DNA of 64,000 nucleotides, from contig CAWBBV010000004.1 of the NCBI GenBank assembly GCA_963787125.1, positions 96,001 to 160,000 of the forward strand, read 5' to 3'. Positions 1-64,000 of the stretch are shown piece by piece (within the stretch, counting starts at the first letter, position 1; every line of letters begins with the position of its first letter). Position numbers and translations under genes: made by a program. This DNA is from an uncultured delta proteobacterium (GTDB lineage: Bacteria; Desulfobacterota; Desulfuromonadia; Geobacterales; DSM-12255). The notes under the pieces were generated by a model. It had not been told where the DNA came from. It was given only the letters and a program-made list of their open reading frames with translations, and did not search any database.

Positions 1-327
1 CTCTACGCTTCGCTGGTAAACATTAATGCCTATCATCAGCCCGGGGTGGAAGCCGGCAAGAAAGCTGCTACGCAGGTGCTGCTGTTACAGGCGCAAGTGA
101 TTGACTTTTTGGGAGCTGCTCCCGGCAACAACTTCACTGCGGAAGATATTGCCAAAGGTCTTGCTCTACCGGAAAAGGCGGAACAGGTGTTCAGAATCCT
201 GCAGCATCTCGCGGCAAATCCGGGGCACCGGGTAAGGATGGAGGGAAAAGAGCCTCGCTGGGAGAGTTTATTTAGGGCCGATTCTCAAGTTAAGGGTGGC
301 GAGGAACACTTCCTGAAGAAAGCATAG
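1..327 (+). CDS. pgi: Glucose-6-phosphate isomerase, C-terminal part (5' end outside the window)
   Basis: Frame 1 reads [21 protein letters not shown], the PGI C-terminal signature. Confidence 0.85.
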
Positions 328-708
328 CAGACCGACCATCAGTGAGAACATCGCCAAGATGAAGATCAGGGAGACGGCCACTTTTGTGTCGATATTAGCG
401 TAGGAACCGAAGAAAAGGATAGCGATGACTGCACAGACCATGAGGGCGGTAATGACGCAAGCTGTGATGGCAATATTTATGTAGCGGGCCCTGCGGGATA
501 GTACTTTGAGGTTTTCCTTCAATGGCGCATCAGTTGCCGGCTCCGCAGCCTCAAGTCTCCCCTCCAGCAGCCGTGCCCGATCTATCACCCTCGCGAGCCG
601 GTTGGTCATGACACTCAGGAACGCCCCGACGGCTGTCAGGAGGAATACCGGGGCGACTGACAACTGGATAGCATGGGCGACATCGCTGATGTCGGCAAGT
701 GGACGCAT
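268..708 (-). CDS. DUF2721-like membrane protein
   Basis: [11 protein letters not shown]...[12 protein letters not shown] motif and three hydrophobic helices. Confidence 0.75.
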
Positions 709-788
709 GAAAAGTCTCCTCTGAACTAATTTAGTTTAAAACATTAACCCATTCTCAGACCGCTGTAACTTTAAAAGGAGCTTCTCCC

Positions 789-3740
789 ATGATGAATGAA
801 CCGGCAATAGTCAGGAGCAAATCACCGCTAGCGGCAAATCGTGCCTGGCTGCGTGAAAACATGCACCCCTATTACTTCATAAGCATGCAGGACGAGCCAA
901 AAGCAAACGCCATGCTTGAGCGCGAACTGCAGATGCTGCGCGAAAATCGGCGAATGGTGCTGGCTGACAGGGAAAACTCCCTGGTGATAGCTCTGGTTAA
1001 CCATCCCGGGACGCTTTATGCAACTTTAAGTCGCCTCCACGAACGCGAAATATCATATGCCATGATTGCTCATTCAGAAGGGCCTCTGCCCGGCCTCGAG
1101 CAGTCGCTTGAGATCCAGCGTTTTGAATTTGACCGCAAAAGCAATCTGGAGATCATCGCCGGGAAAAATGTTAGCGTGCCGGAAGCGCTAAAGCGCAAAG
1201 TCAAAGCCGACTTGAAGAACAATTTCCCCGAATTCGTCATGAGCGATTTTGATCGATTACTCCAGTTACTCTGGCTTAACAATCAGAACTATGTCAAAAC
1301 CTCCAACCCTACAAGAGTAGCACAGATCCTGCTCCTTTTGCAGCGGGGAAACCGGAGCGGCGGTTTTTATCTTGGCTTTGAAGAGATGCCGGGGAGCAGA
1401 GAGTACCGGGTGCTGCTGGCGGTTGGCAACCCTCCGCAGCGGGATTTCCTGCTGCAGATAATGGAGATCTTCAACCGTCTCGATCTCGGGGTAAACAGGG
1501 CCTATTGCCTTACCATCTGTAACGGCACGCACCCCTACTTCCTCGGGACGTTTTACGTCAGAAGGCGTGACGGAGGAGTTCTTGATAAAGATAGTGAGGA
1601 TTTTACCAAACTCCGCAATGAACTCTCCACCACCCAGATTCTTGCAACTAGGTCGCACAGTTACCAGGAGTTCGTTGTCCCGCAGGTCATGGACGGTGAA
1701 GACGCCGCCCTGATGAACGTATTCATCGCCTTCTGCCATACCAATCTTGCCCACAACCGGCCTGACCGCTTCGGTCTGGATGATGTGGAGAGCGCCTTTC
1801 ATTCCCATCCGGAAATCTCGATGCAGCTTGCACGGCTGTTCCGGGCCCGTTTCGAGCCGGGAATAGCCGCCCGCGAGCAACTCTACGGCGCGCAGCTGCT
1901 TGAGTGCCGCCGCGCTGTCGAGGAATACAACACCGGCCATCGCTACCTTGACGGGGTTCGCCGGACAATCTTCTCCTGCTGCCTGGAATTCATCGTTCAC
2001 ACCCTCAAAACAAATTTCTTTGTTCTGGAAAAGCAGGCTGTTGCCTTCCGTCTCGATCCGGCGTACCTGGCAAAACTCGGCGATGAAGCAACCTCTGATC
2101 TCCCGGCCGCGACCCCCTTCAGGGTCACCTTCTTCTTCAGCCGTTTTGGCTTTGGCTATCACATCGGTTTTTCCGATATTGCCCGCGGTGGCTGGCGTAC
2201 AGTTATTGCCCGTACTGAAGACGACTTCATCACCTCTGCCAACAATCTATTCCGGGAAAATTTTGTCCTCGCCCATACCCAGCATTTCAAGAACAAGGAT
2301 ATCTATGAAGGTGGTTCAAAACTTGTAACCGTCCTGAATGTATCGGATCTGAAGCGTGAGGAGAGACCCCTTGAGGAATTGCGGCTCTTCAAACTCCAGT
2401 ACGGGATCACCAACGCCTTCCTCGACATTTATGTCACAAAAGACGGGGTTGCCGTTCATCCACAGGTTGTCGATTACTACCTTGAAGATGAGCCGATTGA
2501 GCTGGGGCCGGATGAAAACATGCATGACAGCATGGTCGAGGTGATCGCCCGAACCTCTGAAAAAAGGGGCTATATCCTTGGAATCGGGATTATGTCCAGC
2601 AAAAAAGTCGGCATAAACCATAAGGAGTATGGGGTCACCTCCGCCGGAGTGGTCAAATTCGCCGAAATAACCATGGAGGAGCTGGGGATAGATATTCGCC
2701 ACGACTGTTACAGCGTCAAGTTTACCGGCGGCACCAATGGTGATGTGGCCGGCAATGCGATGCGGCTGCTGCTGGAGCGCTCACCAAAAGTAAAGATTAC
2801 CCTGATACTTGACGGGACTGCCGCCCTTTACGACCCTCAAGGGGCGGATCACAAGGAGCTGCAGCGGATTCTTCTTAAGGAGGATCTTGACCGGTTTTCC
2901 CCGACGGCGCTTCACTCCGGCGGCTTCATGCTCTTTAGAAGCGGCAGTCAACGGGATGGACTGCGGGAACGCTACCGCAAGGTGAGCTGCACATCAGCCG
3001 GGCTCAAGGAGGAGTGGCTCTCGGTGGATGAGTTCTCCCGTGAATATGCGGCACTCCCCTTCAGCGTCAATGCCGATCTCTTTATTCCGGCCGGCGGCAG
3101 ACCTGAGACCATCGATGCCACCAATTGGGAGCGGTTTTTCCTGGATGACGGCACCCCTTCAGCCAAAGTGATCATCGAGGGCGCAAATTCATTCATAACC
3201 CCGGACGCCCGGACTTTGCTCCAGAAACGCGGCGTCATAATTATGAGGGATGCTTCGGCTAACAAATGCGGGGTTATCTCCTCTTCCTACGAAATCATCG
3301 CGAATCTGCTCCTTTCCAAAGAAGAGTTTCTGGCAGAAAAAGAGCGTTATGTCGGCGATGTTTTGGAGATTCTTGAGAAAAGGGCAGAAGACGAAGCACG
3401 GCTTATCTTGAGAAGACGACGCGAGCAACCGGGAACCCTTTGTACCGAGCTGTCAGATGCCATTAGCACCGATATAAATGCCAATTACAGCAGACTTTTC
3501 CGCTTCTTTCAGGAAAGACCGGAACTGGCGCTGCAGCCGCTTTACAAAAAGGCGATCCTTTCGCATCTGCCTAAAATGCTCCGGGAAGAACCACGCTACA
3601 GGCAACGGCTGAAGCGCCTCCCGCAAAAGTATCTCTCGGCAATTCTTGCCGCCGAGATAGGCTCGTCAATGGTTTATCGGGGTGATCGGGATGCAGCTTT
3701 CAACGATGAGGTGAAGTTGCATCTGGAGAGAAACTTCTGA
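789..3740 (+). CDS. Large NAD-specific glutamate dehydrogenase
   Basis: DIARGGWR, KNKDIYEGGSK, LGPDEN, GINHKEYGVTS, GDVAGN, EGANSF and DASANKCGVISSSYE motifs; 983 aa; RBS AAGGAG. Confidence 0.9.
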   Translation: MMNEPAIVRSKSPLAANRAWLRENMHPYYFISMQDEPKANAMLERELQMLRENRRMVLADRENSLVIALVNHPGTLYATLSRLHEREISYAMIAHSEGPLPGLEQSLEIQRFEFDRKSNLEIIAGKNVSVPEALKRKVKADLKNNFPEFVMSDFDRLLQLLWLNNQNYVKTSNPTRVAQILLLLQRGNRSGGFYLGFEEMPGSREYRVLLAVGNPPQRDFLLQIMEIFNRLDLGVNRAYCLTICNGTHPYFLGTFYVRRRDGGVLDKDSEDFTKLRNELSTTQILATRSHSYQEFVVPQVMDGEDAALMNVFIAFCHTNLAHNRPDRFGLDDVESAFHSHPEISMQLARLFRARFEPGIAAREQLYGAQLLECRRAVEEYNTGHRYLDGVRRTIFSCCLEFIVHTLKTNFFVLEKQAVAFRLDPAYLAKLGDEATSDLPAATPFRVTFFFSRFGFGYHIGFSDIARGGWRTVIARTEDDFITSANNLFRENFVLAHTQHFKNKDIYEGGSKLVTVLNVSDLKREERPLEELRLFKLQYGITNAFLDIYVTKDGVAVHPQVVDYYLEDEPIELGPDENMHDSMVEVIARTSEKRGYILGIGIMSSKKVGINHKEYGVTSAGVVKFAEITMEELGIDIRHDCYSVKFTGGTNGDVAGNAMRLLLERSPKVKITLILDGTAALYDPQGADHKELQRILLKEDLDRFSPTALHSGGFMLFRSGSQRDGLRERYRKVSCTSAGLKEEWLSVDEFSREYAALPFSVNADLFIPAGGRPETIDATNWERFFLDDGTPSAKVIIEGANSFITPDARTLLQKRGVIIMRDASANKCGVISSSYEIIANLLLSKEEFLAEKERYVGDVLEILEKRAEDEARLILRRRREQPGTLCTELSDAISTDINANYSRLFRFFQERPELALQPLYKKAILSHLPKMLREEPRYRQRLKRLPQKYLSAILAAEIGSSMVYRGDRDAAFNDEVKLHLERNF

Positions 3741-3742
3741 AA

Positions 3743-4009
3743 TCAAGGTTTGTAAACGCTTGCCAGATAATTGACAAGGACATGCATCTCTTCAGGAGAG
3801 AGTTTAGCCCCCTTGGTGATCATTCTGTCTACGCACTCGCGCCATTGGCTTTTTGACTTTCTGGCACTTTTGGGAATGTCCGTTTTGTGGCATACCCCGC
3901 AGCGGGCTTCCAGCAGTGAAGCACCGTCAACCGTCGTGCTTGTTTTGTTGCCGCCGGAACAGCCAAAAAGGAAAGTGACGGCTGCTAAAGTTAAACCCAG
4001 CTTTCCCAT
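3743..4009 (-). CDS. Small monoheme c-type cytochrome lipoprotein
   Basis: Lipobox LFGC and heme-binding motif CGVCH. Confidence 0.8.
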   Translation of the reverse strand: MGKLGLTLAAVTFLFGCSGGNKTSTTVDGASLLEARCGVCHKTDIPKSARKSKSQWRECVDRMITKGAKLSPEEMHVLVNYLASVYKP

Positions 4010-4012
4010 GGA

Positions 4013-4399
4013 TTAACCGGCCGCCTGCTTGTCAAGAATACGCTGCCGATACTCAACTATCTCTGTCCGGAGCGCAGTCAGATTGGAGACCCTGCCATCA
4101 AGCGTTTCGATGTGGCTGTCCAGGGTCTTTAAGAGGGCGGGTATAAGTTTCTCGGTCTGCTTTGTCTCGCCGTAGAAAGAGTAAAGCGACTGCATCTCCT
4201 TGATGGTCAGGCCAAGATGTTTCAATTTCATAATGAACTTGATGCGTCTTACAAAGTAGGGGGTGTAGCCTCTGGCAGCGCCGTCGGCACGCTCTGCAGA
4301 TTCAATGATACCGACCTCTTCCCAATAGCGCAGGGTTCTGGTAGTGAGTCCGAGAGTCGCGGAGAGTTCGCTGATGGACGTCAACTGTTCTTCTGTCAT
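4013..4399 (-). CDS. MerR-family transcriptional regulator
   Basis: SISELSATLGLTTRTLRYWEEVGII helix-turn-helix; likely start ATG 4399 after an AAGGA RBS. Confidence 0.88.
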   Translation of the reverse strand: MTEEQLTSISELSATLGLTTRTLRYWEEVGIIESAERADGAARGYTPYFVRRIKFIMKLKHLGLTIKEMQSLYSFYGETKQTEKLIPALLKTLDSHIETLDGRVSNLTALRTEIVEYRQRILDKQAAG

Positions 4400-4422
4400 C
4401 TGATTTCCTTTTACGTAAAGTT

Positions 4423-4456
4423 TTGACAGTTTAGAATAGGCTCCATTTAATGTCAA
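4423..4456. promoter_or_regulatory. Overlapping divergent sigma70-like promoters
   Basis: Plus strand: TTGACA(4423)-N17-TTTAAT. Minus strand: TTGACA(4456)-N17-TAAACT. TTTACGTAAA palindrome at 4410-4419. Confidence 0.5.
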
Positions 4457-4534
4457 ACTCTTTGGCCTTAATGGTCTTTTTGCTAAGGTAACAAGCTTTT
4501 TACGTGATATGATGCCGTCCAATTAAACCGGTAA

Positions 4535-7500
4535 ATGAGGCAGATAATGAGAGATTCTGATAACATGAGAGAGTATTTCCCTTATTCAGTGCAGATCAGA
4601 AAGGCTGCATGGGAACGTTTCTCCCTTGCTGAAGTTCACAATGATCTGCGCCGTTCAGCTAAGCCCCGGATCATGTTCTACCGGGAACTTGCAGCAAGAC
4701 TGTCAAGCGGTGGAACAGCCGTTTTCGCCGGCGAGCTGAATCTTTACGCACTGCAACTAACCGTGCAGCGGCATCTGGTCAGCCTTTACCTGGAAAAGCA
4801 ATGTCCCGAAATCTTTCCCGCCCTGCTTGCCGTAGCCGGCATCTCTCCCGGATCAGCCCCTCTTGAAAAGCTTGCCGTTGCCTTTTGCAGGCTCTTCCCG
4901 GGCACCCCCTTTATCGACGACCCGGGGCTTGATCCGGTATGGTGGATTAAAAGCGGCGACAGTGAACTTGAGCGGGCGAAGATGCTTGTTACGGAGATAC
5001 TGATTCTCTCCGTTGCCGCATCAAACAGGGCACTAGAAAGCTTCAGAGAGGTAATCGACTGGAACGGCCTGCTGCTGGAAAGCTCATCAAAGGAGGTGGC
5101 TGACAGCGTTGAAAAGTTTCTTGACGCCGCCCCACCATTAACAGCTTTAGGGCTGACTCTTCCTGAAATCCTCCGTATGCCACAGAAGGCAGCGCCCAAC
5201 TCTCTTTACGAACAGCTTAAATTCATGACAGATCGTTGGCAGAGTGCGCTGCCGGCAGAAATTCTACCCGAGATTCTGGGCGCCTTTACCCTTGCCGAAG
5301 AAGAGGGGCGGATGTTCGCCCACCATGGTGAATTCACAGCCTCGGCGCCGGTGCTCCAGTTCGGCGCGCCTGCTGCCGACCCCGGAACTAATGACTATTA
5401 TCCTGAACCGGAAAGTTTCTCTGCCGATACCGACTGGATGCCGAATGTCGTCCTTTTGGCAAAGATGGTTTATGTCTGGCTCGGACAGCTCTCAAAAAAA
5501 TACGCTGTCGAGATAACAACCCTTGACCAGATACCGGATGAAGAGCTGGACCTGCTGGCCGGGTGGGGGGTTACCGGACTCTGGTTGATCGGACTCTGGG
5601 AGCGTTCCCCGGCATCTCAGCATATCAAGCAGATCTGCGGCAATCCCGAAGCTATTTCGTCAGCATATTCACTCTTCGACTATAGTATTGCCGCCGATCT
5701 TGGCGGGGAGGAGGCACTCTGGAAGTTCAGGGAGAAGGCCCTCAAGCGAGGCATCAGGCTGGCCAGCGACATGGTGCCGAACCATACCGGCCTTTATTCA
5801 AAGTGGATCATCGAGCATCCTGACTGGTTTGTGCAGCTAGAATACCCACCCTACCCTGCCTACCGCTTTACCGGGGTCGATCTCTCCTCCAATCCGGATA
5901 TCAGCCTGCAGATAGAGGACGGCTACTGGGAGCAACGGGATGCCGCCGTTGTTTTCAAGCACTACGATCACCGCGATGGCCGCACCCGCTATATCTACCA
6001 CGGCAATGACGGCAGCAGCACCCCCTGGAACGATACCGCCCAACTGAACTATCTGAATCCTGAAGTGCGTCAGGCTGTTATCGGCACCATTCTCCATGTG
6101 GCGCGGATGTTCCCGATAATCCGCTTTGATGCGGCCATGACTCTGGCGAAGAAGCATTATCAGCGGCTCTGGTTTCCGCAGCCGGGTCATGGCGGGATCC
6201 CTTCCCGGCCTGAGCACGGCATGACACGGGGCGAGTTTGATGCTGCCATGCCCGAGGAGTTCTGGCGGCAGGTGGTTGATACTATTGCCACCGATGCACC
6301 TGACACGCTGCTTCTGGCAGAAGCATTCTGGCTCATGGAAGGGTATTTCGTCCGGACGCTGGGGATGCACCGGGTCTACAACAGCGCCTTCATGAATATG
6401 CTGAAGATGGAGGAGAATGCCAAGTACCGCCAGACAATCAGGAACGTGCTGGAGTTCAATCCCCAGGTGCTGCAGCGTTTCGTCAACTTCATGAATAATC
6501 CCGACGAAAAGACAGCGGTAGAACAGTTCGGCAAGGAGAGCAAGTATATCGGTGCCGCAGTGCTGCTCGTTACCATGCCCGGCCTGCCGATGATCGGCCA
6601 TGGACAGATCGAGGGGTTCCATGAAAAATACGGGATGGAATACAAAAAATCCTACTGGGATGAGCCGGTTGACGAACACCTGGTAAAAGAACATGAAAGA
6701 AGGGTCTTCCCGCTGATGCGGCGGCGCTGGTTATTTTCAGGGGCAGATAATTTCAGGCTTTATGACTTTCTTGCAGGAGGGCATCCAAATGAGGATGTTT
6801 TTGCCTACTCAAACCGGGCGGGAGATCAAAGGGCGATTGTCCTTTACCATAATCGTTTTGCCTCGACTAGCGGCTACATCAACCACTCAACCTCTTTCGC
6901 CGTAAAAAATGACGCGGGCGAAATGGAGCAACGCTCAGCCACGCTCGGCGAGTCCCTTGGGTTTAATGGCGATGGGCGCCATTATTACGTTTACAGGGAT
7001 TATGCCGACGACAGCGAGTATATCCGTAATGGCAGAGAGCTTTGCAATGATGGATTTTCTATGGCCCTTTCCGCCTATGATTATCATGTGTTCATGGATT
7101 TCCGCGAAATCCGTGATGATGACTACGGCACATGGGGGAAGCTCTGTCACGCGCTTGAGGGGAGCGGAGTTCCCTCCATTGATGAGGAGGTCAAACAGAT
7201 CAGTTATGGGGCGCTCATCGACCTTTTGAGAATCCATCTGGAAAAGAGTCATGCGCTCCTTGCGGAGGGATTTGACCGGCTTTCACAGCAAGAGCTTCAC
7301 TCTGCCAGAACTGCGTTTGCGGCAAGGCAAGGGGAGTTTATGCATCAGCTGGCGACGCTTGCTTGTCCTGATGAACCTTTGCAAGATGCAGTCGCAGCGA
7401 TAGCAAAAGAGCTTGAATATATTGAAGCGGTAATTGCTGCGCAAGAGAAGATTCTGAAAGGGGAGACTGCAAGGCTGCTTGCTGCTGCATGGCTCGTTCT

Positions 7501-7972
7501 TCATCGGGTTGCCTTGAGTGGCGGTCAAGCAACCTCCTCAGAATTGGTGCACCGCTACGGCCTTGGAAGACCTCTTCAGGAGGAACTATCCGGAGAGGCT
7601 GCAGCGACTGGTGACGCGCTTGCCGAGCTGAATATCCCTGCTGTCATGGCGCTTTTCCGGCTGCTTCTCAAGTGGGAGGCTTTCCTGACGGCAGAGCGCA
7701 AAATTCTGGCAGTCGATATTGCCCTGCTATTTGAAGACCGGGATGTTGCTCTTTTCATCGGTCTCCATAAAGGGGATGGTCATCAGTGGTTTATCAAGGA
7801 GCGCTGGGAGATGATGTTTGCCTGGCTAAAATTTGCAGCCAAAATCAGCGCATCCGGCAGCAGTAAAGTTTTTGACGACAAAGAGACCGACAAGTTTATC
7901 AAGCTGCTTGTCGCTGCTGCCGAGGTTGCCGGCTACCGACTTGACAGGCTGCTGAAGGGTTTTGAATGCTGA
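4535..7972 (+). CDS. Alpha-amylase family (GH13) glycosyl hydrolase
   Basis: DMVPNHTG, IRFDAAM, LAEAFW and FMNNPDE conserved regions; the start may be ATG 4565. Confidence 0.85.
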   Translation: MRQIMRDSDNMREYFPYSVQIRKAAWERFSLAEVHNDLRRSAKPRIMFYRELAARLSSGGTAVFAGELNLYALQLTVQRHLVSLYLEKQCPEIFPALLAVAGISPGSAPLEKLAVAFCRLFPGTPFIDDPGLDPVWWIKSGDSELERAKMLVTEILILSVAASNRALESFREVIDWNGLLLESSSKEVADSVEKFLDAAPPLTALGLTLPEILRMPQKAAPNSLYEQLKFMTDRWQSALPAEILPEILGAFTLAEEEGRMFAHHGEFTASAPVLQFGAPAADPGTNDYYPEPESFSADTDWMPNVVLLAKMVYVWLGQLSKKYAVEITTLDQIPDEELDLLAGWGVTGLWLIGLWERSPASQHIKQICGNPEAISSAYSLFDYSIAADLGGEEALWKFREKALKRGIRLASDMVPNHTGLYSKWIIEHPDWFVQLEYPPYPAYRFTGVDLSSNPDISLQIEDGYWEQRDAAVVFKHYDHRDGRTRYIYHGNDGSSTPWNDTAQLNYLNPEVRQAVIGTILHVARMFPIIRFDAAMTLAKKHYQRLWFPQPGHGGIPSRPEHGMTRGEFDAAMPEEFWRQVVDTIATDAPDTLLLAEAFWLMEGYFVRTLGMHRVYNSAFMNMLKMEENAKYRQTIRNVLEFNPQVLQRFVNFMNNPDEKTAVEQFGKESKYIGAAVLLVTMPGLPMIGHGQIEGFHEKYGMEYKKSYWDEPVDEHLVKEHERRVFPLMRRRWLFSGADNFRLYDFLAGGHPNEDVFAYSNRAGDQRAIVLYHNRFASTSGYINHSTSFAVKNDAGEMEQRSATLGESLGFNGDGRHYYVYRDYADDSEYIRNGRELCNDGFSMALSAYDYHVFMDFREIRDDDYGTWGKLCHALEGSGVPSIDEEVKQISYGALIDLLRIHLEKSHALLAEGFDRLSQQELHSARTAFAARQGEFMHQLATLACPDEPLQDAVAAIAKELEYIEAVIAAQEKILKGETARLLAAAWLVLHRVALSGGQATSSELVHRYGLGRPLQEELSGEAAATGDALAELNIPAVMALFRLLLKWEAFLTAERKILAVDIALLFEDRDVALFIGLHKGDGHQWFIKERWEMMFAWLKFAAKISASGSSKVFDDKETDKFIKLLVAAAEVAGYRLDRLLKGFEC

Positions 7973-8649
7973 AACGATGCTTTCTGTTTCTCACAGTTTT
8001 AACAGTCCTTGCAAGCTGTGCATCTGCGCCGCTGCAGCAAAATGCAGTTCACGGGCTTGCCATTGATACTCTTCAGGGATCCGTAAACATCTCCCTCTCT
8101 TCTCCTGCCGGTCAGATGGCTGGCAATGGCGCGCTCTTCTATAAACGACCGGACAGCTTCCGCATCTCCATTCTCGCTCCGTTTGGTCAAGTTATTTTTG
8201 ACATAATCGTCGAGGGGGAGCAGGTGCTCTGTCTTATGGAGAGCCGTAAAAAGGGGTGGCAGGGGAACGTAAGCGATATTCCTGGCTCCCTCGGCACGAA
8301 AATATGGCCGCTCCTGAAGTGGGTGATGGAGCCGCCGCATCCGCCCGGCCCCGCACTTGAGAGGGTTTTTAGTCGCAATAACGGAACAGTTGAAAAGATT
8401 TACTATGACACATCTGGTTTTGTGCTGCGCAAAGTCAATAATTTCAGCGACGAAATACTTTACAGCGACTATCAAATTGTCGAGAATATTGCATTTCCGG
8501 GCAAGATTGTCATAAAGACTGCTGCAGGGGACACTCTTGAGCTGGTATTTAACGAACCGGAGCTGAACCATCCAGTTGAAAGCGGCATTTTCACCCCGAA
8601 TCACGAAGGCTTTGATATTCTTCCCCTTGCTGAATTCAAAGGGTTTTGA
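7966..8649 (+). CDS. Outer-membrane lipoprotein, LolA/LolB-like fold
   Basis: Lipobox LASC and a KRPDSFRISILAPFGQ motif. Confidence 0.6.
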   Translation: MLKRCFLFLTVLTVLASCASAPLQQNAVHGLAIDTLQGSVNISLSSPAGQMAGNGALFYKRPDSFRISILAPFGQVIFDIIVEGEQVLCLMESRKKGWQGNVSDIPGSLGTKIWPLLKWVMEPPHPPGPALERVFSRNNGTVEKIYYDTSGFVLRKVNNFSDEILYSDYQIVENIAFPGKIVIKTAAGDTLELVFNEPELNHPVESGIFTPNHEGFDILPLAEFKGF

Positions 8650-8697
8650 AACTGGCAATTAGCGTTTTCTTCTGCTATAAGAATTTAGTTTTTGGGT

Positions 8698-8773
8698 ACC
8701 CTGATAAACAGGATAAGTGCGTTAGCAAAGATATTTTCTGCCAGAAATGCACAGAAAATAACTTCTAACTTAC
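8698..8773 (+). repeat. 76-bp dispersed intergenic palindromic repeat, copy 1
   Basis: 70/76 identical to 20059-20134; contains a CCTG-ATAAA-CAGG hairpin and a long imperfect stem. Confidence 0.8.
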
Positions 8774-8789
8774 TAAAAGGAGATCTTCC

Positions 8790-9809
8790 ATGGCACATCA
8801 TTTGCGCAATATGTTGTTCCTCACCCTGCTGGTCATTGTGAACGGCTGTGCATCCAATTACTACAATGTTCCGCGGGAAACCTTCGAGAAAAAGGTACGG
8901 GTTCTCGGTGTTGCCCCGATCATGCTTGATGCAGATTCGGACATTCGCCATCCTGACAAGGGTGAAATTGTCAAAATTATCCGCGAAGCAAATCGTAAAA
9001 ACGAAAAAGAGCTTGTCGATATTCTTAAAAGTAACGGCGAGTACTTCTCGGTACGCTTTCTCGATGATGAGGCTGACCAACTCTTTGCGACCGTGGTCTC
9101 AAGGCGGGAGCGGCGCGATGATGCCGGAGTTGTTTATAACAAATATTTTTATAAACCCGATGAGCTTAAAAAATATATCGAACGGCACAACATCGATGCA
9201 GTCATGCTGGTAACGGTCAGCGGCATCTCCATGAACGAGAAGATCTACTCCAATAATTTCATGGCGTACCTTGAAGAAAATTACAACAACATGATCATGA
9301 CTTCCCAGATACTTGATTCTGAAGGAACGCTGCTCTGGGAGTACCCGAATTTCCGCCAACGGTTTATCACCTTCTCCCCGTTGTTTGCACTGCAATACCC
9401 TGATTTTGAGGAGGCGCGGGCGAATCTGACCGATCAGGTAAAGATCAAGTACAAGTCGGTGCCAGGAGTAAACCGTGCTTTTACCCGGAGTGAAAGCTCG
9501 TCCGTCAAGGGTTCCAGGCAGGTGTCAGTGCTTTACAATAAGCAGTTTGCTGACATGACCTCTTTCCTGCAGTATTTCCGCAACCCGTTTGAAGATAAGA
9601 AACCTGCCAGGAAAACCGATGCGGCGCCAACCCCTTCAAAAGAAAATGACGGTGCACGTATTCAGTCAGCACCATCTGCAGTGACACAACCGCCTCCGAC
9701 CCCGCTAGCACCGGCAGCAGTACCTGGCAAACCGGCACCGCGCGAATTTGAGCCGGTTAAGCCGCTTGAACCGGGCATACAAGTGATCAAGGAGCCGGAG
9801 ATAAAATAG
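8790..9809 (+). CDS. Putative lipoprotein with a Pro-rich tail
   Basis: Lipobox VNGC, RBS AAGGAG, 339 aa. Confidence 0.75.
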   Translation: MAHHLRNMLFLTLLVIVNGCASNYYNVPRETFEKKVRVLGVAPIMLDADSDIRHPDKGEIVKIIREANRKNEKELVDILKSNGEYFSVRFLDDEADQLFATVVSRRERRDDAGVVYNKYFYKPDELKKYIERHNIDAVMLVTVSGISMNEKIYSNNFMAYLEENYNNMIMTSQILDSEGTLLWEYPNFRQRFITFSPLFALQYPDFEEARANLTDQVKIKYKSVPGVNRAFTRSESSSVKGSRQVSVLYNKQFADMTSFLQYFRNPFEDKKPARKTDAAPTPSKENDGARIQSAPSAVTQPPPTPLAPAAVPGKPAPREFEPVKPLEPGIQVIKEPEIK

Positions 9810-9842
9810 TTTTGGGATGGTGAATCGCTTTAACGTTGGCAG

Positions 9843-9893
9843 AAACCAAAGAGAGCCCCGGCAGATAAGATCTGCCGGGGCTCTCTTTGGTTT
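9843..9893. terminator. Bidirectional intrinsic terminator
   Basis: Perfect 24-bp inverted repeat with a 3-nt loop, lying between convergent genes. Confidence 0.85.
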
Positions 9894-9908
9894 AGTTGCG
9901 GGTGAGAA

Positions 9909-10124
9909 TTACTTGGCTGCAGGAGCTGCTGGTGCTTCAGCAGGTTTGGCAGTTTCTTTTTTCTCGGCTTTCTTGACTTTTTTTGCCTTTTTGGCAGGCT
10001 TCTTTCCTTCAGCTTTTACCGGCGGGTGACCTGCAGGCATTGCAGTTGGCTCAGCGGCGAGAACAACACCGGCAAAAGAGAGGGTTACGAGAGTGGCTAC
10101 GATCATGGAGAGTGCTTTTTTCAT
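9909..10124 (-). CDS. Small secreted Lys/Ala-rich protein
   Basis: Signal peptide followed by a low-complexity KKPAKK tail; RBS AAGGAG. Confidence 0.75.
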   Translation of the reverse strand: MKKALSMIVATLVTLSFAGVVLAAEPTAMPAGHPPVKAEGKKPAKKAKKVKKAEKKETAKPAEAPAAPAAK

Positions 10125-10172
10125 TGGGAAGCTCCTTGTATGAGTTTGTTTGTGTTGCGATAATTTCTATAT

Positions 10173-10188
10173 TGCAGGTGCCGTGCCA
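10173..10188 (-). promoter_or_regulatory. Sigma54 (-24/-12) promoter candidate
   Basis: TGGCACGGCACCTGCA (GG-N10-GC) about 50 bp upstream of the 10124 start. Confidence 0.55.
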
Positions 10189-10325
10189 CCAGCCTCACAT
10201 TTCATAAGTGGCTGAAATGCTTGCGCACTAGTTGCAGCGCCTACCCGTCGGCAACAGAAGCTACCCCATTAGAGACAACGCATGCTGCAATTGGGGTATA
10301 TTCCCGGTCCGGCAGACACCTCGCA

Positions 10326-10865
10326 TCACCATTTCATCATGGGGAGCGGATTACGGTGATTAATAAACAGCTCCTTCGTCCCCAGCCGCAGCAGGTTTTT
10401 GTGAAAACCCAAATTCGGAAATGCGCTTTGCACCTGGTGAATAACTTCTATTGCCAAGCCGAATTTTCTGATTCCCAGTGAGGCATCAACCCAGTCACCT
10501 TTTCTAAAGATTTCGACCAGAGGGTACGGACAGTTTTTAACTGTCGTGAGTTTATGATGCTGATCAATCATGGTAGCGATCTCGGCTGCCCACCCTTCCT
10601 TGCCCACTTCGAGCAGATACTTTTTTGCCAACTCAATAGATGGCGCCAGGTAGTCGATAATTCCACCCGGCCAGATACCAAGATCATGGAAACACCCGGC
10701 AATAATCAACTTCTCTTTATCATCCGGGCGGCACTCATGGAAGGCGCAACAGAAGTGCAGCATTCGATAGACGTGGTTTTTGTAAGGCTCAAAATCGCGG
10801 CCAAGCGCCTGCTGCCGGTTGTCAAGAATGCTGTCAAGCAGGGGCAGCCTTGTTTCAATTTTCAT
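10326..10865 (-). CDS. HD-domain protein
   Basis: YKNHVYR...FHDLGIW...HHK...D pattern; overlaps the lipA stop codon. Confidence 0.75.
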   Translation of the reverse strand: MKIETRLPLLDSILDNRQQALGRDFEPYKNHVYRMLHFCCAFHECRPDDKEKLIIAGCFHDLGIWPGGIIDYLAPSIELAKKYLLEVGKEGWAAEIATMIDQHHKLTTVKNCPYPLVEIFRKGDWVDASLGIRKFGLAIEVIHQVQSAFPNLGFHKNLLRLGTKELFINHRNPLPMMKW

Positions 10866-11755
10866 TGTTTTCCACCTGAAAAGGTGAAATTGTCATTCTG
10901 CCGCTCAGCGCTGTTCCCGTAGCGATCTGCATGATAAGAACTCCTGACATACGGGGCGCTTTCCACGTGGGAGAAACCGAGCGCCAGAGCTTGGTCCCTA
11001 TAGCGGTCAAACTCGGCAGGTTCGATAAATTCCGCCACCGGATAGTGTTTACGGCTGGGGGCCAGATACTGGCCGATACTGAGATAATTGCAGCCTGTTG
11101 CCCGGATGGCGGCAAGAGTTGAGATGATCTCTGCAGATGATTCGCCGAGTCCCAGCATGATACCGGTTTTTGTCGGGATAGCTGGGGCGATGCTTTTCGC
11201 GGCAATTAGAAGGTCAAGCGAGCGCTGGTAATCGGCACCGGCCCGAATTGAGTAGAGCCTTGGCACTGTTTCGATATTGTGACCGAGAATATCCGGTTTA
11301 GCCTCAAGCACTATCCTTAGGCTCTCAAGCTCTCCCAGAAAATCCGGAATGAGCAGTTCGATGACAGTCGGAGGTGCAGCAGCCCTGATTGCGGCAACAG
11401 TTGCGGCAAAATGCCCGGCGCCGCCGTCAGGCAGATCATCACGGGTGGGGCTGGTGATGACCACATGTTGCAAGGAAAGCTTCAACACGGCTATGGCAAC
11501 CCTTGCCGGTTCAGCTGCGTCGAGCGGCGCCGGCAAACTGGATGACACATTGCAGAAACTGCAGCTACGGGTGCACTCCTTGCCCATAATGAGAAAGGTT
11601 GCCTGTTTCTGGCGAAAACATTCGGAGATATTGGGACAGGAGGCTTCCCGGCAGACCGTGTTGAGCTGCAGCGAAGTGAGCAGGCGGTCCATGTCGGTGT
11701 GCTCTTTTGGGGAGACTTTTTTCTGGAGCCAGTCTGGTTTACGGCGAATCTGCAT
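10862..11755 (-). CDS. lipA: Lipoyl synthase
   Basis: CREASCPNISEC, CTRSCSFC and RSSY motifs. Confidence 0.95.
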   Translation of the reverse strand: MQIRRKPDWLQKKVSPKEHTDMDRLLTSLQLNTVCREASCPNISECFRQKQATFLIMGKECTRSCSFCNVSSSLPAPLDAAEPARVAIAVLKLSLQHVVITSPTRDDLPDGGAGHFAATVAAIRAAAPPTVIELLIPDFLGELESLRIVLEAKPDILGHNIETVPRLYSIRAGADYQRSLDLLIAAKSIAPAIPTKTGIMLGLGESSAEIISTLAAIRATGCNYLSIGQYLAPSRKHYPVAEFIEPAEFDRYRDQALALGFSHVESAPYVRSSYHADRYGNSAERQNDNFTFSGGKQ

Positions 11756-11966
11756 TTTTCTCCATAAGTGGTTGGGTGTAATTTACCTGCCGGAACTGTA
11801 CCCAAAAATAACACAACCATGCCGTAGAGAAAAGAGCTGTTCGCACTTACCCAATTAGTGGTAAATATAAGTATATAAAAACTGTTGCCCGATATAATTT
11901 TTAGTTTACAATCATCTGCGCTATAAACTTTTCTCCTCCTTGATTCATAACTAACGGAGCGTTGCA

Positions 11967-13838
11967 ATGTTAATATCCCGCTCGAATTATTCGCCTCTAT
12001 TCCTCCCCATTTTCCTTTTAGCATTATTGACCTTTTCAACCCAGGCTGTTGCAGCAGAGCTTGAAGACGGGCTTTCCGCCTATCGCCGGGCTGACTATGT
12101 GACCGCTCTCAAGCTGCTGCTGCCGCTTGCGGAGGGGGGTGGCGCCGATGCCAGCTTCAGGGTTGCAGAGATATATTACAACGGTTTCGGTGTGCCAAAA
12201 GATACTCTCCAGGCGTTCAAATGGGCTAAAATTGCCGCTGACCAGGGGAACGGCAGCGCCCTGCGAAGAGTGGCAACGCTTTATGAGGCAGGCAATTCCG
12301 TCGCAAAGGATTTGACAGAAGCAAAACGCCTTTACAGCGAAGCTCTTGTCAAACTCCGCCTGGGGGCTGAGCAGGGAGATGACCAAGCCGAGTATGATCT
12401 GGCGAGGATGCTGGAATTCGGCGATGGTGTGGCTAAAAATCCGGCAGAAGCTTTCGTCTGGTTCACCAGGGCGGCAGAGCATGGCAACGTTGTCGCCCAG
12501 AATAATCTCGGCTGGAAATATGCCAATGGCAGTACGGTGCCGAAAAATGAACTGCAGGCCGTCTACTGGTATAACAGGGCCGCCGGGCAGGGGAGCCCGA
12601 GTGCGAAGCTTGGACTTGACAAACTGAAAGCGGTCGGCTGCACAGTCACGCTTCAGGAAGCGGAAACGTTTTACAACCAGCGCCGCTCAGCTGAAAGAGG
12701 GGATATTACTGCCCAGTATAATCTGGGCTGGATGTACGACAATGGCCGTGAAGGCTTGAAAAATGAAGCTGAAGCGGTCTATTGGTATAAAAAGGCTGCA
12801 GAAAAAGGTAACAGTGCGGCACAACTTAACCTTGGCAATATGTATTCTAACGGTCGTGGCGCTGTTAAGGATGAAACGGAAGCTCTTTACTGGTATCGCA
12901 AGGCGGCCGAGGACGGCAATGCCGCGGCACAGACCAACCTTGCCATCATGTTTGCCGGCGGCAGAGGCACAGTAAAAGATGAGCTGCGGGCATTCTTCTG
13001 GTATAAAAAGGCCGCCGAGCAGGGGAATATGATGGCTCAGGCCAACCTTGGGTGGATGTACGCCAATGGCAGCGGGACTGACAAAGATGCAGCGCAGGCG
13101 CTGAACTGGTATCGCAAGGCAGCCGAAAAAGGCGATGTGGCCGCTTCATACAACCTGGGCTGGATGTATGACAACGGTAGTGGTGTTGAGAAAGATGACT
13201 CAGCTGCTTTTTCCTGGTACTTAAAGGCGGCTGAAAAAGGTAACGCAGCTGCACAGGGGAATCTTGGCCTCATGTATTCTAATGGTCGGGGTACTGCAAA
13301 GAATCTGACCCAGGCGCTGCTCTGGCTGAAGAAGGCTGCTGCGCAGGGAGACCCGGTTGCCCAGACAAATCTTGGCTGGCTGTATGAGAATGGCGATGAC
13401 CAGATCCGAAACGAGGCTGAAGCAGTTATCTGGTATCTTAAAGGTGCTGAACAGGGGAATGTCATTGCTCAGGCGAATCTGGGGAATATGTACGCCAATG
13501 GCCGAGGTACGTCCCAGAATGAGACAAAAGCCTTTGTCTGGCTGCTGAAAGCGGCGGCAAAAGGTAACGCTGCGGCGCAAAACAATATCGGCCTTATGTA
13601 TGCTGGCGGCAAAGGGGTTGAGAAGAACGAGGTGACAGCTGCATCCTGGTATCTGAAGGCGGCGGCACAAGGTAATCCGCAGGCTTTGACGAATCTTGGC
13701 TACATGTATGAAAACGGCAGTGGTGTCGTCAAAAATGAACCGGAAGCGATCAAGTGCTATGAAAAGGCTGCCGGGCTGGGGTATCAGGACGCCAAATTTG
13801 CACTGGACAGGTTGACCGCAACTAAAACGGTCAAGTAG
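11967..13838 (+). CDS. Secreted Sel1-like repeat protein
   Basis: Signal peptide plus many AQxNLGxMYxNGxG...A..WY.KAA repeats. Confidence 0.92.
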   Translation: MLISRSNYSPLFLPIFLLALLTFSTQAVAAELEDGLSAYRRADYVTALKLLLPLAEGGGADASFRVAEIYYNGFGVPKDTLQAFKWAKIAADQGNGSALRRVATLYEAGNSVAKDLTEAKRLYSEALVKLRLGAEQGDDQAEYDLARMLEFGDGVAKNPAEAFVWFTRAAEHGNVVAQNNLGWKYANGSTVPKNELQAVYWYNRAAGQGSPSAKLGLDKLKAVGCTVTLQEAETFYNQRRSAERGDITAQYNLGWMYDNGREGLKNEAEAVYWYKKAAEKGNSAAQLNLGNMYSNGRGAVKDETEALYWYRKAAEDGNAAAQTNLAIMFAGGRGTVKDELRAFFWYKKAAEQGNMMAQANLGWMYANGSGTDKDAAQALNWYRKAAEKGDVAASYNLGWMYDNGSGVEKDDSAAFSWYLKAAEKGNAAAQGNLGLMYSNGRGTAKNLTQALLWLKKAAAQGDPVAQTNLGWLYENGDDQIRNEAEAVIWYLKGAEQGNVIAQANLGNMYANGRGTSQNETKAFVWLLKAAAKGNAAAQNNIGLMYAGGKGVEKNEVTAASWYLKAAAQGNPQALTNLGYMYENGSGVVKNEPEAIKCYEKAAGLGYQDAKFALDRLTATKTVK

Positions 13839-13850
13839 ACAGGGAATTTT

Positions 13851-15488
13851 ATGGGCCATGAATTCAAGCCGCGCAAGGTTTATGTAGCTGCATCGTGGAT
13901 GGCTCCCGTGGGGAGATATAGCGGTAGCGAGCGGGAAAAGCTCTCATTTCTACAGATGGCTGCCAAGGCTGCAACCGTCTTTGGCGAAACCACCATCAAA
14001 CAAAAAGATATCGAGGCGGTAATTGTCGGCTGCCAGAACCCGGTTGCCTTCTCGGGAGTTGACAACACGGCGGCAAAGGTCTCGGGGGTGCTTGGAATCT
14101 CCGGGGCCAAATCGGTACTGATTGATACCGCGTCCTCATCAGGTGCTTCTGCTGTGGAGTATGCCTATCTGCAGGTCGCTTCCGGGCGCTGCGACAATGT
14201 TCTGGCTATCGGCATCCAGAAGATGAGCGATGCCTCGACACCGGAAGCAACGAGGATCGTGGCAGGCGTCATCGACCGTGATGAGGCAGAGTACGGACTG
14301 TCAATGCCGGCCTGCGGAGCGTTGGTGGCGAGATCACTCATTGAGAGACTGAAACTCTCTCCCGACGAATGGACAGCGTTTTCTGCCCTCCTGACCCAGA
14401 GAGCGCACGGTTTTGCGGCCAGAAACCCTGATGCCCACCTCAACTTCGAGCTGCCGATGACTGAATACTACCGGCAGATTGCCAGCGGCAAAAACTACCT
14501 TTACTGGTCGCCTCTCCGCCTGCACGATTTTTGCCCCATGTCTGACGGCGTTGCCTGCATTATCCTGACCTCCAAACCCCATGAAGTCCTTGTTTCAGGA
14601 GTCGGCAGTGCGACCGACATCCCGACTATTGCCGATCGACTCTATTTCCACTCTTTTCCGGCCACAGTCCGGGCTGCGGCAGAAGCCTACGGCATGGCCG
14701 GGATCAAAGATATCAGGAGCTTTGCCGGGGCTCTGCATGTAAACATGCACGACCCTTTCAACGGTTTCGGGCCGATCAACATGGTCGATCTGGGGCTTGT
14801 GCCCCAATCTAAAATTATTACGGCTCTGCTTGAAGACTCGATTACCGGTGAGCGCGGTATGTTCCCGACTAATCTTACCGGCGGCCTGAAGGGACGCGGC
14901 CACCCTCTTGGGGCAACCGGCATGATTCAGGTTGTGGAAAACCACCAGATGCTGTTGACGAGGCGTTTTAAGGCCGGACTTTCCCATTCCATCGGCGGCC
15001 CGATCAATAATAACGTCGTCATCCTGCTTGAGCGGAGTGAAAGCTACGCCGCCCGCAACCCTAAATTATTCAAACCGTGGGGGATGCCAGCCCTTGGCCG
15101 CCTAAAACCTGCCGACATAGTGCTGGAGAAAATTATCGGTGATGATGGGCTGGAAGGCTCCTTTGTCACTGCAACTACCCGCTTCGATCACAGAAGCGGC
15201 GCAGCCCTTAATTCGATTCTGCTTGTCTCCTGCCCGACTGCCGCCGGTAAATTCAATTTTCTCTTCGGGATTGGCGGCGAACATTACGCTGCAGTCAGCC
15301 TGTTGAAAAAAGGTGAACGGGTAAATCTTGAAAAATCCGAAGGGACGTTCCTGGTCAACCGGATGCCTGCCAGGAGACTGTATCAGCGAACTCTGGCCGG
15401 CCTTGTCGAGATGGCCGGGACGGGGTGGCGCAAGCTGACGGGTCGAAACATGATAAACGGAAAAACTCCGAATAATCCCCCCGAATAG
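13851..15488 (+). CDS. Thiolase-family protein (SCP-x-like) with a C-terminal extension
   Basis: CPMSDG, HD and GHPLGATG motifs; the usual active-site Cys segment reads DTASSSG. Confidence 0.8.
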   Translation: MGHEFKPRKVYVAASWMAPVGRYSGSEREKLSFLQMAAKAATVFGETTIKQKDIEAVIVGCQNPVAFSGVDNTAAKVSGVLGISGAKSVLIDTASSSGASAVEYAYLQVASGRCDNVLAIGIQKMSDASTPEATRIVAGVIDRDEAEYGLSMPACGALVARSLIERLKLSPDEWTAFSALLTQRAHGFAARNPDAHLNFELPMTEYYRQIASGKNYLYWSPLRLHDFCPMSDGVACIILTSKPHEVLVSGVGSATDIPTIADRLYFHSFPATVRAAAEAYGMAGIKDIRSFAGALHVNMHDPFNGFGPINMVDLGLVPQSKIITALLEDSITGERGMFPTNLTGGLKGRGHPLGATGMIQVVENHQMLLTRRFKAGLSHSIGGPINNNVVILLERSESYAARNPKLFKPWGMPALGRLKPADIVLEKIIGDDGLEGSFVTATTRFDHRSGAALNSILLVSCPTAAGKFNFLFGIGGEHYAAVSLLKKGERVNLEKSEGTFLVNRMPARRLYQRTLAGLVEMAGTGWRKLTGRNMINGKTPNNPPE

Positions 15489-15591
15489 ATTTACAAAAGC
15501 GCCTATATGGCTTAAAGTGATCAACCTCTAAAAATCGTGATACTGACTCACAGTTTTCGCGGAAAACGGTTTTTTTTACAGGAGCGTTTCA

Positions 15592-16680
15592 ATGGAACAG
15601 CTTAAAAGCACCCCTCTTGCTTCACATCACCGCGCGCTTGGCGCGCTGATGGCTCCTTTCGGCGGGTGGGACATGCCGATCCAGTACGAAGGGATCATTG
15701 CCGAACATCGCGCCTGCCGGCAGCAGGCAGCTCTTTTCGATATCTGTCACATGGGCGAGTTCATCTTCAGCGGGGATATCGCTCTGGATGGGCTTGAAGA
15801 CGTCTTTACGTTTTCCGTGCTGACAATTCCGCCTGGCCGCTCCCGCTACGGCTTCCTTTTGAACGAAGCCGGCGGAATCATCGACGACCTGATAGTTTTT
15901 CGCCTGGCGGAAGACAAAGTTATGATTGTCGTTAACGCCGCCACGGCAGGCAACGATTTTGAAGTCATAAAGAGCCGTCTGAAAGGGGGCATACTGGAAG
16001 ATGTGACCGCTCAGACCGGCAAACTTGACCTGCAGGGACCGCTTGCCCGCGAAGTCATGGGGAGACTCTTTGAACCGGCGGTCTGTAATCTGCCCTACTT
16101 CAAGTTTACCAAAGCTCAAATCCTCGGGTTTGAAGCAATTGTCAGCCGTACCGGTTATACCGGTGAACTCGGTTTCGAGATTTTCATTCCGGCAGAAAAG
16201 ATCCCTGAACTGTGGGAACTGATCCTCAGCGATGACCGGGTCAAACCGGCCGGCCTTGGCAGCCGCGATCTTTTGCGACTGGAAGTTGGTTACAGTCTCT
16301 ACGGCAGCGACCTGAGTGAGACCATAACGCCGCTTGAAGCCGGTCTTGAGAGTTTTGTCAATTTCGAGAAAAACTTTGTTGGTAAGGATGCGCTTGTGAA
16401 GCTGAAGCAGAATGGCCTTACCAGAGTCAAGGTCCCGTTTAAAGTCTCTTCACGCCGCTCGCCACGCCATGATTACACCATTGCCAGCGGCAGTGATGCT
16501 GTCGGCGTTGTGACCAGTGGCGCTTTTTCGCCGATGCTCGGCTGCGGTATCGGTATAGGTTTTGTGCCGCCACAGTTGGCGGTGCCGGGAACAGCGCTGA
16601 CAATCGGCCACGACAGGGTGTCCATGGATGCAGAAGTTTGTCAGTTGCCTTTCTTTAAAGGCGGATCGCTGCGCAGTTGA
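15592..16680 (+). CDS. gcvT: Glycine cleavage system T protein
   Basis: FGGWDMPIQY, SRTGYTGELGFE and RDLLRLEVG motifs. Confidence 0.95.
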   Translation: MEQLKSTPLASHHRALGALMAPFGGWDMPIQYEGIIAEHRACRQQAALFDICHMGEFIFSGDIALDGLEDVFTFSVLTIPPGRSRYGFLLNEAGGIIDDLIVFRLAEDKVMIVVNAATAGNDFEVIKSRLKGGILEDVTAQTGKLDLQGPLAREVMGRLFEPAVCNLPYFKFTKAQILGFEAIVSRTGYTGELGFEIFIPAEKIPELWELILSDDRVKPAGLGSRDLLRLEVGYSLYGSDLSETITPLEAGLESFVNFEKNFVGKDALVKLKQNGLTRVKVPFKVSSRRSPRHDYTIASGSDAVGVVTSGAFSPMLGCGIGIGFVPPQLAVPGTALTIGHDRVSMDAEVCQLPFFKGGSLRS

Positions 16681-16733
16681 AAAAATAGGGTCGGAAGTCA
16701 GAATAAAGAAAAGAATTTTGGAGGAGTTAATTC

Positions 16734-17105
16734 ATGGAGTATTTTTTCACAAAAGAGCACGAATGGGTCAAGATCAGCGGTACAACCGCAACAGTCGGCA
16801 TCAGTGATCATGCAGCGCATGAACTTGGCGACGTTACTTTCGTTGAGCTGCCACAGGTCGGCAAAACAGTAAAGCAGTTCGAGACGCTGGCAGCGATTGA
16901 ATCCGTCAAAGCAGCCAGCGACATCTATTCACCTGTCTCTGGCAAGGTGATCGCTGTAAACGAGACCCTTGAAAGCACTCCTGAGGTGGTTAATGAGTCA
17001 GCCGAAGAGTCAGGCTGGATCTGCGTCCTTGAAGTTGCCGGGTCAGATGAACTTGCCAACCTCATGAACAGAAGTGCATACGAGGAATATCTCAAAAATC
17101 ACTGA
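16734..17105 (+). CDS. gcvH: Glycine cleavage system H protein
   Basis: HEW motif and the lipoyl-lysine motif ESVKAASDIYSP. Confidence 0.95.
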   Translation: MEYFFTKEHEWVKISGTTATVGISDHAAHELGDVTFVELPQVGKTVKQFETLAAIESVKAASDIYSPVSGKVIAVNETLESTPEVVNESAEESGWICVLEVAGSDELANLMNRSAYEEYLKNH

Positions 17106-17197
17106 ATCTATCATGCGGGAGCTGAGAACTGTGAAGATGCTTCTGATCCCTGATCCCGCAGTCAGGTTTTACAATTCCCGCTTTTAAGGAAAATACA

Positions 17198-18538
17198 ATG
17201 AGCTACTGTCCCAATACAGAAAACGAACAGCGGGAAATGCTCGCCGTCATTGGCGCTGCGTCCGTAGAAGAGCTGTTTACTGCAATTCCTGCCCCCTTGC
17301 GAGCCAAGAGCTTTGAGCTCCCTGCCGGGATGTCTGAGTTTGAACTCTTTGACAGAATGAAGGCGCTCGCCGGAGCTAATGCCGGCGATACACTGAATTT
17401 CATCGGTGGCGGCTTTTACGACCATATCATCCCTGCAGCCGTTGATCACCTTTCCGGCAGGGCTGAGTTCTATACCGCCTATACACCCTATCAGCCGGAA
17501 TGTTCACAGGGGACACTCCAGGCGCTTTTCGAATACCAGACTGCCATCTGCCGTTTGACTGGGCTGGACGTCTCCAACGCCTCTCTTTATGACGGCGCCA
17601 CTGCCTGCGCAGAAGCGGCGATGATGGCTCTGCGGGTGACCGGCAGAAACAGAATCATCGTTGACGCTTCGGTCAGCCCCTTCTCACGGCAGGTCCTGAA
17701 AACATATCTCTTTAATCTTGATATTGACATTATTGAGATCCAACCGGTTGACGCAGCGCTGGACAGAGATGAATTAAGCCGCCTGCTTGACGACACTGTA
17801 GCCGGAGTTCTCGTCCAGAATCCGAACTTCTTTGGCACTGTTGAAGATTTTACAGCTGTTGCCGCAGCAGCCCACGCCAAAGGGGCGCTCCTGATCGCCT
17901 CTGTCTACCCGATTTCACTCGGCATGCTCAAATCGCCCGGCGAGATGGGGGTGGATATTGCTATTGGTGACGGCCAGAGTCTCGGTAATCCGCTCTGCTT
18001 CGGTGGACCGTCCTTCGGCTTCATAGCCGCTAGAAAAACCTTCATCAGAAATATGCCCGGTAGAATTGTCGGCGAAACCGTTGACAAAAACGGTAAACGC
18101 GGCTTTGTTCTGACCCTGCAGGCGCGGGAGCAGCATATCAAACGCCACAAAGCGACCTCCAACATCTGCAGCAACCAGGGCCTCTGCGCTCTGCGCGGAC
18201 TTATCTTCCTTTCCCTGATCGGCAAAGAAGGCCTCGTTGAACTGGCCGCCCAGAACCGTGACAAGGCAGAGTACGCCAAAACCCGCCTGGCAGCAATTCC
18301 CGGCGTCAGGCTGCTGCAGTCAGCTCCGACTTTTAACGAGTTCACGATTACTCTGCCAAAATCTTCCCCGCCGATAGTTTCAGCTCTCCTGAAGAAAGGC
18401 TTTGCTGCCGGTGTGCCGGCTGGTGACTACTATAAAGGGCTTGAAAACGGTCTTATTGTGACCGTTACCGAGAAACGGTCGAAAAGTGAGATTGACCGCT
18501 TTGCCCAGGCGCTGCAGGAGGTGCTTCAATGCAACTGA
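17198..18538 (+). CDS. gcvPA: Glycine dehydrogenase subunit 1
   Basis: [17 protein letters not shown] and [18 protein letters not shown] motifs. Confidence 0.95.
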
Positions 18539-19977
18539 TCTATGAGAAATCGATACCTGGGCGTCTCGGGGTAAAACTACCCGCCTCCGATGTTGCTGTT
18601 GCCGCTCCGCTTCCTCAAGGGCTTCTTCGCAAAGAGGCCGCGGCTTTGCCGGAGATATCCGAACTGGATGCCGTGCGTCATTTTACCAATCTATCCCGCC
18701 GCAACTTTTCGGTAGATACGAACTTCTACCCGCTCGGCTCCTGTACCATGAAATACAACGCCAAAATATTGGAAAACGCCGCAACACTTTTTGCGCCGTT
18801 CCACCCAATGACGGCCCTTTTGCCGGGCGGTGAGGCGTTCTGTCAGGGGACGCTCGGAATGCTGCAGGATCTCGGGAGCCTGTTGGCAGAGATCACCGGC
18901 ATGGATGAAGTGACGACCCAGCCTTTGGCGGGCGCCCACGGCGAGATGACCGGGATACTCCTGATTGCCGCCTACCATGCCGCTAAAGGGAACAAGGCCA
19001 AGAAGCGCTACGTCGTTGTCCCTGACTCGTCCCATGGGACGAATCCTGCTTCCGCAGCTATTGCCGGTTACGAGATCATAACCATTCCCACTGCTCCGTA
19101 CGGCGACATGGATCTGGAGCTGTTCAAAAAGGCGATGAGCGATGAAGTGGCAGCAGTCATGATGACCTGTCCCAACACCCTTGGGCTCTTCAACCCACAT
19201 ATTAAAGAGATTGCCGATATTGCCCACTCCCATGATGCCCTCATGTATTACGACGGCGCCAACCTTAACGCCATTATGGGAAAGGTTAAGCCGGGCGATG
19301 TGGGCTTCGATGTCATCCATGTGAATCTTCACAAAACCTTTGGCACCCCCCACGGCGGCGGCGGACCCGGTTCCGGGCCGGTCGGGGTGAAGAAGTCGCT
19401 GATTCCGTTTCTCCCCTCCCCGCGCATCATCAAAAACGGCAGCGGCAAACTCTCCATCGAAAGCGACAATGGCGCCAGCATCGGTCGTACCGCCAGTTTC
19501 TTCGGCAACTTCGGTGTCATGGTCAAGGCGTACGCCTACATCATTATGCTCGGCAAAGCCGGACTGATTGAAGTCTCTGAACAGGCCGTCCTCAATGCCA
19601 ACTATATCAAGGAGCGGCTCAAAGCCTACTACGACCTCCCCTACGACGTGACCTGCATGCATGAATGTGTTTTTTCCGCTGCAAAACAGGCCGCAAACGG
19701 CGTCCATGCGATCGATATCGCCAAGTTCCTCATTGACAAGGGGTATCATCCGCCGACCGTCTATTTCCCTCTGATTGTCAAAGAGGCGATCATGATCGAA
19801 CCGACCGAAACCGAAAGCAAGGCAACAATGGACGCTTTTATCGAGATCATGATCGAAGCGGCCAAGCTGGCAGAAAGCAATCCGGGAGCATTTGCCGCCA
19901 TGCCGGTCACCATGCCGGTGACCAGGCTTGACGAAACAAAGGCGGCACGCGAGCAGAAGATCTGCTGCATTGACTGA
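18529..19977 (+). CDS. gcvPB: Glycine dehydrogenase subunit 2
   Basis: [11 protein letters not shown] and [16 protein letters not shown] motifs. Confidence 0.95.
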
Positions 19978-20013
19978 AGTCGAGTTTATCTTAACCGGTA
20001 AGAACTGATAAGT

Positions 20014-20047
20014 AGCGCCCTGGCAGATAATTGTCAGGGCGTTTTTT
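20014..20047 (+). terminator. Intrinsic terminator after the gcv operon
   Basis: CGCCCTGGCA...TGTCAGGGCG stem followed by a T run. Confidence 0.75.
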
Positions 20048-20058
20048 GATGAGTCCTA

Positions 20059-20134
20059 ACCCTGATAAACAGGATAAGTGCGTTAACGAAGATATTGTCT
20101 GCCTGAAAAGCACAGAAAATATCTTCTAACTTAC
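20059..20134 (+). repeat. 76-bp dispersed intergenic palindromic repeat, copy 2
   Basis: 70/76 identical to 8698-8773; immediately upstream of sbcD. Confidence 0.8.
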
Positions 20135-20151
20135 GAAGGAATCGGTTTGCA

Positions 20152-21381
20152 ATGAAAATCCTCCACACCTCTGACTGGCACATCGGTCGGGCCCTTTACG
20201 GCCGCAAACGCTACGAGGAGTTCGAGCGCTTTCTCGACTGGCTGCTCGACTGCATTGCAGCCGAAGGGGTCGAAGCGCTGCTGATTGCCGGTGATGTTTT
20301 TGACAACAGCACCCCCAGTAACCGGGCGCTGGAACTTTATTACCGTTTTCTCTGCCGCTGCGCCGGGGCGGGGTGTCGCCACGTGGTGGTGACCGCGGGG
20401 AACCACGATTCACCCTCTCTCCTTAATGCTCCCCGCGAGCTGCTGCGGTTTCTCCATGTCCATGTGGTCGGCTGCATGACCGCCCCGACGGATGAGCTGG
20501 TGGTGCTGAATTCGGCTGCCGGCAGACCGGAGCTGCTTGTCTGTGCCGTCCCCTATCTGCGTGATCGCGATATCCGCCGGGCCGAGGCGGGCGAAACCTG
20601 TGAGGACAAAGGGCGCAAGTTGGTGGATGGTATTCGCGAGCACTACCTCCAGGTAGGCGCCGCAGCCCTTGCCAGACGCACCGAACTGGGGGGCAGTCTT
20701 CCCATTATCGCCATGGGGCACCTGTTTGCCAGCGGTGGTCAGACTGTTGAAGGAGACGGAGTGCGGGAGCTGTACGTCGGTTCCCTCGGCCAGGTTCGTG
20801 CCGATCTCTTCCCTGACTGCTTCGACTACCTCGCCCTCGGCCATCTGCACCTCGGCCAACTTGTGGGTGGCTCCGATGTCCGCCGCTATTCAGGGGCCCC
20901 TCTGGCGATGAGTTTCGGTGAAGCCGGCCAGCGCAAGACCGTGATCGCGGTGACGCTGGATGTTAACGGCATAACTGCCGCGGAAATAGCTGTGCCATGC
21001 TTTCAGACGCTGGCCACGGTGCGCGGCGACTGGCGGCAGATCAGCGAGCGAATTGCCGCGCTGAAAAAAGAGACTGTTCCGGTCTGGCTGGAGGTTATCT
21101 ATGAAGGGCTTGAGGTCATCGGCGACCTGCAAGAGCGTTTGCGGAACCTGATCGACGGCTCGCGCCTGGAAATTCTGCGCACCAAGAACATGCGTCTTGT
21201 GGCACAGACCCTGAGCCGGATGGCGACGGAAGAGACCCTCGATGATCTCAGCGTCGATGATGTCTTTGCCCGCTGTCTCAGCGCCCATGAAGTGCCGCCG
21301 GAGCAGCAGGCCGAGCTGGTGGCGACCTTTCGCGAGACTGTTGCTGCGCTCCATGAAGACACCTCATCGGGGGGGTTATGA
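20152..21381 (+). CDS. sbcD: SbcCD nuclease subunit
   Basis: HTSDWHIG, AGDVFD, GNHD and ALGHLH metallophosphoesterase motifs. Confidence 0.95.
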   Translation: MKILHTSDWHIGRALYGRKRYEEFERFLDWLLDCIAAEGVEALLIAGDVFDNSTPSNRALELYYRFLCRCAGAGCRHVVVTAGNHDSPSLLNAPRELLRFLHVHVVGCMTAPTDELVVLNSAAGRPELLVCAVPYLRDRDIRRAEAGETCEDKGRKLVDGIREHYLQVGAAALARRTELGGSLPIIAMGHLFASGGQTVEGDGVRELYVGSLGQVRADLFPDCFDYLALGHLHLGQLVGGSDVRRYSGAPLAMSFGEAGQRKTVIAVTLDVNGITAAEIAVPCFQTLATVRGDWRQISERIAALKKETVPVWLEVIYEGLEVIGDLQERLRNLIDGSRLEILRTKNMRLVAQTLSRMATEETLDDLSVDDVFARCLSAHEVPPEQQAELVATFRETVAALHEDTSSGGL

Positions 21382-24300
21382 AAGTTCTCCGTCTCTCCTT
21401 CAAGAACCTCAATTCCCTGGCCGGGATCTGGGAAATAGATTTCAGGCACCCCGACTATGTTTCCAGCGGTATCTTTGCCATCACCGGACCGACCGGTGCC
21501 GGCAAGACCACCATTCTCGATGCCATCTGTCTGGCTCTCTACGGCCAGACCCCCCGTTTGGGGAGGATCACCCAGAGTGACAACGAAATCATGGCGCGGC
21601 AGAGCGGCGAATGTTTTGCTGAGATTGAATTTGAAACGGCCAGGGGGCGCTTTCGCTGCCACTGGAGCCAGCACCGCTCGCGCAAATTGGCAGACGGCCA
21701 GCTGCAGGCACCGAAACATGAAATTGCCGTGGCTGAAAGCGGCCTGATCCTCGAATCAAAGCTGCGCGCCGTGGCCGACAAGGTTGAGGAAGTCACCGGC
21801 ATGGACTTCGATCGCTTCACCCGCTCCATGCTCCTGGCGCAAGGGGGCTTTGCCGCCTTTTTGCAGGCCCGTCCCGATGAGCGGGCACCGATTCTGGAAC
21901 AGATCACCGGTACCGCCATCTACAGCCGGATTTCCATTAAGGTTCATGAGCGGCGCAGCGAAGAGAACAGGTTACTCGGGGAGTTACGCGCCGAGCTTGA
22001 CGGCATCCAGCTGCTTGCTCCCGGGGAACTGGAGGGCCTCTTTGCTGAGCAGTCTGATCTGCAAAAGGCTGAAAGCGCCCTGAGCAGTGCTGCCTTGATA
22101 ATTCGCGCAGCCCAGTCCTGGCGTGAACGGATTGCGAACCTTGAGAATGAACTGCTGCAGCTGCAGCAGGAGAGGCTTGTCTTTGAAGAGCGCAAGGAGG
22201 GGGCTGCCGGGGAACTGGCGCAGCTGGCGCTGGCCGGCCGTGCCCTGAAACTTGGCGGTGACCATGCCCATATTCTTTTGCTCCGCTCCCAGCAGGCGGG
22301 TGAGCAGGAGGAACTGACCCGTGCCGCCGAACACCGCCCCCAACTGCAACTCGGCTGGCAGGCGGCTTTTGATGGCTGCCAGTTGGCAGAGGCCGGACTG
22401 AAGGCCGCCGGGGAAGAGCAGGCAGCTGAGGCAGAACTGATTCGCCGCACGCGCGAGCTTGATGTCAGGCTTAAGGAAGCTACGACCCAGCTGAACGGCT
22501 TAACGGCAGGGATCGAAAGAGACGGTCAGCAGAACAACGGCTTTCGCACGGCAATAACCGGCTGCGAGCAGCGTCTTCAGAGTAGCGGAGAAGAGTTGCA
22601 AACGGTTGTGGCTTTTCTGGAGCGGCATCAGGATGATGCCGGTCTGGTAGCGGCGCTCACCGGGATCGAGCAACAGCTGCAGGCGCTTACGGCCCAGACT
22701 AAACAGTGCAGTGAAGTCAGTGTCAAACTGGACCGACAGGCCGGTCTGAATGAGGCTGCCGGGTTGACCTGCGGCAAGGCAGATGGAGCCTGGCAGGCGG
22801 TTCAGCAGGCTGTCGCCGATGCTGAAGAGCGACTGTCAGTATTATGTGCAGAGGGTGAAGCTGCATTGCAAGGACGTGATCTGTCTATATGGCGCGCTGA
22901 AGCGGAAACGTTGGTAAGCAGGCAGGAACGGTTGCGGACGGTGCAGGAAGCAGTGGCGCGACTCGATGGTGATAGCGCAACGCTGGCAGCGGTCAAAGAG
23001 CGGCAGGAAGAGCTTGAGCGCAAGCGGCAAACGCTTGTCCGGCAGCAACTCTCCCTGAGCAGCGAAACTGAGCTGCGTGAGCAGGTCGCTGCTCAGTTGC
23101 AGGCAAATGTTCTGCTACTAAACCGGGTGCGCAGTCTGGAAGAGGATCGTCGCCAGCTTCAAGACGGAGTGCCGTGCCCTTTGTGCGGTGCCAGTGAGCA
23201 CCCGTATGCCGCCGGTAATCTACCACAGGCGGATACTGCCCAAAAGGAGCTGGAGCTGGCTGCCGCCGCGGTCAGGCTGGTGCGGGAGCAGCTTGCCGGA
23301 ACCAGACAGGAACTGGTCGCTGTTGACAAGGATCTGGCTCATGCCGGCCAGGAAGTGAACGAACTTCAGGCGCGGCAGCAGCGGGACAGCGCCTTCTGCG
23401 CTGCCGGTTTTGTTGAGCTGGGGGTTAGCATCGCCGCAACTGCCTGGGCGGAAGCCATTCGCAGAGAGTCTGACGCTTGCCAGTCGGCTCTGCTCATGCT
23501 GCGGAGTTTTATTCAGAGTGGCGAACAGCACGCAGAGGCAGAGCGGAGCGCCCAACTGAAACTTCACAAACTAAAAGAAGAACTGGCAGAGCATGATAAG
23601 ACCCGGCTAACCGCCCGCCTGGGGGCAGAAGCGGCGCTGGCGGAGCTGCATCGTCTGGAGGTGGAGGCGGTAACTCTTCACGCAGAATTTGAGCGGCTGC
23701 TGGCCAACGTCGCCCAAGTGGTGGCCGAATTCGGCTATACGGAGATCACTGCGGAGGGTGCTGCGGGGCTCTTGGCAGCCCTGACTGCCCGGCGCGACGC
23801 CTACGGGCAACAGCTGCAGACCAGAGAGCGTCTGGAAAAAGTGCGGGCAGAATTAATCGCTGATAAGGCACAACAGCAGGCGCTACTGGCGGCAGCTGAA
23901 AAGATGCTCAATGAGAAGGAACAGGAGCTGCGCGACATAAGCTCCGGCCGTGCTGCCCTGGTTGAGCTGCGACTGGAACTTTACGGCGAGCGCAGTCCGG
24001 ATCTGGAGGAAAAACGGCTGACTGATGCATTACGCGTTGCCTCTGAACGGCGTGAAGAGGCACTCAAGGAGCTGAACCGCTTTCAGGCTGAGCTGGATGC
24101 CCTGACCGGGCAGATTGGACGGCTTAACAGCGCTATTGATCAGAGAGGCAGGCAGTTGTCTGGACTGGAAGGTGCTTTTCGTGTGCGTCTCAGTGAGAAC
24201 GGTTTTGTCGATGAGGCAGCTTATCTGCAGGCGTGCCTGCCCCAAGAGCGCTTCGAGGCGCTGGCACAAATGGCTGACAGCCTGCGGCAGACGGAAACCG

Positions 24301-25052
24301 CCCTGCAGACCCGGCAGCAGGACCGCCGTGACTCTTTGGCGGCTGAACTGGCCAGGAATCTGACCGACAAACCGCTTGACCTGCTCCGGGTTGAGAACGC
24401 CGCTGTCAGCGGGGAGCTGAGCGAGCTGCACAAGGGGCTGGGTGCTCTTGAGCAGAGACTGCAGCAGCACGCGCAGCAGCAGGAGCGCCATCAGAGCCGG
24501 CTTCTGGCCATTGAACGGCAAAGACGGGAATGTGAGCGCTGGGAGAAACTGCACAGCCTGATAGGTTCCAGCGACGGCAAGAAGTTCCGTAATTTTGCCC
24601 AGGGGCTGACCTTCGAGCTGATGGTGGCCCACGCCAACCGTCAGCTGCAGAAGATGAGCGACCGTTATATCCTGATTCGGGACAGTTCTGAACCGCTGGA
24701 GCTGAACGTCATCGACAACTATCAGGCCGGGGAGATCCGCTCCACCAAGAACCTGTCCGGGGGCGAGAGTTTCATCGCCAGCCTTGCCCTTTCTCTCGGC
24801 CTCTCCAGCATGGCGAGCCGCAACGTCCGGGTAGATTCCCTCTTCCTCGACGAAGGCTTCGGCACCCTTGATGAAGACGCTCTGGAAACCGCCCTGGAAA
24901 CCCTTTCCGGGCTGCAGCAGGACGGCAAGCTGATCGGCATCATCTCCCATGTCCCGGCCCTCAAGGAGCGAATCGGCACCCAGATTCAGGTGGAGGCCGG
25001 CAGCGGTGGCCGCAGCCGGTTGAGCGGGCCGGGTTGCCGGGCGGTGGATTGA
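21378..25052 (+). CDS. sbcC: SbcCD SMC-type ATPase subunit
   Basis: Walker A GPTGAGKT, coiled coils, CPLCG zinc hook, LSGGE and FLDEGFGTLD motifs. Confidence 0.95.
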   Translation: MKVLRLSFKNLNSLAGIWEIDFRHPDYVSSGIFAITGPTGAGKTTILDAICLALYGQTPRLGRITQSDNEIMARQSGECFAEIEFETARGRFRCHWSQHRSRKLADGQLQAPKHEIAVAESGLILESKLRAVADKVEEVTGMDFDRFTRSMLLAQGGFAAFLQARPDERAPILEQITGTAIYSRISIKVHERRSEENRLLGELRAELDGIQLLAPGELEGLFAEQSDLQKAESALSSAALIIRAAQSWRERIANLENELLQLQQERLVFEERKEGAAGELAQLALAGRALKLGGDHAHILLLRSQQAGEQEELTRAAEHRPQLQLGWQAAFDGCQLAEAGLKAAGEEQAAEAELIRRTRELDVRLKEATTQLNGLTAGIERDGQQNNGFRTAITGCEQRLQSSGEELQTVVAFLERHQDDAGLVAALTGIEQQLQALTAQTKQCSEVSVKLDRQAGLNEAAGLTCGKADGAWQAVQQAVADAEERLSVLCAEGEAALQGRDLSIWRAEAETLVSRQERLRTVQEAVARLDGDSATLAAVKERQEELERKRQTLVRQQLSLSSETELREQVAAQLQANVLLLNRVRSLEEDRRQLQDGVPCPLCGASEHPYAAGNLPQADTAQKELELAAAAVRLVREQLAGTRQELVAVDKDLAHAGQEVNELQARQQRDSAFCAAGFVELGVSIAATAWAEAIRRESDACQSALLMLRSFIQSGEQHAEAERSAQLKLHKLKEELAEHDKTRLTARLGAEAALAELHRLEVEAVTLHAEFERLLANVAQVVAEFGYTEITAEGAAGLLAALTARRDAYGQQLQTRERLEKVRAELIADKAQQQALLAAAEKMLNEKEQELRDISSGRAALVELRLELYGERSPDLEEKRLTDALRVASERREEALKELNRFQAELDALTGQIGRLNSAIDQRGRQLSGLEGAFRVRLSENGFVDEAAYLQACLPQERFEALAQMADSLRQTETALQTRQQDRRDSLAAELARNLTDKPLDLLRVENAAVSGELSELHKGLGALEQRLQQHAQQQERHQSRLLAIERQRRECERWEKLHSLIGSSDGKKFRNFAQGLTFELMVAHANRQLQKMSDRYILIRDSSEPLELNVIDNYQAGEIRSTKNLSGGESFIASLALSLGLSSMASRNVRVDSLFLDEGFGTLDEDALETALETLSGLQQDGKLIGIISHVPALKERIGTQIQVEAGSGGRSRLSGPGCRAVD

Positions 25053-25197
25053 TGGACAACGCTCGCTGGTGGCCTGGCTGTTGGCGCGCCCTAGAGTAGA
25101 GGGGAGTTAGATGGCGTCAGATTGGGAGTTTCAGGAAGATTCCACAGAATTCGGAAATGCTTAAACCTTGAACTGTTTTTAATTGGCGGAATGTGAT

Positions 25198-25236
25198 AAA
25201 AAGCACCCTGGCAGATAATGTCAGGGTGCTTTTTTT
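25198..25236. terminator. Intrinsic terminator hairpin
   Basis: AAAAAGCACCCTGGCA...TGTCAGGGTGCTTTTTTT; near-copy of the 20014 hairpin. Confidence 0.75.
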
Positions 25237-25242
25237 GTTGAG

Positions 25243-26816
25243 GTGTCAATGATGACAAGGAAACAGATATTCATCAGTTCCGTGCAGAAAGAACTGGCTG
25301 ACGACCGTCGGGCGCTGAAAGAGTACGTGCATGGTGATCCACTGCTCCGCCGCTTTTTCGAGGTGTTTCTCTTCGAGGATCTACCTGCTTCCGACCGGTG
25401 TGCTGATGAAGTCTACTTGTCTGAGGTGGAGCAAAGCGCCATCTATGTTGGCCTTTTCGGCAATGACTATGGCTACGTTAACGCTGATGGGATTTCGCCC
25501 ACTGAACGGGAATTCGACCATGCCACAACCAGTGGCAAGGAACGGCTCATCTTAGTCAAAGGGAATGATGACTCTTCCCGTCATCCCGGAATGCAGGCTC
25601 TGATCCGCAAGGCGGGTGAACAGCTCATCCGCCGCCGTTTCAATGCTATTACTGAATTGATAACCAGTCTTTATGCCGCACTGGTGCAGTATCTGGTGGC
25701 TAATGAGTTGATCCGTAGCGGACCATTTGATGCCGCGCCTTGCCTGAAGGCTACCATTAAAGATCTTGACGAAGAAAAAATTCGGTCATTTCTTCGGAGT
25801 GCCCGTCGGGCGCGGGGCTTTGCTCTTGATGAAGATACAACTCCGGCCTCAGTTCTGGAGCATTTGAACCTGCTTGATCATGGTCGCCCTTCTCAAGCAG
25901 CAGTCCTGCTTTTCGGAGTACAGCCTCAGCGCTACCTGCTTTCATCCGAAGTGAAGTGTATGCATTTTCACGCCACACACGTTCATAAACCGATCCCCTC
26001 CTACCATATCTTCAAGGGACACTCTTCGAACTGGTTGATCAGGCGGTGGATTTCGTGATGTCCAAGATCGATCTCTGGGTGGGAACACGGAAAGACGGTC
26101 CACAGGCGCCGGTGGCCTATGAAATTCCCCGTGAGGTCGTGTCTGAGGCAATTGTCAACGCCGTTGCGCATCGAGATTACACCAGTACCGGCAGCGTCCA
26201 GGTGATGCTGTTTTCAGATCGGCTTGAGATCTGGAGCCCAGGCGAATTGCGACCCCCCATGACTCTGGCCAAATTGATCAGGCCGCACCCCTCCTTGCCG
26301 GTTAATCCGCTCATTGCAGAACCACTTTACCTGAGCAAATATATCGAAAAGGCAGGATCCGGCACCCTCGACATGCTGGAGCTCTGCCGATCAACCGGAC
26401 TGCATCCGCCGGAATTCCGCGTGGATGTTGGTTGTTTCATCGTGACCATCCGTCGCAAGCAGCGCGCGGGTACCGCGAAAAGCATGCAGCCAGAGTCACA
26501 ATCAGAGTCGATGACCCAAGTCATAGGGCTAGAGTCGGGGCTAGAGTCGGGGCTAGAGTCGGGGCTAGAGTCGGGGCTAGAGTCGGAAATATCACAAAAG
26601 GCTTTGGTGGCTCTCACTGCCGGAGCGATGGGGCGTTCGGAGATCGCTGAAGCAGTTGGACATGAGCGAATTTCCGGTGCTATCAATCGTGCAATTAAGG
26701 AACTTTTGCAAAAGAGGCTAATCGCATACACTATTCCCGACAAGCCCAACAGCCGTTTGCAAAAATACCAGCTCACTACAGAAGGCAGGGCTTGGCTGGC
26801 AGGACGACAAAAATGA
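25243..26816 (+). pseudogene. DUF4062 + ATP-binding (RecG_C/HATPase-like) + HTH protein, split by a 1-bp frameshift near 26016
   Basis: IFISSVQKE N-terminus; EAIVNAVAHRDY and EKAGSG in the second frame; adding one G gives continuous FKGTLFELVDQAVDFVMSKI. Confidence 0.7.
26526..26585 (+). repeat. 12-bp tandem repeat x5 (GGGCTAGAGTCG, encoding GLES)
   Basis: Five exact tandem units inside the coding region. Confidence 0.9.
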
Positions 26817-27139
26817 AATACCCTCCGCATTGTTGTCAACTGTGACTATTATGAATAATCATTTGTCGAGGGCTGTCTTCCATGACAGGTCTAAAATGTC
26901 CCGAAAGCGCAGGAATCCGAACTGGTGAAACTGCGCAGTGCCGTATACCAGAAAATGAAGCTGTTTAAGGGGTGAACCAAACGGGATGTTTATTAAAAGG
27001 GAGACAAAGGGGACATTCTATAGTCCACCTGTCAACTGAAAATATCGCTCTTTTAAAATCAAATAGTTAGTCATCCTTGCGGATTGCGGGCGCAGCTATC
27101 CCTTGCTTTGGTGAAATGGCGAGTCTCTCACTTACGGCA

Positions 27140-27320
27140 AACCTTGAGCTTAATCGTTACTTGTATCCGACATCCCCCGCCCGCATCGGGAACTGGGTTG
27201 TCTATCATTCCTTATCAAAGCTCCAAGATTTTAGTGAGATGCCCGGTATTGTCCCTCCCGAGGTCATTGCTGCCTCTACGTTGTTAAACGGGCTTATCTC
27301 GCCTACTGCCTGCCTCTAGG
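27140..27320 (-). ncRNA. Putative IS110 bridge RNA
   Basis: Two large internal loops; one carries CAACGT and GGGAC matching the target, the other GAATG and TAAC matching the donor junction. Confidence 0.65.
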
Positions 27321-27324
27321 GTGG

Positions 27325-28614
27325 TTATCCCGTGAAGCAGGAAGGATTAAATGGTTCTCTCTTCTTCATAAGTGTCCAGGCCACAACCAAAAGCTTTGCC
27401 GCCAGCTTGACTTTCATCTTCAGGTTGATGCCGCGCTCAAGCTCGCGACCTCTGATTAATTTGCTAAAGTAAGTCCTGATAACCGGATTCGCTGTGGAGG
27501 CAACCATTGCCGCTTGCACCAGGGCGTAACGCAGTGCCGCTTTCCCTTGCTTGGAGATCACCGGCTTGGCACTGTTGCTGTTCTTGCCGCTCCGCTCGGC
27601 ACTTAAGTCCAGTCCGGCCAGACGCACTACCTGTCCCTGATTCTGAAACCGGACAGGATTGCCGATGGCGGCAAGAACCATGGCCGAAATAATCGGACCG
27701 AATCCGGGAATAGACAGAAGGCACTCATATTCAGAAAACTGCTTTGCTGCTTTTGCCATCAACTGCTCATTACCCTTGACCGTTTCACGAATCGACTTCA
27801 GCTGGCAGACGAGACTCTTGGCCTCCCATCTGGCGGCGTCATGAACAAGGCAACCAACGGACTCTCCGGCAGTCTCCCAAAGCTCGCGCAGACGTCTTTC
27901 CTGTTCTATCCTGATCTTGCGTTTTGTAATGAGCTTCAGGAAGGCGTCGAACTCCATCCCGGCAATTTCCCTCGGGTCCAGACAATGTTCGGCAATTGAA
28001 AGAATCAGGTCGTCCGGTTGCCCTGCTTTGATGTAGAGCTGGTCCAATTCGGGAAAGAACTGGGCAAGAACATTATTTCTCAGCCGCATTTTCAGTGCGT
28101 GCTCTTCCTTCTTCAGCCTGATCCTGAAACCAATCAGGCTGCGTAATTCACGCAGGTTCTCTTGCGGTAGCTCATAGAAGAGGCAGCGGCTCTGGCCCAC
28201 CAGATCGGCAACATTGGCGGCATCCTTCTTGTCGTTCTTGTCCCAACGGCCATCCAGTAGCGCTCGATTCTTTGCCACGGCCACATTGGATACATAGACA
28301 ACCTGCTCCTTCTGTCGCAGCAGATATTCGGCTAAGGGCTTGTGGTAGGAGGCTGTAGGCTCAAGTCCATACACAACCTCGACCAGGCCATGTTGATTCT
28401 TGAGATCTCCGGCTAAACTGCGCAGATTCTCGAATCCTTGTAAGCTGTTGTCAAAGATCATGTTCTTGCGTAGCGTTCTGCCATTGGGTGTTCCAAAGAA
28501 AGCATGGTGCTTGTTCTTGGCAACATCGATGCCGACTAGCAGATGTTTTTCCGAGCCCCTGACTGATGCCTTCATCTGTCTGAACAACGCCAGACTATCC
28601 GTTACAGCTTCCAT
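27325..28614 (-). CDS. IS110-family DEDD recombinase/transposase
   Basis: VGIDVAK, LEPTASY, KNDKKDA, SIPGFGP and RSG motifs. Confidence 0.92.
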   Translation of the reverse strand: MEAVTDSLALFRQMKASVRGSEKHLLVGIDVAKNKHHAFFGTPNGRTLRKNMIFDNSLQGFENLRSLAGDLKNQHGLVEVVYGLEPTASYHKPLAEYLLRQKEQVVYVSNVAVAKNRALLDGRWDKNDKKDAANVADLVGQSRCLFYELPQENLRELRSLIGFRIRLKKEEHALKMRLRNNVLAQFFPELDQLYIKAGQPDDLILSIAEHCLDPREIAGMEFDAFLKLITKRKIRIEQERRLRELWETAGESVGCLVHDAARWEAKSLVCQLKSIRETVKGNEQLMAKAAKQFSEYECLLSIPGFGPIISAMVLAAIGNPVRFQNQGQVVRLAGLDLSAERSGKNSNSAKPVISKQGKAALRYALVQAAMVASTANPVIRTYFSKLIRGRELERGINLKMKVKLAAKLLVVAWTLMKKREPFNPSCFTG

Positions 28615-28759
28615 TCTGTCCTCCTGGTATGTTGAATAAATGGCTATTCAATAACAGGCTGACAATAGAACTACAAGACTGGTAACTTATTATTTTATCT
28701 ATAATTTCCGGGGAAAAATCTGTAGCTCTCAGTCATATATAACGTTGCTTGCTAATCAA

Positions 28760-29749
28760 CTAACCACCTACTTTCAGCAACTTTATTCGCAGTTCCTGAT
28801 CATCTTTCAGCAGTTCTCCACCCCGTCGGACCGCCATTGATGCGCCTGCCGAGCCAATTACCACAATTTTTCCGGCCTCAGTCGCCGTATAGTCGTACTC
28901 ACGCACAGCACAGTAGCAGAAGATGGCTTTGGCTCGTGCGATGGCCCGTTCCTTGCCGGGACTCTGCAGTTTTTCTAAAGGTGCTCCGGTTACGGCACTG
29001 ACTTTATCGAGAAGAGCACTCAATGTAAGTCGCGGTTTATGCAGCTCACCCTGTCTGGCTCCACCGGTCAGTAGTTCGACAAATTCGCCACTGCCGAGTA
29101 TGCGCTCGTCAAAGGCTGCTATTTCTCCGCTCTCCATACAATCAGGCTGGCTGCGCTTCAGTCCGCCTCCAATCAGATCGTTGCGCTGTCCGGCAGCAAC
29201 ACCGTCGGCAATGAACTGCTGATAGGCATGCATTGAGCGGGCTCTTTCCAGCCCAAATCGTGCCAGTATCTCTTCTGTTTCCTGACCTTCCATGGTCCGC
29301 TTACCAAGTAAAACTGCATGGCCGCTCCAGAGGTAGTGCTCCAGTCCGTCCAGATCGGCAACCATTCCGGCCCGTAACGGATTCAGGTGGATATAACGGA
29401 CAAGTTCAAGCAGGTACGGTTCTTCCTCGCAGAGGATGGATTTGTAGCGGTTCTGGAACAGATGACCGCAGCGGTTGTATTTCCGGTTGAAATAGACAGC
29501 ATAGCCGGTGAGCAGGCGACGCATGGTCTCTGCAAGGGAAACAGTGGTCGGCATAAGCAGCAGATGAAAATGGTTCGACATGAGCGCCCAGGCATAACAC
29601 TTTGTGGCGCTTTTAGAGAGCAGGGCAGACAGGCTTGCCACAAAGCGTTCCTTGTCAGCGTCATCAGCGAAAATATCGCGGCGTTCAATCCCGCGAACGA
29701 TGACGTGCTGCAGGACGTGTGGTATGTCAAGGCGTGGTTGGCGTGGCAT
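28760..29749 (-). CDS. REP-associated tyrosine transposase-like (Y1 HUH) protein with a C-terminal HTH
   Basis: MPRQPR, HVIVRG, MSNHFHLLL, GHLFQNRYKS and YIHLNP motifs. Confidence 0.88.
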   Translation of the reverse strand: MPRQPRLDIPHVLQHVIVRGIERRDIFADDADKERFVASLSALLSKSATKCYAWALMSNHFHLLLMPTTVSLAETMRRLLTGYAVYFNRKYNRCGHLFQNRYKSILCEEEPYLLELVRYIHLNPLRAGMVADLDGLEHYLWSGHAVLLGKRTMEGQETEEILARFGLERARSMHAYQQFIADGVAAGQRNDLIGGGLKRSQPDCMESGEIAAFDERILGSGEFVELLTGGARQGELHKPRLTLSALLDKVSAVTGAPLEKLQSPGKERAIARAKAIFCYCAVREYDYTATEAGKIVVIGSAGASMAVRRGGELLKDDQELRIKLLKVGG

Positions 29750-29809
29750 GAGAGGAGAATAGCACTGGCGTGGATTGGTGGCAATAGTTAATTAGTGAGC
29801 AACGTCCCC

Positions 29810-30091
29810 CCAAGCTTCGCACTTCAACTTTAGATTGCGGCGTTGAAAAGATCTGTTCCGGAACGCTGTGCTCCAATGCCGACGAAGTCATACCACTTGA
29901 GAGCATATACTGTTTGACAGTCTCACTGTTGCCATCTTTCGCCTTCACCACTTGCATCAGATAATCTGCGTCCATGTTCAGTCCGCCGGAACGGATATAA
30001 CGGGGTATTCCCCAAAGCATCATCACCTTGAGCTTGGTTGCAAAGATAGTTTCTGACGGAACAGTGATAGCGTTGACGTTCAAGGTATTTG
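29810..30091 (-). pseudogene. Internal fragment of a larger gene (resembles a segment of large transglutaminase-like/secreted proteins)
   Basis: Open frame with no proper start, cut by the attC core on one side and the RAYT repeat on the other; the SALEHSVPEQ resemblance is from recollection only. Confidence 0.4.
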
Positions 30092-30149
30092 CAGCAACGG
30101 CTGAGAGCACACCGGCGGCGGGTTTTTGCCGACCGGTGCTGCGCTTAGT
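30092..30149 (-). other. attC (terminal), interrupted by intron 1; remainder at 32049-32053
   Basis: CAGCAAC...GCACACCGG/CCGGTGCTGC...TAGT|TGGGC. Confidence 0.85.
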
Positions 30150-32048
30150 GTACGCCCGTCATGGGCGTGAACTTATGGGGTGCAAGTCCCCTGTACGGTG
30201 AATCCAACACTGTCGCGAGACAGCGTAAACCAAGTACTAGCCGAAGGCAAGGGCGTCTCCGCGAGGAGGGGGCTGGAGGAAGCCGGAGCGCAAAGCTATG
30301 AGCCGACGAACAGAAACAGCATACAAGGCCATCATCCGGGCAAGTCAGCACAACATGACGAAGTCCCTCGGGTTCAGGAGAAATGGTAAATGCTGCGGTT
30401 GTGTAGCCACAGTTCACGTTCTTATCCGGGGAGATCTGCTCCGCATGCCATTGATTCCTGATGGCGCGGCATCTGGTAACAGCTGCCGTGATGGAGCAGA
30501 AGTCAGCAGAAGCCATAGTAGGCGAAGGACGTTGCCGCAAGCGATCCGGCAACTGGAAACAAGCCCGGGAGAGTCCGGGAAGCCTTACCCCGCCGAAGGG
30601 CCGAACGATAGAAAAGGGGAGGAGCCCCAATGAGCTTTCATGACATATCGAACCCGTCCGGGGGAATGCCCATGGAGCGCGTCATTGACCAGCCAACCCC
30701 GGAGCAGCACCTACTGGAGCGGATATTATCCAGTGTGAACATGGAGCAAGCGTGGAAACGGGTCAAAGCCAATAAGGGCGCACCCGGCGTCGATGGCATC
30801 ACCATCGAACAATTCCCCGACCATACCCGTTCTCACTGGAACACTATTCGCGAATCGCTAATGACAGGCAGTTACCAACCTTTGCCGGTAAAGCGGGTAG
30901 AGATTCCCAAAGCAACGGGTGGAACCCGTCCGCTGGGGATACCCACTGTACTTGACCGGCTGATCCAACAGTCCATTGCCCAAGTGTTGACACCGATCTT
31001 CGATCCGGACTTCTCCGCATCGAGCTTCGGTTTCCGTCCCCGTCGGTCAGCAAAAGATGCTGTCCGAAAGGTGCGGGAGTACATCCAGCAGGGATACCGG
31101 ATTGCCGTGGATATTGACCTTGCCAAGTTCTTCGACACGGTCAACCATGATCTGCTCATGCACCTTGTGAGCAAGAAAGTTCACGACAAGCGGGTACTAG
31201 CCCTGATCGGCAAGTACTTACGGGCAGGTGTAGAGGTAAAAGGGCGTCTTGAAAAGACCAGACTGGGTGTCCCCCAGGGTGGCCCACTCTCGCCGCTTCT
31301 AGCCAACATCCTGCTCGACACACTGGACAAAGAACTTGAGAAACGCGGTCACAAATTCGTCCGCTATGCAGACGACTTCGTCATCCTCGTCAAAAGCCAG
31401 CGCGCCGGCGACCGGGTAATGGAAGGAATGAAAACCTTCCTGACCAGCAAACTCAAGCTCACAGTCAATGAAACCAAGAGTGCGGTAGCAAGAACATCCC
31501 GCATCGACTTCCTTGGTTTTATCTTCAGTGGCACCCGCATCATCTGGTCTGACAAGGCATACAAGGAATTCAGACGCCGCGTCAAACAGTATACCGGAAG
31601 AAGCTGGCGGGTCTCCATGAAGTACCGGATGTACAAACTGGCTCAATATCTCCGTGGCTGGATGGGGTACTTCGGCATCTCGGAGTATTACCGGGAAATC
31701 CCGGAAATAGACGGCTGGATACGGCGCAGGATACGGCTCTGCTACTGGAAGCAGTGGCGCTGGTGTCGTACCAAGATTCGGGAGCTGCTCAAGTTGGGGA
31801 CGGAGAAATTCACCGCCATCCGAGCGGGCCTGAATAGAAGTGGCCCGTGGGCCATGTCCCGAAGACTTGCAGCCCATACCGGTTTGACCAACAAATGTCT
31901 GAAGGATCAAGGTTTATTATCTGTCAAAGAACTGTGGGTGAAGCTTCACTACCCGGCTACGGCCCGGTAATTCTATCGAACCGCCGGATGCGGACCCGCA
32001 TGTCCGGTGGTGTGGGGGCTGGGGGAGAAAAACCCCCGGCTACCCGAT
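30150..32048 (+). mobile_element. Group IIC-attC intron, copy 1
   Basis: Starts GTACG, ends CCCGAT, domain V with a CGC triad, EBS1 ACAA at 30350; inserted at TAGT|T in the attC bottom strand. Confidence 0.92.
30630..31970 (+). CDS. ltrA: Group II intron reverse transcriptase/maturase (no endonuclease domain)
   Basis: NKGAPGVDG, RPLGIP, PQGGPLSP and YADD motifs; 446 aa. Confidence 0.95.
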   Translation: MSFHDISNPSGGMPMERVIDQPTPEQHLLERILSSVNMEQAWKRVKANKGAPGVDGITIEQFPDHTRSHWNTIRESLMTGSYQPLPVKRVEIPKATGGTRPLGIPTVLDRLIQQSIAQVLTPIFDPDFSASSFGFRPRRSAKDAVRKVREYIQQGYRIAVDIDLAKFFDTVNHDLLMHLVSKKVHDKRVLALIGKYLRAGVEVKGRLEKTRLGVPQGGPLSPLLANILLDTLDKELEKRGHKFVRYADDFVILVKSQRAGDRVMEGMKTFLTSKLKLTVNETKSAVARTSRIDFLGFIFSGTRIIWSDKAYKEFRRRVKQYTGRSWRVSMKYRMYKLAQYLRGWMGYFGISEYYREIPEIDGWIRRRIRLCYWKQWRWCRTKIRELLKLGTEKFTAIRAGLNRSGPWAMSRRLAAHTGLTNKCLKDQGLLSVKELWVKLHYPATAR

Positions 32049-32073
32049 TGGGCATCGCTGTTTTTTTCCGAAC

Positions 32074-32412
32074 TTACTTGTCGTGTTGCTTACGGGTCTC
32101 CATAACAAGCCATAATGTAGCCAATCCAAAAAGAACCATTCCGCCGTAAAGCGGATAATACATCCAGCTCATTTGGCTTTTCAGAGCGACATAGCCTTCA
32201 TGGAAGTCAGTCGGTTTTATTCTTCCCGGCACATCTGGTCGTACCATTGCCAATACAACTGATGATAAGAGCATAGAGGTCGAGCCAAGAAACATCAGTA
32301 TTGCTGCTTTTGTCCTGTACCGCGTGCAACAGACCATACTTCCGGGCAAAATAACACCTTGGATGGCGGCAACAGCTATGAGCAGCATAAATTCGAGAAA
32401 TGACATTTTCAT
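32074..32412 (-). CDS. Cassette membrane protein, hypothetical
   Basis: Three hydrophobic segments; fills the cassette. Confidence 0.65.
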   Translation of the reverse strand: MKMSFLEFMLLIAVAAIQGVILPGSMVCCTRYRTKAAILMFLGSTSMLLSSVVLAMVRPDVPGRIKPTDFHEGYVALKSQMSWMYYPLYGGMVLFGLATLWLVMETRKQHDK

Positions 32413-32463
32413 TATTGGTTCTTTCTTATCTGCTCAACTGGGTCTTGGGCTCGCTTATTTGGT

Positions 32464-32805
32464 CTATGATTGCCTGAGGAGACGAATAACTCCACCTATA
32501 ATGATCGCGACTCCGATGAAATATTTGAAGTTAATCCACCCTGCAAATGACTCAGGGTCGCGCTGTTTGCGGACACTTCCCCACACACTCATTCTGTTGC
32601 TTATGCCTCTTCGTGATTCTATGTTCGCACTCAATATTATGAAAATTCCTATAACTGGCAAAAACGATTTATCGATGAGATCCCTTGCTGAATCATTCAT
32701 TGTGAACCTTGCGATTCCAAGACATATGAGAACAAGAACGGAGAGACCATAAATTATCTCAGCGAATTCTGTTTTGCGGTTTGAATTTTCGTTGTTTTTT
32801 CTCAT
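32464..32805 (-). CDS. Cassette membrane protein, hypothetical
   Basis: Three hydrophobic segments; starts just after the attC R' core. Confidence 0.65.
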   Translation of the reverse strand: MRKNNENSNRKTEFAEIIYGLSVLVLICLGIARFTMNDSARDLIDKSFLPVIGIFIILSANIESRRGISNRMSVWGSVRKQRDPESFAGWINFKYFIGVAIIIGGVIRLLRQS

Positions 32806-32819
32806 AGCCTTTATCTCGT

Positions 32820-32884
32820 GCTCAACGGGGTGCCCGGTTGACCCGCCCGGTTTTTAGGGGCGGTGTCCAACCGGCTGGTTGGGA
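32820..32884 (-). other. attC site
   Basis: GCTCAAC...GGTTGAC/GTCCAACC...GTTGGGA. Confidence 0.88.
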
Positions 32885-32964
32885 CTTCGTCTTTTTAGCC
32901 TTCTGTCTTTTTACTTTTGTCTCGTGTCAAGGGTTGCTCCCTCGGGATCTTTTGGATGGCTAAC

Positions 32965-33564
32965 CTAGCGCGTTGGGGAACAGATGATCCGAAAAACCTT
33001 TCTCATAATTGGCAAAAAATACCGAAAGGCATGAACAACAATCATGCTGATTGCGAGCAATCCAAAAACATGAACAGTTTTATAATTGCTGTGTAAGGTA
33101 AGAATCAGCAAGCCCTTGGAAAGCCCTACCCAGAACCCATACCAAATAAAGGTGCCTAGAAAATGCGCTCGCCAGAAAATTCGGAAGTTGCCACCCAAAA
33201 AACCTGCCAGCATTGGAATCTGAGAGCGAATGCCTGGTGTCAGTCTTCCGAAGAGAATAGCACGATAGTACTCGCCTTCTGATATTGAAGGCCAGTGTTC
33301 TATTTTAATTACGCGCGACGCCAATTTTTGAAAACAGTGTATCGACTTAAGAGAGCGGCCAAATAGGAACATAAGAAACCCTGCAGTCACTGACCCAACA
33401 ACCATAACGAGAAACAAGGTGGCAATTGTCAATTTGGCTTCAGCCTGCGCTGCTTTGAAAGACAATAACTCACTCGGGGGCAGCCCTATAACGCCATTTG
33501 AAAAAGACAGGAGAAATGCCCAAGTTTGGGTAATGTCACTGGATAGCAAATATTCAAACATCAT
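32965..33564 (-). CDS. DedA/VTT-family membrane protein
   Basis: GLPPSE, FLFGR and GRLTPGIRSQIPMLAG motifs. Confidence 0.75.
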   Translation of the reverse strand: MMFEYLLSSDITQTWAFLLSFSNGVIGLPPSELLSFKAAQAEAKLTIATLFLVMVVGSVTAGFLMFLFGRSLKSIHCFQKLASRVIKIEHWPSISEGEYYRAILFGRLTPGIRSQIPMLAGFLGGNFRIFWRAHFLGTFIWYGFWVGLSKGLLILTLHSNYKTVHVFGLLAISMIVVHAFRYFLPIMRKVFRIICSPTR

Positions 33565-34210
33565 TGAGACTCAAACGGCGAAGATAGGACCAAAAGCGTT
33601 GCCTGTCGAATATGTAGGGATAATGAGTGAGCAATGTTAAATTGGTCTTCGGGGTGCTTTTGGATCGCAGGTGCACCCATCTAGCTTGTCGGTATTTTGT
33701 GCCGGCCAAAAAATCAAATAGAGTATATATGACGTGCGTTTCAACGTGTTCAGAAATTTGCTGCTGATTTGGCGGCAGGGCAGACAGAAGGCTGATGTTC
33801 TCTTGATGGCTGGCAGTTGTCCAAACTTTTCTGGCCAGCCATTTGGGGAGGGGAAGATTCCTGAGGAAATCAAGCCTGTTCAGCACACTACACAGCGTTT
33901 GCGTTTGCCATTGGTAAACAACCATACTGGGGACTGCGCATAATACCAGTGTGATGCGGACTGTATTCTGATTAGCGGCGCGATTCGCCAACTCAATGCC
34001 ATGAATACATCCCAACGATGTCGCCACTACGATTAGATGTGTCGGCGATTTTTCGATGCCACTAAGCACTGCTTCAGTGTCAGTTTGAAAGCGGCTCAAT
34101 GTGCTGCAATCTAAACAGATGACATGCTCAGAGAAGCCATGGGGGACTTTCCAGCTCGTTGGCGACTGAAATGCGCCATGTAAGAGTGCGTATTTAATCT
34201 GCATGTGCAC
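33554..34210 (-). CDS. Alpha/beta-hydrolase-like protein
   Basis: LLHGAFQS and VVATSLG nucleophile-elbow-like motifs; overlaps both neighbours. Confidence 0.5.
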   Translation of the reverse strand: MHMQIKYALLHGAFQSPTSWKVPHGFSEHVICLDCSTLSRFQTDTEAVLSGIEKSPTHLIVVATSLGCIHGIELANRAANQNTVRITLVLCAVPSMVVYQWQTQTLCSVLNRLDFLRNLPLPKWLARKVWTTASHQENISLLSALPPNQQQISEHVETHVIYTLFDFLAGTKYRQARWVHLRSKSTPKTNLTLLTHYPYIFDRQRFWSYLRRLSLNDV

Positions 34211-35696
34211 GCATCCGCCCGAATTGCATCAGTCGGTCTATGATCAGCAGATAATTGTCTAGGTTCTCGTGTTCGCGTGTATTTTGAAACAAACTCTCAA
34301 TCGAAAGCTTGTTCAAAAAATACTTCTCCCTGAAGAATTCCATCACGTTGCAATCCACAAACTGCGCTGAGAGTGCAATAAACCTCGTAGTGTCGTATCT
34401 GACCCCAATCATCTCTATAAGCCTTACAAGCTTTGGATTTTTGAAATCATATACCAGTCCCGTTTTGCACTCGAACGCATCTTGCATAGATACAAGTCCA
34501 AGCAACGACCTACGGATGGCTCCATTTTCCTTCACATCTTTAGTGAAAACTGTCATCACACCTTCCGTCAAGTCATCTTCTACATCATGAAGATCGTCCA
34601 TGAGCTGAAAGATTGCGCCCATAGAATAGAAATGTGCAAACTGTAGCTCCGTTAGGCCTCCACATACAACATACCCATAGAACGCAAAAGCAAGGCCGCC
34701 CTTCTCAAAGGAAATTTCGAGTGTCTGCTCCAAAGTTAGGTCTTCGAAGGATTGCATGTGAGACCTAACCTGCGCATCATGAAGCTCTGATAGTGTGTGC
34801 CAGAGTGTTTTATGCTTGCTAAGAGGAAATAGAATTTTAAGTTCTTCTAGAAGCACAAAGATGGATCGTTCATATTGGTTCTTTGGATCAAAACTAGAAC
34901 CATTCAAATATTCGCTCAGCCTTGCCGGGAAAGACGCATCGAACATTCCGCTATCAATGTAATCATCGTAAATGGGATGAATGGCCGAGCATACAAAATA
35001 ACCACGTTTTTTAGACTCTCGTGGGCGCATGGATGATTCCACTGCAAAATTGTGCAGCATCATGTTCATATAGTTATAGAAAGTCTTGATTTCACCTTCA
35101 TGTTCATATTCCAGACCAAGTTTTTTTGAAAAGCGCCGAATATCGGAGATGCAAATTTTCGTGTTCTGGAGGATGAAGATTAGAAGGTCGCGTACCTTCG
35201 GGAAACTATGCTGATAAAGGATGTTTTTTTTGCCGATATCTACAACGGCACCAGAAACGTCCTTGCTCCGCAGTAACTCTTCTATCATAAAAAAGGCTTT
35301 ATCTAGTGGTCCTAGATGGCGCGTCACCGAACGTTTAAAAAGATCTTGCAGAATATCTGAAGAAATCGGTATTGCAATCGGAGCACTAAAGGGCCGCGCC
35401 AACACCAGTGATTCAAGCATTTCAATGCTGTTATTTGTGTACCCATCTAGAAAACTGCTTTGAAATAGCTCTATTGTCCGTCTTCGTATCATAGGTATTT
35501 CAAGATCAGAGAAGTATCGGCATGCGCTTGTTGTGGTTTCAAAGGGAATAAATTCCCGAGGGAATGAAAAACCCGCAAGGCGGTGCTCATCGTCACCGAA
35601 GAACAAGTCCTCAATCATTCTAATAATTTTCGGGCATCGCCAATTAAATGCTAAATTATGTATCCAAAGCTTAATCTGCTTCATAATCCTCTTCAT
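34194..35696 (-). CDS. Class I isoprenoid synthase (terpene synthase/prenyltransferase)-like protein
   Basis: Two Asp-rich motifs, YDDYID and FQLMDDLHDVEDD, plus EKGG. Confidence 0.7.
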   Translation of the reverse strand: MKRIMKQIKLWIHNLAFNWRCPKIIRMIEDLFFGDDEHRLAGFSFPREFIPFETTTSACRYFSDLEIPMIRRRTIELFQSSFLDGYTNNSIEMLESLVLARPFSAPIAIPISSDILQDLFKRSVTRHLGPLDKAFFMIEELLRSKDVSGAVVDIGKKNILYQHSFPKVRDLLIFILQNTKICISDIRRFSKKLGLEYEHEGEIKTFYNYMNMMLHNFAVESSMRPRESKKRGYFVCSAIHPIYDDYIDSGMFDASFPARLSEYLNGSSFDPKNQYERSIFVLLEELKILFPLSKHKTLWHTLSELHDAQVRSHMQSFEDLTLEQTLEISFEKGGLAFAFYGYVVCGGLTELQFAHFYSMGAIFQLMDDLHDVEDDLTEGVMTVFTKDVKENGAIRRSLLGLVSMQDAFECKTGLVYDFKNPKLVRLIEMIGVRYDTTRFIALSAQFVDCNVMEFFREKYFLNKLSIESLFQNTREHENLDNYLLIIDRLMQFGRMRAHAD

Positions 35697-35720
35697 GATA
35701 GTTGGGTTGCGTGGAAGTAG

Positions 35721-35785
35721 GGCCAACGGGGCTTCGGCGCAGCGGCGAAGCGTCAGCGAAGACCGTCTGCCGCCGATAGTTGAAT
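35721..35785 (-). other. attC site
   Basis: GGCCAAC...TCGGCGCAGCGG/CCGTCTGCCGCCGA...GTTGAAT. Confidence 0.85.
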
Positions 35786-35788
35786 CTT

Positions 35789-36142
35789 CTACTTTCTAAA
35801 TAAAAGACCCGGAAGCCACGTTTCGGAGTCTGTTGGGCAAAAAAGGAAAAGGCAACAAATCGCGATTATTGCTGGGATTATTGCCGTTAACATTAGATTC
35901 TTTAGGTTTGATGCTGACCCTAATCTGTTTCTGATAATGCATTGCCAGGCTATTGCTCCTGCCAGCACTGGAACTGCAAAAAGCATGGGGTAAACTGCTC
36001 CTCCAAGACCTATGGGAATTCTGAGCCGTTCATAGATGTATCCAACTAGAAAAAAATTCCAGAAAACAATTCCGGACATCAGGATCAATATAGATGCACA
36101 GCAATTCCACCACCATGATTTTAAAAAGGCACTAAATTTCAT
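35789..36142 (-). CDS. Cassette membrane protein, hypothetical
   Basis: Three hydrophobic segments; RBS AAAGGA. Confidence 0.6.
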   Translation of the reverse strand: MKFSAFLKSWWWNCCASILILMSGIVFWNFFLVGYIYERLRIPIGLGGAVYPMLFAVPVLAGAIAWQCIIRNRLGSASNLKNLMLTAIIPAIIAICCLFLFCPTDSETWLPGLLFRK

Positions 36143-36204
36143 TTTTCCTTTCTCGCTCCAACATGGCGGCGGCGTTGCCGCCTTCTTGTCGATTCCACGG
36201 TTAT

Positions 36205-36528
36205 CTATATTCTGTTTTTTTCAATTCTTGAATCAATGGCCATACCGATGAGGAACCATTGGATTGTCCCAAACATCACAAGCAATGGAGGGATCATAAA
36301 CGCCAACAAAGATGATGGGAAATCAATAACCAGAATCGGAAACCAGAAAATCATGCTCCATTCATTGCTACTTGTTAAGGTAAACACCGTCAGGAAAGCC
36401 GTATATAGAAAATGAGTCGCTGGAAGAATATATTGCCATTTTTCAGCCTTCAACTTTTTGCTTAATCCCCAAATAGCAAAAAATAGCAGGGGTAATGGAG
36501 CGAGTATTTTTAAATAGATAATGGTCAT
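36205..36528 (-). CDS. Cassette membrane protein, hypothetical
   Basis: Hydrophobic 107-aa ORF directly after an attC. Confidence 0.6.
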   Translation of the reverse strand: MTIIYLKILAPLPLLFFAIWGLSKKLKAEKWQYILPATHFLYTAFLTVFTLTSSNEWSMIFWFPILVIDFPSSLLAFMIPPLLVMFGTIQWFLIGMAIDSRIEKNRI

Positions 36529-36538
36529 TTTCTTATTG

Positions 36539-36610
36539 ATTCAACGGCTATGAGCGTGACCGGCTGCGGCGGGCTTTTTCGCCGCGACCGAGTCCACGCG
36601 AGAGTTGGAA
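36539..36610 (-). other. attC site
   Basis: ATTCAAC...GCGTGAC/GTCCACGC...GTTGGAA. Confidence 0.88.
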
Positions 36611-36614
36611 CAGC

Positions 36615-37478
36615 TCACTTCCATTCAAATTCAATTTCAGAGGAATCCATTTCACTCATTCCACGTTTTAAAACGATTGAAAAGTTCTGTTCTTTCTCAA
36701 CCCGATAAACGGAAATGACACCATCATTTCGATAGTCAGGATGCCCCAACATACTGCCCAGCAATCCAAATGGTGTCTTACTCAAACGCCGATTTTGGTA
36801 AGTAAATGCGGCTACTTGTTTCTTATCTGGCGACCATGACAACTCTTGAATCCATCTGCCAACTCCTGATTTGGTTAAAACAATTGCCTTCTTGTTAATG
36901 TCATAAAAATAGAGACTGTCTGAGTCATGAGGTGAAAAGACAACTAGTCGAGAGTCGTGTGACCAAGCAACAGGTGTTTTCAGGTACGAATGCTCTTTGC
37001 GTCCTTTGCCTATTAAAAATGTTCTAAGTGTATCAATTTCAACCAATAGGATAGGAATGTCGTCAGCAATTATAATTGCATATAAACCATTGGGGCTGGG
37101 CGAAACCCACCTGATGAAATCGGGCACCTGAAGTGCTTTCAGTAGATTTTCATCGGGAAGTGATTTGCCTTTCCAGGCTTTTACCCGCTGTTGTAAGCGC
37201 AAGTAAGTGTCTGAAGAGAGTTTTTCCTTGTTGGCTAGGTGCGCTTCAAATTCAGCTTCACGTCTGTTGTGTATGTGGCGAAGATTAGAGGAAGCAAGCG
37301 TTCCTTTCTGGAGGTCGATAACATATTTGTGTTCGTCGGCATCAGTCTGGCTCTTTATAATCCAGATTCGGGTATCGATATATGACGACTGCTGAGTCTC
37401 ATTTATGTTGACGGCATTGGCTAGTCCGAAGGCTCCAATACACAAAAAACAACACAGTGTGAAGGTAAGACTTCTCAT
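36615..37478 (-). CDS. Secreted WD40/TolB-like beta-propeller protein
   Basis: Signal peptide; SPNG, WSHDSR and WSPDKK blade motifs. Confidence 0.65.
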   Translation of the reverse strand: MRSLTFTLCCFLCIGAFGLANAVNINETQQSSYIDTRIWIIKSQTDADEHKYVIDLQKGTLASSNLRHIHNRREAEFEAHLANKEKLSSDTYLRLQQRVKAWKGKSLPDENLLKALQVPDFIRWVSPSPNGLYAIIIADDIPILLVEIDTLRTFLIGKGRKEHSYLKTPVAWSHDSRLVVFSPHDSDSLYFYDINKKAIVLTKSGVGRWIQELSWSPDKKQVAAFTYQNRRLSKTPFGLLGSMLGHPDYRNDGVISVYRVEKEQNFSIVLKRGMSEMDSSEIEFEWK

Positions 37479-37510
37479 AATTAATCCTTCAGGAATCATG
37501 ATGTTTTGTT

Positions 37511-37566
37511 GTCCAACGGCTCGGGAGATCACCGGGCGGGTTTTTGGCCCGGTGTATCTGCCTTGT
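37511..37566 (-). other. attC interrupted by intron 2; remainder at 39467-39471
   Basis: GTCCAAC...TTGT|TGGAA. Confidence 0.88.
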
Positions 37567-39466
37567 GTACGCCCGTCATGGGCGTGAACTTATGGGGTGC
37601 AAGTCCCCTGTACGGTGAATCCAACACTGTCGCGATGACAGCGTAAACCAAGTACTAGCCGAAGGCAAGGGCGTCTCCGCGAGGAGGGGTCTGGAGGAAG
37701 CCGGAGCGCAAAGCTATGAGCCGACGAACAGAAACAGCATACAAGGCCATCATCCGGGCAAGTCAGCACAACATGACGAAGTCCCTCGGGTTCAGGAGAA
37801 ATGGTAAATGCTGCGGTTGTGTAGCCACAGTTCACGTTCTTATCCGGGGAGATCTGCTCCGCATGCCATTGATTCCTGATGGCGCGGCATCTGGTAACAG
37901 CTGCCGTGATGGAGCAGAAGTCAGCAGAAGCCATAGTAGGCGAAGGACGTTGCCGCAAGCGATCCGGCAACTGGAAACAAGCCCGGGAGAGTCCGGGAAG
38001 CCTTACCCCGCCGAAGGGCCGAACGATAGAAAAGGGGAGGAGCCCCAATGAGCTTTCATGACATATCGAACCCGTCCGGGGGAATGCCCATGGAGCGCGT
38101 CATTGACCAGCCAACCCCGGAGCAGCACCTACTGGAGCGGATATTATCCAGTGTGAACATGGAGCAAGCGTGGAAACGGGTCAAAGCCAATAAGGGCGCA
38201 CCCGGCGTCGATGGCATCACCATCGAACAATTCCCCGACCATACCCGTTCTCACTGGAACACTATTCGCGAATCGCTAATGACAGGCAGTTACCAACCTT
38301 TGCCGGTAAAGCGGGTAGAGATTCCCAAAGCAACGGGTGGAACCCGTCCGCTGGGGATACCCACTGTACTTGACCGGCTGATCCAACAGTCCATTGCCCA
38401 AGTGTTGACACCGATCTTCGATCCGGACTTCTCCGCATCGAGCTTCGGTTTCCGTCCCCGTCGGTCAGCAAAAGATGCTGTCCGAAAGGTGCGGGAGTAC
38501 ATCCAGCAGGGATACCGGATTGCCGTGGATATTGACCTTGCCAAGTTCTTCGACACGGTCAACCATGATCTGCTCATGCACCTTGTGAGCAAGAAAGTTC
38601 ACGACAAGCGGGTACTAGCCCTGATCGGCAAGTACTTACGGGCAGGTGTAGAGGTAAAAGGGCGTCTTGAAAAGACCAGACTGGGTGTCCCCCAGGGTGG
38701 CCCACTCTCGCCGCTTCTAGCCAACATCCTGCTCGACACACTGGACAAAGAACTTGAGAAACGCGGTCACAAATTCGTCCGCTATGCAGACGACTTCGTC
38801 ATCCTCGTCAAAAGCCAGCGCGCCGGCGACCGGGTAATGGAAGGAATGAAAACCTTCCTGACCAGCAAACTCAAGCTCACAGTCAATGAAACCAAGAGTG
38901 CGGTAGCAAGAACATCCCGCATCGACTTCCTTGGTTTTATCTTCAGTGGCACCCGCATCATCTGGTCTGACAAGGCATACAAGGAATTCAGACGCCGCGT
39001 CAAACAGTATACCGGAAGAAGCTGGCGGGTCTCCATGAAGTACCGGATGTACAAACTGGCTCAATATCTCCGTGGCTGGATGGGGTACTTCGGCATCTCG
39101 GAGTATTACCGGGAAATCCCGGAAATAGACGGCTGGATACGGCGCAGGATACGGCTCTGCTACTGGAAGCAGTGGCGCTGGTGTCGTACCAAGATTCGGG
39201 AGCTGCTCAAGTTGGGGACGGAGAAATTCACCGCCATCCGAGCGGGCCTGAATAGAAGTGGCCCGTGGGCCATGTCCCGAAGACTTGCAGCCCATACCGG
39301 TTTGACCAACAAATGTCTGAAGGATCAAGGTTTATTATCTGTCAAAGAACTGTGGGTGAAGCTTCACTACCCGGCTACGGCCCGGTAATTCTATCGAACC
39401 GCCGGATGCGGACCCGCATGTCCGGTGGTGTGGGGGCTGGGGGAGAAAAACCCCCGGCTACCCGAT
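37567..39466 (+). mobile_element. Group IIC-attC intron, copy 2
   Basis: Near-identical to copy 1 with an identical protein; inserted at TTGT|T. Confidence 0.92.
38048..39388 (+). CDS. ltrA: Group II intron reverse transcriptase/maturase
   Basis: Same protein sequence as 30630-31970. Confidence 0.95.
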   Translation: MSFHDISNPSGGMPMERVIDQPTPEQHLLERILSSVNMEQAWKRVKANKGAPGVDGITIEQFPDHTRSHWNTIRESLMTGSYQPLPVKRVEIPKATGGTRPLGIPTVLDRLIQQSIAQVLTPIFDPDFSASSFGFRPRRSAKDAVRKVREYIQQGYRIAVDIDLAKFFDTVNHDLLMHLVSKKVHDKRVLALIGKYLRAGVEVKGRLEKTRLGVPQGGPLSPLLANILLDTLDKELEKRGHKFVRYADDFVILVKSQRAGDRVMEGMKTFLTSKLKLTVNETKSAVARTSRIDFLGFIFSGTRIIWSDKAYKEFRRRVKQYTGRSWRVSMKYRMYKLAQYLRGWMGYFGISEYYREIPEIDGWIRRRIRLCYWKQWRWCRTKIRELLKLGTEKFTAIRAGLNRSGPWAMSRRLAAHTGLTNKCLKDQGLLSVKELWVKLHYPATAR

Positions 39467-39520
39467 TGGAACGTCACTCATTTTCATATTCAAAGGCAGC
39501 CCCGAATTTCCCCTACACTT

Positions 39521-39976
39521 CTATTTTTTCAAAACCATTCCGTGTGCATAAGCATTCTTACCTATCAACTCACACTGTTGACCATCTCTAGTTTTGATTT
39601 CAAGTTCAGCTTGCTGATCTATATTAAAATCATTAAGAAGCATCGCAGCAACCTTGTCCGTACTACTGAAAAAAGTTAAAAGTTGTCCATCATCTAAATG
39701 CAAATCTAGTGAATTCAAAACTCCCCACGATTTGTTTTTCTTCTTCACTAAAACCTGATGCTTCCCAACTTCAAAAACATGCTTTTTGCCTTTTAATGAT
39801 CTGATTGTCGAAAGAAATAAAAGGCCTGTAATGATAAACACAATTCCGAGTGGTTTGTTGAATCCGGTCAGATCAACGTCCATGGATCGGTATCTAATAA
39901 TAGGTGAAGAGAGCATATCAATGCCTAAAATGACACAAATGCCACACATTAAGATGCCGGTTAATGTTCTGCTCAT
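39521..39976 (-). CDS. Cassette membrane protein, hypothetical
   Basis: Two transmembrane segments; RBS AAGGA before ATG 39976. Confidence 0.6.
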   Translation of the reverse strand: MSRTLTGILMCGICVILGIDMLSSPIIRYRSMDVDLTGFNKPLGIVFIITGLLFLSTIRSLKGKKHVFEVGKHQVLVKKKNKSWGVLNSLDLHLDDGQLLTFFSSTDKVAAMLLNDFNIDQQAELEIKTRDGQQCELIGKNAYAHGMVLKK

Positions 39977-39994
39977 CCTATATTCCTTTTTATT

Positions 39995-40051
39995 TTCCAA
40001 CGCCATAAGCCTGACCGGCGGTTTTTGGGCCGGTCTTGGCGCTCGTTGAAC
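39995..40051 (-). other. attC site
   Basis: TTCCAAC...GACCGGC/GCCGGTC...GTTGAAC. Confidence 0.88.
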
Positions 40052-40437
40052 TTATTCATTCTCACTCTTTTGTTATGAATACGACTCTTTCTCCAGCGGC
40101 AAGCATACTTCGGCCACATTCTTCAGCTCTATGAATAAAGCTGGTTGAAAGACCAAATTTCATTACTGTCTCCCACTACAAAGCTGATATCTCAATATGA
40201 CAGTGCCTTGTGTGCTAATAATGACTTAGCATTGCAAATTATTTTATCTAAAGATTTTTCAGCTTCTGTTTGATTATCAAGATTTTTTGCCCTGCTTGTA
40301 GCAATACTTTTATATAATTTACTAACAACTATGAAGAATGGTATATTTCCGTATATCATTACTGCTAATAGCACATCTAGAGTATGTTTATTTATAAGTC
40401 TATTGATAGTATCTGACTTGTTGAGCGGTTCAATAAT

Positions 40438-42111
40438 CCCGAATCCGCAAATCTCTGCCGGACACATTCAGGCAGCGTGAGTTCGGGGGTATTTTTTCAG
40501 TGAGCTCCCTTTGATGGGAGTCGAAAACACATATTTTCTCTAAAATTCAAAAAGTGACGCGCTATTTGCCTCTTCAGACGATGTTTTTTGCCGGACTGAA
40601 GACGAACTGCCCCCTTGTTCTTGCTTTTTTGTTCTTTGACAATCTCGTTTTCAGCTTTTCTTTAGCAGGTTACCGGCTGAAGCCTGCCGATTCTTGCCTG
40701 AATCCTGTCAGGGCGAAGTTTCTCCAGCCACCAGCCGTTGACTTTCAGCAGGCTCTTGCGGGCATGATTGACCACGATTGCCGCACTACGCAGCAGATAA
40801 TCCTGAATGGTCTTGATCCGCCGCCGTACCGGTGTTAAGTGACTGTCCATCTCTCCGTCACCAGCTTCATCCCGCCACTGCTGACCCAGCAGGATAAGCA
40901 GGTTGTAGGCCATGGTCCCCAAGGTAAGGAATACTTCGTTGACACTGAAGGTCTGGGAGGGGAGTCGCTCCAGATCCAGGTCGTGCTTGAGTTCCTTGTT
41001 CGCTTCTTCTGCAGCTCCACGCCCCCGATAGAGTTCGAATGCCCGCTGCGGGGTGACTTCTTTGGGTAGATTGGTGGCCAGTATGTGGTAGCGGACGTCA
41101 TTGAGCAGCAGTGGCTGTCCTTTCTCGTCTACGGACTTGATCTGAACACAGAAGACGAAACGGCGGGGAGTTTTCCAGCCGCTTGGGGTGTACTCGAATT
41201 CTCCGTAAAACTCGCCGCCGAAGTCAGTGACTTTGAGGCTCATAACATCGACATCGAGATTCTCGTTTACCACTCGATCCAATGCGCCGCTGGCTCGGGC
41301 CTTGACCAGATAGTATGCTTTAGCATCTTCGCTGGCTTGAACAGTTTTGATGCTGTAAAGCCCGGCATCGTAGCGAAACAGGAGCTTGTTCCGATCTATT
41401 TTCTCGGGGAGCAGCTCTGCCGTTTCCCTGATGAATTCGTCAATCCGTTCAACAGCTTTCTCTCTGCCTGGCAACAGCCAGTGATTGATGCAGAACCGTT
41501 CGCGCCCGAGAACTGCAAATACAGGGGTGTAGCAAAGTTTACCGTTGTAAGTGGTTTGAACCCCTTCCCGTTTGGGAGCAAATTGCTCGAAGATACTCGG
41601 GTCAATGTCGCAGGGAATATAGCCTTCAGCCCCCGGTTCAGCTGTGATGCTTGCTTGGGAAACAATCTTTGCGCCGACCCGCTTGAGACCGGTTATTTCC
41701 TCTTTGCCATATTTCTCCAGATGCATGGCAACAGCTCGCTCTTTGGGGAGTTTGCCAAAGCCGAGCGATTTCTTGAGCAGTTTCTCTTCCCGTGCCAGCC
41801 AGGCAAGATCAGTGTAGCTGGTCCGGCGTAAGGAAATGTTTAGTAACAGCGGGATTAGATGTTCCTCTTCCCGGAAGCCGTAGTCGATCTTCTTGACCCG
41901 CACTTCGTTTCTGATGGCTCGAATCAGATCGAGACGGCGTATGAGGGTGGTGAGCAGCTCCAATCCTGCTACGGAAGTTAGCGTCTGTCGGGCTGCTACA
42001 TACTGAAAACCGAGATTGTCTTTCACCATTCGGGTGAGCTCCTTCACTACAATTATGTGAAGGATTATAGCATGTTACACTATATTAACCCAATAGTTTT
42101 GCGGATTGGGG
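40438..42111 (-). mobile_element. IS1380-family insertion sequence
   Basis: 14-bp terminal inverted repeats CCC(G/C)AATCCGCAAA; 5-bp target duplication ATAAT at 40433 and 42112. Confidence 0.88.
40662..42047 (-). CDS. IS1380-family DDE transposase
   Basis: CDIDPS, RYDAGLY and YRGRGAAEEANKELK motifs. Confidence 0.88.
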   Translation of the reverse strand: MKELTRMVKDNLGFQYVAARQTLTSVAGLELLTTLIRRLDLIRAIRNEVRVKKIDYGFREEEHLIPLLLNISLRRTSYTDLAWLAREEKLLKKSLGFGKLPKERAVAMHLEKYGKEEITGLKRVGAKIVSQASITAEPGAEGYIPCDIDPSIFEQFAPKREGVQTTYNGKLCYTPVFAVLGRERFCINHWLLPGREKAVERIDEFIRETAELLPEKIDRNKLLFRYDAGLYSIKTVQASEDAKAYYLVKARASGALDRVVNENLDVDVMSLKVTDFGGEFYGEFEYTPSGWKTPRRFVFCVQIKSVDEKGQPLLLNDVRYHILATNLPKEVTPQRAFELYRGRGAAEEANKELKHDLDLERLPSQTFSVNEVFLTLGTMAYNLLILLGQQWRDEAGDGEMDSHLTPVRRRIKTIQDYLLRSAAIVVNHARKSLLKVNGWWLEKLRPDRIQARIGRLQPVTC

Positions 42112-43743
42112 ATAATAGAACATCCACCTATTATTCCAATCCACAAAATGTAGTTTGGTAATTTAGCTGCGTTTTTGAGTGCCCTTTCTTTATTTTCATA
42201 ACGGTTATTACGGAGACGTACTAATTCTGATGCTTTATCACCGACATATGTGTCGATATTTTTCCGTATCATTCCACATATTGTATTAATATCAGAATTT
42301 AATTTTGTGGTCGTATTATCATTGAAACACTCATAGGCATTTAATGAGTTTTTTATTTGAGCAGCTTCAATCATTTTTTTTGCATTTTCTTTAACTTCAT
42401 TTATTCGGCTATCTGCATCACATTTAATGCCTAGGGAAGCGCATTTTGATGCCAACTCGTGAAGTGCATCAATCCTTGCATAAATTTCATTTTTCTTCTT
42501 AGCGAATAAGGTTCGTTGTTCTGAATTAGAACCAAATGATGTTTTGAGGGTTGAAAGATTCGTCTCAATAGCTTGAGTGAAATTAAGAATGTCAAGAAGG
42601 GGCATGTTGCTGCCGTTACTAATAAAATCTTTCCATCTACCGATTACAGTGTCATTTTCAGCCTCCGGGATTCGGTCAATAAACGGTTTAAGTTCATAAA
42701 GTGCCTTTTGCACTGTTTGTACCGCTTGACGGTACTTTTCTTTGCGAAGTGCCTCCAGAAACTCCCGTAGCTTGTTGTCATGTTTTTGAAAATCACCATC
42801 ACCAGCAGCCTTTAGGCTATAGAACCGATCAACCTCAATAGCCTTCCCAAGCACCGGAAGCGCAGTATTCACCTCACCCAATGCCATGCGTACTTTGGCC
42901 GCCTGAAACAACGCCTCTCCCAGATTCGGATTAATGGCCAGTGCCTGCTCGGTATAAGCTAGCCCTTCTTTAAGTTTGCCTTGCCAGTAAGCAGCCCATC
43001 CAGCGGAAAGGAAAGCCTGAGCGGCATGCTCTGGATAATCGGTTCTTGCATATCGTGCAGCCAAGGCAAAAGATTCCTCGGCTGCGGCAAGGTCAACGAG
43101 TGCCATGTCGCCTTTCACGAACCCAAGACGAAGCGTTCCCTTCATCTGGTGAAAGCGCCACTCCAACTTGTAGCCGGTTGAGGTATGGTCACCGCTGATG
43201 GCTTTTTCTAACGAATCCAAACACTCCAGATACAATTCTTGGCGAAAAGCATCACGGGCAATTTCATACTGTTCGTAAGCGGCGGTCTGTGCAGGTGTTT
43301 TTGCAATCTTGATCAACTCCGCCAATGCATCATTCATCCGTCCCATAGCGGCTATCATCTGGCCGAAACCCCAATGGAAAGTTGCATTCAGCTCTGCAAT
43401 TCCGGCGGAAATTTCCTGCATTTCGTAAGTAATTTGGGAGAAACCATCTTGCATGATAGAGGAGAGTTCACCGAACCCGCTGTTCACTGCATCGGTAATT
43501 TGTCCCGCTGCTACCTCTGTGGCCCGGATGTTTTCCCGCGACAATGCCTCATTGGAAGCAATTACGTCACGGGTTTGGCGAGAGATGTCCATGGATATTC
43601 GTCGATTGGAAGAGGTGATGTCACCCACGAACTCATGAGCGACCAGATAGTCAACGTAACTCAGCTTACTGCCAAATATTGGATAGCCAGAAGCCATAAC
43701 TCCTCCTCAATTTTGCATTTTTCTGGTGGTGGAATTTTCTGTC

Positions 43744-43814
43744 GTTCAACGTGATAAGGCACACCGGCTCTGCGGGGGCTTTTTCCCGCCGTCCGGTGCT
43801 GCCGCAAGTTGGAC
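43744..43814 (-). other. attC site
   Basis: GTTCAAC...GGCACACCGG/CCGGTGCTGCC...GTTGGAC. Confidence 0.88.
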
Positions 43815-43904
43815 ACTTTCTCTGCATCATTCCGTGTTAGACTGCTGGAGAAATGTTTTGGAATATTCCTTGATTCTTATCTGAATGTCTGGTAGAAATT
43901 AACT

Positions 43905-43969
43905 ATAAGGATTGGGCTTTTCCCGGTCGACAGATGGGCTTTGGACTTGTTCCGAGGCCCTTTTGCTTT
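43905..43969 (-). ncRNA. Candidate DUF3800-associated RNA motif
   Basis: Directly 3' of the DUF3800 stop: AAAGCAAAA, a GGGC...GCCC hairpin, then GACCGGGAAAAGCCCAATCC. Confidence 0.5.
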
Positions 43970-44698
43970 TCAGGGGAATTTCTTTATCTGTAGTGATTTG
44001 CCCTTGATGATGTCAAATGCCCGGTTTGGCTGTTCCGGCCGCAAGCAGTTCAGGGCAATCGGACGGGCAACGAGATCGGCCAGTTGCAGTCCGCTAGAAT
44101 TGCTCCGTTTGTCTACAAAAATCAGCTCAAATCGTATTTTTGAAAAGTCCGCCGATTTATACCCCCACCTTGCCCTATTGTCGCATATCCTTCTGAATTC
44201 CAGTTCAAGCTCTCTGTCTTCCTTTGCGCCTCTGCTTTCCACGAGGATATGCGCCGTTTTTTGCGTCTGTCCAAGTTGAGTCAACTTTGCAAGCATCCGT
44301 TCCATGCAGAACAACATTGATAGTTCATAAGGATTGAACGGCTCTGAATAACGGGTGCGGAGATGATCCTTGTCGATCACCGCCGCAACAATATTGAAAG
44401 GGGCTTCTTCGATTATCACGTTAAGTCGTTGATAAAAGCTCTCGCGCATCTCCCTGTTTGTGCGCAAGATTCCGAACGGGCCTTTTTCTTTGCGGATGTC
44501 GTGTTCGTGCAGGATTATCTGGTCATGACCCCAGAAATCGAGCTTTAGCTGCTGGATGCTCGGGACGATTCGGTTCAAATAATCATCCTTTGCTACCATG
44601 CAGAAAACGAGTGCAAACACCGGAAACTGCGGGTCAATCGTGGAAAGTCCGTGGTCGCCGCTCTCGTCGGCAAATATGAGGTAATCGCTGAATATCAT
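43970..44698 (-). CDS. DUF3800-domain protein
   Basis: IFADESGD and GLQLADLVARPI motifs; C-terminal KKFP. Confidence 0.88.
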   Translation of the reverse strand: MIFSDYLIFADESGDHGLSTIDPQFPVFALVFCMVAKDDYLNRIVPSIQQLKLDFWGHDQIILHEHDIRKEKGPFGILRTNREMRESFYQRLNVIIEEAPFNIVAAVIDKDHLRTRYSEPFNPYELSMLFCMERMLAKLTQLGQTQKTAHILVESRGAKEDRELELEFRRICDNRARWGYKSADFSKIRFELIFVDKRSNSSGLQLADLVARPIALNCLRPEQPNRAFDIIKGKSLQIKKFP

Positions 44699-44752
44699 AG
44701 TTTCCAGAAGATATAACGCTTGAAATTCAAAGACAATGGCAAAATTTGAATA

Positions 44753-44774
44753 CTGGGAGCCTTTTGGCTCCCAG
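44753..44774. terminator. Hairpin after the methyltransferase gene
   Basis: CTGGGAGCC-TTTT-GGCTCCCAG. Confidence 0.5.
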
Positions 44775-44783
44775 CGTTATGAA

Positions 44784-45752
44784 TTAAGCTAACCCAATTC
44801 CAATTTCATAGCACCTTGTCGGCTCTTCCTGATAATAACCTTCATATATGTACCCTGCTCCTTCAAAAGAATTCTTGATTGCTCCAATGGACGGATGCTG
44901 AAGAACCCAGCCAGCAGTCTCCCGGAGGATATATGAGCAGAACAAATCTAAGTGCAGCATAGTGTCCAAAAGGCCTGCTCCGACAACACGAGCACCAGGC
45001 TTGAAGTAAGGGCGCATAATCTTTAAAAGACCAACACGCTCTTCAGTGGCAAGGCCACAGAGCACGCCAATGATGAGCCCATAATCAGCATTTTGTTTAT
45101 ACATTTTGTGGAGTCTCGTCATGCTTTTCTCTACAAAATGGATGTTGTTCAGCTTGTGTTGTTTGACCAGCTGTATCCCGTAGTTAATGGCCGAAGCATC
45201 GGTATCGATGCAATGAAATTCAACACGTTCAGCAAATTCCGGATTGTCGAGTACCAGTTGAATACAATTACGTCCTGGGCCGGAACCGAGGTCAAGAACC
45301 AAGCACTTTTCTTGATGTTTCAATATGTTGTTGATGTGTTCTGCTGCCTTTTCATTGACAGCACGGAAACGTGCTTCCAGAGAAATGAACGCCGGCAGGC
45401 TGGCTTTAAAGAAAAGATCTATCGGTGTATGTACCTCTTCAAAACCATACATTTTCTCAAGCATCGTGTAAGTTCCGGGATACTCCGACAAGTCAGGAAT
45501 GATGGTACTGTTATTTTGAAAATGCTGAAAAACTTCTGACTCGCCAATGTCAGCGAGGTTTTTACCTGCAAGATAGCCATTAACGAGGCCGTCACTGATA
45601 TTTTTAGGCAGATTTGATAATAGAGCCTGAGCGTGTTCGGTTTTTAGATACCGTTCCTTTGCTTCAATTGGTTGTTCATAGGCTGCGACCAAATTTGGAC
45701 AGGAAATTGACTTGCCTGCCATTGCATTTTCACCACGTTGATTTGCTCCCAT
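44784..45752 (-). CDS. Class I SAM-dependent methyltransferase
   Basis: VLDLGSGPG, CIDTD and KPGA motifs; RBS GGGAGG before ATG 45752. Confidence 0.8.
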   Translation of the reverse strand: MGANQRGENAMAGKSISCPNLVAAYEQPIEAKERYLKTEHAQALLSNLPKNISDGLVNGYLAGKNLADIGESEVFQHFQNNSTIIPDLSEYPGTYTMLEKMYGFEEVHTPIDLFFKASLPAFISLEARFRAVNEKAAEHINNILKHQEKCLVLDLGSGPGRNCIQLVLDNPEFAERVEFHCIDTDASAINYGIQLVKQHKLNNIHFVEKSMTRLHKMYKQNADYGLIIGVLCGLATEERVGLLKIMRPYFKPGARVVGAGLLDTMLHLDLFCSYILRETAGWVLQHPSIGAIKNSFEGAGYIYEGYYQEEPTRCYEIGIGLA

Positions 45753-45773
45753 TTTGCCTCCCGTTGTTTTGAT

Positions 45774-45827
45774 GTTCAACGTCATAAGCCTGACCGGCCG
45801 GTTTTTAGGGCCGGTCCTGGCGCTTGT
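45774..45827 (-). other. attC interrupted by intron 3; remainder at 47729-47733
   Basis: GTTCAAC...GACCGGCC/GGCCGGTC...TTGT|TGGAC. Confidence 0.88.
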
Positions 45828-47728
45828 GTACGCCCGTCATGGGCGTGAACTTATGGGGTGCAAGTCCCCTGTACGGTGAATCCAACACTGTCGCGAGACA
45901 GCGTAAACCAAGTACTAGCCGAAGGCAAGGGCGTCTCCGCGAGGAGGGGTCTGGAGGAAGCCGGAGCGCAAAGCTATGAGCCGACGAACAGAAACAGCAT
46001 ACAAGGCCATCATCCGGGCAAGTCAGCACAACATGACGAAGTCCCATGGGTTCAGGAGAAATGGTAAATGCTGCGGTTGTGTAGCCACAGTTCACGTTCT
46101 TATCCGGGGAGATCTGTCCGAATTGCCGTTCCAGATACGTGGGGCTGCGCTCTGCATGGCAACATGCCGGGTATCGGACAGAAGTCAGCAGAAGCCATAG
46201 TAGGCGCGAGACGTTGCCGCAAGCGATCCGGCAACTGGAAACAAGCCCGGCAGAGTCCGGGAAGCCTTACCCCGCCGAAGGGCCGAACGAAGAAAGGGGA
46301 GTAGCACCAATGAGCTTTCATGACATAAAGAACCCGTCCGGGGGAATGCCTATGGAGCGCGTCATTGATCAGCCAACCCCTGAGCAGCACCTACTGGAGC
46401 GGATACTCTCCAGTGCGAACATGGAGCAAGCGTGGAAACGGGTCAAAGCCAATAAGGGCGCACCCGGCGTCGATGGCATCACCATCGAACAATTCCCCGA
46501 CCATACCCGTTCTCACTGGAACACTATTCGCGAATCGCTAATGACAGGCAGTTACCAACCTTTGCCGGTAAAGCGGGTAGAGATTCCCAAAGCAACGGGT
46601 GGAACCCGTCCGCTGGGGATACCCACTGTACTTGACCGGCTGATCCAACAGTCCATTGCCCAAGTGTTGACACCGATCTTCGATCCGGACTTCTCCGCAT
46701 CGAGCTTCGGTTTCCGTCCCCGTCGGTCAGCAAAAGATGCTGTCCGAAAGGTGCGGGAGTACATCCAGCAGGGATACCGGATTGCCGTGGATATTGACCT
46801 TGCCAAGTTCTTCGACACGGTCAACCATGATCTGCTCATGCACCTTGTGAGCAAGAAAGTTCACGACAAGCGGGTACTAGCCCTGATCGGCACGTACTTA
46901 CGGGCAGGTGTAAAGGTAAACGGGCGTCTTGAAAAGACCAGACTGGGTGTTCCCCAGGGTGGCCCCCTCTCGCCGCTTCTTGCCAATATCCTGCTCGACA
47001 CACTGGACAAAGAACTTGAGAAACGCGGTCACAAGTTCGTCCGCTATGCAGACGACTTCGTCATCCTCGTCAAAAGCCAGCGCGCCGGCGTCCGGGTAAT
47101 GGAAGGGATGAAAACCTTCCTGACCAGCAAACTCAAGCTTAACGTCAATGAAACCAAGAGTGCGGTAGCAAGAACATCCCGCATCGACTTCCTTGGTTTT
47201 ATCTTCAGTGGCACCCGCATCATCTGGTCTGACAAGGCATACAAGGAATTCAGACGCCGCGTCAAACAGTATACCGGAAGAAGCTGGCGGGTCTCCATGA
47301 AGTACCGGTTGTATAAACTGGCTCAATATCTCCGTGGCTGGATGGGGTACTTCGGAATATCGGAGTATTACCGTGAAATTCCGGAAATAGACGGTTGGAT
47401 AAGGCGCAGGATACGGCTCTGTTACTGGAAACAGTGGCGCTGGTGTCGTACCAAGATCAAGAATCTACTGGCACTTGGTACGCAACTTGGCACCGCCATC
47501 CGAGCGGGCCTGAATAGAAGCGGCCCGTGGGCGATGTCCCGAAGATTGGCTGCTCATACCGGTTTGACCAACAAATGTCTGAAGGATCAAGGCTTATTAT
47601 CTGTCAAAGAACTGTGGGTGAAGCTTCACTACCCGGCTACGGCCCGGTAATTCTATCGAACCGCCGGATGCGGACCCGCATGTCCGGTGGTGTGGGGGCT
47701 GGGGGAGAAAAACCCCCGGCTACCCGAT
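45828..47728 (+). mobile_element. Group IIC-attC intron, copy 3 (mosaic variant)
   Basis: Same ends as copies 1 and 2, with divergent blocks at 46114-46181 and 47458-47500. Confidence 0.92.
46310..47650 (+). CDS. ltrA: Group II intron reverse transcriptase/maturase
   Basis: 446 aa from ATG 46310; YADD motif; a few substitutions versus copies 1 and 2. Confidence 0.95.
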   Translation: MSFHDIKNPSGGMPMERVIDQPTPEQHLLERILSSANMEQAWKRVKANKGAPGVDGITIEQFPDHTRSHWNTIRESLMTGSYQPLPVKRVEIPKATGGTRPLGIPTVLDRLIQQSIAQVLTPIFDPDFSASSFGFRPRRSAKDAVRKVREYIQQGYRIAVDIDLAKFFDTVNHDLLMHLVSKKVHDKRVLALIGTYLRAGVKVNGRLEKTRLGVPQGGPLSPLLANILLDTLDKELEKRGHKFVRYADDFVILVKSQRAGVRVMEGMKTFLTSKLKLNVNETKSAVARTSRIDFLGFIFSGTRIIWSDKAYKEFRRRVKQYTGRSWRVSMKYRLYKLAQYLRGWMGYFGISEYYREIPEIDGWIRRRIRLCYWKQWRWCRTKIKNLLALGTQLGTAIRAGLNRSGPWAMSRRLAAHTGLTNKCLKDQGLLSVKELWVKLHYPATAR

Positions 47729-47779
47729 TGGACATTGGCCTTTTCACTCGTTAAGTTACAAAACTTGCCAGCGTTCCTT

Positions 47780-48310
47780 TCAGGTAGCGTGGCCTAGAAT
47801 AAATTGCAAACGCATATTTATTGACTCTAGCTCATTATCTGAAAAGAGTGGAACATCAATTAGCCGAAATCCAAGTCTCATGTAAACCTCACGGAGTTGC
47901 CTTGATACAGCAACAGCTTGGTCAGGGCTATCTTTTCTCTGGGCGTCGGTGCGATACTCAGGTAACATTTGTAAGAAGAATACATCTTGTTCATAATTGG
48001 CGTTATTTATATCTTGATATATCGAATCACTTATAGGGCACTGCGCAACTTCTGCGAAAGCAATGGGGTCTACCAATGATCTGTCGAGAAATGCAACATT
48101 ACCAACGAGACCTCTTTCGCGCTTCACTTGGAGCTGGCGACATGCTTCGCAGAAAATCTCTTGGTTATCCCATGGGAATATATTTTCTGCTTGAATCAAC
48201 ATTCTCGATGATTCTTCCAGCACTAATTGTCCTCTTTTTGATATTAATTCTATCAAAGATGACTTCCCTGAATTAGGTCCACCTGTTAAAATGTATTTTT
48301 TTATATTCAT
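47780..48310 (-). CDS. AAA_28 / NadR-type P-loop NTPase or kinase
   Basis: ILTGGPNSGKSS, LEE, FLDRS and YRTDAQR motifs. Confidence 0.8.
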   Translation of the reverse strand: MNIKKYILTGGPNSGKSSLIELISKRGQLVLEESSRMLIQAENIFPWDNQEIFCEACRQLQVKRERGLVGNVAFLDRSLVDPIAFAEVAQCPISDSIYQDINNANYEQDVFFLQMLPEYRTDAQRKDSPDQAVAVSRQLREVYMRLGFRLIDVPLFSDNELESINMRLQFILGHAT

Positions 48311-48359
48311 AAGTTGTAGGTTTTTGCACGTTGTTAGCAGTATATTGTCAATTTTAAAG

Positions 48360-50165
48360 TTATTTATCCTGTAGCCTATCCAATGGAGGCTTCTGAGTTA
48401 ATTCATGTTGTTTCGTATCATCTTGTGGTGCTGAAACAAGTTGAGCAGGATTGAAAAAATATACAATGGCAAATACAGCTAAAGCTCCACCAGCCTTCAA
48501 CCATGAACCTAAATTTAAATTTATAAAGCCAGGTATAAAAGCGGCAATGCCTGCTATTGCAAGTGCTAAAATTATTCTAAAAACATTGTATTGAAAGTTA
48601 GTTGGATTTGGGAAGGCAATTGCAAGAACCAGCATTGTAATTATAAATACGATCCCAAATGAAAAAATTAATATTTTTTCGGTGCCCATTTTTGTATTCT
48701 CTTTTTCAGATTCCATAACTCTCCCGTCATCTGTTGATAATCCCGAATTAAAATTCGGCTGATGTCCATCCTCCATTACAACTTGATTCAAAGTAACGTT
48801 TTTTGCACTTGCATGCGAACCAACCGCTACGGCCTGTTTGACATTGTTTTGATCGCCCATAATGATATTCCTACCTATAAATATTTTTGTTCCTGCGTGA
48901 ATCTTCTTGTTGGCAACAACATTACCAACCACCTCAGCTAAAACATTAGAACCAATATTTTCGATGATACGGTTATTGTCGTTTAAAGAATCTGAACATA
49001 ACGTGTCTTGTGACTCTGACATAATTGACTCATAGAATATATCAGAGATGAGTTGCGATGCATTGTCAGGCGAATTAATGGCGAATAAAACATTAGATGC
49101 TATCTCATTATTTAAAATATTATAGATGTTCTGTTTTTCTGATATGTCAAGTTGATCAACTAGATACATAGCGATTTTATTTTTTACATGACTATTTTTG
49201 ACTGTTTTATAGCCTGAGGAAAGTATTTCAGACATTTTAACATCGCTAATAAATGCAGATGACTTTAATAAATTATTAATAGCAGCTAAAATTACAAGAT
49301 CATCTTGGCCGCCGTTAACTGCTGACATCATTTTATCTACGACAAAACCATACTCGCTATAATTTGCCATTGCGGTAATAACTGATTCAGCATAAAGAGG
49401 GTCTGTCTGGAAATAGGAATGCTCAACCTCATTAACTAATAAATGTGGGACATCACGATGCGTTGTGTATGGGAGGCCTTTTACAGCCCATTCTCTTGCT
49501 CGGACATTCGTTTCTTTCTCTAAAACATAAGTATAGTTTACTAAATCTGACTCGTCTGCAAATTCTTTGACTGCATACATTGCCCATTCTCTGACAAGAT
49601 AATCATCATCATGGAATGACTCCTTGAGGGCCGTTTTAATTTCAGATGTAATATCAGATTTGTTTCCGATTGATAGCGCAGCCCATTTCCGCACATGACT
49701 TTTGCTGTGCGATAGAGCTGACATAAGATACTTCATAAGTTCAGGGCTATAATCTTTATAACCCCACGATTTAATAACGCCAATATCAAAATCATTTTTA
49801 GAACCAAGTTCCACAGGATAGATGTTACTCAAGTTATAGTTGCTTACCTCCAAACACTTCGTTGCAGCGATCAGCCATTCTCTTACATCTTCATCGAAGA
49901 TTTGTTTTGTTTTTTGTAAAAGTGCATCAATGGCTGCTACGCCAGCTTCAATAATGGCAAACGTATATGCAAACCATCTGATTACTTTAGGGTGTTCTTC
50001 ACTACTAAAGAGGTTAATAAGAATAAGAATCGCAGGAACATTATTTGTATAATAAACCTTTTCTGAACAAATATTCTGTAGGGCTCTGACACGCAAAAGC
50101 GGGTCAGTGCTTGTAAGTTGGTGGAAGATGAATTTGTGGTTCCGAGTGTTATTCATTGATGGCAA
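48360..50165 (-). CDS. HEAT-repeat protein with a C-terminal three-helix transmembrane domain
   Basis: Repeated VR(K/E)WA helices; hydrophobic C-terminus FPNPT.FQY.VFRIILALA...AGGALAVF.IVYFFNPA. Confidence 0.75.
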   Translation of the reverse strand: MPSMNNTRNHKFIFHQLTSTDPLLRVRALQNICSEKVYYTNNVPAILILINLFSSEEHPKVIRWFAYTFAIIEAGVAAIDALLQKTKQIFDEDVREWLIAATKCLEVSNYNLSNIYPVELGSKNDFDIGVIKSWGYKDYSPELMKYLMSALSHSKSHVRKWAALSIGNKSDITSEIKTALKESFHDDDYLVREWAMYAVKEFADESDLVNYTYVLEKETNVRAREWAVKGLPYTTHRDVPHLLVNEVEHSYFQTDPLYAESVITAMANYSEYGFVVDKMMSAVNGGQDDLVILAAINNLLKSSAFISDVKMSEILSSGYKTVKNSHVKNKIAMYLVDQLDISEKQNIYNILNNEIASNVLFAINSPDNASQLISDIFYESIMSESQDTLCSDSLNDNNRIIENIGSNVLAEVVGNVVANKKIHAGTKIFIGRNIIMGDQNNVKQAVAVGSHASAKNVTLNQVVMEDGHQPNFNSGLSTDDGRVMESEKENTKMGTEKILIFSFGIVFIITMLVLAIAFPNPTNFQYNVFRIILALAIAGIAAFIPGFINLNLGSWLKAGGALAVFAIVYFFNPAQLVSAPQDDTKQHELTQKPPLDRLQDK

Positions 50166-50169
50166 ACTC

Positions 50170-51360
50170 TCATGACAAGTCTTCTAACAGCTTTTCCCAA
50201 TTACTTATTATGCAATCATCGCCATAACCATTTCTGAATAAATCTTTATCATATGATTGTCCGTCTTTACGGATTCTCATTCCGTCTGGTGATATTTCAG
50301 AAATTATTTTAATACTTCCATCAAGAGTAAATCCATATACAAAACACAAATCAATTAACTCATATCCTGCATTTTTAAGTAAATCTTGCAACACACTAAA
50401 GGCATTGCTTGAAGTGTTTTCCAATTGTTCTGGATCAAGTCCATAGTTTATTATGTAATCTCGTGGTATCGTTATATCTTTGGGGTCGCATCGATAATCA
50501 AATCTTACTATTGGTTTTTTAAAAGGCATATTAGGATAAAAGAGGCCTGGGCAATCAGTTATTGTTGTGCCAACAGCCGTTTTTTTAACAATTACTTCGA
50601 AGGGTAAAGAATAACAGTAGTCGCATGAGTATGAATTTGAACTTAATCTATTGTAATCAATAACTTCAATTGAGTTGCTTTGTAATGCTCTGATGAACTT
50701 TTCGCAAATTGAGTTTCTGAGTAATTCAGTACCTACAACATTTTCGCTCCTGTGATATGTGACTGAATCTAACGAAGGCTTAAGCTCTACAATAATATTG
50801 TTGCATTTCCGGTAAACTATTTTACTTCTACCCTCTTTGATTTTATGTTGTTTGCCTGATATTACATCTTGATATCTATTGAGTATCAACTCAACTATTT
50901 CATTTACGGTCATATTATCAGTTTGTAAATACATTGCGTTCCAATTGTCAGCCAGTCTGTAATAATGAGGTTTATAAAAACCTTCACTATCAACATCTTC
51001 AGGCTCATTTTTACTCGATAATCTTCCTCTTAAAGTTTCAATATCTGCATCAAGAGAAACAAGCAAATCCCTGTCAGATATTAGCTTCAAGAAACTTAGA
51101 GGATGGTTAATCATGGTTTGCGGCGTTAGATGATACCTGTCAAAAATACCCACGTTCGGAAGCGATTCGAGGATATCAATTGAAAGAGACATCGCAGCGT
51201 TGGGATCTTTGAACCATAACTCATAGATATCTTTACGGCCAGCGAATGGGGCATACACTTCAGCCCCTAAGCGTTGAGAGAGTATTCTTGCAATACTTGT
51301 TTTTCCCACTCCATTTGGACCCTCCAACATTATCCTTGATTCCAGTTTTGGTAACTCCAT
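50170..51360 (-). CDS. Fusion of a thymidylate-kinase-like P-loop domain and a SAICAR synthetase (PurC)-like domain
   Basis: N-terminus LEGPNGVGKT and FDRY; C-terminus EGRSKIVY, PFEVIVK, EISPDGMR and DKDLFR. Confidence 0.8.
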   Translation of the reverse strand: MELPKLESRIMLEGPNGVGKTSIARILSQRLGAEVYAPFAGRKDIYELWFKDPNAAMSLSIDILESLPNVGIFDRYHLTPQTMINHPLSFLKLISDRDLLVSLDADIETLRGRLSSKNEPEDVDSEGFYKPHYYRLADNWNAMYLQTDNMTVNEIVELILNRYQDVISGKQHKIKEGRSKIVYRKCNNIIVELKPSLDSVTYHRSENVVGTELLRNSICEKFIRALQSNSIEVIDYNRLSSNSYSCDYCYSLPFEVIVKKTAVGTTITDCPGLFYPNMPFKKPIVRFDYRCDPKDITIPRDYIINYGLDPEQLENTSSNAFSVLQDLLKNAGYELIDLCFVYGFTLDGSIKIISEISPDGMRIRKDGQSYDKDLFRNGYGDDCIISNWEKLLEDLS

Positions 51361-51476
51361 GTAATTCCCCTTTTATATTAAACCGGTTTTACCGAAATAA
51401 TCGTAGTTTCATCTATGGCAACATCAGCCGCACTCCATAATCAAACAAGGTAATAGCGCATCATTTCTTTCCTCCT

Positions 51477-51545
51477 GTTCAACGGGGCTGCGCCTGACCT
51501 GCCGGGCGGGTGTTTGCCCGGTCATGGTCTTGGCGCGTGTTGGGC
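51477..51545 (-). other. attC site
   Basis: GTTCAAC...GCGCCTGACC/GGTCTTGGCGC...GTTGGGC. Confidence 0.88.
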
Positions 51546-51557
51546 ATTTGTTTGGCT

Positions 51558-52772
51558 TCAGTTGATTGACTGCTGCCCGCACTCTCGACAATACTTCCCA
51601 TGAACATGCATCAGACTGTTGCAATTGCTACAAGTTTTAAACTGCGAAAACCCGCAAAAGGGGCATGCCTGCGATCCGGCAGGTAGATGTTTCCCGCATT
51701 GCTGGCATTCTCCTTTCGATATCCTGCGCTCAATCAGCTTCTCGCGCGAAAAAAGCTTCTTCTGAAAGATATAGATCAGGAAAAGCGCTACCGCTACAGC
51801 TAGCGCAATTACGAGGTAGTGCCAAACCGCAATAAGCTTGAGGGACTCCAGAAGGTCAATGAGCTTCTTCAATAATTTCTTGGGGATGATGTCGTAAACA
51901 GTTTCGATGATTTTGCAAAGGATCGGGATAAATGAGATTCCCAATAGGTGAGAGGAAACCAGAGTTTGGAGCCCCCGGCTTTTCCTGATGCTTGTGTTAT
52001 TCCAGGCATAAAAAACCACAAAGAGCGGCAACAGGAAGATCATCTGCATGCCTAGCTTCTTTACCGGATACCAGTAGTTCAATGTGCGTAGTTCTGTAAT
52101 TAGTTTTTGCCTGTCTTGTTCTTGTAGACCCTGTAACCTTTCCCAGAGCAGCTTAACTATTGCCTCGCTGTTAATTGTTTGTTCCAATGATGCTATACGG
52201 GCTTTCAGGACGTTAAGGGCGCTTGTTTTCTCCTGAAAATCCTTTTTAGTTGCATCTACTTTTGTTTGGCTTTTCTGCTGTTTCGCTATTGTTTCAAGTA
52301 AAGACGTATCGTAAGCGCCTTTTAGATTATCGATTGCCCGCTGCAGCTCCTTTGCTTCGTGTTCTGATTTATTTCGGTCTTCAAAAATGCTGGTTAATGC
52401 CTTGTCGTTCTTGATTTGTTCAACTAGATCGACATAGGGAACACAGACCGGATGCCGTTCTTTTCTTTTCTCTTCATCTCTGTAAGGGCTGGTGCTGGAG
52501 GAAATTATGATCTGTGACAGGTTATCGATCCGGTTGGTGGGGTTCCATTGGCGATTGACGACGATTTCCCGACAGGTATTCGGAATGTAAGCATCTGGAG
52601 AGGAGAGTTGCCTTGTATGGGCGTCAAGCCCATCGAAAATTGAAACAAGGATGAATATGTCCAGGAAGATAATGATTAACAGCGCCGCTTTGCCCAATGG
52701 CTGTTCATCAAGGCTGGTAAGATGGGTCCTGACTTTGGCAAATTTATCCTTGAAATTTCCTCCCACACTCAT
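51558..52772 (-). CDS. Membrane protein with a coiled coil and a C-terminal double zinc ribbon
   Basis: Transmembrane segments and four C-terminal CxxC motifs; RBS GGGAGG. Confidence 0.8.
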   Translation of the reverse strand: MSVGGNFKDKFAKVRTHLTSLDEQPLGKAALLIIIFLDIFILVSIFDGLDAHTRQLSSPDAYIPNTCREIVVNRQWNPTNRIDNLSQIIISSSTSPYRDEEKRKERHPVCVPYVDLVEQIKNDKALTSIFEDRNKSEHEAKELQRAIDNLKGAYDTSLLETIAKQQKSQTKVDATKKDFQEKTSALNVLKARIASLEQTINSEAIVKLLWERLQGLQEQDRQKLITELRTLNYWYPVKKLGMQMIFLLPLFVVFYAWNNTSIRKSRGLQTLVSSHLLGISFIPILCKIIETVYDIIPKKLLKKLIDLLESLKLIAVWHYLVIALAVAVALFLIYIFQKKLFSREKLIERRISKGECQQCGKHLPAGSQACPFCGFSQFKTCSNCNSLMHVHGKYCRECGQQSIN

Positions 52773-52817
52773 ACAGCCTCCCTTGTGAATCGACGATCAT
52801 TGTATTTAATTTGATTT

Positions 52818-52892
52818 GCTCAACGGGGTGCCCGGTTGACCCGCTCCGGGGCGCTTCTCAGCCCCGGTCGGTGTCAAACCGGCTTGTTGGGC
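52818..52892 (-). other. attC site
   Basis: GCTCAAC...CCGGTTGAC/GTCAAACCGG...GTTGGGC. Confidence 0.88.
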
Positions 52893-53352
52893 CTGTGTTT
52901 TGTCGAATTGCTACTTTGGCACCTATTATAGCGCCGACAGGTAACGTCAGCCAAAAAAGCCACAATAAGCTAAGAAATAACCCTAATGCAGATACATATA
53001 CTGACTCAAACAAATTAGGCGGTGGCTCCCCGAATGAATTTGTAGGACTTCCTGTAACTAAGTAATGCAAATATGAATAGGCTAATAGCATGTACCAACA
53101 AAGATACTGGCTAACTAGGCTAATTGCTATGCCAGCAGTCATTCCTCGATCCTCATACTTCTCTGGTTTTATTACAAAAAAATACCAAATTACCGAACCT
53201 GATATTGTTGCCGAAAGAGATGCTCTAAGCCAAAGGTATGAAAATATGCCTCCTCCAGTACTAAAACCAGTGAAACAAGCCCCAATGATTAAGCCTGCAA
53301 CTCCGCAATAACATCCCATTTCAAGTGATTTTAGCAGCCTGTTTTTTACCAT
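52858..53352 (-). CDS. Cassette membrane protein whose stop codon lies inside the attC
   Basis: Four hydrophobic segments. Confidence 0.65.
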   Translation of the reverse strand: MVKNRLLKSLEMGCYCGVAGLIIGACFTGFSTGGGIFSYLWLRASLSATISGSVIWYFFVIKPEKYEDRGMTAGIAISLVSQYLCWYMLLAYSYLHYLVTGSPTNSFGEPPPNLFESVYVSALGLFLSLLWLFWLTLPVGAIIGAKVAIRQNTGPTSRFDTDRG

Positions 53353-53383
53353 TTGGCACTCATCGGAATTTGTCCATTTATTT

Positions 53384-53436
53384 GCTCAACGGGGCTGAGG
53401 GTGTGCGGGCTTCACCGCACCACCCGATGGTTGGCT
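53384..53436 (-). other. attC site (short)
   Basis: GCTCAAC...GGGTGTGCGG/CCGCACCACCC...GTTGGCT. Confidence 0.8.
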
Positions 53437-54100
53437 ACTCTTGTTTCTTGAATTCCACTCTCTGCACGGTAAGAGAATCTTTGCCTGTGACCACTGCCCA
53501 AATCTGCTCCCCTACAACCGCAAGGTGCGCGTCTGGTGGAAAATCAGCCCTTCCCTCCGCTTTTTTGTCTCGCATCAGTTCGACAACATCGAGATACTCT
53601 CGCTTACAGTCGATAGATTTGCCGTCTGCTTTTTCTTCTTCGCAATTCATAAATTGCTGATCATACCCACTTCTATCGGTTACCACGACATATCTATCCT
53701 TGCCATACGCAGCTATCTCTGAATAGGTTGCTTTGCCGTTGGCACCTGCGGACCATCTTTTTAATCCTGTTTTTGCGTCAACCGCAATCCAAGTAAGGTC
53801 CATTGCGATTATGTAAATTGTTTCGAGGCCTGGAACATATGCGAACCCATTGATATCTGCTTGAGCATCAAATTTCCATTTTGTCTCCCGTTGCTGGTTT
53901 AGCATGTATAGCGTGCTCCCAACGGCAACTAGGATTTTGTCACTTGAAATTTGTTGCGGTGGTATGAACCGGACGGCCCGACCCCAAGGCTCAGAAAGTG
54001 ACTTCAGAATGGTTGGATTTATTTCCTTGCTATGCGCCAGAATTGGTAAAACAAACGCAAGAAGGAATCCGCCGACTAAGGCAGGCTTCAATTTTGTCAT
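53435..54100 (-). CDS. Secreted PQQ-like beta-propeller repeat protein
   Basis: Signal peptide and the AVDAKTGLKRW motif. Confidence 0.65.
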   Translation of the reverse strand: MTKLKPALVGGFLLAFVLPILAHSKEINPTILKSLSEPWGRAVRFIPPQQISSDKILVAVGSTLYMLNQQRETKWKFDAQADINGFAYVPGLETIYIIAMDLTWIAVDAKTGLKRWSAGANGKATYSEIAAYGKDRYVVVTDRSGYDQQFMNCEEEKADGKSIDCKREYLDVVELMRDKKAEGRADFPPDAHLAVVGEQIWAVVTGKDSLTVQRVEFKKQE

Positions 54101-54118
54101 ACTTGTATCCTTTTCTTT

Positions 54119-54188
54119 AGACAACGTCTATGAGTGTGACCGGCGCGGCTGTCTTTTAGCCGAGACCGAGTCCACACGAGAGTTGGGA
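54119..54188 (-). other. attC site
   Basis: AGACAAC...GTGTGAC/GTCCACAC...GTTGGGA; related to the 36539 site. Confidence 0.85.
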
Positions 54189-54246
54189 ACCCACTATTCC
54201 TCGATAGGTAAAATGTGCAGAGTGCCAAAGATTCCCTTGACTTAGG

Positions 54247-55296
54247 TTATTTCAGATATGCGTGCAAGCGGACAATTTTCCCACCATTTGAAATATCGAA
54301 TTCATAATAATAGTGTTCAAAGTCATAGTAATGTATTGAAATATCATCTTTTTCTTCGATTTCCGACGATTCACCGATAAAATTTGTTAATTCCTTAACT
54401 GAAGTGTTCTTATTGATTTCCATCGCGTCGCTTTTCAATTTCAAAGTCAGATCACAAGGGATATGTCCTTGATTCCACCTGTCATGAAAAATGCACCGAA
54501 AGACAGAAACCTCTGAATCAATATCTTCGAACTCAATTCCGGAGGCAAAATAGAAGTAATCACCAGTCTTCAGCGGATCGACATTAGATGGCTTACCAAG
54601 GGTCCTGATAGAGGTGCCTGGCGACCCTAGCTTAATGCCGTTCAGACTTCCCGCATAAAAATCCAAAGTTGCTTTTGTCCGTCTGTGTTCAGGCCAGTTG
54701 GAGGAAGCATCCTGCTTGAAATAATCGAATAAACTTTTAGATAATGCGACGTTACTGCTCGGACGGCTATCATCATAAAAAAAGTTGAAGTAATTAAAAC
54801 CGGTATATTTTTTCCCAAAACAGTACGTGTAGAAAAGCATCAACGACTGAATCATCATAACAAGATACAAGATTAGATCTTTATTGGCCGGTATTTTATG
54901 CATAGCAATATTATAGAAAAAAAGTCCGATTATGGCGTACAGCACAATCCGCCTAAGCATGTTGTACCTGTTTGGCCCTTTATAGAATCCTGTGATTTTA
55001 TCCATTCGCTGGATTACCATGAGATGAAAGATGCCTATAAATGTTAAAGCCAAACAAAGGCCATCCATTTGCGGCTCACCATTGAGGTAGCATCCCAGGC
55101 CAAGCAGGAATATAAACCCATAAAATACGGCAAAAGTTTTGTAAATCGAGTCGCCGTATCGACCGTCTTTGCTTGTACGTGATACATCCTTGACAGTACC
55201 ATTCAAGTCGTTGTCACAGTTATGGCATCGACCTGAAATATCGTCTTCAGTTGAATTTTCCGCGCCACAGACTTTGCATATAGTGATTCTATTCAT
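54247..55296 (-). CDS. Membrane protein with an N-terminal zinc ribbon, hypothetical
   Basis: CKVC...CHNC, four transmembrane segments and a soluble C-terminal domain. Confidence 0.7.
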   Translation of the reverse strand: MNRITICKVCGAENSTEDDISGRCHNCDNDLNGTVKDVSRTSKDGRYGDSIYKTFAVFYGFIFLLGLGCYLNGEPQMDGLCLALTFIGIFHLMVIQRMDKITGFYKGPNRYNMLRRIVLYAIIGLFFYNIAMHKIPANKDLILYLVMMIQSLMLFYTYCFGKKYTGFNYFNFFYDDSRPSSNVALSKSLFDYFKQDASSNWPEHRRTKATLDFYAGSLNGIKLGSPGTSIRTLGKPSNVDPLKTGDYFYFASGIEFEDIDSEVSVFRCIFHDRWNQGHIPCDLTLKLKSDAMEINKNTSVKELTNFIGESSEIEEKDDISIHYYDFEHYYYEFDISNGGKIVRLHAYLK

Positions 55297-55302
55297 CTTG
55301 TC

Positions 55303-55360
55303 TCTCAACGGGGTGGCAGAACAGCGGCGGTTTTAGGCCGCTGCTTCTGTCTGGTTGGAA
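55303..55360 (-). other. attC site
   Basis: TCTCAAC...CAGAACAGCGGC/GCCGCTGCTTCTG...GTTGGAA. Confidence 0.88.
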
Positions 55361-55458
55361 GTTTGTCTTTTCGCTTAAATGTTTTTTTGATTTTTCCTTA
55401 TTTTTCATGCTGAAAGTCTCTTCGTAATGTGAAGTAATTCCTGTGCTCGACGGGGTTC

Positions 55459-55803
55459 TTATGTCTTATTACGCATTCTTCTTTTCTTTGCAAACCACGG
55501 ATAGAAAACAACGCCAGTTGTCGGCAACACGCTAAGAATAAAGGATATAAACCATCCGTTCATGCGTGTGCTTCCGATCCAGTACCAAGTCGCGTAATCG
55601 ATTGCGATGAAGGTGGTTAAGGCTATAATTCGGAAGCCTTTAAGTGAATCTGATAGGAGCAAATATCCTATAAATGCCAAGTGAATCAACGCGAATGCAA
55701 AAGCACCAACAACAATCATTGGATTGCCATGAGCATATGCAACTGCAGGACACCCCAAGAGACCAAAGCACAATATCTTTGCTATGTTAATGGTGTTCTT
55801 CAT
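55459..55803 (-). CDS. Cassette membrane protein, hypothetical
   Basis: Signal-like N-terminus (AYAHG) and three transmembrane segments. Confidence 0.65.
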   Translation of the reverse strand: MKNTINIAKILCFGLLGCPAVAYAHGNPMIVVGAFAFALIHLAFIGYLLLSDSLKGFRIIALTTFIAIDYATWYWIGSTRMNGWFISFILSVLPTTGVVFYPWFAKKRRMRNKT

Positions 55804-55810
55804 ATTACTC

Positions 55811-55868
55811 TTCCAACGGTTTGGCAGAACAGCGGCGGTTTTTGGCCGCTGCTTCTGTCTGGTTGGCC
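55811..55868 (-). other. attC site
   Basis: Near-copy of the 55303 site; TTCCAAC...GTTGGCC. Confidence 0.88.
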
Positions 55869-55870
55869 TT

Positions 55871-56476
55871 TCATTTTCGATTGAATAAACGAGCAAAAAA
55901 GCCCTTACTACTTGCAGTTGCTGGAATCTCATCCTTTACTTTTCGCTCCAACACAATGAATTCCCCGTCAATTAACTCATCGCAATTCTCGTCATGCTTG
56001 AAACCGACAAGATCTTGAGCTACAAGCAGTGGGATCTCGAAAATGTAATCAACTTCTGCCTCACCCTGATTTTCATTTTCTTGTTCTTCTTCCATTTTTG
56101 TTCGTATTGCATGACAGCAAGCCGGAAGATCTCCTTTAGAACTTAAACCTTTTGGGCCATCTATCCCCTCATGTGACAAATGCCATTTTCTGCTCCCTCC
56201 CGACCATAGTTCTGATGAGCTGGACATGGTATGCTCTTCTACTAAACACAAAATAATGTCATAAGCAGTTGAAATTTCAGCGAGGTTCTTCTCGCCGAGA
56301 AATGGGCACGTGAACCGGTTATACCAAAGGATTCTCCATCCAGTTTTCATCTTTGCCGTAGAGATCAGAGACTCAGGGATTTCCTCCGTTTCGCCATTCG
56401 GAGTGAGGTTCAATCTTTGTATGAAATCTTCGGCATTAGTTTCCTGTACGGCACACCATGTAATCGCAAATCCCAT
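55871..56476 (-). CDS. Cassette hypothetical protein
   Basis: 201-aa ORF with an AAGGAG RBS filling the cassette. Confidence 0.75.
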   Translation of the reverse strand: MGFAITWCAVQETNAEDFIQRLNLTPNGETEEIPESLISTAKMKTGWRILWYNRFTCPFLGEKNLAEISTAYDIILCLVEEHTMSSSSELWSGGSRKWHLSHEGIDGPKGLSSKGDLPACCHAIRTKMEEEQENENQGEAEVDYIFEIPLLVAQDLVGFKHDENCDELIDGEFIVLERKVKDEIPATASSKGFFARLFNRK

Positions 56477-56489
56477 TTCAATCTCCTTT

Positions 56490-56558
56490 GGCTAACGGTG
56501 CCGCGCTTGACCTGCCGGGCGGGTTTATGCCCGGTCATGGTCTGAGCGCGTGTTAGCT
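56490..56558 (-). other. attC site
   Basis: GGCTAAC...GCGCTTGACC/GGTCTGAGCGC...GTTAGCT; related to the 51477 site. Confidence 0.88.
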
Positions 56559-56559
56559 G

Positions 56560-56958
56560 TCAAAGTCCTTCTATTTTCTGAACCGTTAGCAATACCTTTG
56601 TCATGTGGTGAGCGGTATGCGCATGGAAAAGAGTCCCTGTTGCCTTTATCTTCTTGCCATTGTATTTTTTGACAATTGCTTTTGAGGACGCTGCATCTCC
56701 CATTAAGACCAGCTGTACTAATTTCACGCCTTTTTCAGCATCTCCGAAATCATCTTTTGCGACATCTACAGCGGCATCCAGCTTGATTGCGTAATACCTA
56801 CTCTTCTTGCCGGTTTCTTCGTCTTTGTGCTCTGGCTTCACGAATGTTCCAACAAGTTGCACAACTTCAGGTTCTGTTTTCAACTCCACTCCGAAAGCGA
56901 AAGAAGAAATGAGCAAGCACATGCACAAAAGTACGCATCGAAATATTTTCTGATTCAT
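56560..56958 (-). CDS. Secreted DUF4431-like protein
   Basis: Signal peptide and GTLFHAHTAHHMTKVLL motif. Confidence 0.65.
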   Translation of the reverse strand: MNQKIFRCVLLCMCLLISSFAFGVELKTEPEVVQLVGTFVKPEHKDEETGKKSRYYAIKLDAAVDVAKDDFGDAEKGVKLVQLVLMGDAASSKAIVKKYNGKKIKATGTLFHAHTAHHMTKVLLTVQKIEGL

Positions 56959-56976
56959 TCATTCTCCTTATTCAGC

Positions 56977-59225
56977 ACCGGGTAGGTCAGGAGCCTTTCG
57001 GCTCCTTTCCCCCCTCAGAACCGTACGTGACAGTTTCCCGTCATACGGCTCAAGCCCTCCAAAGTAATCTCCCTCTCGGGATACCCGGCTATCTGCTTCT
57101 TTCCTCGGTGTTGTTGTCCCTTCACGCCGCTTTTCGGGCGGCGCGACCTGCTCGCCTTCTTTGTTGCTCGGCTCTTCGCGCCTTGAAGTATGCTTCATAC
57201 TCCGGGTCGAAGGGATTGGCGGCACCGCGAATCTTGATGTGTCTCTCGATCTTGGTGCTGGTAGCGTGAATGAGTGTTACCCGGCGTTTTCCTTCCGGGG
57301 TTTTCTCCATCACGGAGAAGTACGTGCTCACGGGGGTGCTGTGCCAGTATGTCTTCGTCAGCCAGCGCTTCCCCTTGTGCGGATGCCTTCTCCTTGCCCA
57401 ATCCCGCAGGTAGCGGTAGATTTGGCTGTCCAGTGCGGCGAAGGTGGCTTTTGCGGCGATGTTCCGGTGATAGTTGCTCCAGCCCCGAATGATCGGATTC
57501 AAGGCGCGGATCATATCACCGGCTTTCATTGCCGAGAATTTCCGGATCGTCTCCCTGATTCTGGTCAGGATGGTTCTGTAGTTGCTCCTGGCCGGTTTCG
57601 TTAGGAACTTCCCGCTGTACTTGCGCGGGTGTTGCCCCAGAAAGTCGAATCCGTCCTCTATCCGCGTTATCCGGGTTTTCTCCGGGGAGAGGGTGAGACC
57701 TCTTTCTTGAAGAAACCTTTCTACCGCTGGTTTGATCGTCTCTTCGAGAAGTTCTTTCGTCTTCCCGGTGATGACGAAGTCGTCGGCGTAGCGGATAACG
57801 TTGACTTTGGTGCGGTAAGGGGTGACGGCTTTTACTGCCGCTTCCAGACCGTCCAGAGTCATGTTGGCCAAGAGCGGGGAGATGATTCCCCCTTGCGGGG
57901 TTCCCGCTTTGGTCGGATAGAGTCTGCCTTCGTCGAAGTACCCTGCGTTCAGCCACTGCCGGAGCATAAGACGATCCATGGGGATATTGCTCATGAGCCA
58001 GTCATGGCCAATCTCGTCGAAACAGGCTTTGATGTCTCCTTCCAGTATCCATTGTGCCGAGTACTTCTTTGCCAGTCCGATGTAGCATTGGTGGATGGCG
58101 TCGGCGCAACTTCGATACGGGCGGAATCCGTATGAATTGGGATCACCCTTAGTCTCGGCCACCGGTAACAGTGCTTGTGCGTAAAGCGCTTGCATAGCCC
58201 TGTCATGCATGGTGGGGATACCCAAAGGGCGCATCTTGCCGTTCTTCTTCGGTATGTAGACCCGCCGTAGTGGCCGGGCTTGATAACCGCGACGTTGCAA
58301 GGTGTGTACAGCTTTCATTCTCTGCTTCGGCGTGTACCAGATTGCTCCGTCCACGCCGGGGGTTTTTCTTCCTCGATTGGAAACAACCCGTTTGACGGCT
58401 AATGCTTTGCCGGCAAACGAGTGGGTCAGAAGCCATTGCAGGGTTTTCACTCTGCCGCGGCGACCTTCCCTGACAGCCTTTGCGATACGGATTTGCAGTC
58501 TTCGGACTTCGCGGCGGGCTTTCTGCCAGTTTATGGCTTTCCAGTCGTTGCCGCTGGCGGAGGGTGCACCAGTCAATCTTGCGATTGCCGCCATTTGCTT
58601 TCCCTCCCAAGGAAGATTCTCCAAACGATCTCGCAATGGAGCACCGGCATTGGACGTCAGCTCCCTTTCGGGCCGAGTGATGTTTCAACCCGTATCCGTC
58701 CCATTACAGGGCGGCATTCGCTTCTTCCGGCCTCTTACTCCCGCACTCCCGACAGTGTGCCTTACGGTTTCACCTGCTCCAGTCTACCGGAGCGGAAATA
58801 CGGGGTTTCCACGTTCCACGTCTCTGACGATGGGTGACTTAGGTCCATTCTGTACACCGGCAGCACTATTGTCCCCGCAGGGGCACCGTTACATCCCCTG
58901 ACCGGCTGCATACCTTTTGGTTCAAGCCTGTCAGCCTCATTTGGCTTGCTCCCCTTGACGGCGCGAGCGAACGTTCACTTGTGTTGACCATATCACCTTT
59001 GAATCCTAGCCCTCACCCGGATCAAGGCTTCCAGGAGGGCGGTCGCCTCACGGTTTCCGCCCCTCCCGCAACAGCGGAATTCGGCTACATTGTTGGAAGG
59101 GCTCCGCACCAGCATGGATGCACCATGGCAGCACGCCTTCCTAGGATACCCGCGGGGGAACACGGGGTCTGGTCAGAATAATCATCATTCAGCCAGACAG
59201 TCATCAACGCGACATCGTGTCGCGA
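56977..59225 (-). mobile_element. Group II intron (CL/IIB-like) inserted in the attC R' core on the top strand
   Basis: 5' end TCGCGACACG; domain V GAGCCGTATGACGGGAAACTGTCACGTACGGTTC; 3' end CCCGGT; removal restores GTTA|GCT. Confidence 0.85.
57122..58636 (-). CDS. ltrA: Group II intron reverse transcriptase/maturase with an RVT_N domain and no HNH domain
   Basis: WKAINW...RLQIRIAKA, KTPGVDG, PQGGIISP, YADD and NPFDP motifs; the start may be 58594. Confidence 0.92.
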   Translation of the reverse strand: MRDRLENLPWEGKQMAAIARLTGAPSASGNDWKAINWQKARREVRRLQIRIAKAVREGRRGRVKTLQWLLTHSFAGKALAVKRVVSNRGRKTPGVDGAIWYTPKQRMKAVHTLQRRGYQARPLRRVYIPKKNGKMRPLGIPTMHDRAMQALYAQALLPVAETKGDPNSYGFRPYRSCADAIHQCYIGLAKKYSAQWILEGDIKACFDEIGHDWLMSNIPMDRLMLRQWLNAGYFDEGRLYPTKAGTPQGGIISPLLANMTLDGLEAAVKAVTPYRTKVNVIRYADDFVITGKTKELLEETIKPAVERFLQERGLTLSPEKTRITRIEDGFDFLGQHPRKYSGKFLTKPARSNYRTILTRIRETIRKFSAMKAGDMIRALNPIIRGWSNYHRNIAAKATFAALDSQIYRYLRDWARRRHPHKGKRWLTKTYWHSTPVSTYFSVMEKTPEGKRRVTLIHATSTKIERHIKIRGAANPFDPEYEAYFKARRAEQQRRRAGRAARKAA

Positions 59226-59286
59226 TAACGGGGCCGAGGCGCACCGGCGGAGCGTAGCGAAGACCAAGTGCCGCCCATTGTTCGGC
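59226..59286 (-). other. attC site whose R' core is split by intron 4 (remainder at 56974-56976)
   Basis: TAAC...GGCGCAC/GTGCCGCC...GTTCGGC. Confidence 0.8.
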
Positions 59287-59318
59287 AATCTTTCCTTGCT
59301 AATTGCTTGCTCTCTCGC

Positions 59319-60221
59319 TCAAGGCAACACCATGGGTGTCATATCTGTCATTCTAGATCGCTCATTTGTAGAAGCAGAAATAGCTTGCACACCATAATAA
59401 TAAACCTTCAATTTCTCCGCAGTTCTATCAATATAGGTGTTCGTGCCGTTTGGCAGATCGGCAATTTTTCTTTTAATTACTCCGTCCGGGTCTTCGGTTC
59501 TGAATACCATATATCCGGTTACCCACTCTGGGTCTTGGGGTGAGAGCTTCCAATTAAGCTGGAGGCCTGTTTCTGTAGGCTTGACGAGCAATTCTCTATC
59601 TATGTCAATATTGATGTAAACCTTAATATCTACTGATTCGCTCTTATCGTCTGCATTAATTGATACAATTGCCCTACCTAAGTTTAATGCGGTCATTACT
59701 CCATTACTATCGACAGACACTATATTTGAATCGCTGCTAGTATAAGTAGCACTAATTTCCCTTCGAACATTATCTGTGAATAGACCTTGAACCCTTAGTT
59801 TCCTTGTATTTAATGGTTTACCAACCGCGCTTTTCAAAATTGAATCACTTTTGCCTACAATAATTTTTTCCAATTTAACATCCGATTGAAGTTGAACTGT
59901 GATACTTATTGATGATTCCACTACATCTCTGTCTTTGTTAATTTTTGAAATAGCAGTAATTTTTTCTTTACCTACATATTGATCATCTAATTTTAGCTCA
60001 GTTTCAAAAGGAGGCCCTTCAAGAATTTCCGAACCACCTCTTGTTGTTTTAATCCACATTCCATTAAGCTTTTCTCCATGCGAAGGAAGAACTACAACTT
60101 TTACTTTCTGCCCTGTATGAAAAACAGCATTGTTCTCAGGTTGCACGATGGTAATAGCATAACCTTTACTTACTACGTCCATTAATAGAAGCCATAAGAT
60201 TACACTCGCCTTTCTATTCAT
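59319..60221 (-). CDS. Secreted Ig-like (Big_2) + FN3-like domain protein
   Basis: YTSSDSNIVSVDSNG, LNW...GYMVFR and YYYGVQA motifs. Confidence 0.72.
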   Translation of the reverse strand: MNRKASVILWLLLMDVVSKGYAITIVQPENNAVFHTGQKVKVVVLPSHGEKLNGMWIKTTRGGSEILEGPPFETELKLDDQYVGKEKITAISKINKDRDVVESSISITVQLQSDVKLEKIIVGKSDSILKSAVGKPLNTRKLRVQGLFTDNVRREISATYTSSDSNIVSVDSNGVMTALNLGRAIVSINADDKSESVDIKVYINIDIDRELLVKPTETGLQLNWKLSPQDPEWVTGYMVFRTEDPDGVIKRKIADLPNGTNTYIDRTAEKLKVYYYGVQAISASTNERSRMTDMTPMVLP

Positions 60222-60240
60222 ATATATCCTTGATTGTGTT

Positions 60241-60293
60241 ACCGAACGGCTCAGAGCCTCAGCTGTGAAAACAGCTGTAGGCTCTGGTTGGGG
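60241..60293 (-). other. attC site (short)
   Basis: ACCGAAC...CAGAGCCTCAGCTG/CAGCTGTAGGCTCTG GTTGGGG. Confidence 0.85.
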
Positions 60294-60310
60294 AATATTT
60301 GTTTATACGC

Positions 60311-60880
60311 TTAGTTGTAACAGTCAATCATATTATGTAAATCTTTATAAAGATGTATTTTTAAATAATTAGTTATTACCTCTTTACTGCCACCATCACT
60401 CCCATGAGATATAGTCCCCATTATTCTGAAGGAACGAGCTGACTCTCTTTTTACCAAACTGACAGTCTCATCAGAGCAACAGTTGAACTTGTATTCTACT
60501 AATATAAATTTATCCTTCATATGCATCTGAGTAATAATCACCTTATTTATATTTGGATTACTATTATTGATCATAATAAACTCTTTTATTTCGTCCTCAT
60601 AAGTCTTGTTATTGCATATATTTATTGAATTTACGTAAATATCATAAGGTAGCAGTAATGTGTCAAACGTAAGCGATAATGGTAAATCTAATATTGCAGG
60701 CACAGTTGGAACAAGTTCTTTTGCAGATATAAAATCCATATCTAACCTTGTAGCAGGATAAATACCCGACTTATTGAATAACGATGAAAAATTCCAAGGC
60801 TTATCGTCATTTTGACGTGCATAGTAAGTTGCGCACCCAGAGCAGAATAAAATGAGCAAACCGATAATTAAGTATTTCAT
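60311..60880 (-). CDS. YceK/YidQ-like lipoprotein with a C-terminal extension
   Basis: Lipobox CSGC; YPATRLD and DLPLSLTFDTLLLPYD motifs. Confidence 0.72.
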   Translation of the reverse strand: MKYLIIGLLILFCSGCATYYARQNDDKPWNFSSLFNKSGIYPATRLDMDFISAKELVPTVPAILDLPLSLTFDTLLLPYDIYVNSINICNNKTYEDEIKEFIMINNSNPNINKVIITQMHMKDKFILVEYKFNCCSDETVSLVKRESARSFRIMGTISHGSDGGSKEVITNYLKIHLYKDLHNMIDCYN

Positions 60881-60897
60881 TCTTTTCCTTTTACGAA

Positions 60898-60959
60898 TCC
60901 CAACGGCTTCGCAGTTGACCCGCCGTCTTTTTGGGCGGTGTCCAACGGCGTGGTTATAC
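60898..60959 (-). other. attC site
   Basis: TCCCAAC...GTTGACCCGCC/GGCGGTGTCCAAC...GTTATAC. Confidence 0.88.
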
Positions 60960-60997
60960 CTTCGGGTCACGCCGTTGGAACTGAAGAAGCCTCCATT

Positions 60998-61336
60998 TCA
61001 GGAGGTAATCCAAATTGGGAATTTTTTCAAAAATGAAGTTATGGTGGGATACCCTGCCTGTTTACATAGGTGCTGAACCTCCAGAAATTCTTTCAGCGAT
61101 GTTTCTAAAGAAAACTGTAGAAGAGTTGGGGTATGCAAGACAAGGTTTTCGTAGGTGCTTATTTTGGTTTCGAGTGTTTCTAAAAAGTTGTCCCATTCGG
61201 TTTTGGAATTGGTGTTCATATTGGTTGGCTGCTTTATGGCAAGGAGGGCATAATTCATGGAGTCAATTTTCCTTTTATAATTTATTTTTAAAGATTTTCT
61301 TAATAACTGTGACTGCGGTATTTTCAACTCTGTCAT
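60998..61336 (-). CDS. Hypothetical protein
   Basis: ORF overlapping the upstream stop (ATGA); start uncertain. Confidence 0.4.
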   Translation of the reverse strand: MTELKIPQSQLLRKSLKINYKRKIDSMNYALLAIKQPTNMNTNSKTEWDNFLETLETKISTYENLVLHTPTLLQFSLETSLKEFLEVQHLCKQAGYPTITSFLKKFPIWITS

Positions 61337-61635
61337 TCTACTTTTATGGACTCTTCAATGATTTGAGTCACTTTACCATCACTCAGGTTTATTACTCTTC
61401 GGTTTATAGTTATTTGGTCGGAGCGGCATTGTTTGAATTTGTCATAAAGCCACGCCGCAACAAGGCTTGAAGGTACTCCTGTAGCAACACTAATAACAAT
61501 GGTCACCGCAATATCAGCGGCGCTAAAATCCTTGTTAATGGTGATTGTAGGCAGGTTAAACGAAACACCAGAAGGAATGTTGTTATTTAGAAGAAATGCA
61601 TCCTTGTTATTTGAGAGATTAACTTCAATTTGCAT
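61333..61635 (-). CDS. Small protein with one hydrophobic helix
   Basis: RBS GAAGGAG; IAVTIVISVATGVPSSLVAAWLYD. Confidence 0.55.
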   Translation of the reverse strand: MQIEVNLSNNKDAFLLNNNIPSGVSFNLPTITINKDFSAADIAVTIVISVATGVPSSLVAAWLYDKFKQCRSDQITINRRVINLSDGKVTQIIEESIKVE

Positions 61636-62010
61636 TTTGCTGATCTCCTTCTGTTTTATTGTTGATTCTTTTGGCGAGTACTTCTCCGGTTTCTGTGTCG
61701 TAAAGCCATATCTGCTCAATGCTTGCGCCTAAATAATGAGATGATGTACTCCACCCGTGATTATAAGGGTAGGTAGGCTCACTGTAATTGCTTGTTGATT
61801 TTAAAATGTATGGGTCAACCAATTTTACAATTACAAGAACAGCTAAATCGTCTTTTAGCCTTTTTGCCTTTTGCGGGTCAACTGTGATTGTAAATTTTGG
61901 GTCGTTTATACTGGAACAGTTTGTACCTTGTATTGAAAAACTATCACCCCTAATCATTGTTGCCCTGACAATAGCTCCGAAGCCATTAGTTGCAGTGTAA
62001 GGGGGTCTTA
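61625..62010 (-). pseudogene. 5'-truncated gene fragment
   Basis: The frame stays open upstream of ATG 61957 (YTATNGFGAIV) without a start codon or RBS. Confidence 0.4.
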
Positions 62011-62087
62011 GGTTGTTATTCGCCTTTGTTTTAATTCGCCTTATGTCTTTGACTTTATTAGCCTTTTAGCTGCCGCGAAGCGGTTTA

Positions 62088-62180
62088 GTTCAACGGCTTC
62101 GCGCATGACCTGCGTGGAGGAAGGAGTAACAATGAAAAAGGATAATGTGAAACCGCGACAGGTCGATGCGCTTGTTATGC
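62088..62180 (-). other. attC site (93 bp) with an RBS and ATG in its loop
   Basis: GTTCAAC...GCGCATGACCTG/CAGGTCGATGCGC...GTTATGC. Confidence 0.85.
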
Positions 62181-62425
62181 AAATTGGGCGAATCGAAGTC
62201 GTAAATATTTCCCGTTCAGAGTCAAATTTAGACAAAGCGTGTGACTCCGCATATTGGCTAGCGGTAAACAAATTCGGTATTGACGAATGTGGACACTCGC
62301 AAAAGCTCACAGAATGGGAAAGGTCGTCTTGCTGGGTAGAGTTGGAATTCAGCTCCTACAAGCGGGTAGGTGAACAGCACTATTACACTTTCACGGCAAC
62401 CGCTAAGAAAAATATCGAAGAATAG
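62132..62425 (+). CDS. Inverted cassette gene (97 aa) starting inside its own attC
   Basis: GGAGGAAGGAG RBS then ATG 62132; the ORF ends 4 bp before the next attC. Confidence 0.65.
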   Translation: MKKDNVKPRQVDALVMQIGRIEVVNISRSESNLDKACDSAYWLAVNKFGIDECGHSQKLTEWERSSCWVELEFSSYKRVGEQHYYTFTATAKKNIEE

Positions 62426-62429
62426 GTTT

Positions 62430-62486
62430 GCATAACGCCATAAGCCTGACCGGCGGTTTCTTGGCCGGTCTTGGCGCAAGTTGGAC
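62430..62486 (-). other. attC site
   Basis: GCATAAC...GACCGGC/GCCGGTC...GTTGGAC; same family as 39995 and 45774. Confidence 0.88.
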
Positions 62487-62546
62487 ATGTCCAGTTTCGC
62501 TCTGTTAAGTTACATCACTTACAAGCAGTTCCTCTGAATTCATTTT

Positions 62547-63269
62547 TCATGAAGTTCGCTTTTTAGAGCGTTTTGGCATATCTTCTTTTGCTTTTTCTAT
62601 TTTGGGGAGCCAAACCCGAAATGATTTAGTTTCTGTCGGTGCAGAGAAAGTAATAGTGGTGATTTGGTCTGGTACAACATTCTTGACGTATATGTGCTGT
62701 CCACCGATAGGTTGGTCATTTACACCAAAATAATCAATGCAAACATAATTCATATCATAATTGCCAGAATGCTTCTGCGTTCTTACAAAACTTCTAACAA
62801 CAACTTCAATATGTTGTCCTGCATAGACCGCTTTTGATTCAACACCCAAAATTTTTAAAATACCATTGTTGTCAATACCCCTTTCTTCAACCTTGCGTTG
62901 CCGGGATTCAATTCCCTTTTTTAGTGCTTGTTCAAACTTGGCAGGCTCAATGTAACCGATGATGGCTTCACAGACGGTACGGTCTTTTTCAGTGTGTTCA
63001 GTCGCCTTAACACGCTTTATGTAACCACTGGTAAGAACTTGGATAATGTCGCTGGTCAGGGCGGAATCCGTGACAATAGTAGTGGAGTCCACAAACGCCT
63101 TGTATGATTCCACGGCATTACGTATTGCCAGAGTACGTGTAAGTTGTCGTGCCTCAGTAAGGCTTTCCTTGTCACCATAGGTATAACAATAGTGGCCATT
63201 AATGGTGTCTTCCGAAATTGCAACAGTAGCAAACAAAATTGTTGTCAACAAAAATACCAGTATTTTCAT
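62547..63269 (-). CDS. Secreted hypothetical protein
   Basis: Signal peptide; RBS AAAGGA; 240 aa. Confidence 0.7.
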   Translation of the reverse strand: MKILVFLLTTILFATVAISEDTINGHYCYTYGDKESLTEARQLTRTLAIRNAVESYKAFVDSTTIVTDSALTSDIIQVLTSGYIKRVKATEHTEKDRTVCEAIIGYIEPAKFEQALKKGIESRQRKVEERGIDNNGILKILGVESKAVYAGQHIEVVVRSFVRTQKHSGNYDMNYVCIDYFGVNDQPIGGQHIYVKNVVPDQITTITFSAPTETKSFRVWLPKIEKAKEDMPKRSKKRTS

Positions 63270-63358
63270 GATTCATCCTTTCGATATGGTTTTGCGAGGC
63301 TTAAAAATGTCTGGGGGGCAGACCATTGTTCTGCCTTCAGGTATGACGGAAAGGCAGT

Positions 63359-63898
63359 TCAACACGCAGTGTGGTCACAGCTACGCTCTATCTCTTCCCT
63401 TATATATTCAAAACGGGACACAAGAAATTCCGTCTCCGCCAAGAATGATATTGGAATAAAGGCCTGGATGCCTCCCCAAGGATTGCCATAGCGATCACTG
63501 TGATATCGTCCCATTTGGTCCGTCCGATTCTTGTCCTGCTGTTCCTTTATTATAAGTTCTTCGATTTCATCTTCTTTATGCCCTAGAAACTGTGTAATGA
63601 AGGGCACCTCCAGCTGAAATTGCTCATTTGGGTACGCAGCATTATAGTCTGCAAGCAACCCTCGGATGTAATGATGGGGTGGTGTTTTTTTGCCGCTTCT
63701 TGAGATTGCATATTTCAGGAATAGTTCAATGCCGTGGTGAAGTAAGGACATGACGACGGATGCATGGCTAAATGACGTCGCAAAGGAACCATTAATCATG
63801 TCGTTGCAAAGCCGCTGCGCTCCGTCCAGGTTAGCAACACAAAGAGCGTAATGGAGATCCGCTTCATCAAGGCCAGCAAGCTCAGAATTCGTGATCAT
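63359..63898 (-). CDS. HEPN-like domain protein
   Basis: HHGIELFLK...HYIRGL...RY pattern. Confidence 0.5.
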   Translation of the reverse strand: MITNSELAGLDEADLHYALCVANLDGAQRLCNDMINGSFATSFSHASVVMSLLHHGIELFLKYAISRSGKKTPPHHYIRGLLADYNAAYPNEQFQLEVPFITQFLGHKEDEIEELIIKEQQDKNRTDQMGRYHSDRYGNPWGGIQAFIPISFLAETEFLVSRFEYIREEIERSCDHTAC

Positions 63899-63910
63899 TT
63901 TTTCTCTCTG

Positions 63911-63971
63911 GTTCAACGGGGTGAGCCTTCACCTGCCAGGTTTTAGGGCAGGTGCAAGGCGTCGGTTATGC
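63911..63971 (-). other. attC site
   Basis: GTTCAAC...GCCTTCACCTGCC/GGCAGGTGCAAGGC...GTTATGC. Confidence 0.88.
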
Positions 63972-64000
63972 CTCGCCGTTCTCATTGCAATGGTGCGAAA

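Follow-up and report, generated by a model that had tools for sequence, protein, structure and literature searches.

What directs an insertion sequence (IS) to a single position, in a single orientation, within the repeats of another mobile element, and can the guide be read in the insertion sequence itself? These questions are raised by a locus of the window (the whole stretch of 64,000 nucleotides that was analysed), where an IS110-family element interrupts the terminal repeat of a RAYT-like gene, and for which an earlier note had proposed a bridge RNA programmed against that repeat. The answer favoured here from the sequence, with a probability of about 0.88, is that of an active IS110-family IS moving by bridge-RNA-guided recombination.

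Under this model, the transposase mRNA would run on into the 3' non-coding end of the element, which holds a 186-nt RNA with two internal loops. The target loop would pair with both strands of AACAAC-GT-CCC (AACAACGU with the bottom strand, GGGAC with the top strand), the donor loop with the junction formed by the two IS ends in the excised circle (right end with GGAAUG, left end with UAAC), and a recombinase of the DEDD/Ser type would swap strands at the GT core. The element would insert with a fixed orientation at the outer tip of a REP-like repeat (of the kind that flanks RAYT-like genes and makes up REPIN-like doublets), and the joining of the circle would create a promoter (TTGACA-17 nt-TATATA) from which the transposase gene and then the RNA would be transcribed.

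The element and its boundaries

The features of the element and its surroundings are the following:

27015..28743, minus strand: IS element, delimited by eight full-length copies, their similar flanks and the single GT of intact sites
27009..27014, plus strand: right half of the split target, GGGGAC (GT-CCCC on the IS strand)
28744..28748, plus strand: left half of the split target, GTTGC (GCAAC on the IS strand)
28615..28741, minus strand: left non-coding end, about 127 nt, beginning with TATATA (28741-28736)
27015..27035, minus strand: right IS terminus, with TTGACA at 27035-27030
27325..28614, minus strand: DEDD transposase/recombinase gene, 429 aa, identified by domain matches and catalytic residues
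28760..29749, minus strand: RAYT-like Y1 (HUH) transposase gene (PF01797, E 2.4e-12)
29789..29799, plus strand: intact unoccupied target GCAACGTCCCC, on the far side of the RAYT-like unit from the IS

The element lies on the minus strand and measures 1,729 bp, one GT core (on the IS strand, positions 28743-28742) being included in this length and the other (27014-27013) assigned to the flank. It splits GGGGAC/GTTGC, with an AC dinucleotide (GT on the IS strand) at both junctions (27013-14 and 28742-43), just as the earlier note had described; the extent of 27009-28762 proposed there was too wide, as it took in the target halves. The insertion site reads AACAACGTCCC, and the target is AACAACGTCCCC.

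Eight full-length copies, differing from each other by 0-5 bases, are present in the genome, and the survey of these copies that the note had called for gives a uniform picture: all eight occupy the identical site in the identical orientation, with flanks of the form (A/G)CAAC-GT-[IS]-GT-CCCC (two of the left flanks being cut by contig ends). Empty sites contain one GT, while occupied sites contain two, one on each side of the IS. Among relatives, the start of the left end (GT-TATAT) is conserved. The non-coding end downstream of the transposase gene is long (310 nt, versus about 127 nt upstream), and the two ends carry a short imperfect inverted repeat (TTATATA/TTCTATA, 6/7 matching), no exact inverted match of at least 7 being found within 60 nt of the IS ends. 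The element is a real and recently active jumping gene of the IS110 type.

The transposase

The predicted protein matches PF01548 (97.2 bits) and PF02371 (73.2 bits), as well as the NCBIfam model 'IS110 family RNA-guided transposase' (NF033542, 180.7 bits for a cut-off of 140), which bears out the family assignment made earlier. Its catalytic residues are intact: D30, E85, D128, D131 and S342(-G343) align with D11, E60, D102, D105 and S241(-G242) of IS621, and all five are invariant or nearly so across 12 relatives. Similarity to the IS621 transposase is confined to two stretches (E 1.9e-17), and the recombination chemistry would, by homology, be that of IS621.

At least 585 relatives of the clade were confirmed among at least 595 metagenome pattern matches, the best 80 of the at least 585 making up the set of metagenomic relatives. 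No ISfinder-named member of the clade was found, and the named plasmid matches at E <= 1e-5 (among 85 of 907 matches listed) are of the ISRel25, ISBth13 and ISEc20 types, with none of the IS4321/IS5075 type in that same set. A close relative of the transposase, without an ISfinder name, appears in Supplementary Table 1 (sheet 2) of Durrant.

RAYT-like genes and their repeats as targets

The element sits in the 3'-side terminal repeat of the gene at 28760..29749, the translation of which carries an HFHLLL motif. This gene has the Y1/HUH domain of a RAYT, and inverted REP flanks that are also dispersed as singlets and doublets, but scores only 58.5 bits against the NCBIfam model REP_Tyr_transpos, below the cut-off of 80, and is therefore named 'RAYT-like'. 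The proposal of a RAYT terminal repeat as the target thus needs rewording as to the gene, but holds as to the repeat: the target site lies at the outer tip of inverted repeats that border four RAYT-like paralogues in the genome, and of REPIN-like doublets. The arrangement GGGGACGT.../...CAACGTCCCC is found on both sides of three paralogues (C4, C23 and C16), and on the 3' side only of the fourth (C3), whose 5' flank is cut by a contig end. The intact repeat noticed near 29800, for its part, is indeed an unoccupied copy of the target at 29789-29799.

Intact CAACGTCCCC sites number 18 in the genome, compared with 8.5 expected from base composition; about 11 of these 18 lie in a repeat context (assessed by eye), and some form palindromic doublets. 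Altogether, eight sites are occupied, and at least 10 are perfect and free. Among relatives, a RAYT-like open reading frame follows beyond the left IS end in 12 of the 58 loci with enough left flank, and beyond the right end in 0 of 48, an asymmetry that fits strict orientation. Of 39 loci with at least 100 nt of flank, only 7 have a clear inverted REPIN partner (at least 10 of 12 positions) on the upstream side of the IS; that insertions always occur in a REPIN doublet is therefore unsupported. A solo 29-nt right IS end adjoining a REPIN was also observed in the genome, and represents a remnant.

A conserved RNA structure in the 3' non-coding end

The predicted RNA and its four guides are located as follows:

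27118..27303, minus strand: predicted bridge RNA core, 186 nt, from the covariation structure, closed by GGCGAG/CUCGCC
27278..27285, minus strand: AACAACGU (left target guide), target loop, 5' side, equal to the top strand of the left target and core
27251..27255, minus strand: GGGAC (right target guide), target loop, 3' side, complement of top-strand GT-CCC
27206..27211, minus strand: GGAAUG (left donor guide), donor loop, 5' side, matching the right IS end AGAAT and the core G
27156..27159, minus strand: UAAC (right donor guide), donor loop, 3' side, complement of GT-TA at the left IS end

The RNA, which is presumably transcribed and processed, is encoded in the 3' non-coding end and folds into a three-way junction of 41 pairs, with two internal loops on separate arms. 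The structure was obtained with RNAalifold from an alignment (A2) of 55 out of 108 sequences (107 loci and the window's own copy), from which L014, L024, L034-L038 and other loci without anchor motifs were left out, and the pairs were then curated to 41; four intra-loop pairs of the RNAalifold output (25:53, 99:156, 102:153 and 103:152), without double changes, were dropped. In these 41 pairs, 96.3% of the cells are paired; the corresponding values are 88.0% for shuffles and 33-49% for slid controls. Over the 55 sequences, 26 of the 41 pairs have undergone compensatory changes, and 0 of 500 shuffles reach the observed value on any measure, in a set where related loci are not independent and where metagenome contigs of a multi-copy IS can be chimeric. 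In contrast, the single-sequence minimum free energy fold of the 310-nt end is no better than that of shuffled sequences (z = -0.08, 45 of 100 shuffles being equally stable), so that the evidence for the structure is covariation and not folding energy; the long-range pairs of that fold gave way to those of the covariation structure.

A covariance model (R1) matches exactly the eight IS copies in the genome, in the right non-coding end only, and the same search found no orphan copies of the RNA outside the IS. No Rfam match at E <= 1 falls inside the IS when positions 25000-33000 are searched; the matches over this interval are to group II intron models only, all of them outside the IS. A search upstream of 27303 revealed no promoter belonging to the RNA itself. 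TATAAT-like boxes occur just upstream of the RNA in a few distant relatives (L028 and L029), and are not general.

How does this structure compare with the hairpin initially proposed? The motifs had been placed correctly on the minus strand, both those of the first loop (CAACGT at 27283-27278, GGGAC at 27255-27251) and those of the second (GAATG at 27210-27206, TAAC at 27159-27156), and the RNA does lie downstream of the gene (27303-27118), a placement already described for other elements. Of the stem proposed to enclose the first loop, the GCCCG/CGGGC part (27293-27289 with 27245-27241) is supported, while the GAGAT/ATCTC part (27300-27296 with 27240-27236) is not. As a main fold, the GAGAU/AUCUC helix was rejected: three of its four tested pairs are invariant, and the fourth is broken in L028 and L029, where a competing helix (columns 70-77 with 183-189) shows compensatory changes. 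The bases of GAGAU/AUCUC fall in two other helices of the structure, and a switch between the two folds is possible. The covariation across homologs that the note had asked for is thus present in the helices, and extends to a loop that tracks the target, which supports the natural guide-target pair that had been suggested, both loops lying in internal loops supported by covariation.

The target loop

Covariation links the left target guide to the left flank. Over 47 loci and 7 variable positions, the sum of matches between guide and flank is 222, compared with 158.2 +/- 7.6 after permutation (0 of 100,000 permutations). This test used 47 of the 55 loci, L040 and the loci without a recognisable left IS end being excluded, and included six loci with two left-end candidates, for which the candidate was chosen by hand. 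When these six are removed, the 41 remaining loci, each with a single candidate, give 193 versus 137.6 +/- 7.1 (0 of 100,000), and one locus per distinct guide (33 loci) gives 150 versus 102.4 +/- 6.6 (0 of 100,000). Over all 10 nt of the guide, at least 8 positions match in 25 of the 41 loci. The poorest matches to the left flank, with 2 of the 7 variable positions, are those of L028, L076, L088 and L110.

The right target guide behaves differently. As GGGACAA is invariant in 55 of 55 sequences, the argument for its pairing with the target comes from the match and not from covariation, and pairing with the right half is probable on that basis. In two loci (L027 and L033), the right flank reads GT-TCC although the guide remains GGGAC.

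The donor loop and the circle junction

The second loop had been read as partially matching the IS ends, and here too covariation agrees. In 42 of 44 relatives, the variable base of the left donor guide corresponds to that of the right IS end, the guide and end classes being GGAAU/AGAAT, GGGAU/AGGAT, GGAUU/GGATT and GGUAU/AGTAT; L027 and L033 again account for the two discordant cases. UAAC, the right donor guide, is the same in every sequence but that of L028, whose GCAAC accompanies a left end starting with GT-TG. The pairing of UAAC with the left end is suggested by complementarity and not by covariation. Both donor guides are short (5 + 4 nt), the left one including only the G of the core.

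In the presumed circular intermediate, the joined ends would rebuild a predicted promoter: TTGACA (the -35 half) lies 15 nt from the right IS end, which, with the GT core and TATATA (the -10 half) at the left end, makes a 17-nt spacer. The motif TTGAC(A/G) followed by 15 nt and GT recurs among relatives, with its spacing kept.

Comparison with known bridge and seekRNA elements

The closest mechanistic models are IS621 and ISCro4, bridge recombinases with solved structures according to the portions of Durrant 2024 (PMC11208160) and Hiraizumi 2024 (PMC11208158) drawn on here. In IS621, as a section of PMC11208160 describes, the 5' side of the loop equals the top strand of the left half and core, while the 3' side complements the core and the right half. 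The element studied here resembles this system in its DEDD RuvC domain and Tnp domain with a catalytic Ser (the five IS621 residues being aligned), in having two internal loops, of which that for the target precedes that for the donor, in a 5' loop side that would pair with the bottom strand and a 3' side with the top strand, core dinucleotide included, in insertion into REP sequences, and in the sigma-70-type promoter that would be rebuilt at the circle junction. Unlike IS621 and ISCro4, whose RNA is in the left IS end, it carries its RNA downstream of the gene; its transposase is about 100 aa longer (429 versus 326 aa), its loop arms are joined by a common helix into the three-way junction, its core is GT instead of CT, and its donor guides are shorter.

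Tobes and Pareja are reportedly the authors cited, for work of 2006, on the REP-targeting elements ISPpu9 and ISPpu10. These elements of Pseudomonas putida, in the account given in parts of PMC12288879, are also multi-copy, occupy one position and one orientation in REP/REPIN sequences, and have a dinucleotide core and circular intermediates. However, their bridge RNA lies upstream, in the 5' UTR, they inhabit other hosts and other REP families, and the downstream sRNA of ISPpu9 is dispensable.

The attributes of the IS110 family are present in the element: the DEDD and Transposase_20 domains, the catalytic residues, insertion confined to one site and one orientation (with a common core dinucleotide and without an ordinary target duplication), a two-loop RNA that appears complementary to both strands, and a junction promoter predicted from its sequence and spacing. 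As in the IS110 group sensu stricto, inverted repeats are absent or short and imperfect, and the transposase is within 315-455 aa, but the RNA is not upstream of tnp. Guide RNAs 3' of the gene are the rule in the IS1111 group and exist in some IS110-type elements too (sections of PMC11208160 and PMC11187229), for example in the 'green' group shown in Fig. 1b of Siddiquee 2024 (PMC11187229), where an IS110-type transposase is found with a long downstream non-coding region.

Could the element then be an ordinary member of the IS1111 group, with a seekRNA in its right end, rather than one of the IS110 type whose RNA has been relocated? In ISEc11, ISPa11 and ISKpn4, as portions of Siddiquee 2024 (PMC11187229) have it, the guide RNA likewise lies in a long non-coding region downstream of tnp and is likely co-transcribed from the junction promoter, and ISPa11 also targets REP sequences; the long downstream end found here (310 versus about 127 nt), the 6/7 terminal repeat and a C-terminal GLDLSAERSG resembling GL-P----SG all point in the same direction. 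The same portions nevertheless describe transposases of 330-350 aa, from which the present one departs in length (429 aa), and subterminal inverted repeats of 7-17 bp, which are absent here. The order of the guides is also reversed: the bottom-strand match comes first, as in ISEc21 and IS621, whereas in the tested IS1111 members the top-strand match is 5' of the bottom-strand match (PMC11187229). Finally, the ISRel25, ISBth13 and ISEc20 types found among the 85 of 907 listed plasmid matches, without IS4321/IS5075, speak against this assignment, which is regarded as unlikely.

Very improbable is an explanation in which the protein itself reads the REP tip, and the 3' structure serves regulation or stability as part of a 3' UTR, or is a passenger sRNA of the Ssr9 kind. 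The dispensable downstream sRNA of ISPpu9 (as part of PMC12288879 reports) provides a precedent, the right target half and its proposed guide never vary, as expected of a protein-read motif, and the 186-nt RNA is a prediction from sequence. But a protein acting on its own does not predict a loop that equals the left flank and changes along with it, nor a second loop that tracks the right IS end (42/44), and the loop layout copies that of IS621. Still less credible is the idea that the identity between loop and target is a relic at the DNA level (a captured piece of REP or a product of gene conversion) with no RNA guiding. The IS does reside in REP-like repeats, and remnants such as the solo right end by a REPIN exist; however, AACAACGU and GGGAC stand on opposite sides of the hairpin and read opposite strands, and matches split in this manner are not a contiguous copy of the target. 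The split match is also seen in relatives with other left halves, and the surrounding helices are maintained by compensatory changes.

Novelty and interest of the clade

Published work already covers bridge RNAs and seekRNAs, guide RNAs encoded 3' of the gene, and REP targeting; since the mechanism is known already, bridge-RNA-guided recombination at this locus would add a well-supported case to it but no new principle. Two points are unusual: the RNA is 3' of the gene in an element whose enzyme and guide order are of the IS110 type, and the right target guide shows no variation. A further proposal, more doubtful than not and put forward tentatively, is that the clade may constitute a distinct third architecture of bridge recombinase, in which a long IS110-type enzyme and guide order would go with a 3' RNA folded as a three-way junction, evolutionary 'programming' would be confined to the left target guide while the right one stayed frozen at GGGAC, and the clade would be a dedicated hyperparasite of REP/REPIN-RAYT systems with tips ending in ACGTCCC(C).

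The locus provides a natural set of guides and targets within one genome, with its eight occupied and at least 10 free sites, complemented by dozens of relatives whose differing guides track their own flanks. As an uncharacterised clade of large IS110 recombinases with readable loops, this family of orthologues is a candidate source of programmable recombinases, and an example of IS110-type guide logic joined to a 3'-encoded RNA. It also offers a case of one selfish element (the IS) specialised on the repeats of another (RAYT/REPIN), which would not surprise a specialist because the principle is published. The hosts of the clade are Geobacter-like and other anaerobes.

Boundaries, copies and transposase of the element

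A search of the window's own genome with positions 27015-28743 returned 11 matches, eight of them full-length copies and three of them fragments. The full-length copies differ from the window copy at 0-5 positions, none of which falls within the 186-nt RNA. Read on the transposase strand (left end, 5' of the gene; right end, 3' of it), all copies take the form ...(A/G)CAAC-GT-[TATATATGACTG ... CTATAGAAT]-GT-CCCC..., two left flanks being shortened by contig ends, and empty sites read CAACGTCCCC, with a single GT. Because the flanks are alike in the copies and the empty sites carry one GT, the element extends over 27015-28743 and its core is GT (AC on the plus strand). The earlier note, which had the IS interrupting GGGGAC/GTTGC with an AC core at both junctions, was correct on this point, judging from both the window sequence and the genome copies. 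The genome has 18 empty CAACGTCCCC sites where base composition predicts 8.5; by our own reading, about 11 lie within the repeat context TTAGTTGAYTAATCAACAACGTCCCC.

Features of the element and its surroundings
25243-26816, plus: two overlapping ORFs (Pfam)
27118-27303, minus (read 27303-27118): RNA core, 186 nt (covariation)
27325-28614, minus: transposase ORF, 429 aa (ORF call, Pfam, NCBIfam)
28760-29749, minus: RAYT-like gene with Y1_Tnp domain (Pfam, E 2.4e-12)
29789-29799: intact empty site GCAACGTCCCC (site search)
30150-32050, plus: group II intron, just past the RAYT-like unit (Rfam)
30630-31970, within the intron region: reverse-transcriptase/maturase ORF (RVT_1 and GIIM)

Shorter pieces are also present. 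A solo 29-nt right terminus, 100% identical, lies outside the window at G000:C4:195388-195416 (G000 being this genome), where it abuts GGGGGAC beside a REPIN-like doublet, and an 81-nt right-end fragment of a diverged relative (83% identity) occurs at G000:C24:65763-65843; both are probably deletion remnants of former insertions. A 231-bp piece at G000:C14:70349-70579 matches part of the transposase gene at 89% identity and is a remnant left by a second, diverged lineage of this IS in the genome.

The 429-aa ORF carries both IS110-family transposase domains (PF01548, 97.2 bits; PF02371, 73.2 bits) and passes the NCBIfam model NF033542, 'IS110 family RNA-guided transposase' (180.7 bits, cut-off 140). 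In its alignment to the IS621 recombinase, whose structure is solved (E 1.9e-17), D30, E85, D128, D131 and S342-G343 fall on D11, E60, D102, D105 and S241-G242, named as catalytic residues in PMC11208158. Twelve relatives share D30, E85, D128, S342 and G343 without exception, and conservation of D131 among them is 90% or higher.

A covarying RNA downstream of the transposase gene

The non-coding ends of the IS measure 310 nt on the right (27324-27015) and about 127 nt on the left. Relatives were drawn from genomes (27 loci, mostly from Geobacter-like and other anaerobe MAGs, at 48-93% protein identity with three at 29%) and from metagenomes (the best 80 of at least 585 confirmed among at least 595 pattern matches), and conservation of the region 3' of the stop codon extends to relatives with protein identity as low as 48%. 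RNAalifold, run on an alignment of 55 distinct sequences with recognisable anchors (A2), yielded 43 pairs, of which 26 showed compensatory changes; removing four never-covarying loop pairs and adding two closing-helix pairs left a curated set of 41. In this set, 96.3% of cells are paired, versus 88.0 +/- 0.3% in shuffled alignments and 33-49% with the partner column shifted by 1-3, double changes occur in 26 pairs (15.2 +/- 1.7 in shuffles), and none of 500 shuffles attained the observed value on any of five measures. The single sequence folds no more stably than its shuffles (z = -0.08), so that folding energy alone would have missed the RNA.

In the core, two arms branch from a closing helix (GGCGAG/CUCGCC): arm A, the target loop, runs from GCCCG/CGGGC through an internal loop to a GAGG/CCUC hairpin, and arm B, the donor loop, from UCUCACU/AGUGAGA through a 12-pair helix and an internal loop to a distal helix. 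Of the stems proposed in the earlier note, GCCCG/CGGGC is present as the base of arm A, and the outer GAGAU/AUCUC was not adopted: its bases are also claimed by the closing helix and by arm B, three of the four pairs tested show no variation, and the fourth is broken in two relatives (L028, L029) just where arm B shows compensatory changes.

Rfam holds no family matching the RNA. The covariance model built from A2 found exactly the eight IS copies in the genome, with no orphan RNA copies there, and matched 3 of 40 related genomes searched, the kind of patchy spread that a mobile element should have. The transposase stop codon falls within a conserved hairpin immediately upstream of the RNA (27304-27345, minus), CCUGCUUC ... 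GAAGCAGG, with GAGGCAGG in the window. The hairpin is present in relatives of at least about 70% identity and absent in distant ones, and may serve as a 5' stem of the RNA or as a signal for processing or coupling.

Target and donor guides

The 5' side of the arm A loop reads UUUAACAACGUA, in which AACAACGU is identical to the top strand of the left target plus core in six of the eight copies, the other two, including that of the window, having AGCAAC. The 3' side reads GGGAGGGACAAUAC, whose GGGAC complements GT-CCC. This layout is the arrangement described for IS621, where the target loop comes first, its 5' side pairing with the bottom strand over 8-9 nt and its 3' side with the top strand over 4-7 nt, the core being included on both sides (PMC11208160).

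Among relatives, the 5' side varies in step with the left flank, its variants including AACAAC, AAGAAC, AUGGAC, AAGAGC and ACCAAC; examples are L026 and L042, each matching at 10 of 10 positions, L064 with ACGGACGT and L032 with AAGAGCGT.

Identity between left guide and left flank across the 7 positions that precede the constant CGT
Set: n; observed; permuted; permutations as high as observed
All loci with an identifiable left end: 47; 222; 158.2 +/- 7.6; 0/100,000
One locus per distinct guide: 33; 150; 102.4 +/- 6.6; 0/100,000
Loci with a single left-end candidate: 41; 193; 137.6 +/- 7.1; 0/100,000

The excess over background lies at positions -8 to -3. Over 10 nt, the 41 loci match at 10 positions in 2, 9 in 11, 8 in 12, 7 in 8, 6 in 5 and 5 in 3; four loci (L028, L076, L088, L110) are poor, with 2 of 7 variable positions. 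On the other side, GGGACAA is invariant (55/55 sequences), and the flank after GT, in our reading of 43 loci found by a flank-blind pattern, is CCC in 39 and TCC in 2, with 2 pattern mis-hits. With the right guide invariant and the right flank nearly so, GGGAC fits the target by sequence match, not by covariation.

In arm B, the 5' side carries GGAAUG, a match to AGAAT at the right IS end together with the core G, and the 3' side carries UAAC, complementary to the GT-TA of the left IS end. In 42 of 44 loci, the left donor guide agrees at its variable base with the right end; the two discordant loci (L027, L033) come from one MAG, and they also show the deviant right flank and N-terminally truncated matches. 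UAAC is invariant save in L028, the sole covarying case, where GCAAC accompanies a left end GT-TG.

Concordant donor guide classes with their right IS ends
GGAAU with AGAAT: 22 loci, including L028, which was read by hand
GGGAU-type with AGGAT: 13 loci
GGAUU with GGATT: 6 loci
GGUAU with AGTAT: 1 locus

The earlier note had CAACGT and GGGAC matching both target halves, and GAATG and TAAC in a second loop partially matching the circle junction; the first assignment is supported by covariation for the left target guide and by sequence match for GGGAC, and the second is right, solidly so for GAAUG and thinly for UAAC. Its wider claim, an IS110 with a bridge RNA aimed at a RAYT terminal repeat (placed at 27009..28762), is confirmed as an observation, and boundaries, structural covariation and the tracking of flanks and ends by the guides support its interpretation. 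On these data the element is a natural, recently expanded bridge-RNA IS, with guide-target and guide-donor pairs readable in its sequence.

The insertion site

The neighbouring gene at 28760-29749 reaches 58.5 bits on the NCBIfam model for REP-associated tyrosine transposases, short of the 80 required, and is therefore termed RAYT-like. It has paralogues on contigs C3, C23 and C16 (48-49% identity) and a more distant one on C1. The RAYT-like genes of C4, C23 and C16 have GGGGACGT... on one flank and ...CAACGTCCCC on the other; the repeat is visible only 3' of the C3 gene (contig end), and the C1 paralogue is flanked by a different one. The same repeat ends also form inverted doublets elsewhere, for example adjoining IS copies on C1 and C12. 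With these ends flanking RAYT-like genes and forming doublets, the IS inserts, as read from the sequence, at the terminal repeat's outer tip, both in RAYT-like units and in REPIN-like doublets.

Among related loci, 12 of the 58 with 450 nt or more of sequence beyond the left IS end have a RAYT-like ORF on that side, as against 0 of 48 on the right; of all 107 loci, 13 have such an ORF. A fixed insertion orientation predicts this one-sidedness. About 60 nt upstream of the IS in a metagenomic locus (L044), the partner arm of a REPIN-like doublet ends ...TATATAAC|GTAGTTGATT, which looks like the left end of a second IS copy in the opposite arm.

Expression and placement within the family

No sigma-70-like site was found directly upstream of the RNA. 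The right IS end contains TTGACA (27035-27030, 15 nt from the end) and the left opens with TATATA (28741-28736); joined through the GT core, they would form TTGACA-17 nt-TATATA, oriented towards the transposase gene and, beyond it, the RNA. In relatives, TTGAC(A/G) is kept at the same 15-nt distance, as is the GT-TATAT of the left end. This predicted promoter is like the junction promoters described for IS621, ISEc11 and ISPpu10 (PMC11187229 section 14; PMC12288879), and from the resemblance we infer that the RNA may be co-transcribed with the transposase and then processed.

The IS1111 group is described as having subterminal inverted repeats of 7-17 bp, transposases of 330-350 aa, a downstream non-coding region and guides in which the top-strand match comes 5' and the bottom-strand match 3' (PMC11208160 section 12; PMC11187229 sections 6, 9, 12). 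The present element shares the downstream location alone: its best terminal inverted match is an imperfect 6/7, its transposase has 429 aa, and its guides follow the order known from IS621 and ISEc21. Plasmid-borne relatives that carry names (23-32% identity) belong to the ISRel25, ISBth13 and ISEc20 types, among 85 of 907 records; a near relative of the transposase, without ISfinder name, appears in Durrant's Supplementary Table 1, sheet 2, and Siddiquee et al. (PMC11187229) mention some IS110-type elements with a 3' non-coding region. The element is placed, by reasoning rather than demonstration, as an IS110-type enzyme with a 3' RNA. Since bridge/seek RNAs, their 3'-encoded versions and REP targeting are already published, the principle is known and this element is a further example; less common are the combination of IS110-type logic with a 3' RNA, the three-way junction RNA, and a right target guide frozen across a clade that repeatedly lands beside RAYT-like genes.

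Neighbouring features

The group II intron matches Rfam models D1-D4-3 (122 bits), D1-D4-1 (59 bits) and domain V-VI (49 bits); with the IS and the RAYT-like unit, three kinds of mobile element lie within 5 kb. On the other side, the overlapping ORFs encode 271 aa with DUF4062 and 256 aa with HATPase_c_4 and Fic-like_C, and look like one gene split by a frameshift; the 256-aa ORF contains a GLES x4 peptide repeat, from a 12-nt tandem repeat near 26500-26560. A 1,224-aa ORF (21378-25052, plus), with a Walker-A motif at its start and long coiled-coil-like stretches, looks, by eye, SbcC/SMC-like.

Follow-up and report, generated by a model that had tools for sequence, protein, structure and literature searches.

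A kinase–PurC-like fusion gene and its HEAT-repeat partner in an integron cassette: a candidate effector-swapping conflict or defense module

An integron array in the DNA of an uncultured delta proteobacterium contains three adjacent genes, here termed g1, g2 and g3, the first of which joins a kinase domain to a domain with the fold of SAICAR synthetase (PurC). This arrangement raises the question of whether the three genes form a functional unit, and whether such a unit serves phage defense, as proposed in an initial annotation of the sequence, or some other role. We analyzed the 64,000-nucleotide stretch of DNA that contains the locus (the window), together with related loci.

The cassette and its borders

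ORF calling placed g1, g2 and g3 on the minus strand, in the same direction. The GC content at 48–51 kb of the window is 0.34–0.36, compared with 0.50 and 0.45 in the neighboring kilobases and 0.47–0.61 over most of the first 31 kb. A strict hairpin scan detected no attC inside the cassette, and the gaps between the genes (a few bases between g1 and g2, and 49 nt between g2 and g3) are too short to house one. ORFs, GC content and attC scan agree with the initial description of the region as a single AT-rich integron cassette of 3.7 kb with three genes and no internal attC. A promoter and terminator scan returned 11 promoter-like sites against 14.1 expected, which is no excess over chance.

The upstream border is the R′ core (GTTGAAC) of the attC of the preceding cassette (51477..51545, minus strand, 69 nt), which was identified by the strict RYYYAAC...GTTRRRY hairpin scan (−31.8 kcal/mol) and falls in repeat families D8, D9 and D14. 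DNA homology to locus L001, a relative that is 94% identical and also carries g3, begins at 51490 (blastn) and stops at 47729. The latter position is the end of the proximal half of the cassette's own attC (47729..47779, minus strand), where a group II intron has been inserted. The intron (about 45821–47734, plus strand; Rfam RF02001, RF01998 and RF00029; Pfam RVT_1 and GIIM) contains an RT/maturase ORF at 46139–47650, and sits within the attC, pointing the opposite way from the cassette genes; the array holds three near-identical copies of it. The distal half of the split attC (45767..45820, minus strand, repeat family D10) carries the R′ core and opens the next cassette, a methyltransferase gene. 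Position 47734, originally taken as the start of the cassette, is in fact the point where the intron splits the cassette's own attC. An intron-less contig from an RNA library (run X2) links 47728 straight to the distal attC half, whose sequence matches the loose end of the contig.

Repeats resembling attC are scattered across 32–64 kb of the window, and an IntI gene lies ~1.7 kb past its right end, on the plus strand and divergent from the array (TIGR02249, 341 bits). The cassette has attC sites on its flanks, one of them split, and belongs to the array beside this gene. The available portions of two articles report phage defense among the functions encoded by integron cassettes (10.1101/2024.07.02.601719; PMC12614218). 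The present cassette is likewise attC-bounded in an IntI-linked array, but holds three genes in 3.7 kb, showing that integron arrays carry multi-gene modules and that a group II intron can split their attC. Similar contigs, mostly 90–99% alike, were present in sequencing runs: a groundwater DNA run had all 30 bins covered, and three wastewater RNA libraries, all from the same study, had 25–29 covered; contigs from RNA libraries do not demonstrate transcription, and no expression or habitat is claimed.

The kinase–PurC-like fusion protein

The product of g1 (50170..51360, minus strand, 396 aa) comprises a P-loop kinase domain (residues ~1–170) and a non-canonical domain of the SAICAR-synthetase fold (~174–395). 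Residues 174–382 match SAICAR_synt (PF01259) at 74.4 bits, against a Pfam cut-off of 20, and residues 9–121 gave sub-threshold Pfam kinase matches (Cytidylate_kin 24.5, AAA_18 24.8, dNK 17.9). The kinase motifs of the P-loop domain are intact. An AF2 model of g1 was obtained with a pLDDT of 86.9, and Foldseek matched its N-terminal domain to shikimate kinase, AK6 and dNK. The proposed fusion of a P-loop kinase with a PurC-like domain holds, but not the thymidylate-kinase specificity assigned to it, as the kinase matches are generic and sub-threshold. Thymidylate kinase was rejected as the identity of the N-terminal domain, its sole support being PHROG 761 (33 bits) and the sub-threshold Pfam families. 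Judged by its matches, the domain is a generic small-molecule or nucleotide kinase.

The C-terminal domain has the same fold as PurC throughout (Foldseek TM 0.83–0.87 to most bacterial and archaeal chains, at 21–24% identity). HMMER alignment with the PurC chains 2yzl and 4fe2 from the PDB, and a motif table of 38 sequences, established that the altered PurC motifs noticed initially are genuine and common to the whole family, with DxKxExG replaced by DxC[FL][IV]xG and DE..PD replaced by SE[IV]SPD. The positions of the canonical PurC Lys, Glu and Asp are occupied in g1 by Cys, Val and Ser. Substitution by Cys, Val/Ile and Ser was found in 12/12 fusions and in most standalone relatives, whereas the canonical sequences compared have Lys and Glu in 6/6 and Asp in 5/6. 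The g1 family retains G[RK]SK and DKDLFR; G-x-x-K, PxE, SPD and DKDxFR-type motifs are shared between g1 and PurC, and the ribotide-binding motifs are preserved. According to the accessible part of a study of human PAICS, Lys191, Glu193 and Asp207 belong to the modelled SAICAR-synthetase site, in which Lys191 hydrogen-bonds the aspartate substrate (PMC9376930). We infer that these three residues correspond to those replaced in g1.

Although the SAICAR_synt match above the Pfam cut-off and the PurC fold would suit an ordinary purC that has been joined to a nucleotide kinase and is flanked by unrelated genes, g1 scores 26.7 bits with the purC equivalog model TIGR00081, far under its cut-off of 189.9. 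A canonical purC is present elsewhere in the genome, on contig C6 (257 bits, versus 76 for g1). Compared with PurC, g1 is a kinase-fused second copy with the canonical Lys, Glu and Asp replaced, and is not the housekeeping gene. Together with the rare and patchy occurrence of g1 and its conserved linkage to g2 (see below), this makes the ordinary-purC explanation scarcely credible. In the tree, the 12 fusions form one clade (100/100), nested in a non-canonical PurC-like family that is split from canonical PurC at 100/100.

The fusion family is small (12 clusters at 90% identity), so that the comparative support comes from few lineages. The 401 genomes from the window's phylum yielded the fusion once, in the genome of the window itself. 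No fusion-type copy was found among the 80 viral loci kept, and the viral contigs contain canonical phage purC only, 25–33% identical.

The HEAT-repeat protein and the conserved gene pair

The second gene, g2 (48360..50165, minus strand), was called as 601 aa from a TTG; its true start is probably the ATG at 50156, giving 598 aa. Its product consists of a HEAT/ARM solenoid (residues ~1–345; Pfam HEAT_2, 41.9 bits), a linker motif (~395–470) and hydrophobic helices (~497–573). The hydropathy profile has segments at ~497–518, 527–549 and 557–573, of which the third is weak. With that reservation, Pfam and hydropathy bear out the earlier description of HEAT repeats joined to a three-helix membrane domain. 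In the AF2 model, pLDDT is > 90 at residues ~20–280 and falls thereafter, with low confidence past ~345. Foldseek searches with the model returned generic ARM/HEAT proteins only (importin-alpha, PP2A-A), with low TM scores. The TM module matches PHROG 5814 at 106 bits; 17 further clusters share it, of which 3 have TIR domains.

Relative to L001, the window's g2 has lost 474 nt in frame (junction at 48379..48388, minus strand), which takes out ~158 residues downstream of the TM helices. At the junction, 10 nt are shared by the two blastn segments aligned to L001, and L001 positions 4501–4975 are missing from the window. Contigs of ~95%-alike relatives in four runs break or diverge at 48382–48384, and the deletion is peculiar to the window among the relatives seen. 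The window's g2 may be impaired by it.

Among g2 relatives, the N-terminal domain is constant and the C-terminus varies, ending in three TM helices (window and L001), a helical tail (P0021–23, P0027, P0028 and L008) or a PNP nucleosidase (PNP_UDP_1; P0024–26 and P0046). All three ends are borne by one HEAT clade, and in the g2 tree the 3TM form groups with a tail form as its sister (100/100). Of 22 distant HEAT relatives checked, 17 contain PNP and one contains a nitrilase. Among the PADLOC models, PDC-M60C scores 235 bits and the CBASS 'Effector PN-superfamily' (PDLC00759) 57 bits against the C-terminal half of P0024; hits were recorded for seven tested proteins in total. Of 29 proteins checked that match the tail module, 2 join it to ThsA_Macro; a PDB sequence search with the module gave nothing useful (1 match, E 0.12), and the protein atlas gave no family, with TCAD2 at 0.87, under the lead level. 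Searches for distant HEAT-PNP relatives yielded 0 loci in viral contigs, the window's g2 as the sole match in 401 genomes of the window's phylum, and L001 plus one PNP-only match in 351 genomes of the phylum of L001. This domain composition supports sensor-like behavior of the HEAT protein, with effector ends that can be exchanged; the three-helix module could instead be a membrane anchor, not a killing device.

At 4/4 independent fusion loci (L001/L005, on one contig, L006, L007 and L008), g2 lies directly downstream of g1 (tblastn), with identities to the window's genes of 53–94% for g1 and 39–92% for g2. An HMM of the HEAT N-terminal domain matches fusion loci only, and 0/14 standalone PurC-like loci (L009–L022). 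Six more g1 and g2 clusters pair by equal size of their source contigs, and the L007 proteins are identical to clusters P0004 (g1) and P0023 (g2). Pairwise identities of g1 correlate with those of the g2 HEAT domain (Mantel r 0.92, reached in 0/5000 permutations; 9 pairs, 6 of them matched by equal contig size). Complex prediction for g1 and the g2 HEAT region (residues 1–370) scored 0.00, which is no answer and is counted neither way on binding.

The third gene, g3 (47780..48310, minus strand), encodes a 176-aa AAA_28 (NadR-kinase-like) P-loop protein, in keeping with its first assignment (Pfam AAA_28, 82.3 bits). It is 96% identical to its L001 counterpart, and matches PHROG 2107, labelled 'thymidylate kinase', at 43 bits. 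The protein atlas returned AAA_28 clusters only, and the PDB sequence search 0 matches. No homolog of g3 was found in L006–L008 (tblastn). Both L007 and L008 are diverged loci that show the region beyond g2, and the absence of g3 there contradicts the trio as a unit and leaves the suggestion that this NTPase regulates the others without comparative backing. The conserved unit is two genes, g1 and g2, rather than three. By its distribution, g3 appears to be an accessory gene of the window/L001 cassette lineage, the only one in which it was seen.

Neighbors of the pair include a MazF pair at L007, a TIR-NACHT-HD protein at L008 and ABC-3C MC3 at L001; those at L006 are SelB and a penicillin-binding protein, with no defense genes. 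Conservation beyond the window, in diverged relatives near defense or toxin–antitoxin (TA) genes, was thus found for g1–g2. A tightly coupled gene pair on mobile DNA, with TA genes both in integron arrays and at L007, could also be an addiction pair that stabilizes the cassette or its carrier, g1 restraining a latent membrane or nucleosidase toxin in g2, whose C-terminal modules are plausible as toxins. However, antitoxins are not typically two-domain enzymes of 396 aa with conserved, catalytic-looking motifs, and the size and upstream place of g1 better suit an enzyme partner; we consider an addiction role a long shot.

Possible roles of the pair

CBASS, Thoeris and Pycsar are two-gene signalling defense systems with exchangeable effectors. 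The g1–g2 pair likewise sets an enzyme gene beside a protein with a constant N-terminal domain and a swapped C-terminal module, and the tail module of the g2 family is shared with ThsA_Macro proteins. However, the g1 enzyme is not a CD-NTase, TIR or cyclase, and the part presumed to sense is a HEAT solenoid instead of a SAVED, SLOG/Macro or cNMP-binding domain. The C-terminal halves of the g2 PNP variants match PNP-type effectors (PDLC00759, PDC-M60C), whereas the window's g2 has three TM helices instead of PNP, and g1 and g3 match no component of PDC-M60.

The initial annotation did not recognise the architecture as a named system, and in PADLOC-DB v2.0.0 no named system fits the cassette. 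Matches of g1 there are at the P-loop level only (≤ 19 bits), and the window's g2 and g3 and the L001 g2 have none; none of g1, g3 and the HEAT domain is covered by a PADLOC model, which fits novelty but is not evidence of defense. The text of 10.64898/2026.03.17.712381 contains 0 occurrences of SAICAR, PurC, kinase or nucleosidase.

On our best reading, g1–g2 looks like an undescribed, effector-swapping conflict or defense module, with a mechanism that we infer. We see about an even chance that the cassette is a mobile two-gene conflict module, most likely of the anti-phage abortive-infection type, with g3 as an accessory. The PurC-like domain would take a ribotide of the purine or histidine pathway and make a non-canonical nucleotide from it, through chemistry unlike the acyl-phosphate ligation of aspartate. 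The fused kinase would maintain or raise the phosphorylation state of the product, where standalone relatives adjoin a phosphatase instead. On infection, the nucleotide product or g1 itself would activate the HEAT protein, and the C-terminal module of the latter would then damage the cell, by way of the three-helix membrane module here and of the PNP-type nucleosidase or tail in relatives. HEAT solenoids typically bind proteins, not small molecules, which counts against this reading. As a second small P-loop kinase-like protein, g3 would be an add-on to the window/L001 lineage.

A more specific, and doubtful, version has the fusion synthesize an immune nucleotide of a new class, with the HEAT protein, whose PurC-like partner has lost the canonical ligase residues, as a receptor that fires interchangeable killing modules. 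The product could then be a purine- or histidine-pathway ribotide with a rearranged ring or some other modification, held in phosphorylated form. If this version were true, bacterial immunity would have its first signal or antimetabolite generator of the SAICAR-synthetase fold, and pentostatin/coformycin-type nucleoside-antibiotic chemistry would be linked to phage defense.

HEAT-type sensor domains of other defense proteins bind phage protein directly, and the solenoid of g2 is of a generic protein-binding type. The HEAT protein might alone sense, by binding a phage protein, and kill, with g1 forming a second arm whose product is an antimetabolite nucleotide rather than a signal, e.g. a coformycin-like deaminase inhibitor that is phosphorylated by the kinase and poisons phage nucleotide metabolism. 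DSR2 offers a precedent, as it contains an effector and a HEAT-repeat region and is triggered by phage tail tube protein, according to the portion available of its description (PMC11263360).

The antimetabolite idea draws on the standalone relatives of the g1 C-terminal domain, which are 39–46% identical to g1; cluster names of g1 relatives are uninformative (merely 'SAICAR synthase'). In the 10 loci examined, the standalone PurC-like gene adjoins a HAD phosphatase in five and an SDR in two (L011 and L018), and PurF-like and NRPS genes also accompany these relatives. PurC homologs are given as core genes of pentostatin, coformycin, pyrazomycin and adechlorin clusters in the accessible parts of two articles (PMC13055916; PMC8724604), and in a third, likewise available in part, PenB (an SDR) adjoins PenC in pentostatin-type clusters (PMC12648386). 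PenC and CofB are PurC homologs that perform non-purine chemistry, and the SDR and HAD phosphatase beside the standalone relatives recall such clusters, a lead given by gene neighborhood, not by CofB or PenC sequence. The CofB reaction is reportedly treated by Ren et al. (2020, PNAS). The fusion loci instead carry the fused kinase and a HEAT partner; no SDR was found next to the fusion at the window, L001, L006, L007 or L008, and the fusion loci have no phosphatase and no exporter. This two-arm reading would also leave the tight co-divergence of g1 and g2 and the few-base gap between them unexplained, and is unlikely.

The same clusters, the companions of the standalone relatives and the two kinase-like domains in the cassette would suit a specialized-metabolism or salvage cassette for a nucleoside analog or unusual ribotide, with no role in phage defense. 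The HEAT/TM protein would then be a scaffold, anchor or transport-associated partner, and g3 another pathway kinase. We regard this as improbable, as the exchange of 3TM, tail and PNP ends in g2 is hard to square with a single pathway role, the PNP domains match defense-effector models, defense and TA genes neighbor the relatives, and the gene content of the fusion loci is as described above.

If g1–g2 is a defense system, the PurC/SAICAR synthetase fold would join the few known generators of signals or antimetabolites in bacterial immunity, the HEAT solenoid would be added as a receptor type, and nucleoside-antibiotic enzymes were perhaps recruited into intracellular immunity, or vice versa. 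A size of ~3 kb, the full-length form in L001, the deleted form in the window and the three effector variants make the system directly testable.

The cassette and its PurC-like fusion gene

On its upstream side, the cassette is delimited by an attC of 69 nt (51477–51545); it contains three minus-strand ORFs: g1 (50170–51360, 396 aa), g2 (48360–50165, 601 aa from a TTG codon), and g3 (47780–48310, 176 aa). The identical protein in the protein collection is 598 aa long, suggesting that g2 starts at the ATG at 50156. An attC scan detected no attC within the cassette, and an attC between its genes is not possible because the intergenic gaps are too short. The GC content is 34–36% in the cassette region, 45–50% in the neighbouring kilobases, and at most 61% in the housekeeping part of the window. 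Pfam detected HEAT_2 in g2 and AAA_28 (82 bits) in g3. A hydropathy analysis of g2 showed three hydrophobic helices (~497–573), and its structure model contains a solenoid that is confident for residues ~20–280, with confidence falling towards 345 and the model unreliable past that. The initial annotation of an AT-rich three-gene cassette with no internal attC, encoding a protein with HEAT repeats and a three-helix membrane domain and an AAA_28-type protein, was therefore borne out.

Its description of g1 as a thymidylate kinase-like domain fused to a PurC-like domain held in part. The PurC-like domain was recovered by Pfam (SAICAR_synt, residues 174–382, 74 bits) and by an AlphaFold model (pLDDT 86.9; TM 0.83–0.87 to most bacterial and archaeal PurC structures), but the N-terminal P-loop had Pfam matches only to kinase families, each below the cut-off. 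Structure comparison of the model showed that this domain resembles shikimate kinase, AK6/Fap7 and deoxynucleoside kinases. The kinase motifs GxNxVGK and DR[YF]H, and Arg113, are invariant; in g1, Lys20 is the Walker-A lysine, and Asp74/Arg75 are further candidate kinase-site residues.

Judged by its sequence, g1 is not PurC. The altered motifs reported initially are genuine: alignments to solved chains and a table of 38 sequences show that canonical PurC contains DxKxExG and DE..PD, whereas the g1 family contains DxC[FL][IV]xG and SE[IV]SPD, with G[RK]SK, PFE, SPD and DKDLFR kept as in PurC. The canonical Glu and Asp bind ATP-magnesium. The human PAICS active-site model (PMC9376930) includes Lys191, Glu193 and Asp207, with the aspartate substrate hydrogen-bonded by Lys191. 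The K-x-E spacing suggests that these are the positions replaced in g1, where the candidate site residues include Cys339 and Ser354. The same genome carries a canonical purC on another contig, which scored 257 bits compared with 76 for g1, and g1 reached 26.7 bits where the purC equivalog requires 189.9. A plain purC, which the initial annotation had named as an alternative, thus has almost no probability.

In a maximum-likelihood tree of the 38 sequences, the 12 fusions form one clade (100/100), nested in a non-canonical family of standalone 235–290-aa proteins and separated from canonical PurC at 100/100, with the PurC of the window's own genome on a very long branch. The neighbours of ten standalone loci, read through 30 selected ORFs, include a Cof-type HAD phosphatase near five, an adjacent SDR at two, a PurF-like gene at one, and an NRPS at one. 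The contrast between a phosphatase beside the standalone genes and a kinase fused in g1 is suggestive. Ren et al. (2020) reportedly showed that CofB converts a histidine-pathway intermediate into 8-ketocoformycin 5'-phosphate, and that no phosphorylated intermediate is involved. Reviews list the SDR PenB and the SAICAR-synthase homologue PenC among the pentostatin core genes, and note that the pentostatin, coformycin, pyrazomycin and adechlorin clusters have a SAICAR-synthetase gene in common (PMC12648386 and PMC13055916). For the g1 PurC-like family, a PenC/CofB label is a lead rather than a result, and we consider it quite unlikely that g1 belongs to a specialised-metabolism cassette.

One standalone locus, L012, has four genes in a row at 349–3233. 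A PurC-like gene and a diverged second copy come first, then a kinase-like gene of its own, 26% identical to the g1 N-domain, and an ankyrin-repeat gene. By analogy, the row may be an unfused counterpart of g1 and its repeat-protein partner.

The g1–g2 pair and its distribution

g1 is rare. The protein collection contains 11 other full-length clusters (52–63% identity) and 7 shorter PurC-only proteins. Of 401 sampled genomes in the phylum of the window, only the window's own has the fusion, and no fusion-type copy was found among 80 viral loci kept of 175. The same cassette occurs in a Planctomycetes MAG (L001, with L005 on the same contig), the only species genome for which it was noted. DNA identity between the two is 94%, extending exactly from 51490 to 47729 and ending at the cassette ends. 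The MAG g2 encodes 759 aa, and the window g2 lacks 474 nt, in frame, past the TM helices, where the two flanking stretches overlap by 10 nt; it is a deletion variant, and may be less active than the MAG form. In the MAG, the trio is flanked by ParB and ParA genes. Two further genes lie 2.7 kb downstream of it (8265–10371), one for an ABC-3C middle component (MC3, 129 bits), the other with a DUF3732 match at its end.

The three-gene unit proposed initially was reduced to two genes. In three diverged metagenome loci (L006, L007 and L008), g1 is followed directly by a g2 homologue. The L006 sequence stops within g2, and after g2 there is no g3 in L007 or L008, but instead a MazF pair (L007) and a convergent TIR-NACHT-HD gene (L008). 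An HMM of the HEAT N-domain matched at all fusion loci and at 0 of 14 standalone PurC-like loci. Since g2 is present at every fusion locus and g3 is missing after g2 in L007 and L008, the unit is g1 plus g2, and g3 is confined to one cassette lineage. Six further g1/g2 cluster pairs were found on contigs of equal size, including one (P0004 and P0023) identical to the L007 proteins. The identities of g1 and the HEAT domain co-vary over nine pairs (Mantel r 0.92, 0 of 5000 permutations), a test in which six pairs were matched indirectly through equal-sized contigs and the window–L001 pair carries heavy weight. That the two genes form a toxin–antitoxin-like pair is improbable.

None of g1, g3 and the HEAT domain is covered by a PADLOC model, in agreement with the initial statement that this is not a recognised named system. 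A literature term search, with bioRxiv preprint supplements outside its scope, listed no paper joining SAICAR with anti-phage, defence or HEAT repeat.

Modular endings of the HEAT protein

In close relatives of g2, the HEAT N-domain (~350 aa) and a linker motif are conserved and precede one of three endings: three TM helices (window, L001), a helical tail of ~80 aa (clusters P0021, P0022, P0023, P0027 and P0028, and L008), or a PNP_UDP_1 domain (P0024, P0025, P0026 and P0046). The 3TM form and a tail form 74% identical to it are sisters (100/100), and the C-terminal swap is therefore recent.

A profile search among 1.84 billion representatives yielded 4959 matches at E ≤0.001, and a Pfam scan covered 52 of the 150 listed among them. 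The 23 N-domain matches scanned carry PNP_UDP_1 (18), nitrilase (1), or nothing more (4); members of the distant HEAT-PNP family measure about 650–690 aa. The 29 matching through linker and tail only carry pentapeptide repeats (6), ThsA_Macro (2), Roc-COR (1), SPFH with a zinc ribbon (1), or no family (19). The PNP halves match the PADLOC candidate component PDC-M60C (235 bits for P0024) and the CBASS PN effector model, and the nitrilase matches PADLOC DRT nitrilase models. One survey paper uses the term PDC-M60. The TM module matches PHROG 5814 (106 bits), and is found in 17 other clusters, with TIR (3), a protein kinase (1), TPR (1), the ABC-type substrate-binding family PF04392 (1), or no family (11).

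The g1–g2 pair is rare, mobile and tightly coupled, joins an enzyme to a modular partner whose end domains are of defence type, and has neighbours from defence or toxin–antitoxin systems. We consider a conflict or defence module its best explanation, and about evenly balanced in probability. Mechanistically, g1 would make a non-canonical nucleotide and keep its product phosphorylated; the HEAT protein would read that nucleotide, or act with the g1 product, and then fire its own end module. Alternatively, the HEAT protein could sense a phage protein directly, with g1 as an antimetabolite arm, which we regard as unlikely.

A ~115-aa helical module without a Pfam family (motif GDxYxVxQAGAVGP...AGKWxLDxAT) was also observed in proteins P0151, P0178 and P0129 and at the C-termini of P0021–P0023. 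It occurs alone, or ends pentapeptide-repeat, ThsA_Macro, Roc-COR and SPFH proteins.

The integron array and neighbouring elements

The first 25 kb of the window contain housekeeping genes (glutamate dehydrogenase, glycine cleavage, SbcCD). From ~30 kb on, the window carries an array of ORFs that have no family match and lie mostly on the minus strand, interspersed with attC-like repeats, and an integron integrase (about 65.7–66.7 kb in window coordinates, plus strand; TIGR02249, 341 bits) is divergent from it. A group II intron of 1.9 kb, lying on the opposite strand, interrupts the cassette's own attC, and the intron-free junction of both attC halves is present in one contig of one RNA library. 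Three plus-strand group II introns with RT/maturase ORFs (30143–32064, 37560–39482 and about 45821–47744) are 95–100% alike, and presumably of the attC-targeting IIC type. The copy at 45821 interrupts one of the array's attC-like sites, in the orientation opposite to the cassette genes. A fourth intron (56977–59167, minus strand) belongs to another class (RF02012 with RF00029), encodes an RT with an RVT_N domain, and lies on the strand of the cassettes.

At the array edge (25243–26816, plus strand), a DUF4062 protein adjoins a HATPase_c_4/Fic-like_C protein; DUF4062 is renamed as a NADase of bacterial immunity in a 2026 preprint (10.64898/2026.09.04.749371). IS110-family, IS200-like Y1 and DDE transposases are present at the distal end of the array and inside it (27325–29749 and 40662–42047, minus strand). 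Neighbouring minus-strand cassettes encode a SAM methyltransferase (44784–45785; PADLOC mad2, 42 bits) and a DUF3800 protein (43970–44698). The protein encoded by the next cassette upstream (51558–52772, minus strand) is 404 aa long; its middle is coiled-coil-like, it has hydrophobic segments, and the double zinc ribbon at its C-terminus is its only family match. A second full-length integrase is present on another contig of the same genome (C23:106715–107650, 338 bits), which therefore contains at least two integrons.

Follow-up and report, generated by a model that had tools for sequence, protein, structure and literature searches.

A probably mobile group IIB intron and its relatives with EBS1 complementary to the R' core of integron attC sites

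The window analysed here – a stretch of 64,000 nucleotides – contains a group II intron that interrupts an attC site of an integron cassette array, and we put at about 80% the probability that it is an intact and recently mobile intron of the CL/IIB type, devoid of an En domain, belonging to a clade whose EBS1 (UAACGG or, in a sub-branch, AACGGG) is complementary to the top-strand attC R' core C-GTT-R. Recent mobility is indicated by two copies that are 100% identical, sit in different attCs and differ in both flanks, and intactness by the YADD motif of the encoded protein, the AGC triad of domain V (D5) and the bulged A of domain VI (D6). The coordinates of the intron and its surroundings are collected in Table 1.

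Table 1. The intron, its parts and the neighbouring attC sites in the window.
Feature	Position	Strand	Details and basis
Full-length group II intron	56977..59225	-	2249 nt; 5'-UCGCG...GGU-3'; identical second copy, and flanks of relatives diverging at the ends
Domains V and VI, AGC triad and bulged A of D6	56977..57053	-	RF00029 alignment
Intron-encoded protein, 490 aa, ATG behind GGAGGG	57122..58594	-	RVT_N, RVT_1 (YADD), GIIM; no En/HNH (Pfam)
IBS1 CCGTTA, last 6 nt of 5' exon	59226..59231	-	covers conserved C and GTT of R' core; complements EBS1 loop
EBS1 UAACGG, loop of hairpin 58900..58878	58886..58891	-	consensus fold of 9 relatives; co-variation
Putative alpha' GGGGA	58872..58876	-	just 3' of EBS1 hairpin; consensus fold
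EBS2-position hairpin, stem CAAGCC/GGCUUG	58923..58948	-	loop AAAUGAGGCUGACA at 58942..58929; conserved in 9/9 aligned relatives
5' part of split attC	59226..59283	-	R'' GCCGAAC 59283..59277 to R' GTTA 59229..59226
3' part of split R' box (GCT), first 3 nt of 3' exon	56974..56976	-	sequence
Downstream cassette ORF (DUF4431, 132 aa)	56560..56958	-	start 19 nt past intron 3' end
Downstream cassette attC, R'' AGCTAAC, R' GTTAGCC	56490..56558	-	R1 44.2 bits; duplex -33.5 kcal/mol
Empty attC ending ...TCAGCCCCGTTGAGC	53384..53435	-	matches ideal target exactly; no intron

The second copy lies on a separate contig of the same genome (C5:24933-27181), in an attC of its own, and both read ...CCGTT(A/G)^TCGCG...CCCGGT^G... 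(^ marks an exon–intron junction), with flanks that differ further out. Because the two identical copies share these limits while their flanks differ beyond them, the intron is assigned to 59225..56977. The original prediction, which placed the 5' limit at 59240, had thus included 15 nt of 5' exon, but was right in calling the ends non-canonical: UCGCG...GGU departs from the consensus GUGYG...AY and is kept in relatives. A canonical GTGCG does stand 15 nt upstream of the 5' end proposed here (59244..59240), and an intron starting there would lie outside the R' core. However, identity between the copies begins only at 59231, is broken at 59226 (A versus G) and resumes from 59225 on, and the relatives all open with (U/C)CGCG after unrelated flanks; by the evidence of both the second copy and the relatives this GTGCG is exon, and as an intron start – a reading with practically no chance of being correct – it was rejected. 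Among 43 distinct introns, the first base is a pyrimidine and the penultimate one a G in 33, whereas nine combine G1 with a penultimate A and one is an exception; such matched changes fit a presumably working contact between the first and penultimate nucleotides.

Two Rfam families cover the RNA, namely RF02012 (group-II-D1D4-7, a domain I segment), which matches 59167..59009 of the minus strand with 91.3 bits (gathering score 34), and RF00029 (D5/D6), which matches 57053..56977 of the same strand over its full length (1-77) with 69.8 bits. The domain V catalytic triad, the bulged A of domain VI (in a UA bulge) and an RT/maturase ORF in domain IV are all in place, and domain I has conserved hairpins at the EBS2 and EBS1 positions, in the order expected of the IIB type. 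The protein continues for 222 aa after YADD, whereas En-bearing relatives have about 292. Among solved structures it is closest to the T.el4h IIB reverse transcriptase (6ME0, E 1.8e-163), far ahead of IIC reverse transcriptases (1e-39) and LtrA (1.5e-37), and in a tree built from 91 intron proteins it groups with that of an E. coli plasmid CL-type intron; the canonical E. coli plasmid intron (L135 type) is also matched by RF02012. Pfam, 6ME0 and RF02012 therefore agree with the CL/IIB type and the RVT_N protein without HNH read initially from the sequence, and the protein belongs with CL reverse transcriptases rather than IIC/ML, at a class level that leaves CL1 and CL2 unsplit. T.el4h and EcI5 are introns that we take to be CL1/IIB1. 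Membership of the IIC-attC group is contradicted by the different Rfam family – the three antisense introns of the window match RF02001/RF01998 and not RF02012 – as well as by a protein identity of only about 34% to the IIC-type proteins of the same genome and by an orientation on the same strand as the cassettes.

The interrupted site has the inverted R''/R' cores and paired inner arms of an attC, and is located where a cassette ORF ends, in an array adjacent to intI. The integron integrase gene (C4:161732-162667; TIGR02249, 340.9 bits, cut-off 265) lies 1.7 kb beyond the window and is divergent from the array, whose orientation was taken from ORF direction and intI position only. Attachment sites were sought with R1, an attC model that is purely one of sequence (RNAalifold on the MAFFT alignment gave no consensus pairs), and its 17 matches in the window are all on the minus strand. 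The 5' part of the split attC opens 36 nt past the point where the upstream cassette ORF stops, matches positions 5-66 of the 69 in R1 (59282..59226, E 0.0035) and reaches -17.8 kcal/mol in the duplex test described below, with 2.1% of background sites equal or better. As originally described, the intron lies at GTTA^GCT in cassette orientation, 3 nt past the crossover point, and its excision restores GTTAGCT. This is exactly complementary to the following R'', which is AGCTAAC on the cassette strand because the plus strand reads GTTAGCT at 56552-56558. As a general rule this complementarity was rejected: only the window and L029 (L numbers denote loci compared), two loci out of 20, show it exactly, L026 matches at 6/7, and nine of the 20 compared flanks are shorter than 600 nt. 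Since the inserted intron is 3' of the crossover point, it is formally part of the downstream cassette, and on geometry only it might travel with it.

The ideal target put forward earlier, TCAGCCCCGTTG, does occur exactly at 53398..53387 (minus strand), at the R' end of an attC. One-mismatch copies (51491..51480 and the intron's own site) and a two-mismatch copy (35735..35724) are likewise attC R' ends; overall, matches with up to two mismatches are not above chance (13 found versus 8.6 expected, with seven of 100 shuffles reaching 13). CCGTTR is present in 8/12 aligned window attCs, and C precedes GTT in 12/12 of them on the top strand and in 1/12 on the bottom strand.

The predicted pairing between EBS1 UAACGG and IBS1 CCGTTA has held up: it comprises six base pairs, EBS1 occupies the standard position in domain Id, and the two co-vary among relatives. 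UAACGG accompanies GTTR^, and AACGGG accompanies GTT^ in six distinct introns, while EBS1 reads UGAUAG opposite CUAUCA in L070 (exon CTATCA^), AUAGCC opposite GGCUAU in L038 and UGCAUG opposite CAUGCA in L114. The pairing is thus supported, at the level of comparative sequence, by what appear to be several independent compensatory changes. The consensus fold also offers the putative alpha' a candidate partner, the IB loop UCCCC (about 59159..59155).

The case of EBS2 is different. The proposed GGCUGA (58936..58931) does sit in a hairpin loop at the appropriate place, but its pairing with UCGGCC is 6/6 in the window copy only, falling to 2/6 at the identical second copy and to 1-4 of 6 in 20 other relatives with a GGCUGA loop; since the register fits the window copy only, this pairing is not established. 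Pairing between the EBS2 loop and the exon was no better than in shuffles (mean longest helix 5.6 versus 5.0), with 10-bp helices only in L027 and L069. Roughly half of the sites have in common a different register, AUGAGGC:GCCUYAU at -15..-9, which may only mirror related attC families. The first base of the 3' exon varies, both in the initial comparison of 14 relatives and in the larger set; neither an EBS3 nor a coordination loop was located in the intron fold.

Of the 41 distinct 5' junctions of the lineage, 40 end in GTT(R) (24/25 in the first set and 16/16 new ones), and 32 lie in an attC according to either of two tests: a fixed-arm duplex test, at the 5% level or below of 188 background CGTT sites, or an abutting match to R1. 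All 12 positive-control attCs fell within the lowest 0.5% of the duplex-test background, and the 16 R1 matches in the relatives' loci are all on the intron's strand. The duplex test was used instead of the MFE of the AAC...GTT span (three end pairs free or forced), which was non-discriminating, with intron sites at 1-70% of background, and unusable because longer spans always score lower. The nine junctions lacking attC support are L003, L029, L055 (with a flank of only 40 nt), L062 (L'-R' half only), L063, L070, L167, L170 (marginal) and L173. In the tree, the attC lineage forms one clade (23 rows, SH-aLRT 99) nested among non-attC relatives, with L070, its one retargeted member, as the earliest branch; the tree keeps about nine very long branches, produced by wrong or frameshifted longest ORFs, none of which touches the clade, and its deep order is unreliable. 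Of 19 ORFs of the clade that were checked, 18 have YADD and 17 the full tail of 222-226 aa (L064 lacks the motif; the tail of L071 has 199 aa). Many of these relatives come from metagenome assemblies, in which chimeric joins can arise through an identical repeat of 2.2 kb, and related genomes are non-independent samples, though their flanks differ. Taken together, the junctions, their attC context and the single clade support the original proposal of a sequence-guided, non-IIC attC lineage, and the homologues are not, as would have spoken against it, mostly outside attC sites.

The intron would be transcribed together with the cassettes and, probably aided by its own protein, splice from the transcript. 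The lariat RNP would then invade the top strand by reverse splicing, the insertion point being GTTR^, 3 nt beyond the IntI crossover, or GTT^, 2 nt beyond it, with the C before GTT giving the choice of strand. Because the intron has no En domain, cDNA synthesis would presumably be completed from replication-fork primers; GC skew gave no call on the replication strand (-0.005 for C4, with local bins near zero). RNA-library contigs of three studies contain parts of the intron at 88-95% likeness, which makes them relatives and hence does not demonstrate transcription of the window intron. An empty-site allele, that is, the downstream cassette without the intron, was not found in 60 relatives, where matches were confined to the attC part.

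Of the 4194 CCGTTR sites of the genome, only 3.6% are as attC-like as the two occupied ones (an nhmmer attC profile was rejected for counting targets genome-wide as too insensitive, having yielded only 16 matches and missed the C5 array). EBS1 alone leaves the preference for attC without explanation, which requires another determinant or selective retention. One could suppose that the intron is targeted by a bare 6-nt CCGTTR match anywhere in the genome and that the enrichment in attCs arises later, through purging from genes, harmless attC insertions and cassette spread. This would account for the six to nine of 41 junctions that are non-attC yet have CGTT(R), for L062, whose half-site suggests that a folded full site is not needed, and for the absence of EBS2 pairing above shuffles. 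We nevertheless consider it unlikely: with so few of the CCGTTR sites attC-like, both copies and 32/41 junctions are in attCs, a sense-oriented splicing intron should be tolerated in a gene, which makes purging alone a weak filter, and the EBS1 sequence is conserved clade-wide. To the further-reaching reading that a second intron class has independently colonised attC, mirroring the IIC-attC introns, we give somewhat better than an even chance. The En-less CL/IIB clade would here read the top-strand R' core with its 6-nt EBS1 and depend on a further attC cue, such as protein contact, single-stranded or hairpin DNA, or replication context; the intron would ride on the downstream cassette, its sense orientation letting it splice from cassette transcripts and move during IntI recombination, and U1 with the penultimate G would be a natural compensatory variant of the contact between first and penultimate nucleotides. 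Homing is not saturating, as the genome has only two copies despite a perfect unoccupied target 3.6 kb away and CCGTTR in most of the window attCs.

It is very improbable that the intron is instead a splicing-dead relic with ends made odd by decay, and that homologous recombination or IntI-driven movement of cassettes, rather than retrohoming, spread its copies. Its ends do deviate from the consensus, and neither a splice junction nor an empty site was found across 56977-59225 in contigs from four public runs. In addition, L055 and L056 share the intron and 348/349 nt of 3' flank while differing in the 5' attC, as recombination or mis-assembly could yield; this pair was not accepted as proof of transport at the level of the cassette, because the base immediately before the intron, which differs between the two, is at odds with a G^TT crossover, and recombination between intron copies and chimeric assembly are equally possible explanations of it. 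Decay is hard to reconcile, however, with the same ends in 33 of the distinct introns and their matched first and penultimate changes, with the preservation of YADD and tail across the clade, and with an EBS1 that follows the exon even at changed targets (L070, L038); nor can cassette movement produce two copies that differ in both flanks.

If a whole IIB clade has an EBS1 fitted to the attC R' core, cassette arrays would be a niche common to two unrelated intron lineages, on opposite strands. Whereas the IIC-attC introns block Pc transcripts, a sense intron can be removed from cassette mRNA, and hence should influence expression and recombination of the cassettes in a different way. The clade also provides naturally occurring splice-site ends that are non-canonical and change in a matched manner, and its 6-nt guide, more specific than its information content, points to an additional recognition step. 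IIB introns serve as gene-targeting tools, and an attC-directed one could have practical interest.

In the two papers concerned, targeting of attC by group II introns is tied to antisense class IIC introns (PMC3001079), with one IIB case added (PMC7923331). The assumption behind the original prediction, that the known attC introns are antisense and of class IIC, is thus correct for the S.ma.I2 lineage (PMC3001079) but overlooked UHB.I2, one IIB intron that lies next to an attC in sense orientation (Sonbol & Siam 2021, Mob DNA 12:8, PMC7923331), whose authors saw no exon conservation among its homologues and claimed no lineage. From its description there, UHB.I2 resembles the present intron in being group IIB, with a CL-type protein without En, non-canonical ends, cassette orientation and a position on the 3' side of attC; it differs – by description only – in its ends, UUGCG...GU rather than an opening UCGCG, and in being a single case rather than a whole clade that has the attC R' site as its common target and an EBS1 to match (PMC7923331). 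The UUGCG/CUGCG relatives that we found have AT-rich, non-attC flanks. What is new, and well supported, is accordingly the IIB clade with a common attC R' target and fitted EBS1, a single sense IIB intron beside attC having been known.

The IIC-attC introns of the S.ma.I2 lineage are monophyletic, specialised on integron attC and devoid of an En domain, and like the present intron they insert, on the strand that they use, into the 3' box that carries GTT (PMC3001079). That strand is the bottom one: with class IIC RNA and protein and outward promoters, they lie antisense to the cassettes and therefore cannot splice from cassette transcripts (PMC3001079). The intron described here, by contrast, is sense-oriented on the top strand, with a 6-nt EBS1 and an EBS2-position hairpin. 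The window also holds three IIC-attC introns, one of which reads ...GCGCTTGT^intron^TGGAC. With T.el4h (6ME0) and the E. coli plasmid CL introns (L135), finally, the intron at 59225..56977 shares the RF02012 domain I and, for the plasmid introns, about 55% protein identity, whereas the ends of these are the canonical GUGCG...AC and their proteins carry an HNH endonuclease tail.

Two copies of the focal intron, one in the window and one on contig C5 of the same genome, are identical over 2249 nt (100%), and because they lie in different exons their comparison fixes both ends: the window copy reads ...GCCTCGGCCCCGTTA|UCGCG...CCCGGU|GCTGAATAAGG and the C5 copy ...GCTCTCAGCCGTTG|UCGCG...CCCGGU|GAGCAAAG, which places the intron at 59225..56977. 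The original prediction – a group II intron at 56977..59240, inserted in an attC site – was confirmed, with its 3' end exact and its 5' end moved, as it had lain 15 nt into the 5' exon. A canonical-looking alternative start, GTGCG at 59244, is likewise exon by this comparison. No HNH domain was found in the intron-encoded protein.

Features of the focal intron and of the antisense introns in the same window
Feature	Window position	Strand	Evidence or context
Part of group II intron domain I, RF02012	59167..59009	-	Rfam, 91.3 bits
Hairpin loop AAAUGAGGCUGACA, EBS2 position	58942..58929	-	Consensus fold; about 55 nt 5' of the EBS1 hairpin
EBS1 UAACGG, within hairpin loop AUGUAACGGUG	58891..58886	-	Consensus fold
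Intron ORF, 490 aa from ATG behind GGAGGG; RVT_N, RVT_1, GIIM	58594..57122	-	Between the domain I and V-VI matches
Domains V-VI, RF00029 full length, AGC triad and D6 bulge	57053..56977	-	Rfam, 69.8 bits
Three group II introns antisense to cassettes	30255-32048, 37673-39466, 45933-47728	+	RF02001/RF01998/RF00029

The cassette ORFs around the intron all lie on the minus strand, and 1.7 kb past the window's right end is a divergently transcribed gene for an integron integrase (TIGR02249; score 340.9 bits, cut-off 265). In an alignment of 12 clear window attCs, none of them adjoining the focal intron, the R' end CGTT is invariant (12/12). R1, a sequence-only model built from these 12 sites, has 17 matches in the window, every one of them on the minus strand, from 62485 to 32821; it also matches directly 5' of the focal intron (59282..59226; positions 5–66 of the model's 69, E 0.0035). 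Together with the ends fixed by the identical copy, this match bears out the predicted split of R' at GTTA|GCT, 3 nt beyond the crossover point, which is established as G|TT. With the intron removed, R' becomes GTTAGCT – as predicted, the exact complement of the R'' box AGCTAAC of the next attC (56558..56552). The C5 copy occupies the same position within another, shorter attC, GTTG|GAG.

The attC of the downstream cassette (56490-56558) has attC-like repeats with 79–93% identity over about 45–70 nt in 27 of 60 same-order genomes; this attC family is widely shared among those relatives, the cassette ORF is not, and an empty-site allele for the focal intron was found in none of the 60. Elsewhere in the genome, contig C23 carries a second integron integrase gene (106715-107650, 337.8 bits) and, 2.2 kb from it, a reverse transcriptase gene interrupted by two in-frame TGA codons (103687-104481).

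Whether such a site is typical can be read from related introns, which protein-guided scans located at 32 loci in genomes and 80 in metagenomes; at the DNA level, the 5' 400 nt of the focal intron are present in 21 of 238 other same-order genomes. Ends were placed by profile HMMs and each distinct 5' flank was counted once. Introns starting (U/C)CGCG gave 41 distinct 5' junctions, all but one ending GTT(R)|, the exception being the retargeted intron L070. Two measures of attC likeness were applied. A fixed-arm duplex test paired the 24 nt preceding GTT with the 24 nt that follow an AAC lying 40–90 nt upstream, kept the best pairing and set it against a background of 188 CGTT sites from the non-integron part of the window; the 12 known attCs all fell in the lowest 0.5% of that background, and the intron junctions in the lowest 5% numbered 18/25 plus 13/16. 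R1 matches abut the junction, ending at model positions 65–67 (GTT or GTTR), in 13 loci and one partial, and all 16 R1 matches in the relatives' loci lie on the intron's strand. Taken together, the tests give attC support at 32 of the 41 junctions.

Nine junctions fall outside this support. L055 offers a flank of only 40 nt, L062 keeps only the L'–R' half of an attC, L170 is marginal in the tests and L070 is the retargeted case; L003, L029, L063, L167 and L173 have no evident attC by either test, yet CGTT(R) is present. The L029 locus may still be a cassette array, since a box 354 nt downstream exactly complements its restored R'. Several partial or compound copies were also seen. One related intron (79% identity) is represented on contig C2 (98417-98487; L003 1507-1588) by roughly 80 nt of its 5' end; this piece follows ...CACCGTTA|, is not part of an array, and its site shows no attC features. 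Four attC sites (L161, L170, L171 and L172) are followed by only the first 120–121 nt of the intron; at least three of the matches stop at a contig end, so these may be assembly breaks in the repeat rather than true fragments. In near-identical soil metagenome contigs (L101, L102, L108-L110, L112, L113 and L116), a second intron 5' end (TTGCG/TTGTG ACACGAA) stands directly after ...GTTCTTAGGGGA, within domain VI of the first intron, in what looks like a nested, twintron-like arrangement.

The attC-site introns also belong together by descent. In a quick maximum-likelihood tree of 91 intron proteins from 114 loci (104 had ORFs of 400 aa or more, and 13 duplicates were removed; some nine rows whose ORFs are faulty stayed in and appear as very long branches), they share one 23-row clade with the window protein (SH-aLRT 99). 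L070 branches first, and the remaining 22 rows (support 94) all sit at CGTT(R) where the junction is known. Adjacent clades have UUGCG/CUGCG...GGU ends and AT-rich non-attC flanks; more distant ones hold canonical GUGCG...GAC introns with HNH tails. The first base and the penultimate one are pyrimidine/G in 33 of 43 distinct full-length introns, G/A in nine and U/A in one (L038, UCGCG...GAU). This co-variation fits a contact between the two bases reportedly described by Chanfreau and Jacquier in 1993, and argues that the non-canonical ends are functional. Canonical GUGCG relatives carry the HNH tail (about 292 aa after YADD), and nearly all those with non-canonical ends lack it (about 218–239 aa after YADD); the exceptions are L094 (UUGCG, with HNH) and L124 (UCGCG, without HNH, among GUGCG rows). 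Proteins of the attC clade share a conserved basic C-terminal tail, ...RRAGRAARKAA.

How the site is recognised was approached through a consensus fold of nine relatives, which gives a standard domain I; GGGGA just after the EBS1 hairpin is a candidate for α–α' pairing with the IB loop UCCCC. The predicted pairing of EBS1 UAACGG with IBS1 CCGTTA is confirmed by co-variation, as loop and 5' exon change together across relatives: introns with loop UAACGG follow ..CGTTR|, six distinct introns with AACGGG insert one base earlier, after ..CGTT|, and L070, with UGAUAG, follows CCTATCA|. The same holds outside the clade for L038 (AUAGCC, GGCTAT|), L114 (UGCAUG, CATGCA|) and L087 (CUGAC, GTCAG|). The proposed EBS2 pairing, GGCUGA with UCGGCC, fared less well: it forms six of six pairs at the window copy but two of six at the identical C5 copy, and one to four of six in the 20 other relatives with GGCUGA in the loop. 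As the longest helix between the EBS2-position loop and the exon is also close to that in shuffles (mean 5.6 versus 5.0), the pairing is not established. The first 3'-exon base varies among relatives, and EBS3 was not located.

A 6-nt guide alone would not account for two of two copies and 32 of 41 junctions at attCs, because only 3.6% of the genome's 4194 CCGTTR sites (both strands) reach the attC likeness of the two that are occupied; either a further cue acts or insertions elsewhere have been lost. The choice of strand is explicable, since C precedes GTT on the top strand in 12/12 attCs and at the equivalent bottom-strand position in 1/12; GC skew was too weak for a call on the lagging-strand template. 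Homing is not saturating. CCGTTR occurs in eight of the 12 aligned attCs, and the ideal target anticipated at another window attC is there as an exact match (53398..53387), empty.

The focal intron presumably splices, reverse-splices and primes; public runs gave no joint across it. In one RNA-library contig (run X15; window 57064-58652), 1587 nt are missing between a point shortly ahead of the ORF and one shortly ahead of domain V, pointing to a derivative of some related intron that lacks the ORF. By geometry, since it lies 3' of the crossover, the focal intron would be expected to move with the downstream cassette. In two metagenome contigs, L055 and L056, the 2249-nt intron is identical and 348/349 nt of 3' flank agree, but the 5' attCs differ; the base just before the intron differs too, which rules them out as proof of such transport, and either intron copies that recombined or a chimeric assembly could explain them.

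Among known systems, 6ME0, the IIB reverse transcriptase of T.el4h, is the nearest protein of solved structure (E 1.8e-163; residues 3–478 versus 7–483 of 562), against 1e-39 to 6e-38 for IIC enzymes and 1.5e-37 for LtrA. Introns borne on plasmids of E. coli and others encode proteins about 55% identical; one of them, L135, shares the RF02012 match but has canonical GUGCG...GAC ends and an HNH tail, unlike the focal UCGCG...GGU intron. The proteins of the three antisense window introns are only about 34% identical to the focal one. The third reads ...GCGCTTGT|intron|TGGAC with attC halves on its flanks, and IIC-attC introns insert at TTGT/T; this is their typical bottom-strand position, which puts both attC-invading intron types in one array. 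IIC-attC introns are described in PMC3001079 as inserting antisense, in the bottom strand. Among the papers retrieved by full-text searches on group II introns and integrons, Sonbol & Siam 2021 (PMC7923331) is the only one whose title or abstract deals with an intron outside class IIC that lies in a cassette array. It describes a single full IIB1/CL1 intron, UHB.I2, whose ends are UUGCG..GU – the end type of the UUGCG group here – and which is without an En domain, in sense orientation "immediately after an attC site"; it reports that exons are not conserved among the homologues, and it cites one unusual IIC intron in the attC top strand in Enterobacter cloacae. The printed precedent is thus a single case, and the sequence-guided, non-IIC attC-homing lineage put forward in the original prediction, supported here at the level of the lineage, would go beyond it.

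Follow-up and report, generated by a model that had tools for sequence, protein, structure and literature searches.

An inverted phage-type gene in an integron cassette with candidate translation start signals in its attC loop

A cassette of 342 bp in the sedentary chromosomal integron of an uncultured delta proteobacterium is a real inverted-gene cassette: its gene runs opposite to its own attC site and to the array. Judging by its relatives, the plus-strand ORF is a real gene of an unnamed family of small phage proteins, without a Pfam, PHROG or solved relative. The cassette leaves no room for a promoter or a leader, and the sole initiation signals available to the reversed gene lie within the recombination hairpin. 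The best explanation, which we hold to be modestly probable, is an inverted cassette of phage origin whose start signals are supplied by the attC loop. The candidate translation start in an attC loop has so far been seen in one copy, so it would be a single curiosity rather than a class.

The DNA analysed, referred to as the window, comprises 64,000 nucleotides (C4:96001-160000 of a 4.2-Mb genome). Positions are those of the window, and the features discussed are collected in Table 1.

Table 1. Features of the studied cassette and its surroundings
Feature	Position	Strand	Basis or remark
Studied cassette, 342 bp	62094..62435	- (top strand = minus, as the array)	R-box pairing; positions of neighbouring attCs
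attC of the studied cassette, written as bottom strand	62088..62180	+	DNA folds; covariance model R1, 33.7 bits
R' GTTCAAC	62088-62094	+	sequence
Spacer GG+CTTC	62095-62100	+	sequence/fold
L' GCGCAT/GACCTG	62101-62112	+	sequence/fold
Variable terminal part	62113-62158	+	sequence/fold
Shine-Dalgarno-like run GGAGGAAGGAG in the attC loop	62116..62126	+	5 nt before ATG 62132
ORF P0001, 97 aa from the loop ATG	62132..62425	+	translation; 121 relatives; profile; AlphaFold2
L'' CAGGTC and ATGCGC	62159-62164 and 62166-62171	+	unpaired A 62158 and G 62165
TT, then R'' GTTATGC	62172-62173, then 62174-62180	+	
Met16 ATG in the R'' core	62177..62179	+	family start position; 82-aa product
attC of the preceding, attI-proximal cassette	62430..62487	+	R1, 55.7 bits

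The integron and its array

The integrase gene lies on the plus strand 1.7 kb past the window end, at C4:161732-162667 (window-equivalent 65732-66667), divergent from the cassette genes on the opposite strand. Its product scores 340.9 bits against TIGR02249, for which the curated cut-off is 265, and the integron is complete in the sense that an integrase above the curated threshold adjoins the array. The attI-side GCATAAC at window-equivalent 64614-64620 fits an attI crossover, and, counted from attI, the studied cassette comes third in the array, at a distance of about 2.2 kb. A second intI is found on contig C23; a hairpin scan found no array upstream of it, and the covariance model described below matches one attC there.

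This covariance model, R1, was built from 15 clear attCs of the array, with the studied attC left out of the training set. Compensatory changes occur at 8 of the 11 pairs in its consensus structure. R1 finds 21 attC matches in the window, from 30097 to 63971, all of them on the plus strand at E<=0.0017 and six of them outside the training set; the best minus-strand match in the window has an E-value of 0.15. The whole genome contains 34 matches. Across the order, the best 150 matches all measure 53-73 bp.

The direction of the cassette genes was judged from the longest ORF in each interval between attCs. This ORF is on the minus strand in 14 of the 17 other intervals. In two further intervals it is a plus-strand group II intron reverse transcriptase, and in the first cassette a longer plus-strand ORF overlaps a minus-strand ORF that has, as judged by eye, a good ribosome-binding site. 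The statement of the earlier note that this is the only antisense cassette gene here is thus borne out as judged by ORF length in these 17 intervals.

The attC at the 5' end of the gene

R1 matches the site over its full length on the plus strand (E 1.4e-6), and on the minus strand no match over 62088-62180 exceeds 1.3 bits. When aligned to R1, the site shows every part (R', spacer, L', L'' and R'') in place, and its unpaired G falls at the bulge position. The loop region comprises 47 nt as against 19 loop positions in R1, and the whole site measures 93 bp as against 53-75 bp for the other 20 matches in the window and the other 33 in the genome, so that it is indeed the longest attC here, as had been noted earlier.

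As single-stranded DNA, the site folds with -14.2 kcal/mol in its integrated form and with -18.3 kcal/mol in the circular-cassette form, in which the R' remnant comes from the other end of the cassette and all seven R-box positions pair (7/7). The hairpin has a 4-nt bulge (CTTC) on the 5' arm, the unpaired G 62165 and A 62158 on the 3' arm, and a terminal loop of 35 nt. With its spacer bulge in the 5' arm and unpaired bases next to GTTRRRY in the 3' arm, the site is arranged like the other attCs of the array, and it lies on the same strand as these. Work on long variable terminal structures suggests that an unpaired loop of 35 nt may lower recombination, which would count against the best explanation. 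Bottom strands show the same placement of spacer bulge and unpaired bases according to PMC5027507, and the bottom-strand consensus given there is 5'-RYYYAAC-3' for R' and 5'-GTTRRRY-3' for R''. GTTCAAC fits this consensus and GTTATGC deviates at one position (T for R); AAC and GTT pair in the constrained and in the circular folds.

The site at 62088-62180 is a genuine attC that belongs to the family of the array and has the polarity of the array. The folded bottom strand is the form in which IntI is predicted to recombine it. The proposal that the cassette came from an array transcribed along the bottom strand, which had been put forward from the first look at the DNA, is contradicted by this polarity.

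Cassette boundaries

The cassette is delimited by two crossover points (AA|C), one within GTTCAAC and the other within GCATAAC, both read on the plus (bottom) strand. The preceding attC, which is near-identical to the attC at 39995-40051, contributes its first six bases (GCATAA) to the studied cassette, where they complete the R' box in the circular form. GCATAAC at 62430-62436 is the exact complement of R'' GTTATGC, so that the R boxes match at 7/7 positions. The perfect run across the studied cassette extends over 10 bp outward from GTT (GTTATGCAAA / TTTGCATAAC). Among the other comparable cassettes (n=18; two sites interrupted by introns and an entry shifted by one base were left out), the longest run is 8 bp, and 5-7 of the 7 R-box positions match.

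The stop codon of the ORF, TAG at 62423-62425, is followed by the four bases GTTT and then by GCATAAC, which confirms in the sequence the observation of the earlier note that the frame ends 4 bp before an R' matching R''. The R boxes bracket the family-type ORF exactly, with the start codon in R'' and the stop 4 bp before the R' remnant. A 5' leader outside the attC would therefore find no space in the cassette.

Since the R boxes are complementary, the same two 7-mers could also bracket a sense cassette made up of the ORF and the attC at 62430-62487, or a cassette inserted through its top strand. Both readings were rejected: each needs one of the two attCs to have its bottom strand on the minus strand, whereas R1 scores both sites on the plus strand only, with 33.7 and 55.7 bits. 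Therefore, the cassette is 62094-62435, with the attC at the 5' end of the gene and the gene antisense to its own attC.

A family of small phage proteins

An exhaustive search with the protein found 121 relatives at E<=1e-3, including 24 at E<=1e-10; a word-index homology search returned only P0001 itself. Four long matches (P0002, P0017, P0091 and P0111) consist of 5-17 short stretches each, three of them being HYR_4C repeat proteins, and were taken as repeat-summed false positives. With phmmer, the 117 short relatives gave E-values from 5.9e-21 to 1e-3. The relatives are mostly 79-98 aa long, about 84 aa, and share the motif FDRACD...FGIDE.GH...W.RS.C. The window protein aligns with them over residues 16-97 at 33-55% identity, and all family-conserved residues are present (D34, A36, C37, A40, A44, D51, G54, R64, F73, Y85 and F87).

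The family profile was made from 102 sequences, namely the query and 101 of the 121 matches; the four long ones were dropped together with 16 others, P0006 and P0047 included, that carry fusions or long extensions or are truncated. In the window it matches 62177-62422 (E 1.7e-33), and it has no other match in 400 other genomes sampled from the phylum. A first profile of 42 sequences found no match in 238 other genomes of the order. Pfam yielded only a sub-threshold hit of P0001 to DUF4354 (E 0.028), and PHROGs gave no match for P0001 or for the homolog at locus L010.

AlphaFold2 with an alignment predicts a beta-alpha-beta-beta domain for residues 21-93 (mean pLDDT 93.5) and coil for the first 20 residues. 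Foldseek returned nothing at E<=0.001, the best values being 0.16 (PDB) and 0.049 (BFVD). In a wide structural scan with VIA-align, the best Z-scores of 5.7-5.5 (2m2j, 2cz8 and 4b2j, dodecin-like or YdgH-BhsA-like small domains) lie within the background of common arrangements for this tool. A language-model atlas pointed to one weak viral cluster (score 0.80), which we take as a lead only.

The DNA around homologs was available from 5 viral-contig loci (one of them that of P0047), from 17 metagenome loci, and from 1 contig that belongs to a metagenome-assembled genome and appears in viral catalogues as well. The homologs lie in rows of small co-directional ORFs, among genes of replication and nucleotide metabolism. 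A third of the neighbouring ORFs (10/30) match phage families: RusA resolvase, a sliding clamp (polymerase processivity factor), a Sak4-like annealing protein, thymidylate synthase, a queuine-tRNA-ribosyltransferase-like enzyme and a DNA methyltransferase. The expectation that relatives cluster in phage contigs was thus supported by the viral and metagenome loci. A generic hairpin scan found no attC beside the homologs in 19 loci, and R1 found nothing better than E 0.36 on 22 loci (79.7 kb), being tuned to the attCs of this order and so liable to miss foreign types. These contexts indicate that the gene is of phage origin, its relatives with DNA context residing in phage-like contigs.

Two candidate translation starts

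The frame could be entered at the loop ATG 62132 or at the Met16 codon in the R'' core. The loop signal, GGAGGAAGGAG, is an 11-base purine run containing both GGAGG and AGGAG, and the 16S rRNA of this genome ends with the usual anti-Shine-Dalgarno sequence. From ATG 62132 the frame reads RQVDALVM across 62156-62179, the final Met lying inside GTTATGC, and residues 1-15 of the 97-aa ORF are encoded by the attC loop and 3' arm. All of these elements, from the purine run and the ATG to the frame through the L''/R'' arm, are found where the earlier note had placed them.

At ATG 62177 a Shine-Dalgarno sequence is absent from usable distances, the nearest AGG being 14 nt off. When the plus-strand RNA was folded, the mean unpaired probability was 0.75 for the 31 nt around the loop ATG vs 0.32 around ATG 62177, and the 12 nt before the latter are mostly paired in the attC stem (unpaired probability 0.18). 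We also shuffled the 45-nt loop 20,000 times, which preserves its purine-rich composition. A 5-mer Shine-Dalgarno sequence with an in-frame ATG open to Met16 arose in 1.0% of the shuffles, and any 4-mer Shine-Dalgarno sequence with any start codon in 7.8%. A reading of the purine run as an anti-Shine-Dalgarno mimic for Pc-sense RNA was also considered and rejected.

The relatives mark a different start for the family. In the 102-row alignment, query positions 1-10 are occupied in 3-14 rows, and occupancy then rises to reach 99 rows by position 16; Met, with which the homologs themselves start, is the most frequent residue at positions 11-15. The distance to the FDRAC motif in the window is 17 codons from Met16 and 32 codons from the loop ATG. 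Among 20 distinct homolog loci (L009, L011, L024 and L029 were left out as repeats of L008, L010, L012 and L013), 17 have a start codon 17-22 codons before the motif. An in-frame stop less than 32 codons before it occurs in 14, where an N-terminus as long as that in the window is therefore impossible. The closest N-terminal relative, P0047 on a 22.9-kb viral contig, begins with MQIG as the window protein does from Met16, and it has in-frame stops just upstream. P0006 (44% identity) is extended by nearly as many residues and likewise begins with MK; phmmer aligns it from query residue 4. It is encoded on a 2.6-kb metagenome contig and was not found in viral contigs; we treat it as a lead, a possible look-alike of the N-terminal extension in the window. 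Public records carry the window protein as 97 aa, which reflects the choice of the gene caller.

The family start thus corresponds to Met16, and the 15-residue extension is special to the window copy, with P0006 as a possible exception. The check proposed in the earlier note, whether homologs also begin with attC-arm-derived peptides, came out negative on these counts. The ribosome-binding site in the loop cannot be called conserved either, since an attC was found at none of the 22 homolog loci. The earlier note had itself named two outcomes that would speak against it: a lack of homologs is contradicted by the 121 relatives, and a true start at the Met in the R'' core applies to the family.

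Sequence context and RNA folding favour the loop start for the window copy, with neither a promoter nor conservation in its support. Given that a transcript exists, we lean towards the loop start as the one used. For this single case, reading the attC as a translation start is plausible. The proposal that the recombination site doubles as the start of translation therefore stands as regards the signals, which are present in the sequence, while translation from them is something we infer.

Expression of the reversed gene

Within the cassette, 38 bp precede the loop ATG, all of it attC arm and loop. A scan of 580 bp of upstream plus-strand DNA, which covered sigma-70-like promoters as the one promoter type, found none that is usable and only a weak site at 61500-61529; the number of such sites did not exceed the shuffle expectation. 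The scan thus gave no sign of an inverted cassette that bears its own promoter inside. Antisense promoters in cassettes have been documented, and the part of PMC11014356 that treats them reports in-silico promoter prediction in cassettes as unreliable.

Since Pc runs the other way and the cassette has no room for a promoter, any expression must depend on antisense transcription from the next cassette, and the gene would consequently be context-dependent or mostly silent. The same cassette or gene was not found in related genomes (238 of the order and 400 of the phylum sample). With a single instance and no relative carrying the same cassette, nothing shows selection on the loop signals, and the "distinct cassette architecture" of the earlier note comes down to one instance.

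Alternative explanations and origin

According to our preferred explanation, the variable terminal part of the attC, being free to vary under recombination, would have grown to about 47 nt, and the enlarged loop would have supplied a strong Shine-Dalgarno sequence and a new in-frame ATG. In a transcript of bottom-strand sense, entering as antisense from the next cassette, the attC arms would fold into a stem, so that the initiation region is shown in the loop and the sequence before Met16 is hidden. Translation initiated in the loop would give the protein 15 further residues, encoded by the attC. Should the gene be translated from Met16 instead, the loop Shine-Dalgarno sequence and ATG would be a chance product of a purine-rich loop. 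The homolog starts that align at this position (17/20 loci at 17-22 codons before the motif), the MQIG start of P0047 with stops just upstream, and the appearance of the loop signal in 1-8% of the shuffles all agree with such a start. However, it would have to operate without a usable Shine-Dalgarno sequence and with its upstream 12 nt paired, next to a loop ATG with near-ideal Shine-Dalgarno sequence and spacing, and we regard it as unlikely. Quite unlikely, in our estimate, is that the gene is silent cargo, caught backwards at cassette formation or flipped between the 10-bp inverted R-box repeats, unexpressed and with a functionless open frame through the attC. This would be in keeping with the lack of a predicted promoter, with Pc transcription antisense to the gene and with the singleton status of the cassette; moreover, flipping the GTTATGCAAA-TTTGCATAAC segment gives an ordinary sense cassette, in which the core site holds the start codon and 4 bp separate the stop from R''. 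It sits less well with an intact ORF that has kept every family-conserved residue and with a frame that stays open through the attC behind a strong Shine-Dalgarno sequence, and the absence of a predicted promoter loses weight given the unreliability of such predictions and the documented antisense promoters (PMC11014356, in the part cited above).

Two further readings concern the cassette itself. A normal sense cassette could have been inserted backwards by rare top-strand recombination, the hairpin then being the top strand of an attC. This process is known at a roughly thousand-fold lower rate and yields inverted cassettes, according to the portions of PMC5027507 and PMC13108822 that describe it, and the plus-strand layout of attC, GTTRRRY, gene and RYYYAA is the one expected from it. 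Yet the bottom-strand model scores the plus strand with 33.7 bits and the minus strand with at most 1.3 bits, and the bulge on the 5' arm with unpaired bases on the 3' arm is the bottom-strand pattern as set out in the same part of PMC5027507. Top-strand inversion was rejected on this polarity evidence from R1 and is very improbable. Even less credence can be given to the view that the plus-strand ORF is not a gene, the cassette being gene-less or its gene being the minus-strand ORF at 62310-62041. An 89-codon minus-strand ORF does exist there, and gene-less cassettes are common as far as PMC11014356 deals with them; however, the minus-strand ORF crosses the attC and extends beyond the cassette, and it is the plus-strand ORF that has 121 relatives and a confident predicted fold. 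The relatives and the profile match of the latter disfavour a minus-strand gene as the cassette product.

As to origin, one R box coincides with the start codon of a phage gene and the other follows its stop at 4 bp, which would imply that the cassette was either cut from phage DNA at GTT sites or flipped between its R boxes. It is a matter of speculation whether a once ordinary, leaderless sense cassette may have flipped between its own 10-bp R-box repeats, or whether, as a speculative alternative, the cassette might have been cut from phage DNA at GTT-containing secondary sites flanking the ORF. The fuller claim, that the attC loop forms a complete initiation region for a gene of bottom-strand sense, with the stem as display platform and part of the attC translated, and this together with an R-box-bracketed phage gene that was cut out or flipped, is a tentative one that we consider doubtful.

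Implications

The cassette shows cleanly how a chromosomal integron can store a phage-type gene, and because its ends fall on the ends of an ORF, it bears on the unsolved question of cassette origin. If the loop signals work, an attC loop can, besides serving as a recombination spacer, hold coding and regulatory information, and do so on the strand recombined by IntI. Protein could then come from antisense transcription of an array, and a promoterless antisense cassette of 342 bp could make its product whenever such transcription crosses it. In that case, annotation should look for genes that start inside attCs.

Comparison with known systems

In the usual description, an integron cassette is a gene without a promoter, directed away from Pc and with its attC behind it. 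To our knowledge, the exceptions to the Pc orientation carry promoters of their own. This is how the toxin-antitoxin cassettes of Vibrio chromosomal integrons appear in the relevant part of PMC13108822, namely with their own promoter, independent of Pc and in either orientation in the array. They resemble the cassette studied here in that Pc-independent cassette genes are able to point against the array (PMC13108822, same part). Unlike them, the studied cassette has 38 bp of attC and no detected promoter in the place where they have a promoter and a leader between attC and gene, and its gene, having no Pfam or PHROG match, is not a toxin-antitoxin pair.

Start signals in recombination sites are described in a section of PMC8876359: attI1 of class 1 integrons contains ORF-11, ORF-17 and ORF-18, and short ORFs in attCs let ribosomes pass the hairpin. 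Here too, a recombination site also holds a Shine-Dalgarno sequence and a start codon and would thereby affect cassette translation. These short ORFs, however, lie on the Pc-sense strand, encode functionless short peptides and serve translational coupling for the next cassette, as stated in the same section. In the studied attC, the signals occupy the terminal loop, are read in bottom-strand sense and would initiate an antisense protein of the same cassette.

Transcription against the array, on which the studied gene would depend, is known from gene-less cassettes with antisense promoters in Vibrionaceae superintegrons and oral Treponema (PMC11014356, PMC8876359). Such cassettes provide promoters rather than genes, and none was found beside the studied cassette. 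The FDRACD phage family resembles the window protein over the aligned residues 16-97, with the conserved residues kept; its members of about 84 aa lie in phage gene rows without attC, whereas an integron cassette houses the window copy, which is longer by 15 codons at the N-terminus.

Full-text searching of papers open without subscription turned up no account of an attC with an initiation region of bottom-strand sense. Rather than a new system, the cassette is a new combination of known parts, namely cassette genes that ignore Pc and start signals that lie in recombination sites.

Distribution of the attC family and its integrases

With the attC model (a covariance model built from 15 other attCs of the array), we found 13 matches outside the main array in the source genome (E<=1e-3). 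They occur singly or in small groups, dispersed over eight other contigs (C1, C5, C6, C12, C14, C16, C18 and C23), and just one of them (C23:105072-105130) is located near a second intI. The array's own contig has a fourteenth extra match at C4:194649-194718, about 32 kb past intI. Of 151 genomes sampled from the order, 136 contain attCs of this family according to the same model, so the attC type is a trait of the lineage; not one of these genomes yielded the antisense gene.

The second intI has a frame of 470 aa and is similar to the integrase of the array. The integrase family model (315 positions) covers only the C-terminal two thirds of the 467-aa array frame, which thus carries roughly 140 additional N-terminal residues.

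Surroundings of the antisense gene

The 10-mer GTTATGCAAA or its complement is present at both ends of the cassette (62174-62183 and 62427-62436) and again at the attI/first-cassette junction (window-equivalent 64611-64620). GTTATGC, the R'' of the attC studied, also ends the attC of the first cassette, and the spacer AACGGCTTCGC is common to the attC studied and that of the next cassette downstream, whose three ORFs are without a family match. In the unit 62436-63916, the 185-aa ORF matches HEPN weakly (E 0.038). The attC model gave no match separating it from the 240-aa ORF; the unit is either a two-gene cassette or contains a degenerate site near GTTCAAC 63347.

The small hairpin preceding the attC studied is absent from the output of the terminator scan because its stem is too short. 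Should this hairpin work as a weak terminator, it would impede antisense read-through into the gene.

Some relatives of the phage-type protein (P0011, P0036, P0054, P0024, P0051 and P0117) are fused at the N- or C-terminus to other, unannotated domains of 60-110 aa without a Pfam match. These fusions might offer a clue to the function of the family.

Features of the array and its surroundings (window or window-equivalent positions)
Feature	Position	Strand	Remarks
Group II intron	30255-32048	+	starts ~100 bp past attC match 30097-30149
Group II intron	37673-39466	+	starts ~100 bp past attC match 37511-37570
Group II intron	45933-47728	+	starts ~100 bp past attC match 45774-45831
Group II intron	59167-56977	-	next to attC match 59223-59286
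DDE transposase gene	40662-42047	-	DDE_Tnp_1_4, E 2.3e-29
Next cassette downstream	60904-62093		three minus-strand ORFs, small and overlapping in part (110, 128 and 112 aa)
Small hairpin	62066-62089	+	CCGC-GAA-GCGG, then TTTAGTT; immediately before attC studied
Unit between two attCs	62436-63916		two minus-strand ORFs (240 and 185 aa)
Integron integrase	65319-66667		C4:161319-162667; open frame 467 aa

Mobile elements within the array

The cassette array in the window contains four group II introns and, flanked by attCs 39995-40051 and 43744-43814, the DDE transposase gene. The three plus-strand intron copies are near-identical, and their direction is opposite to that of the cassette genes. 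Two intron-associated attCs have TGTGTAC in place of GTTRRRY, the R'' consensus on the bottom strand, at the end of the match; judging from these termini, the sites look as if they had been split by the intron. The arrangement resembles that of group IIC-attC introns.
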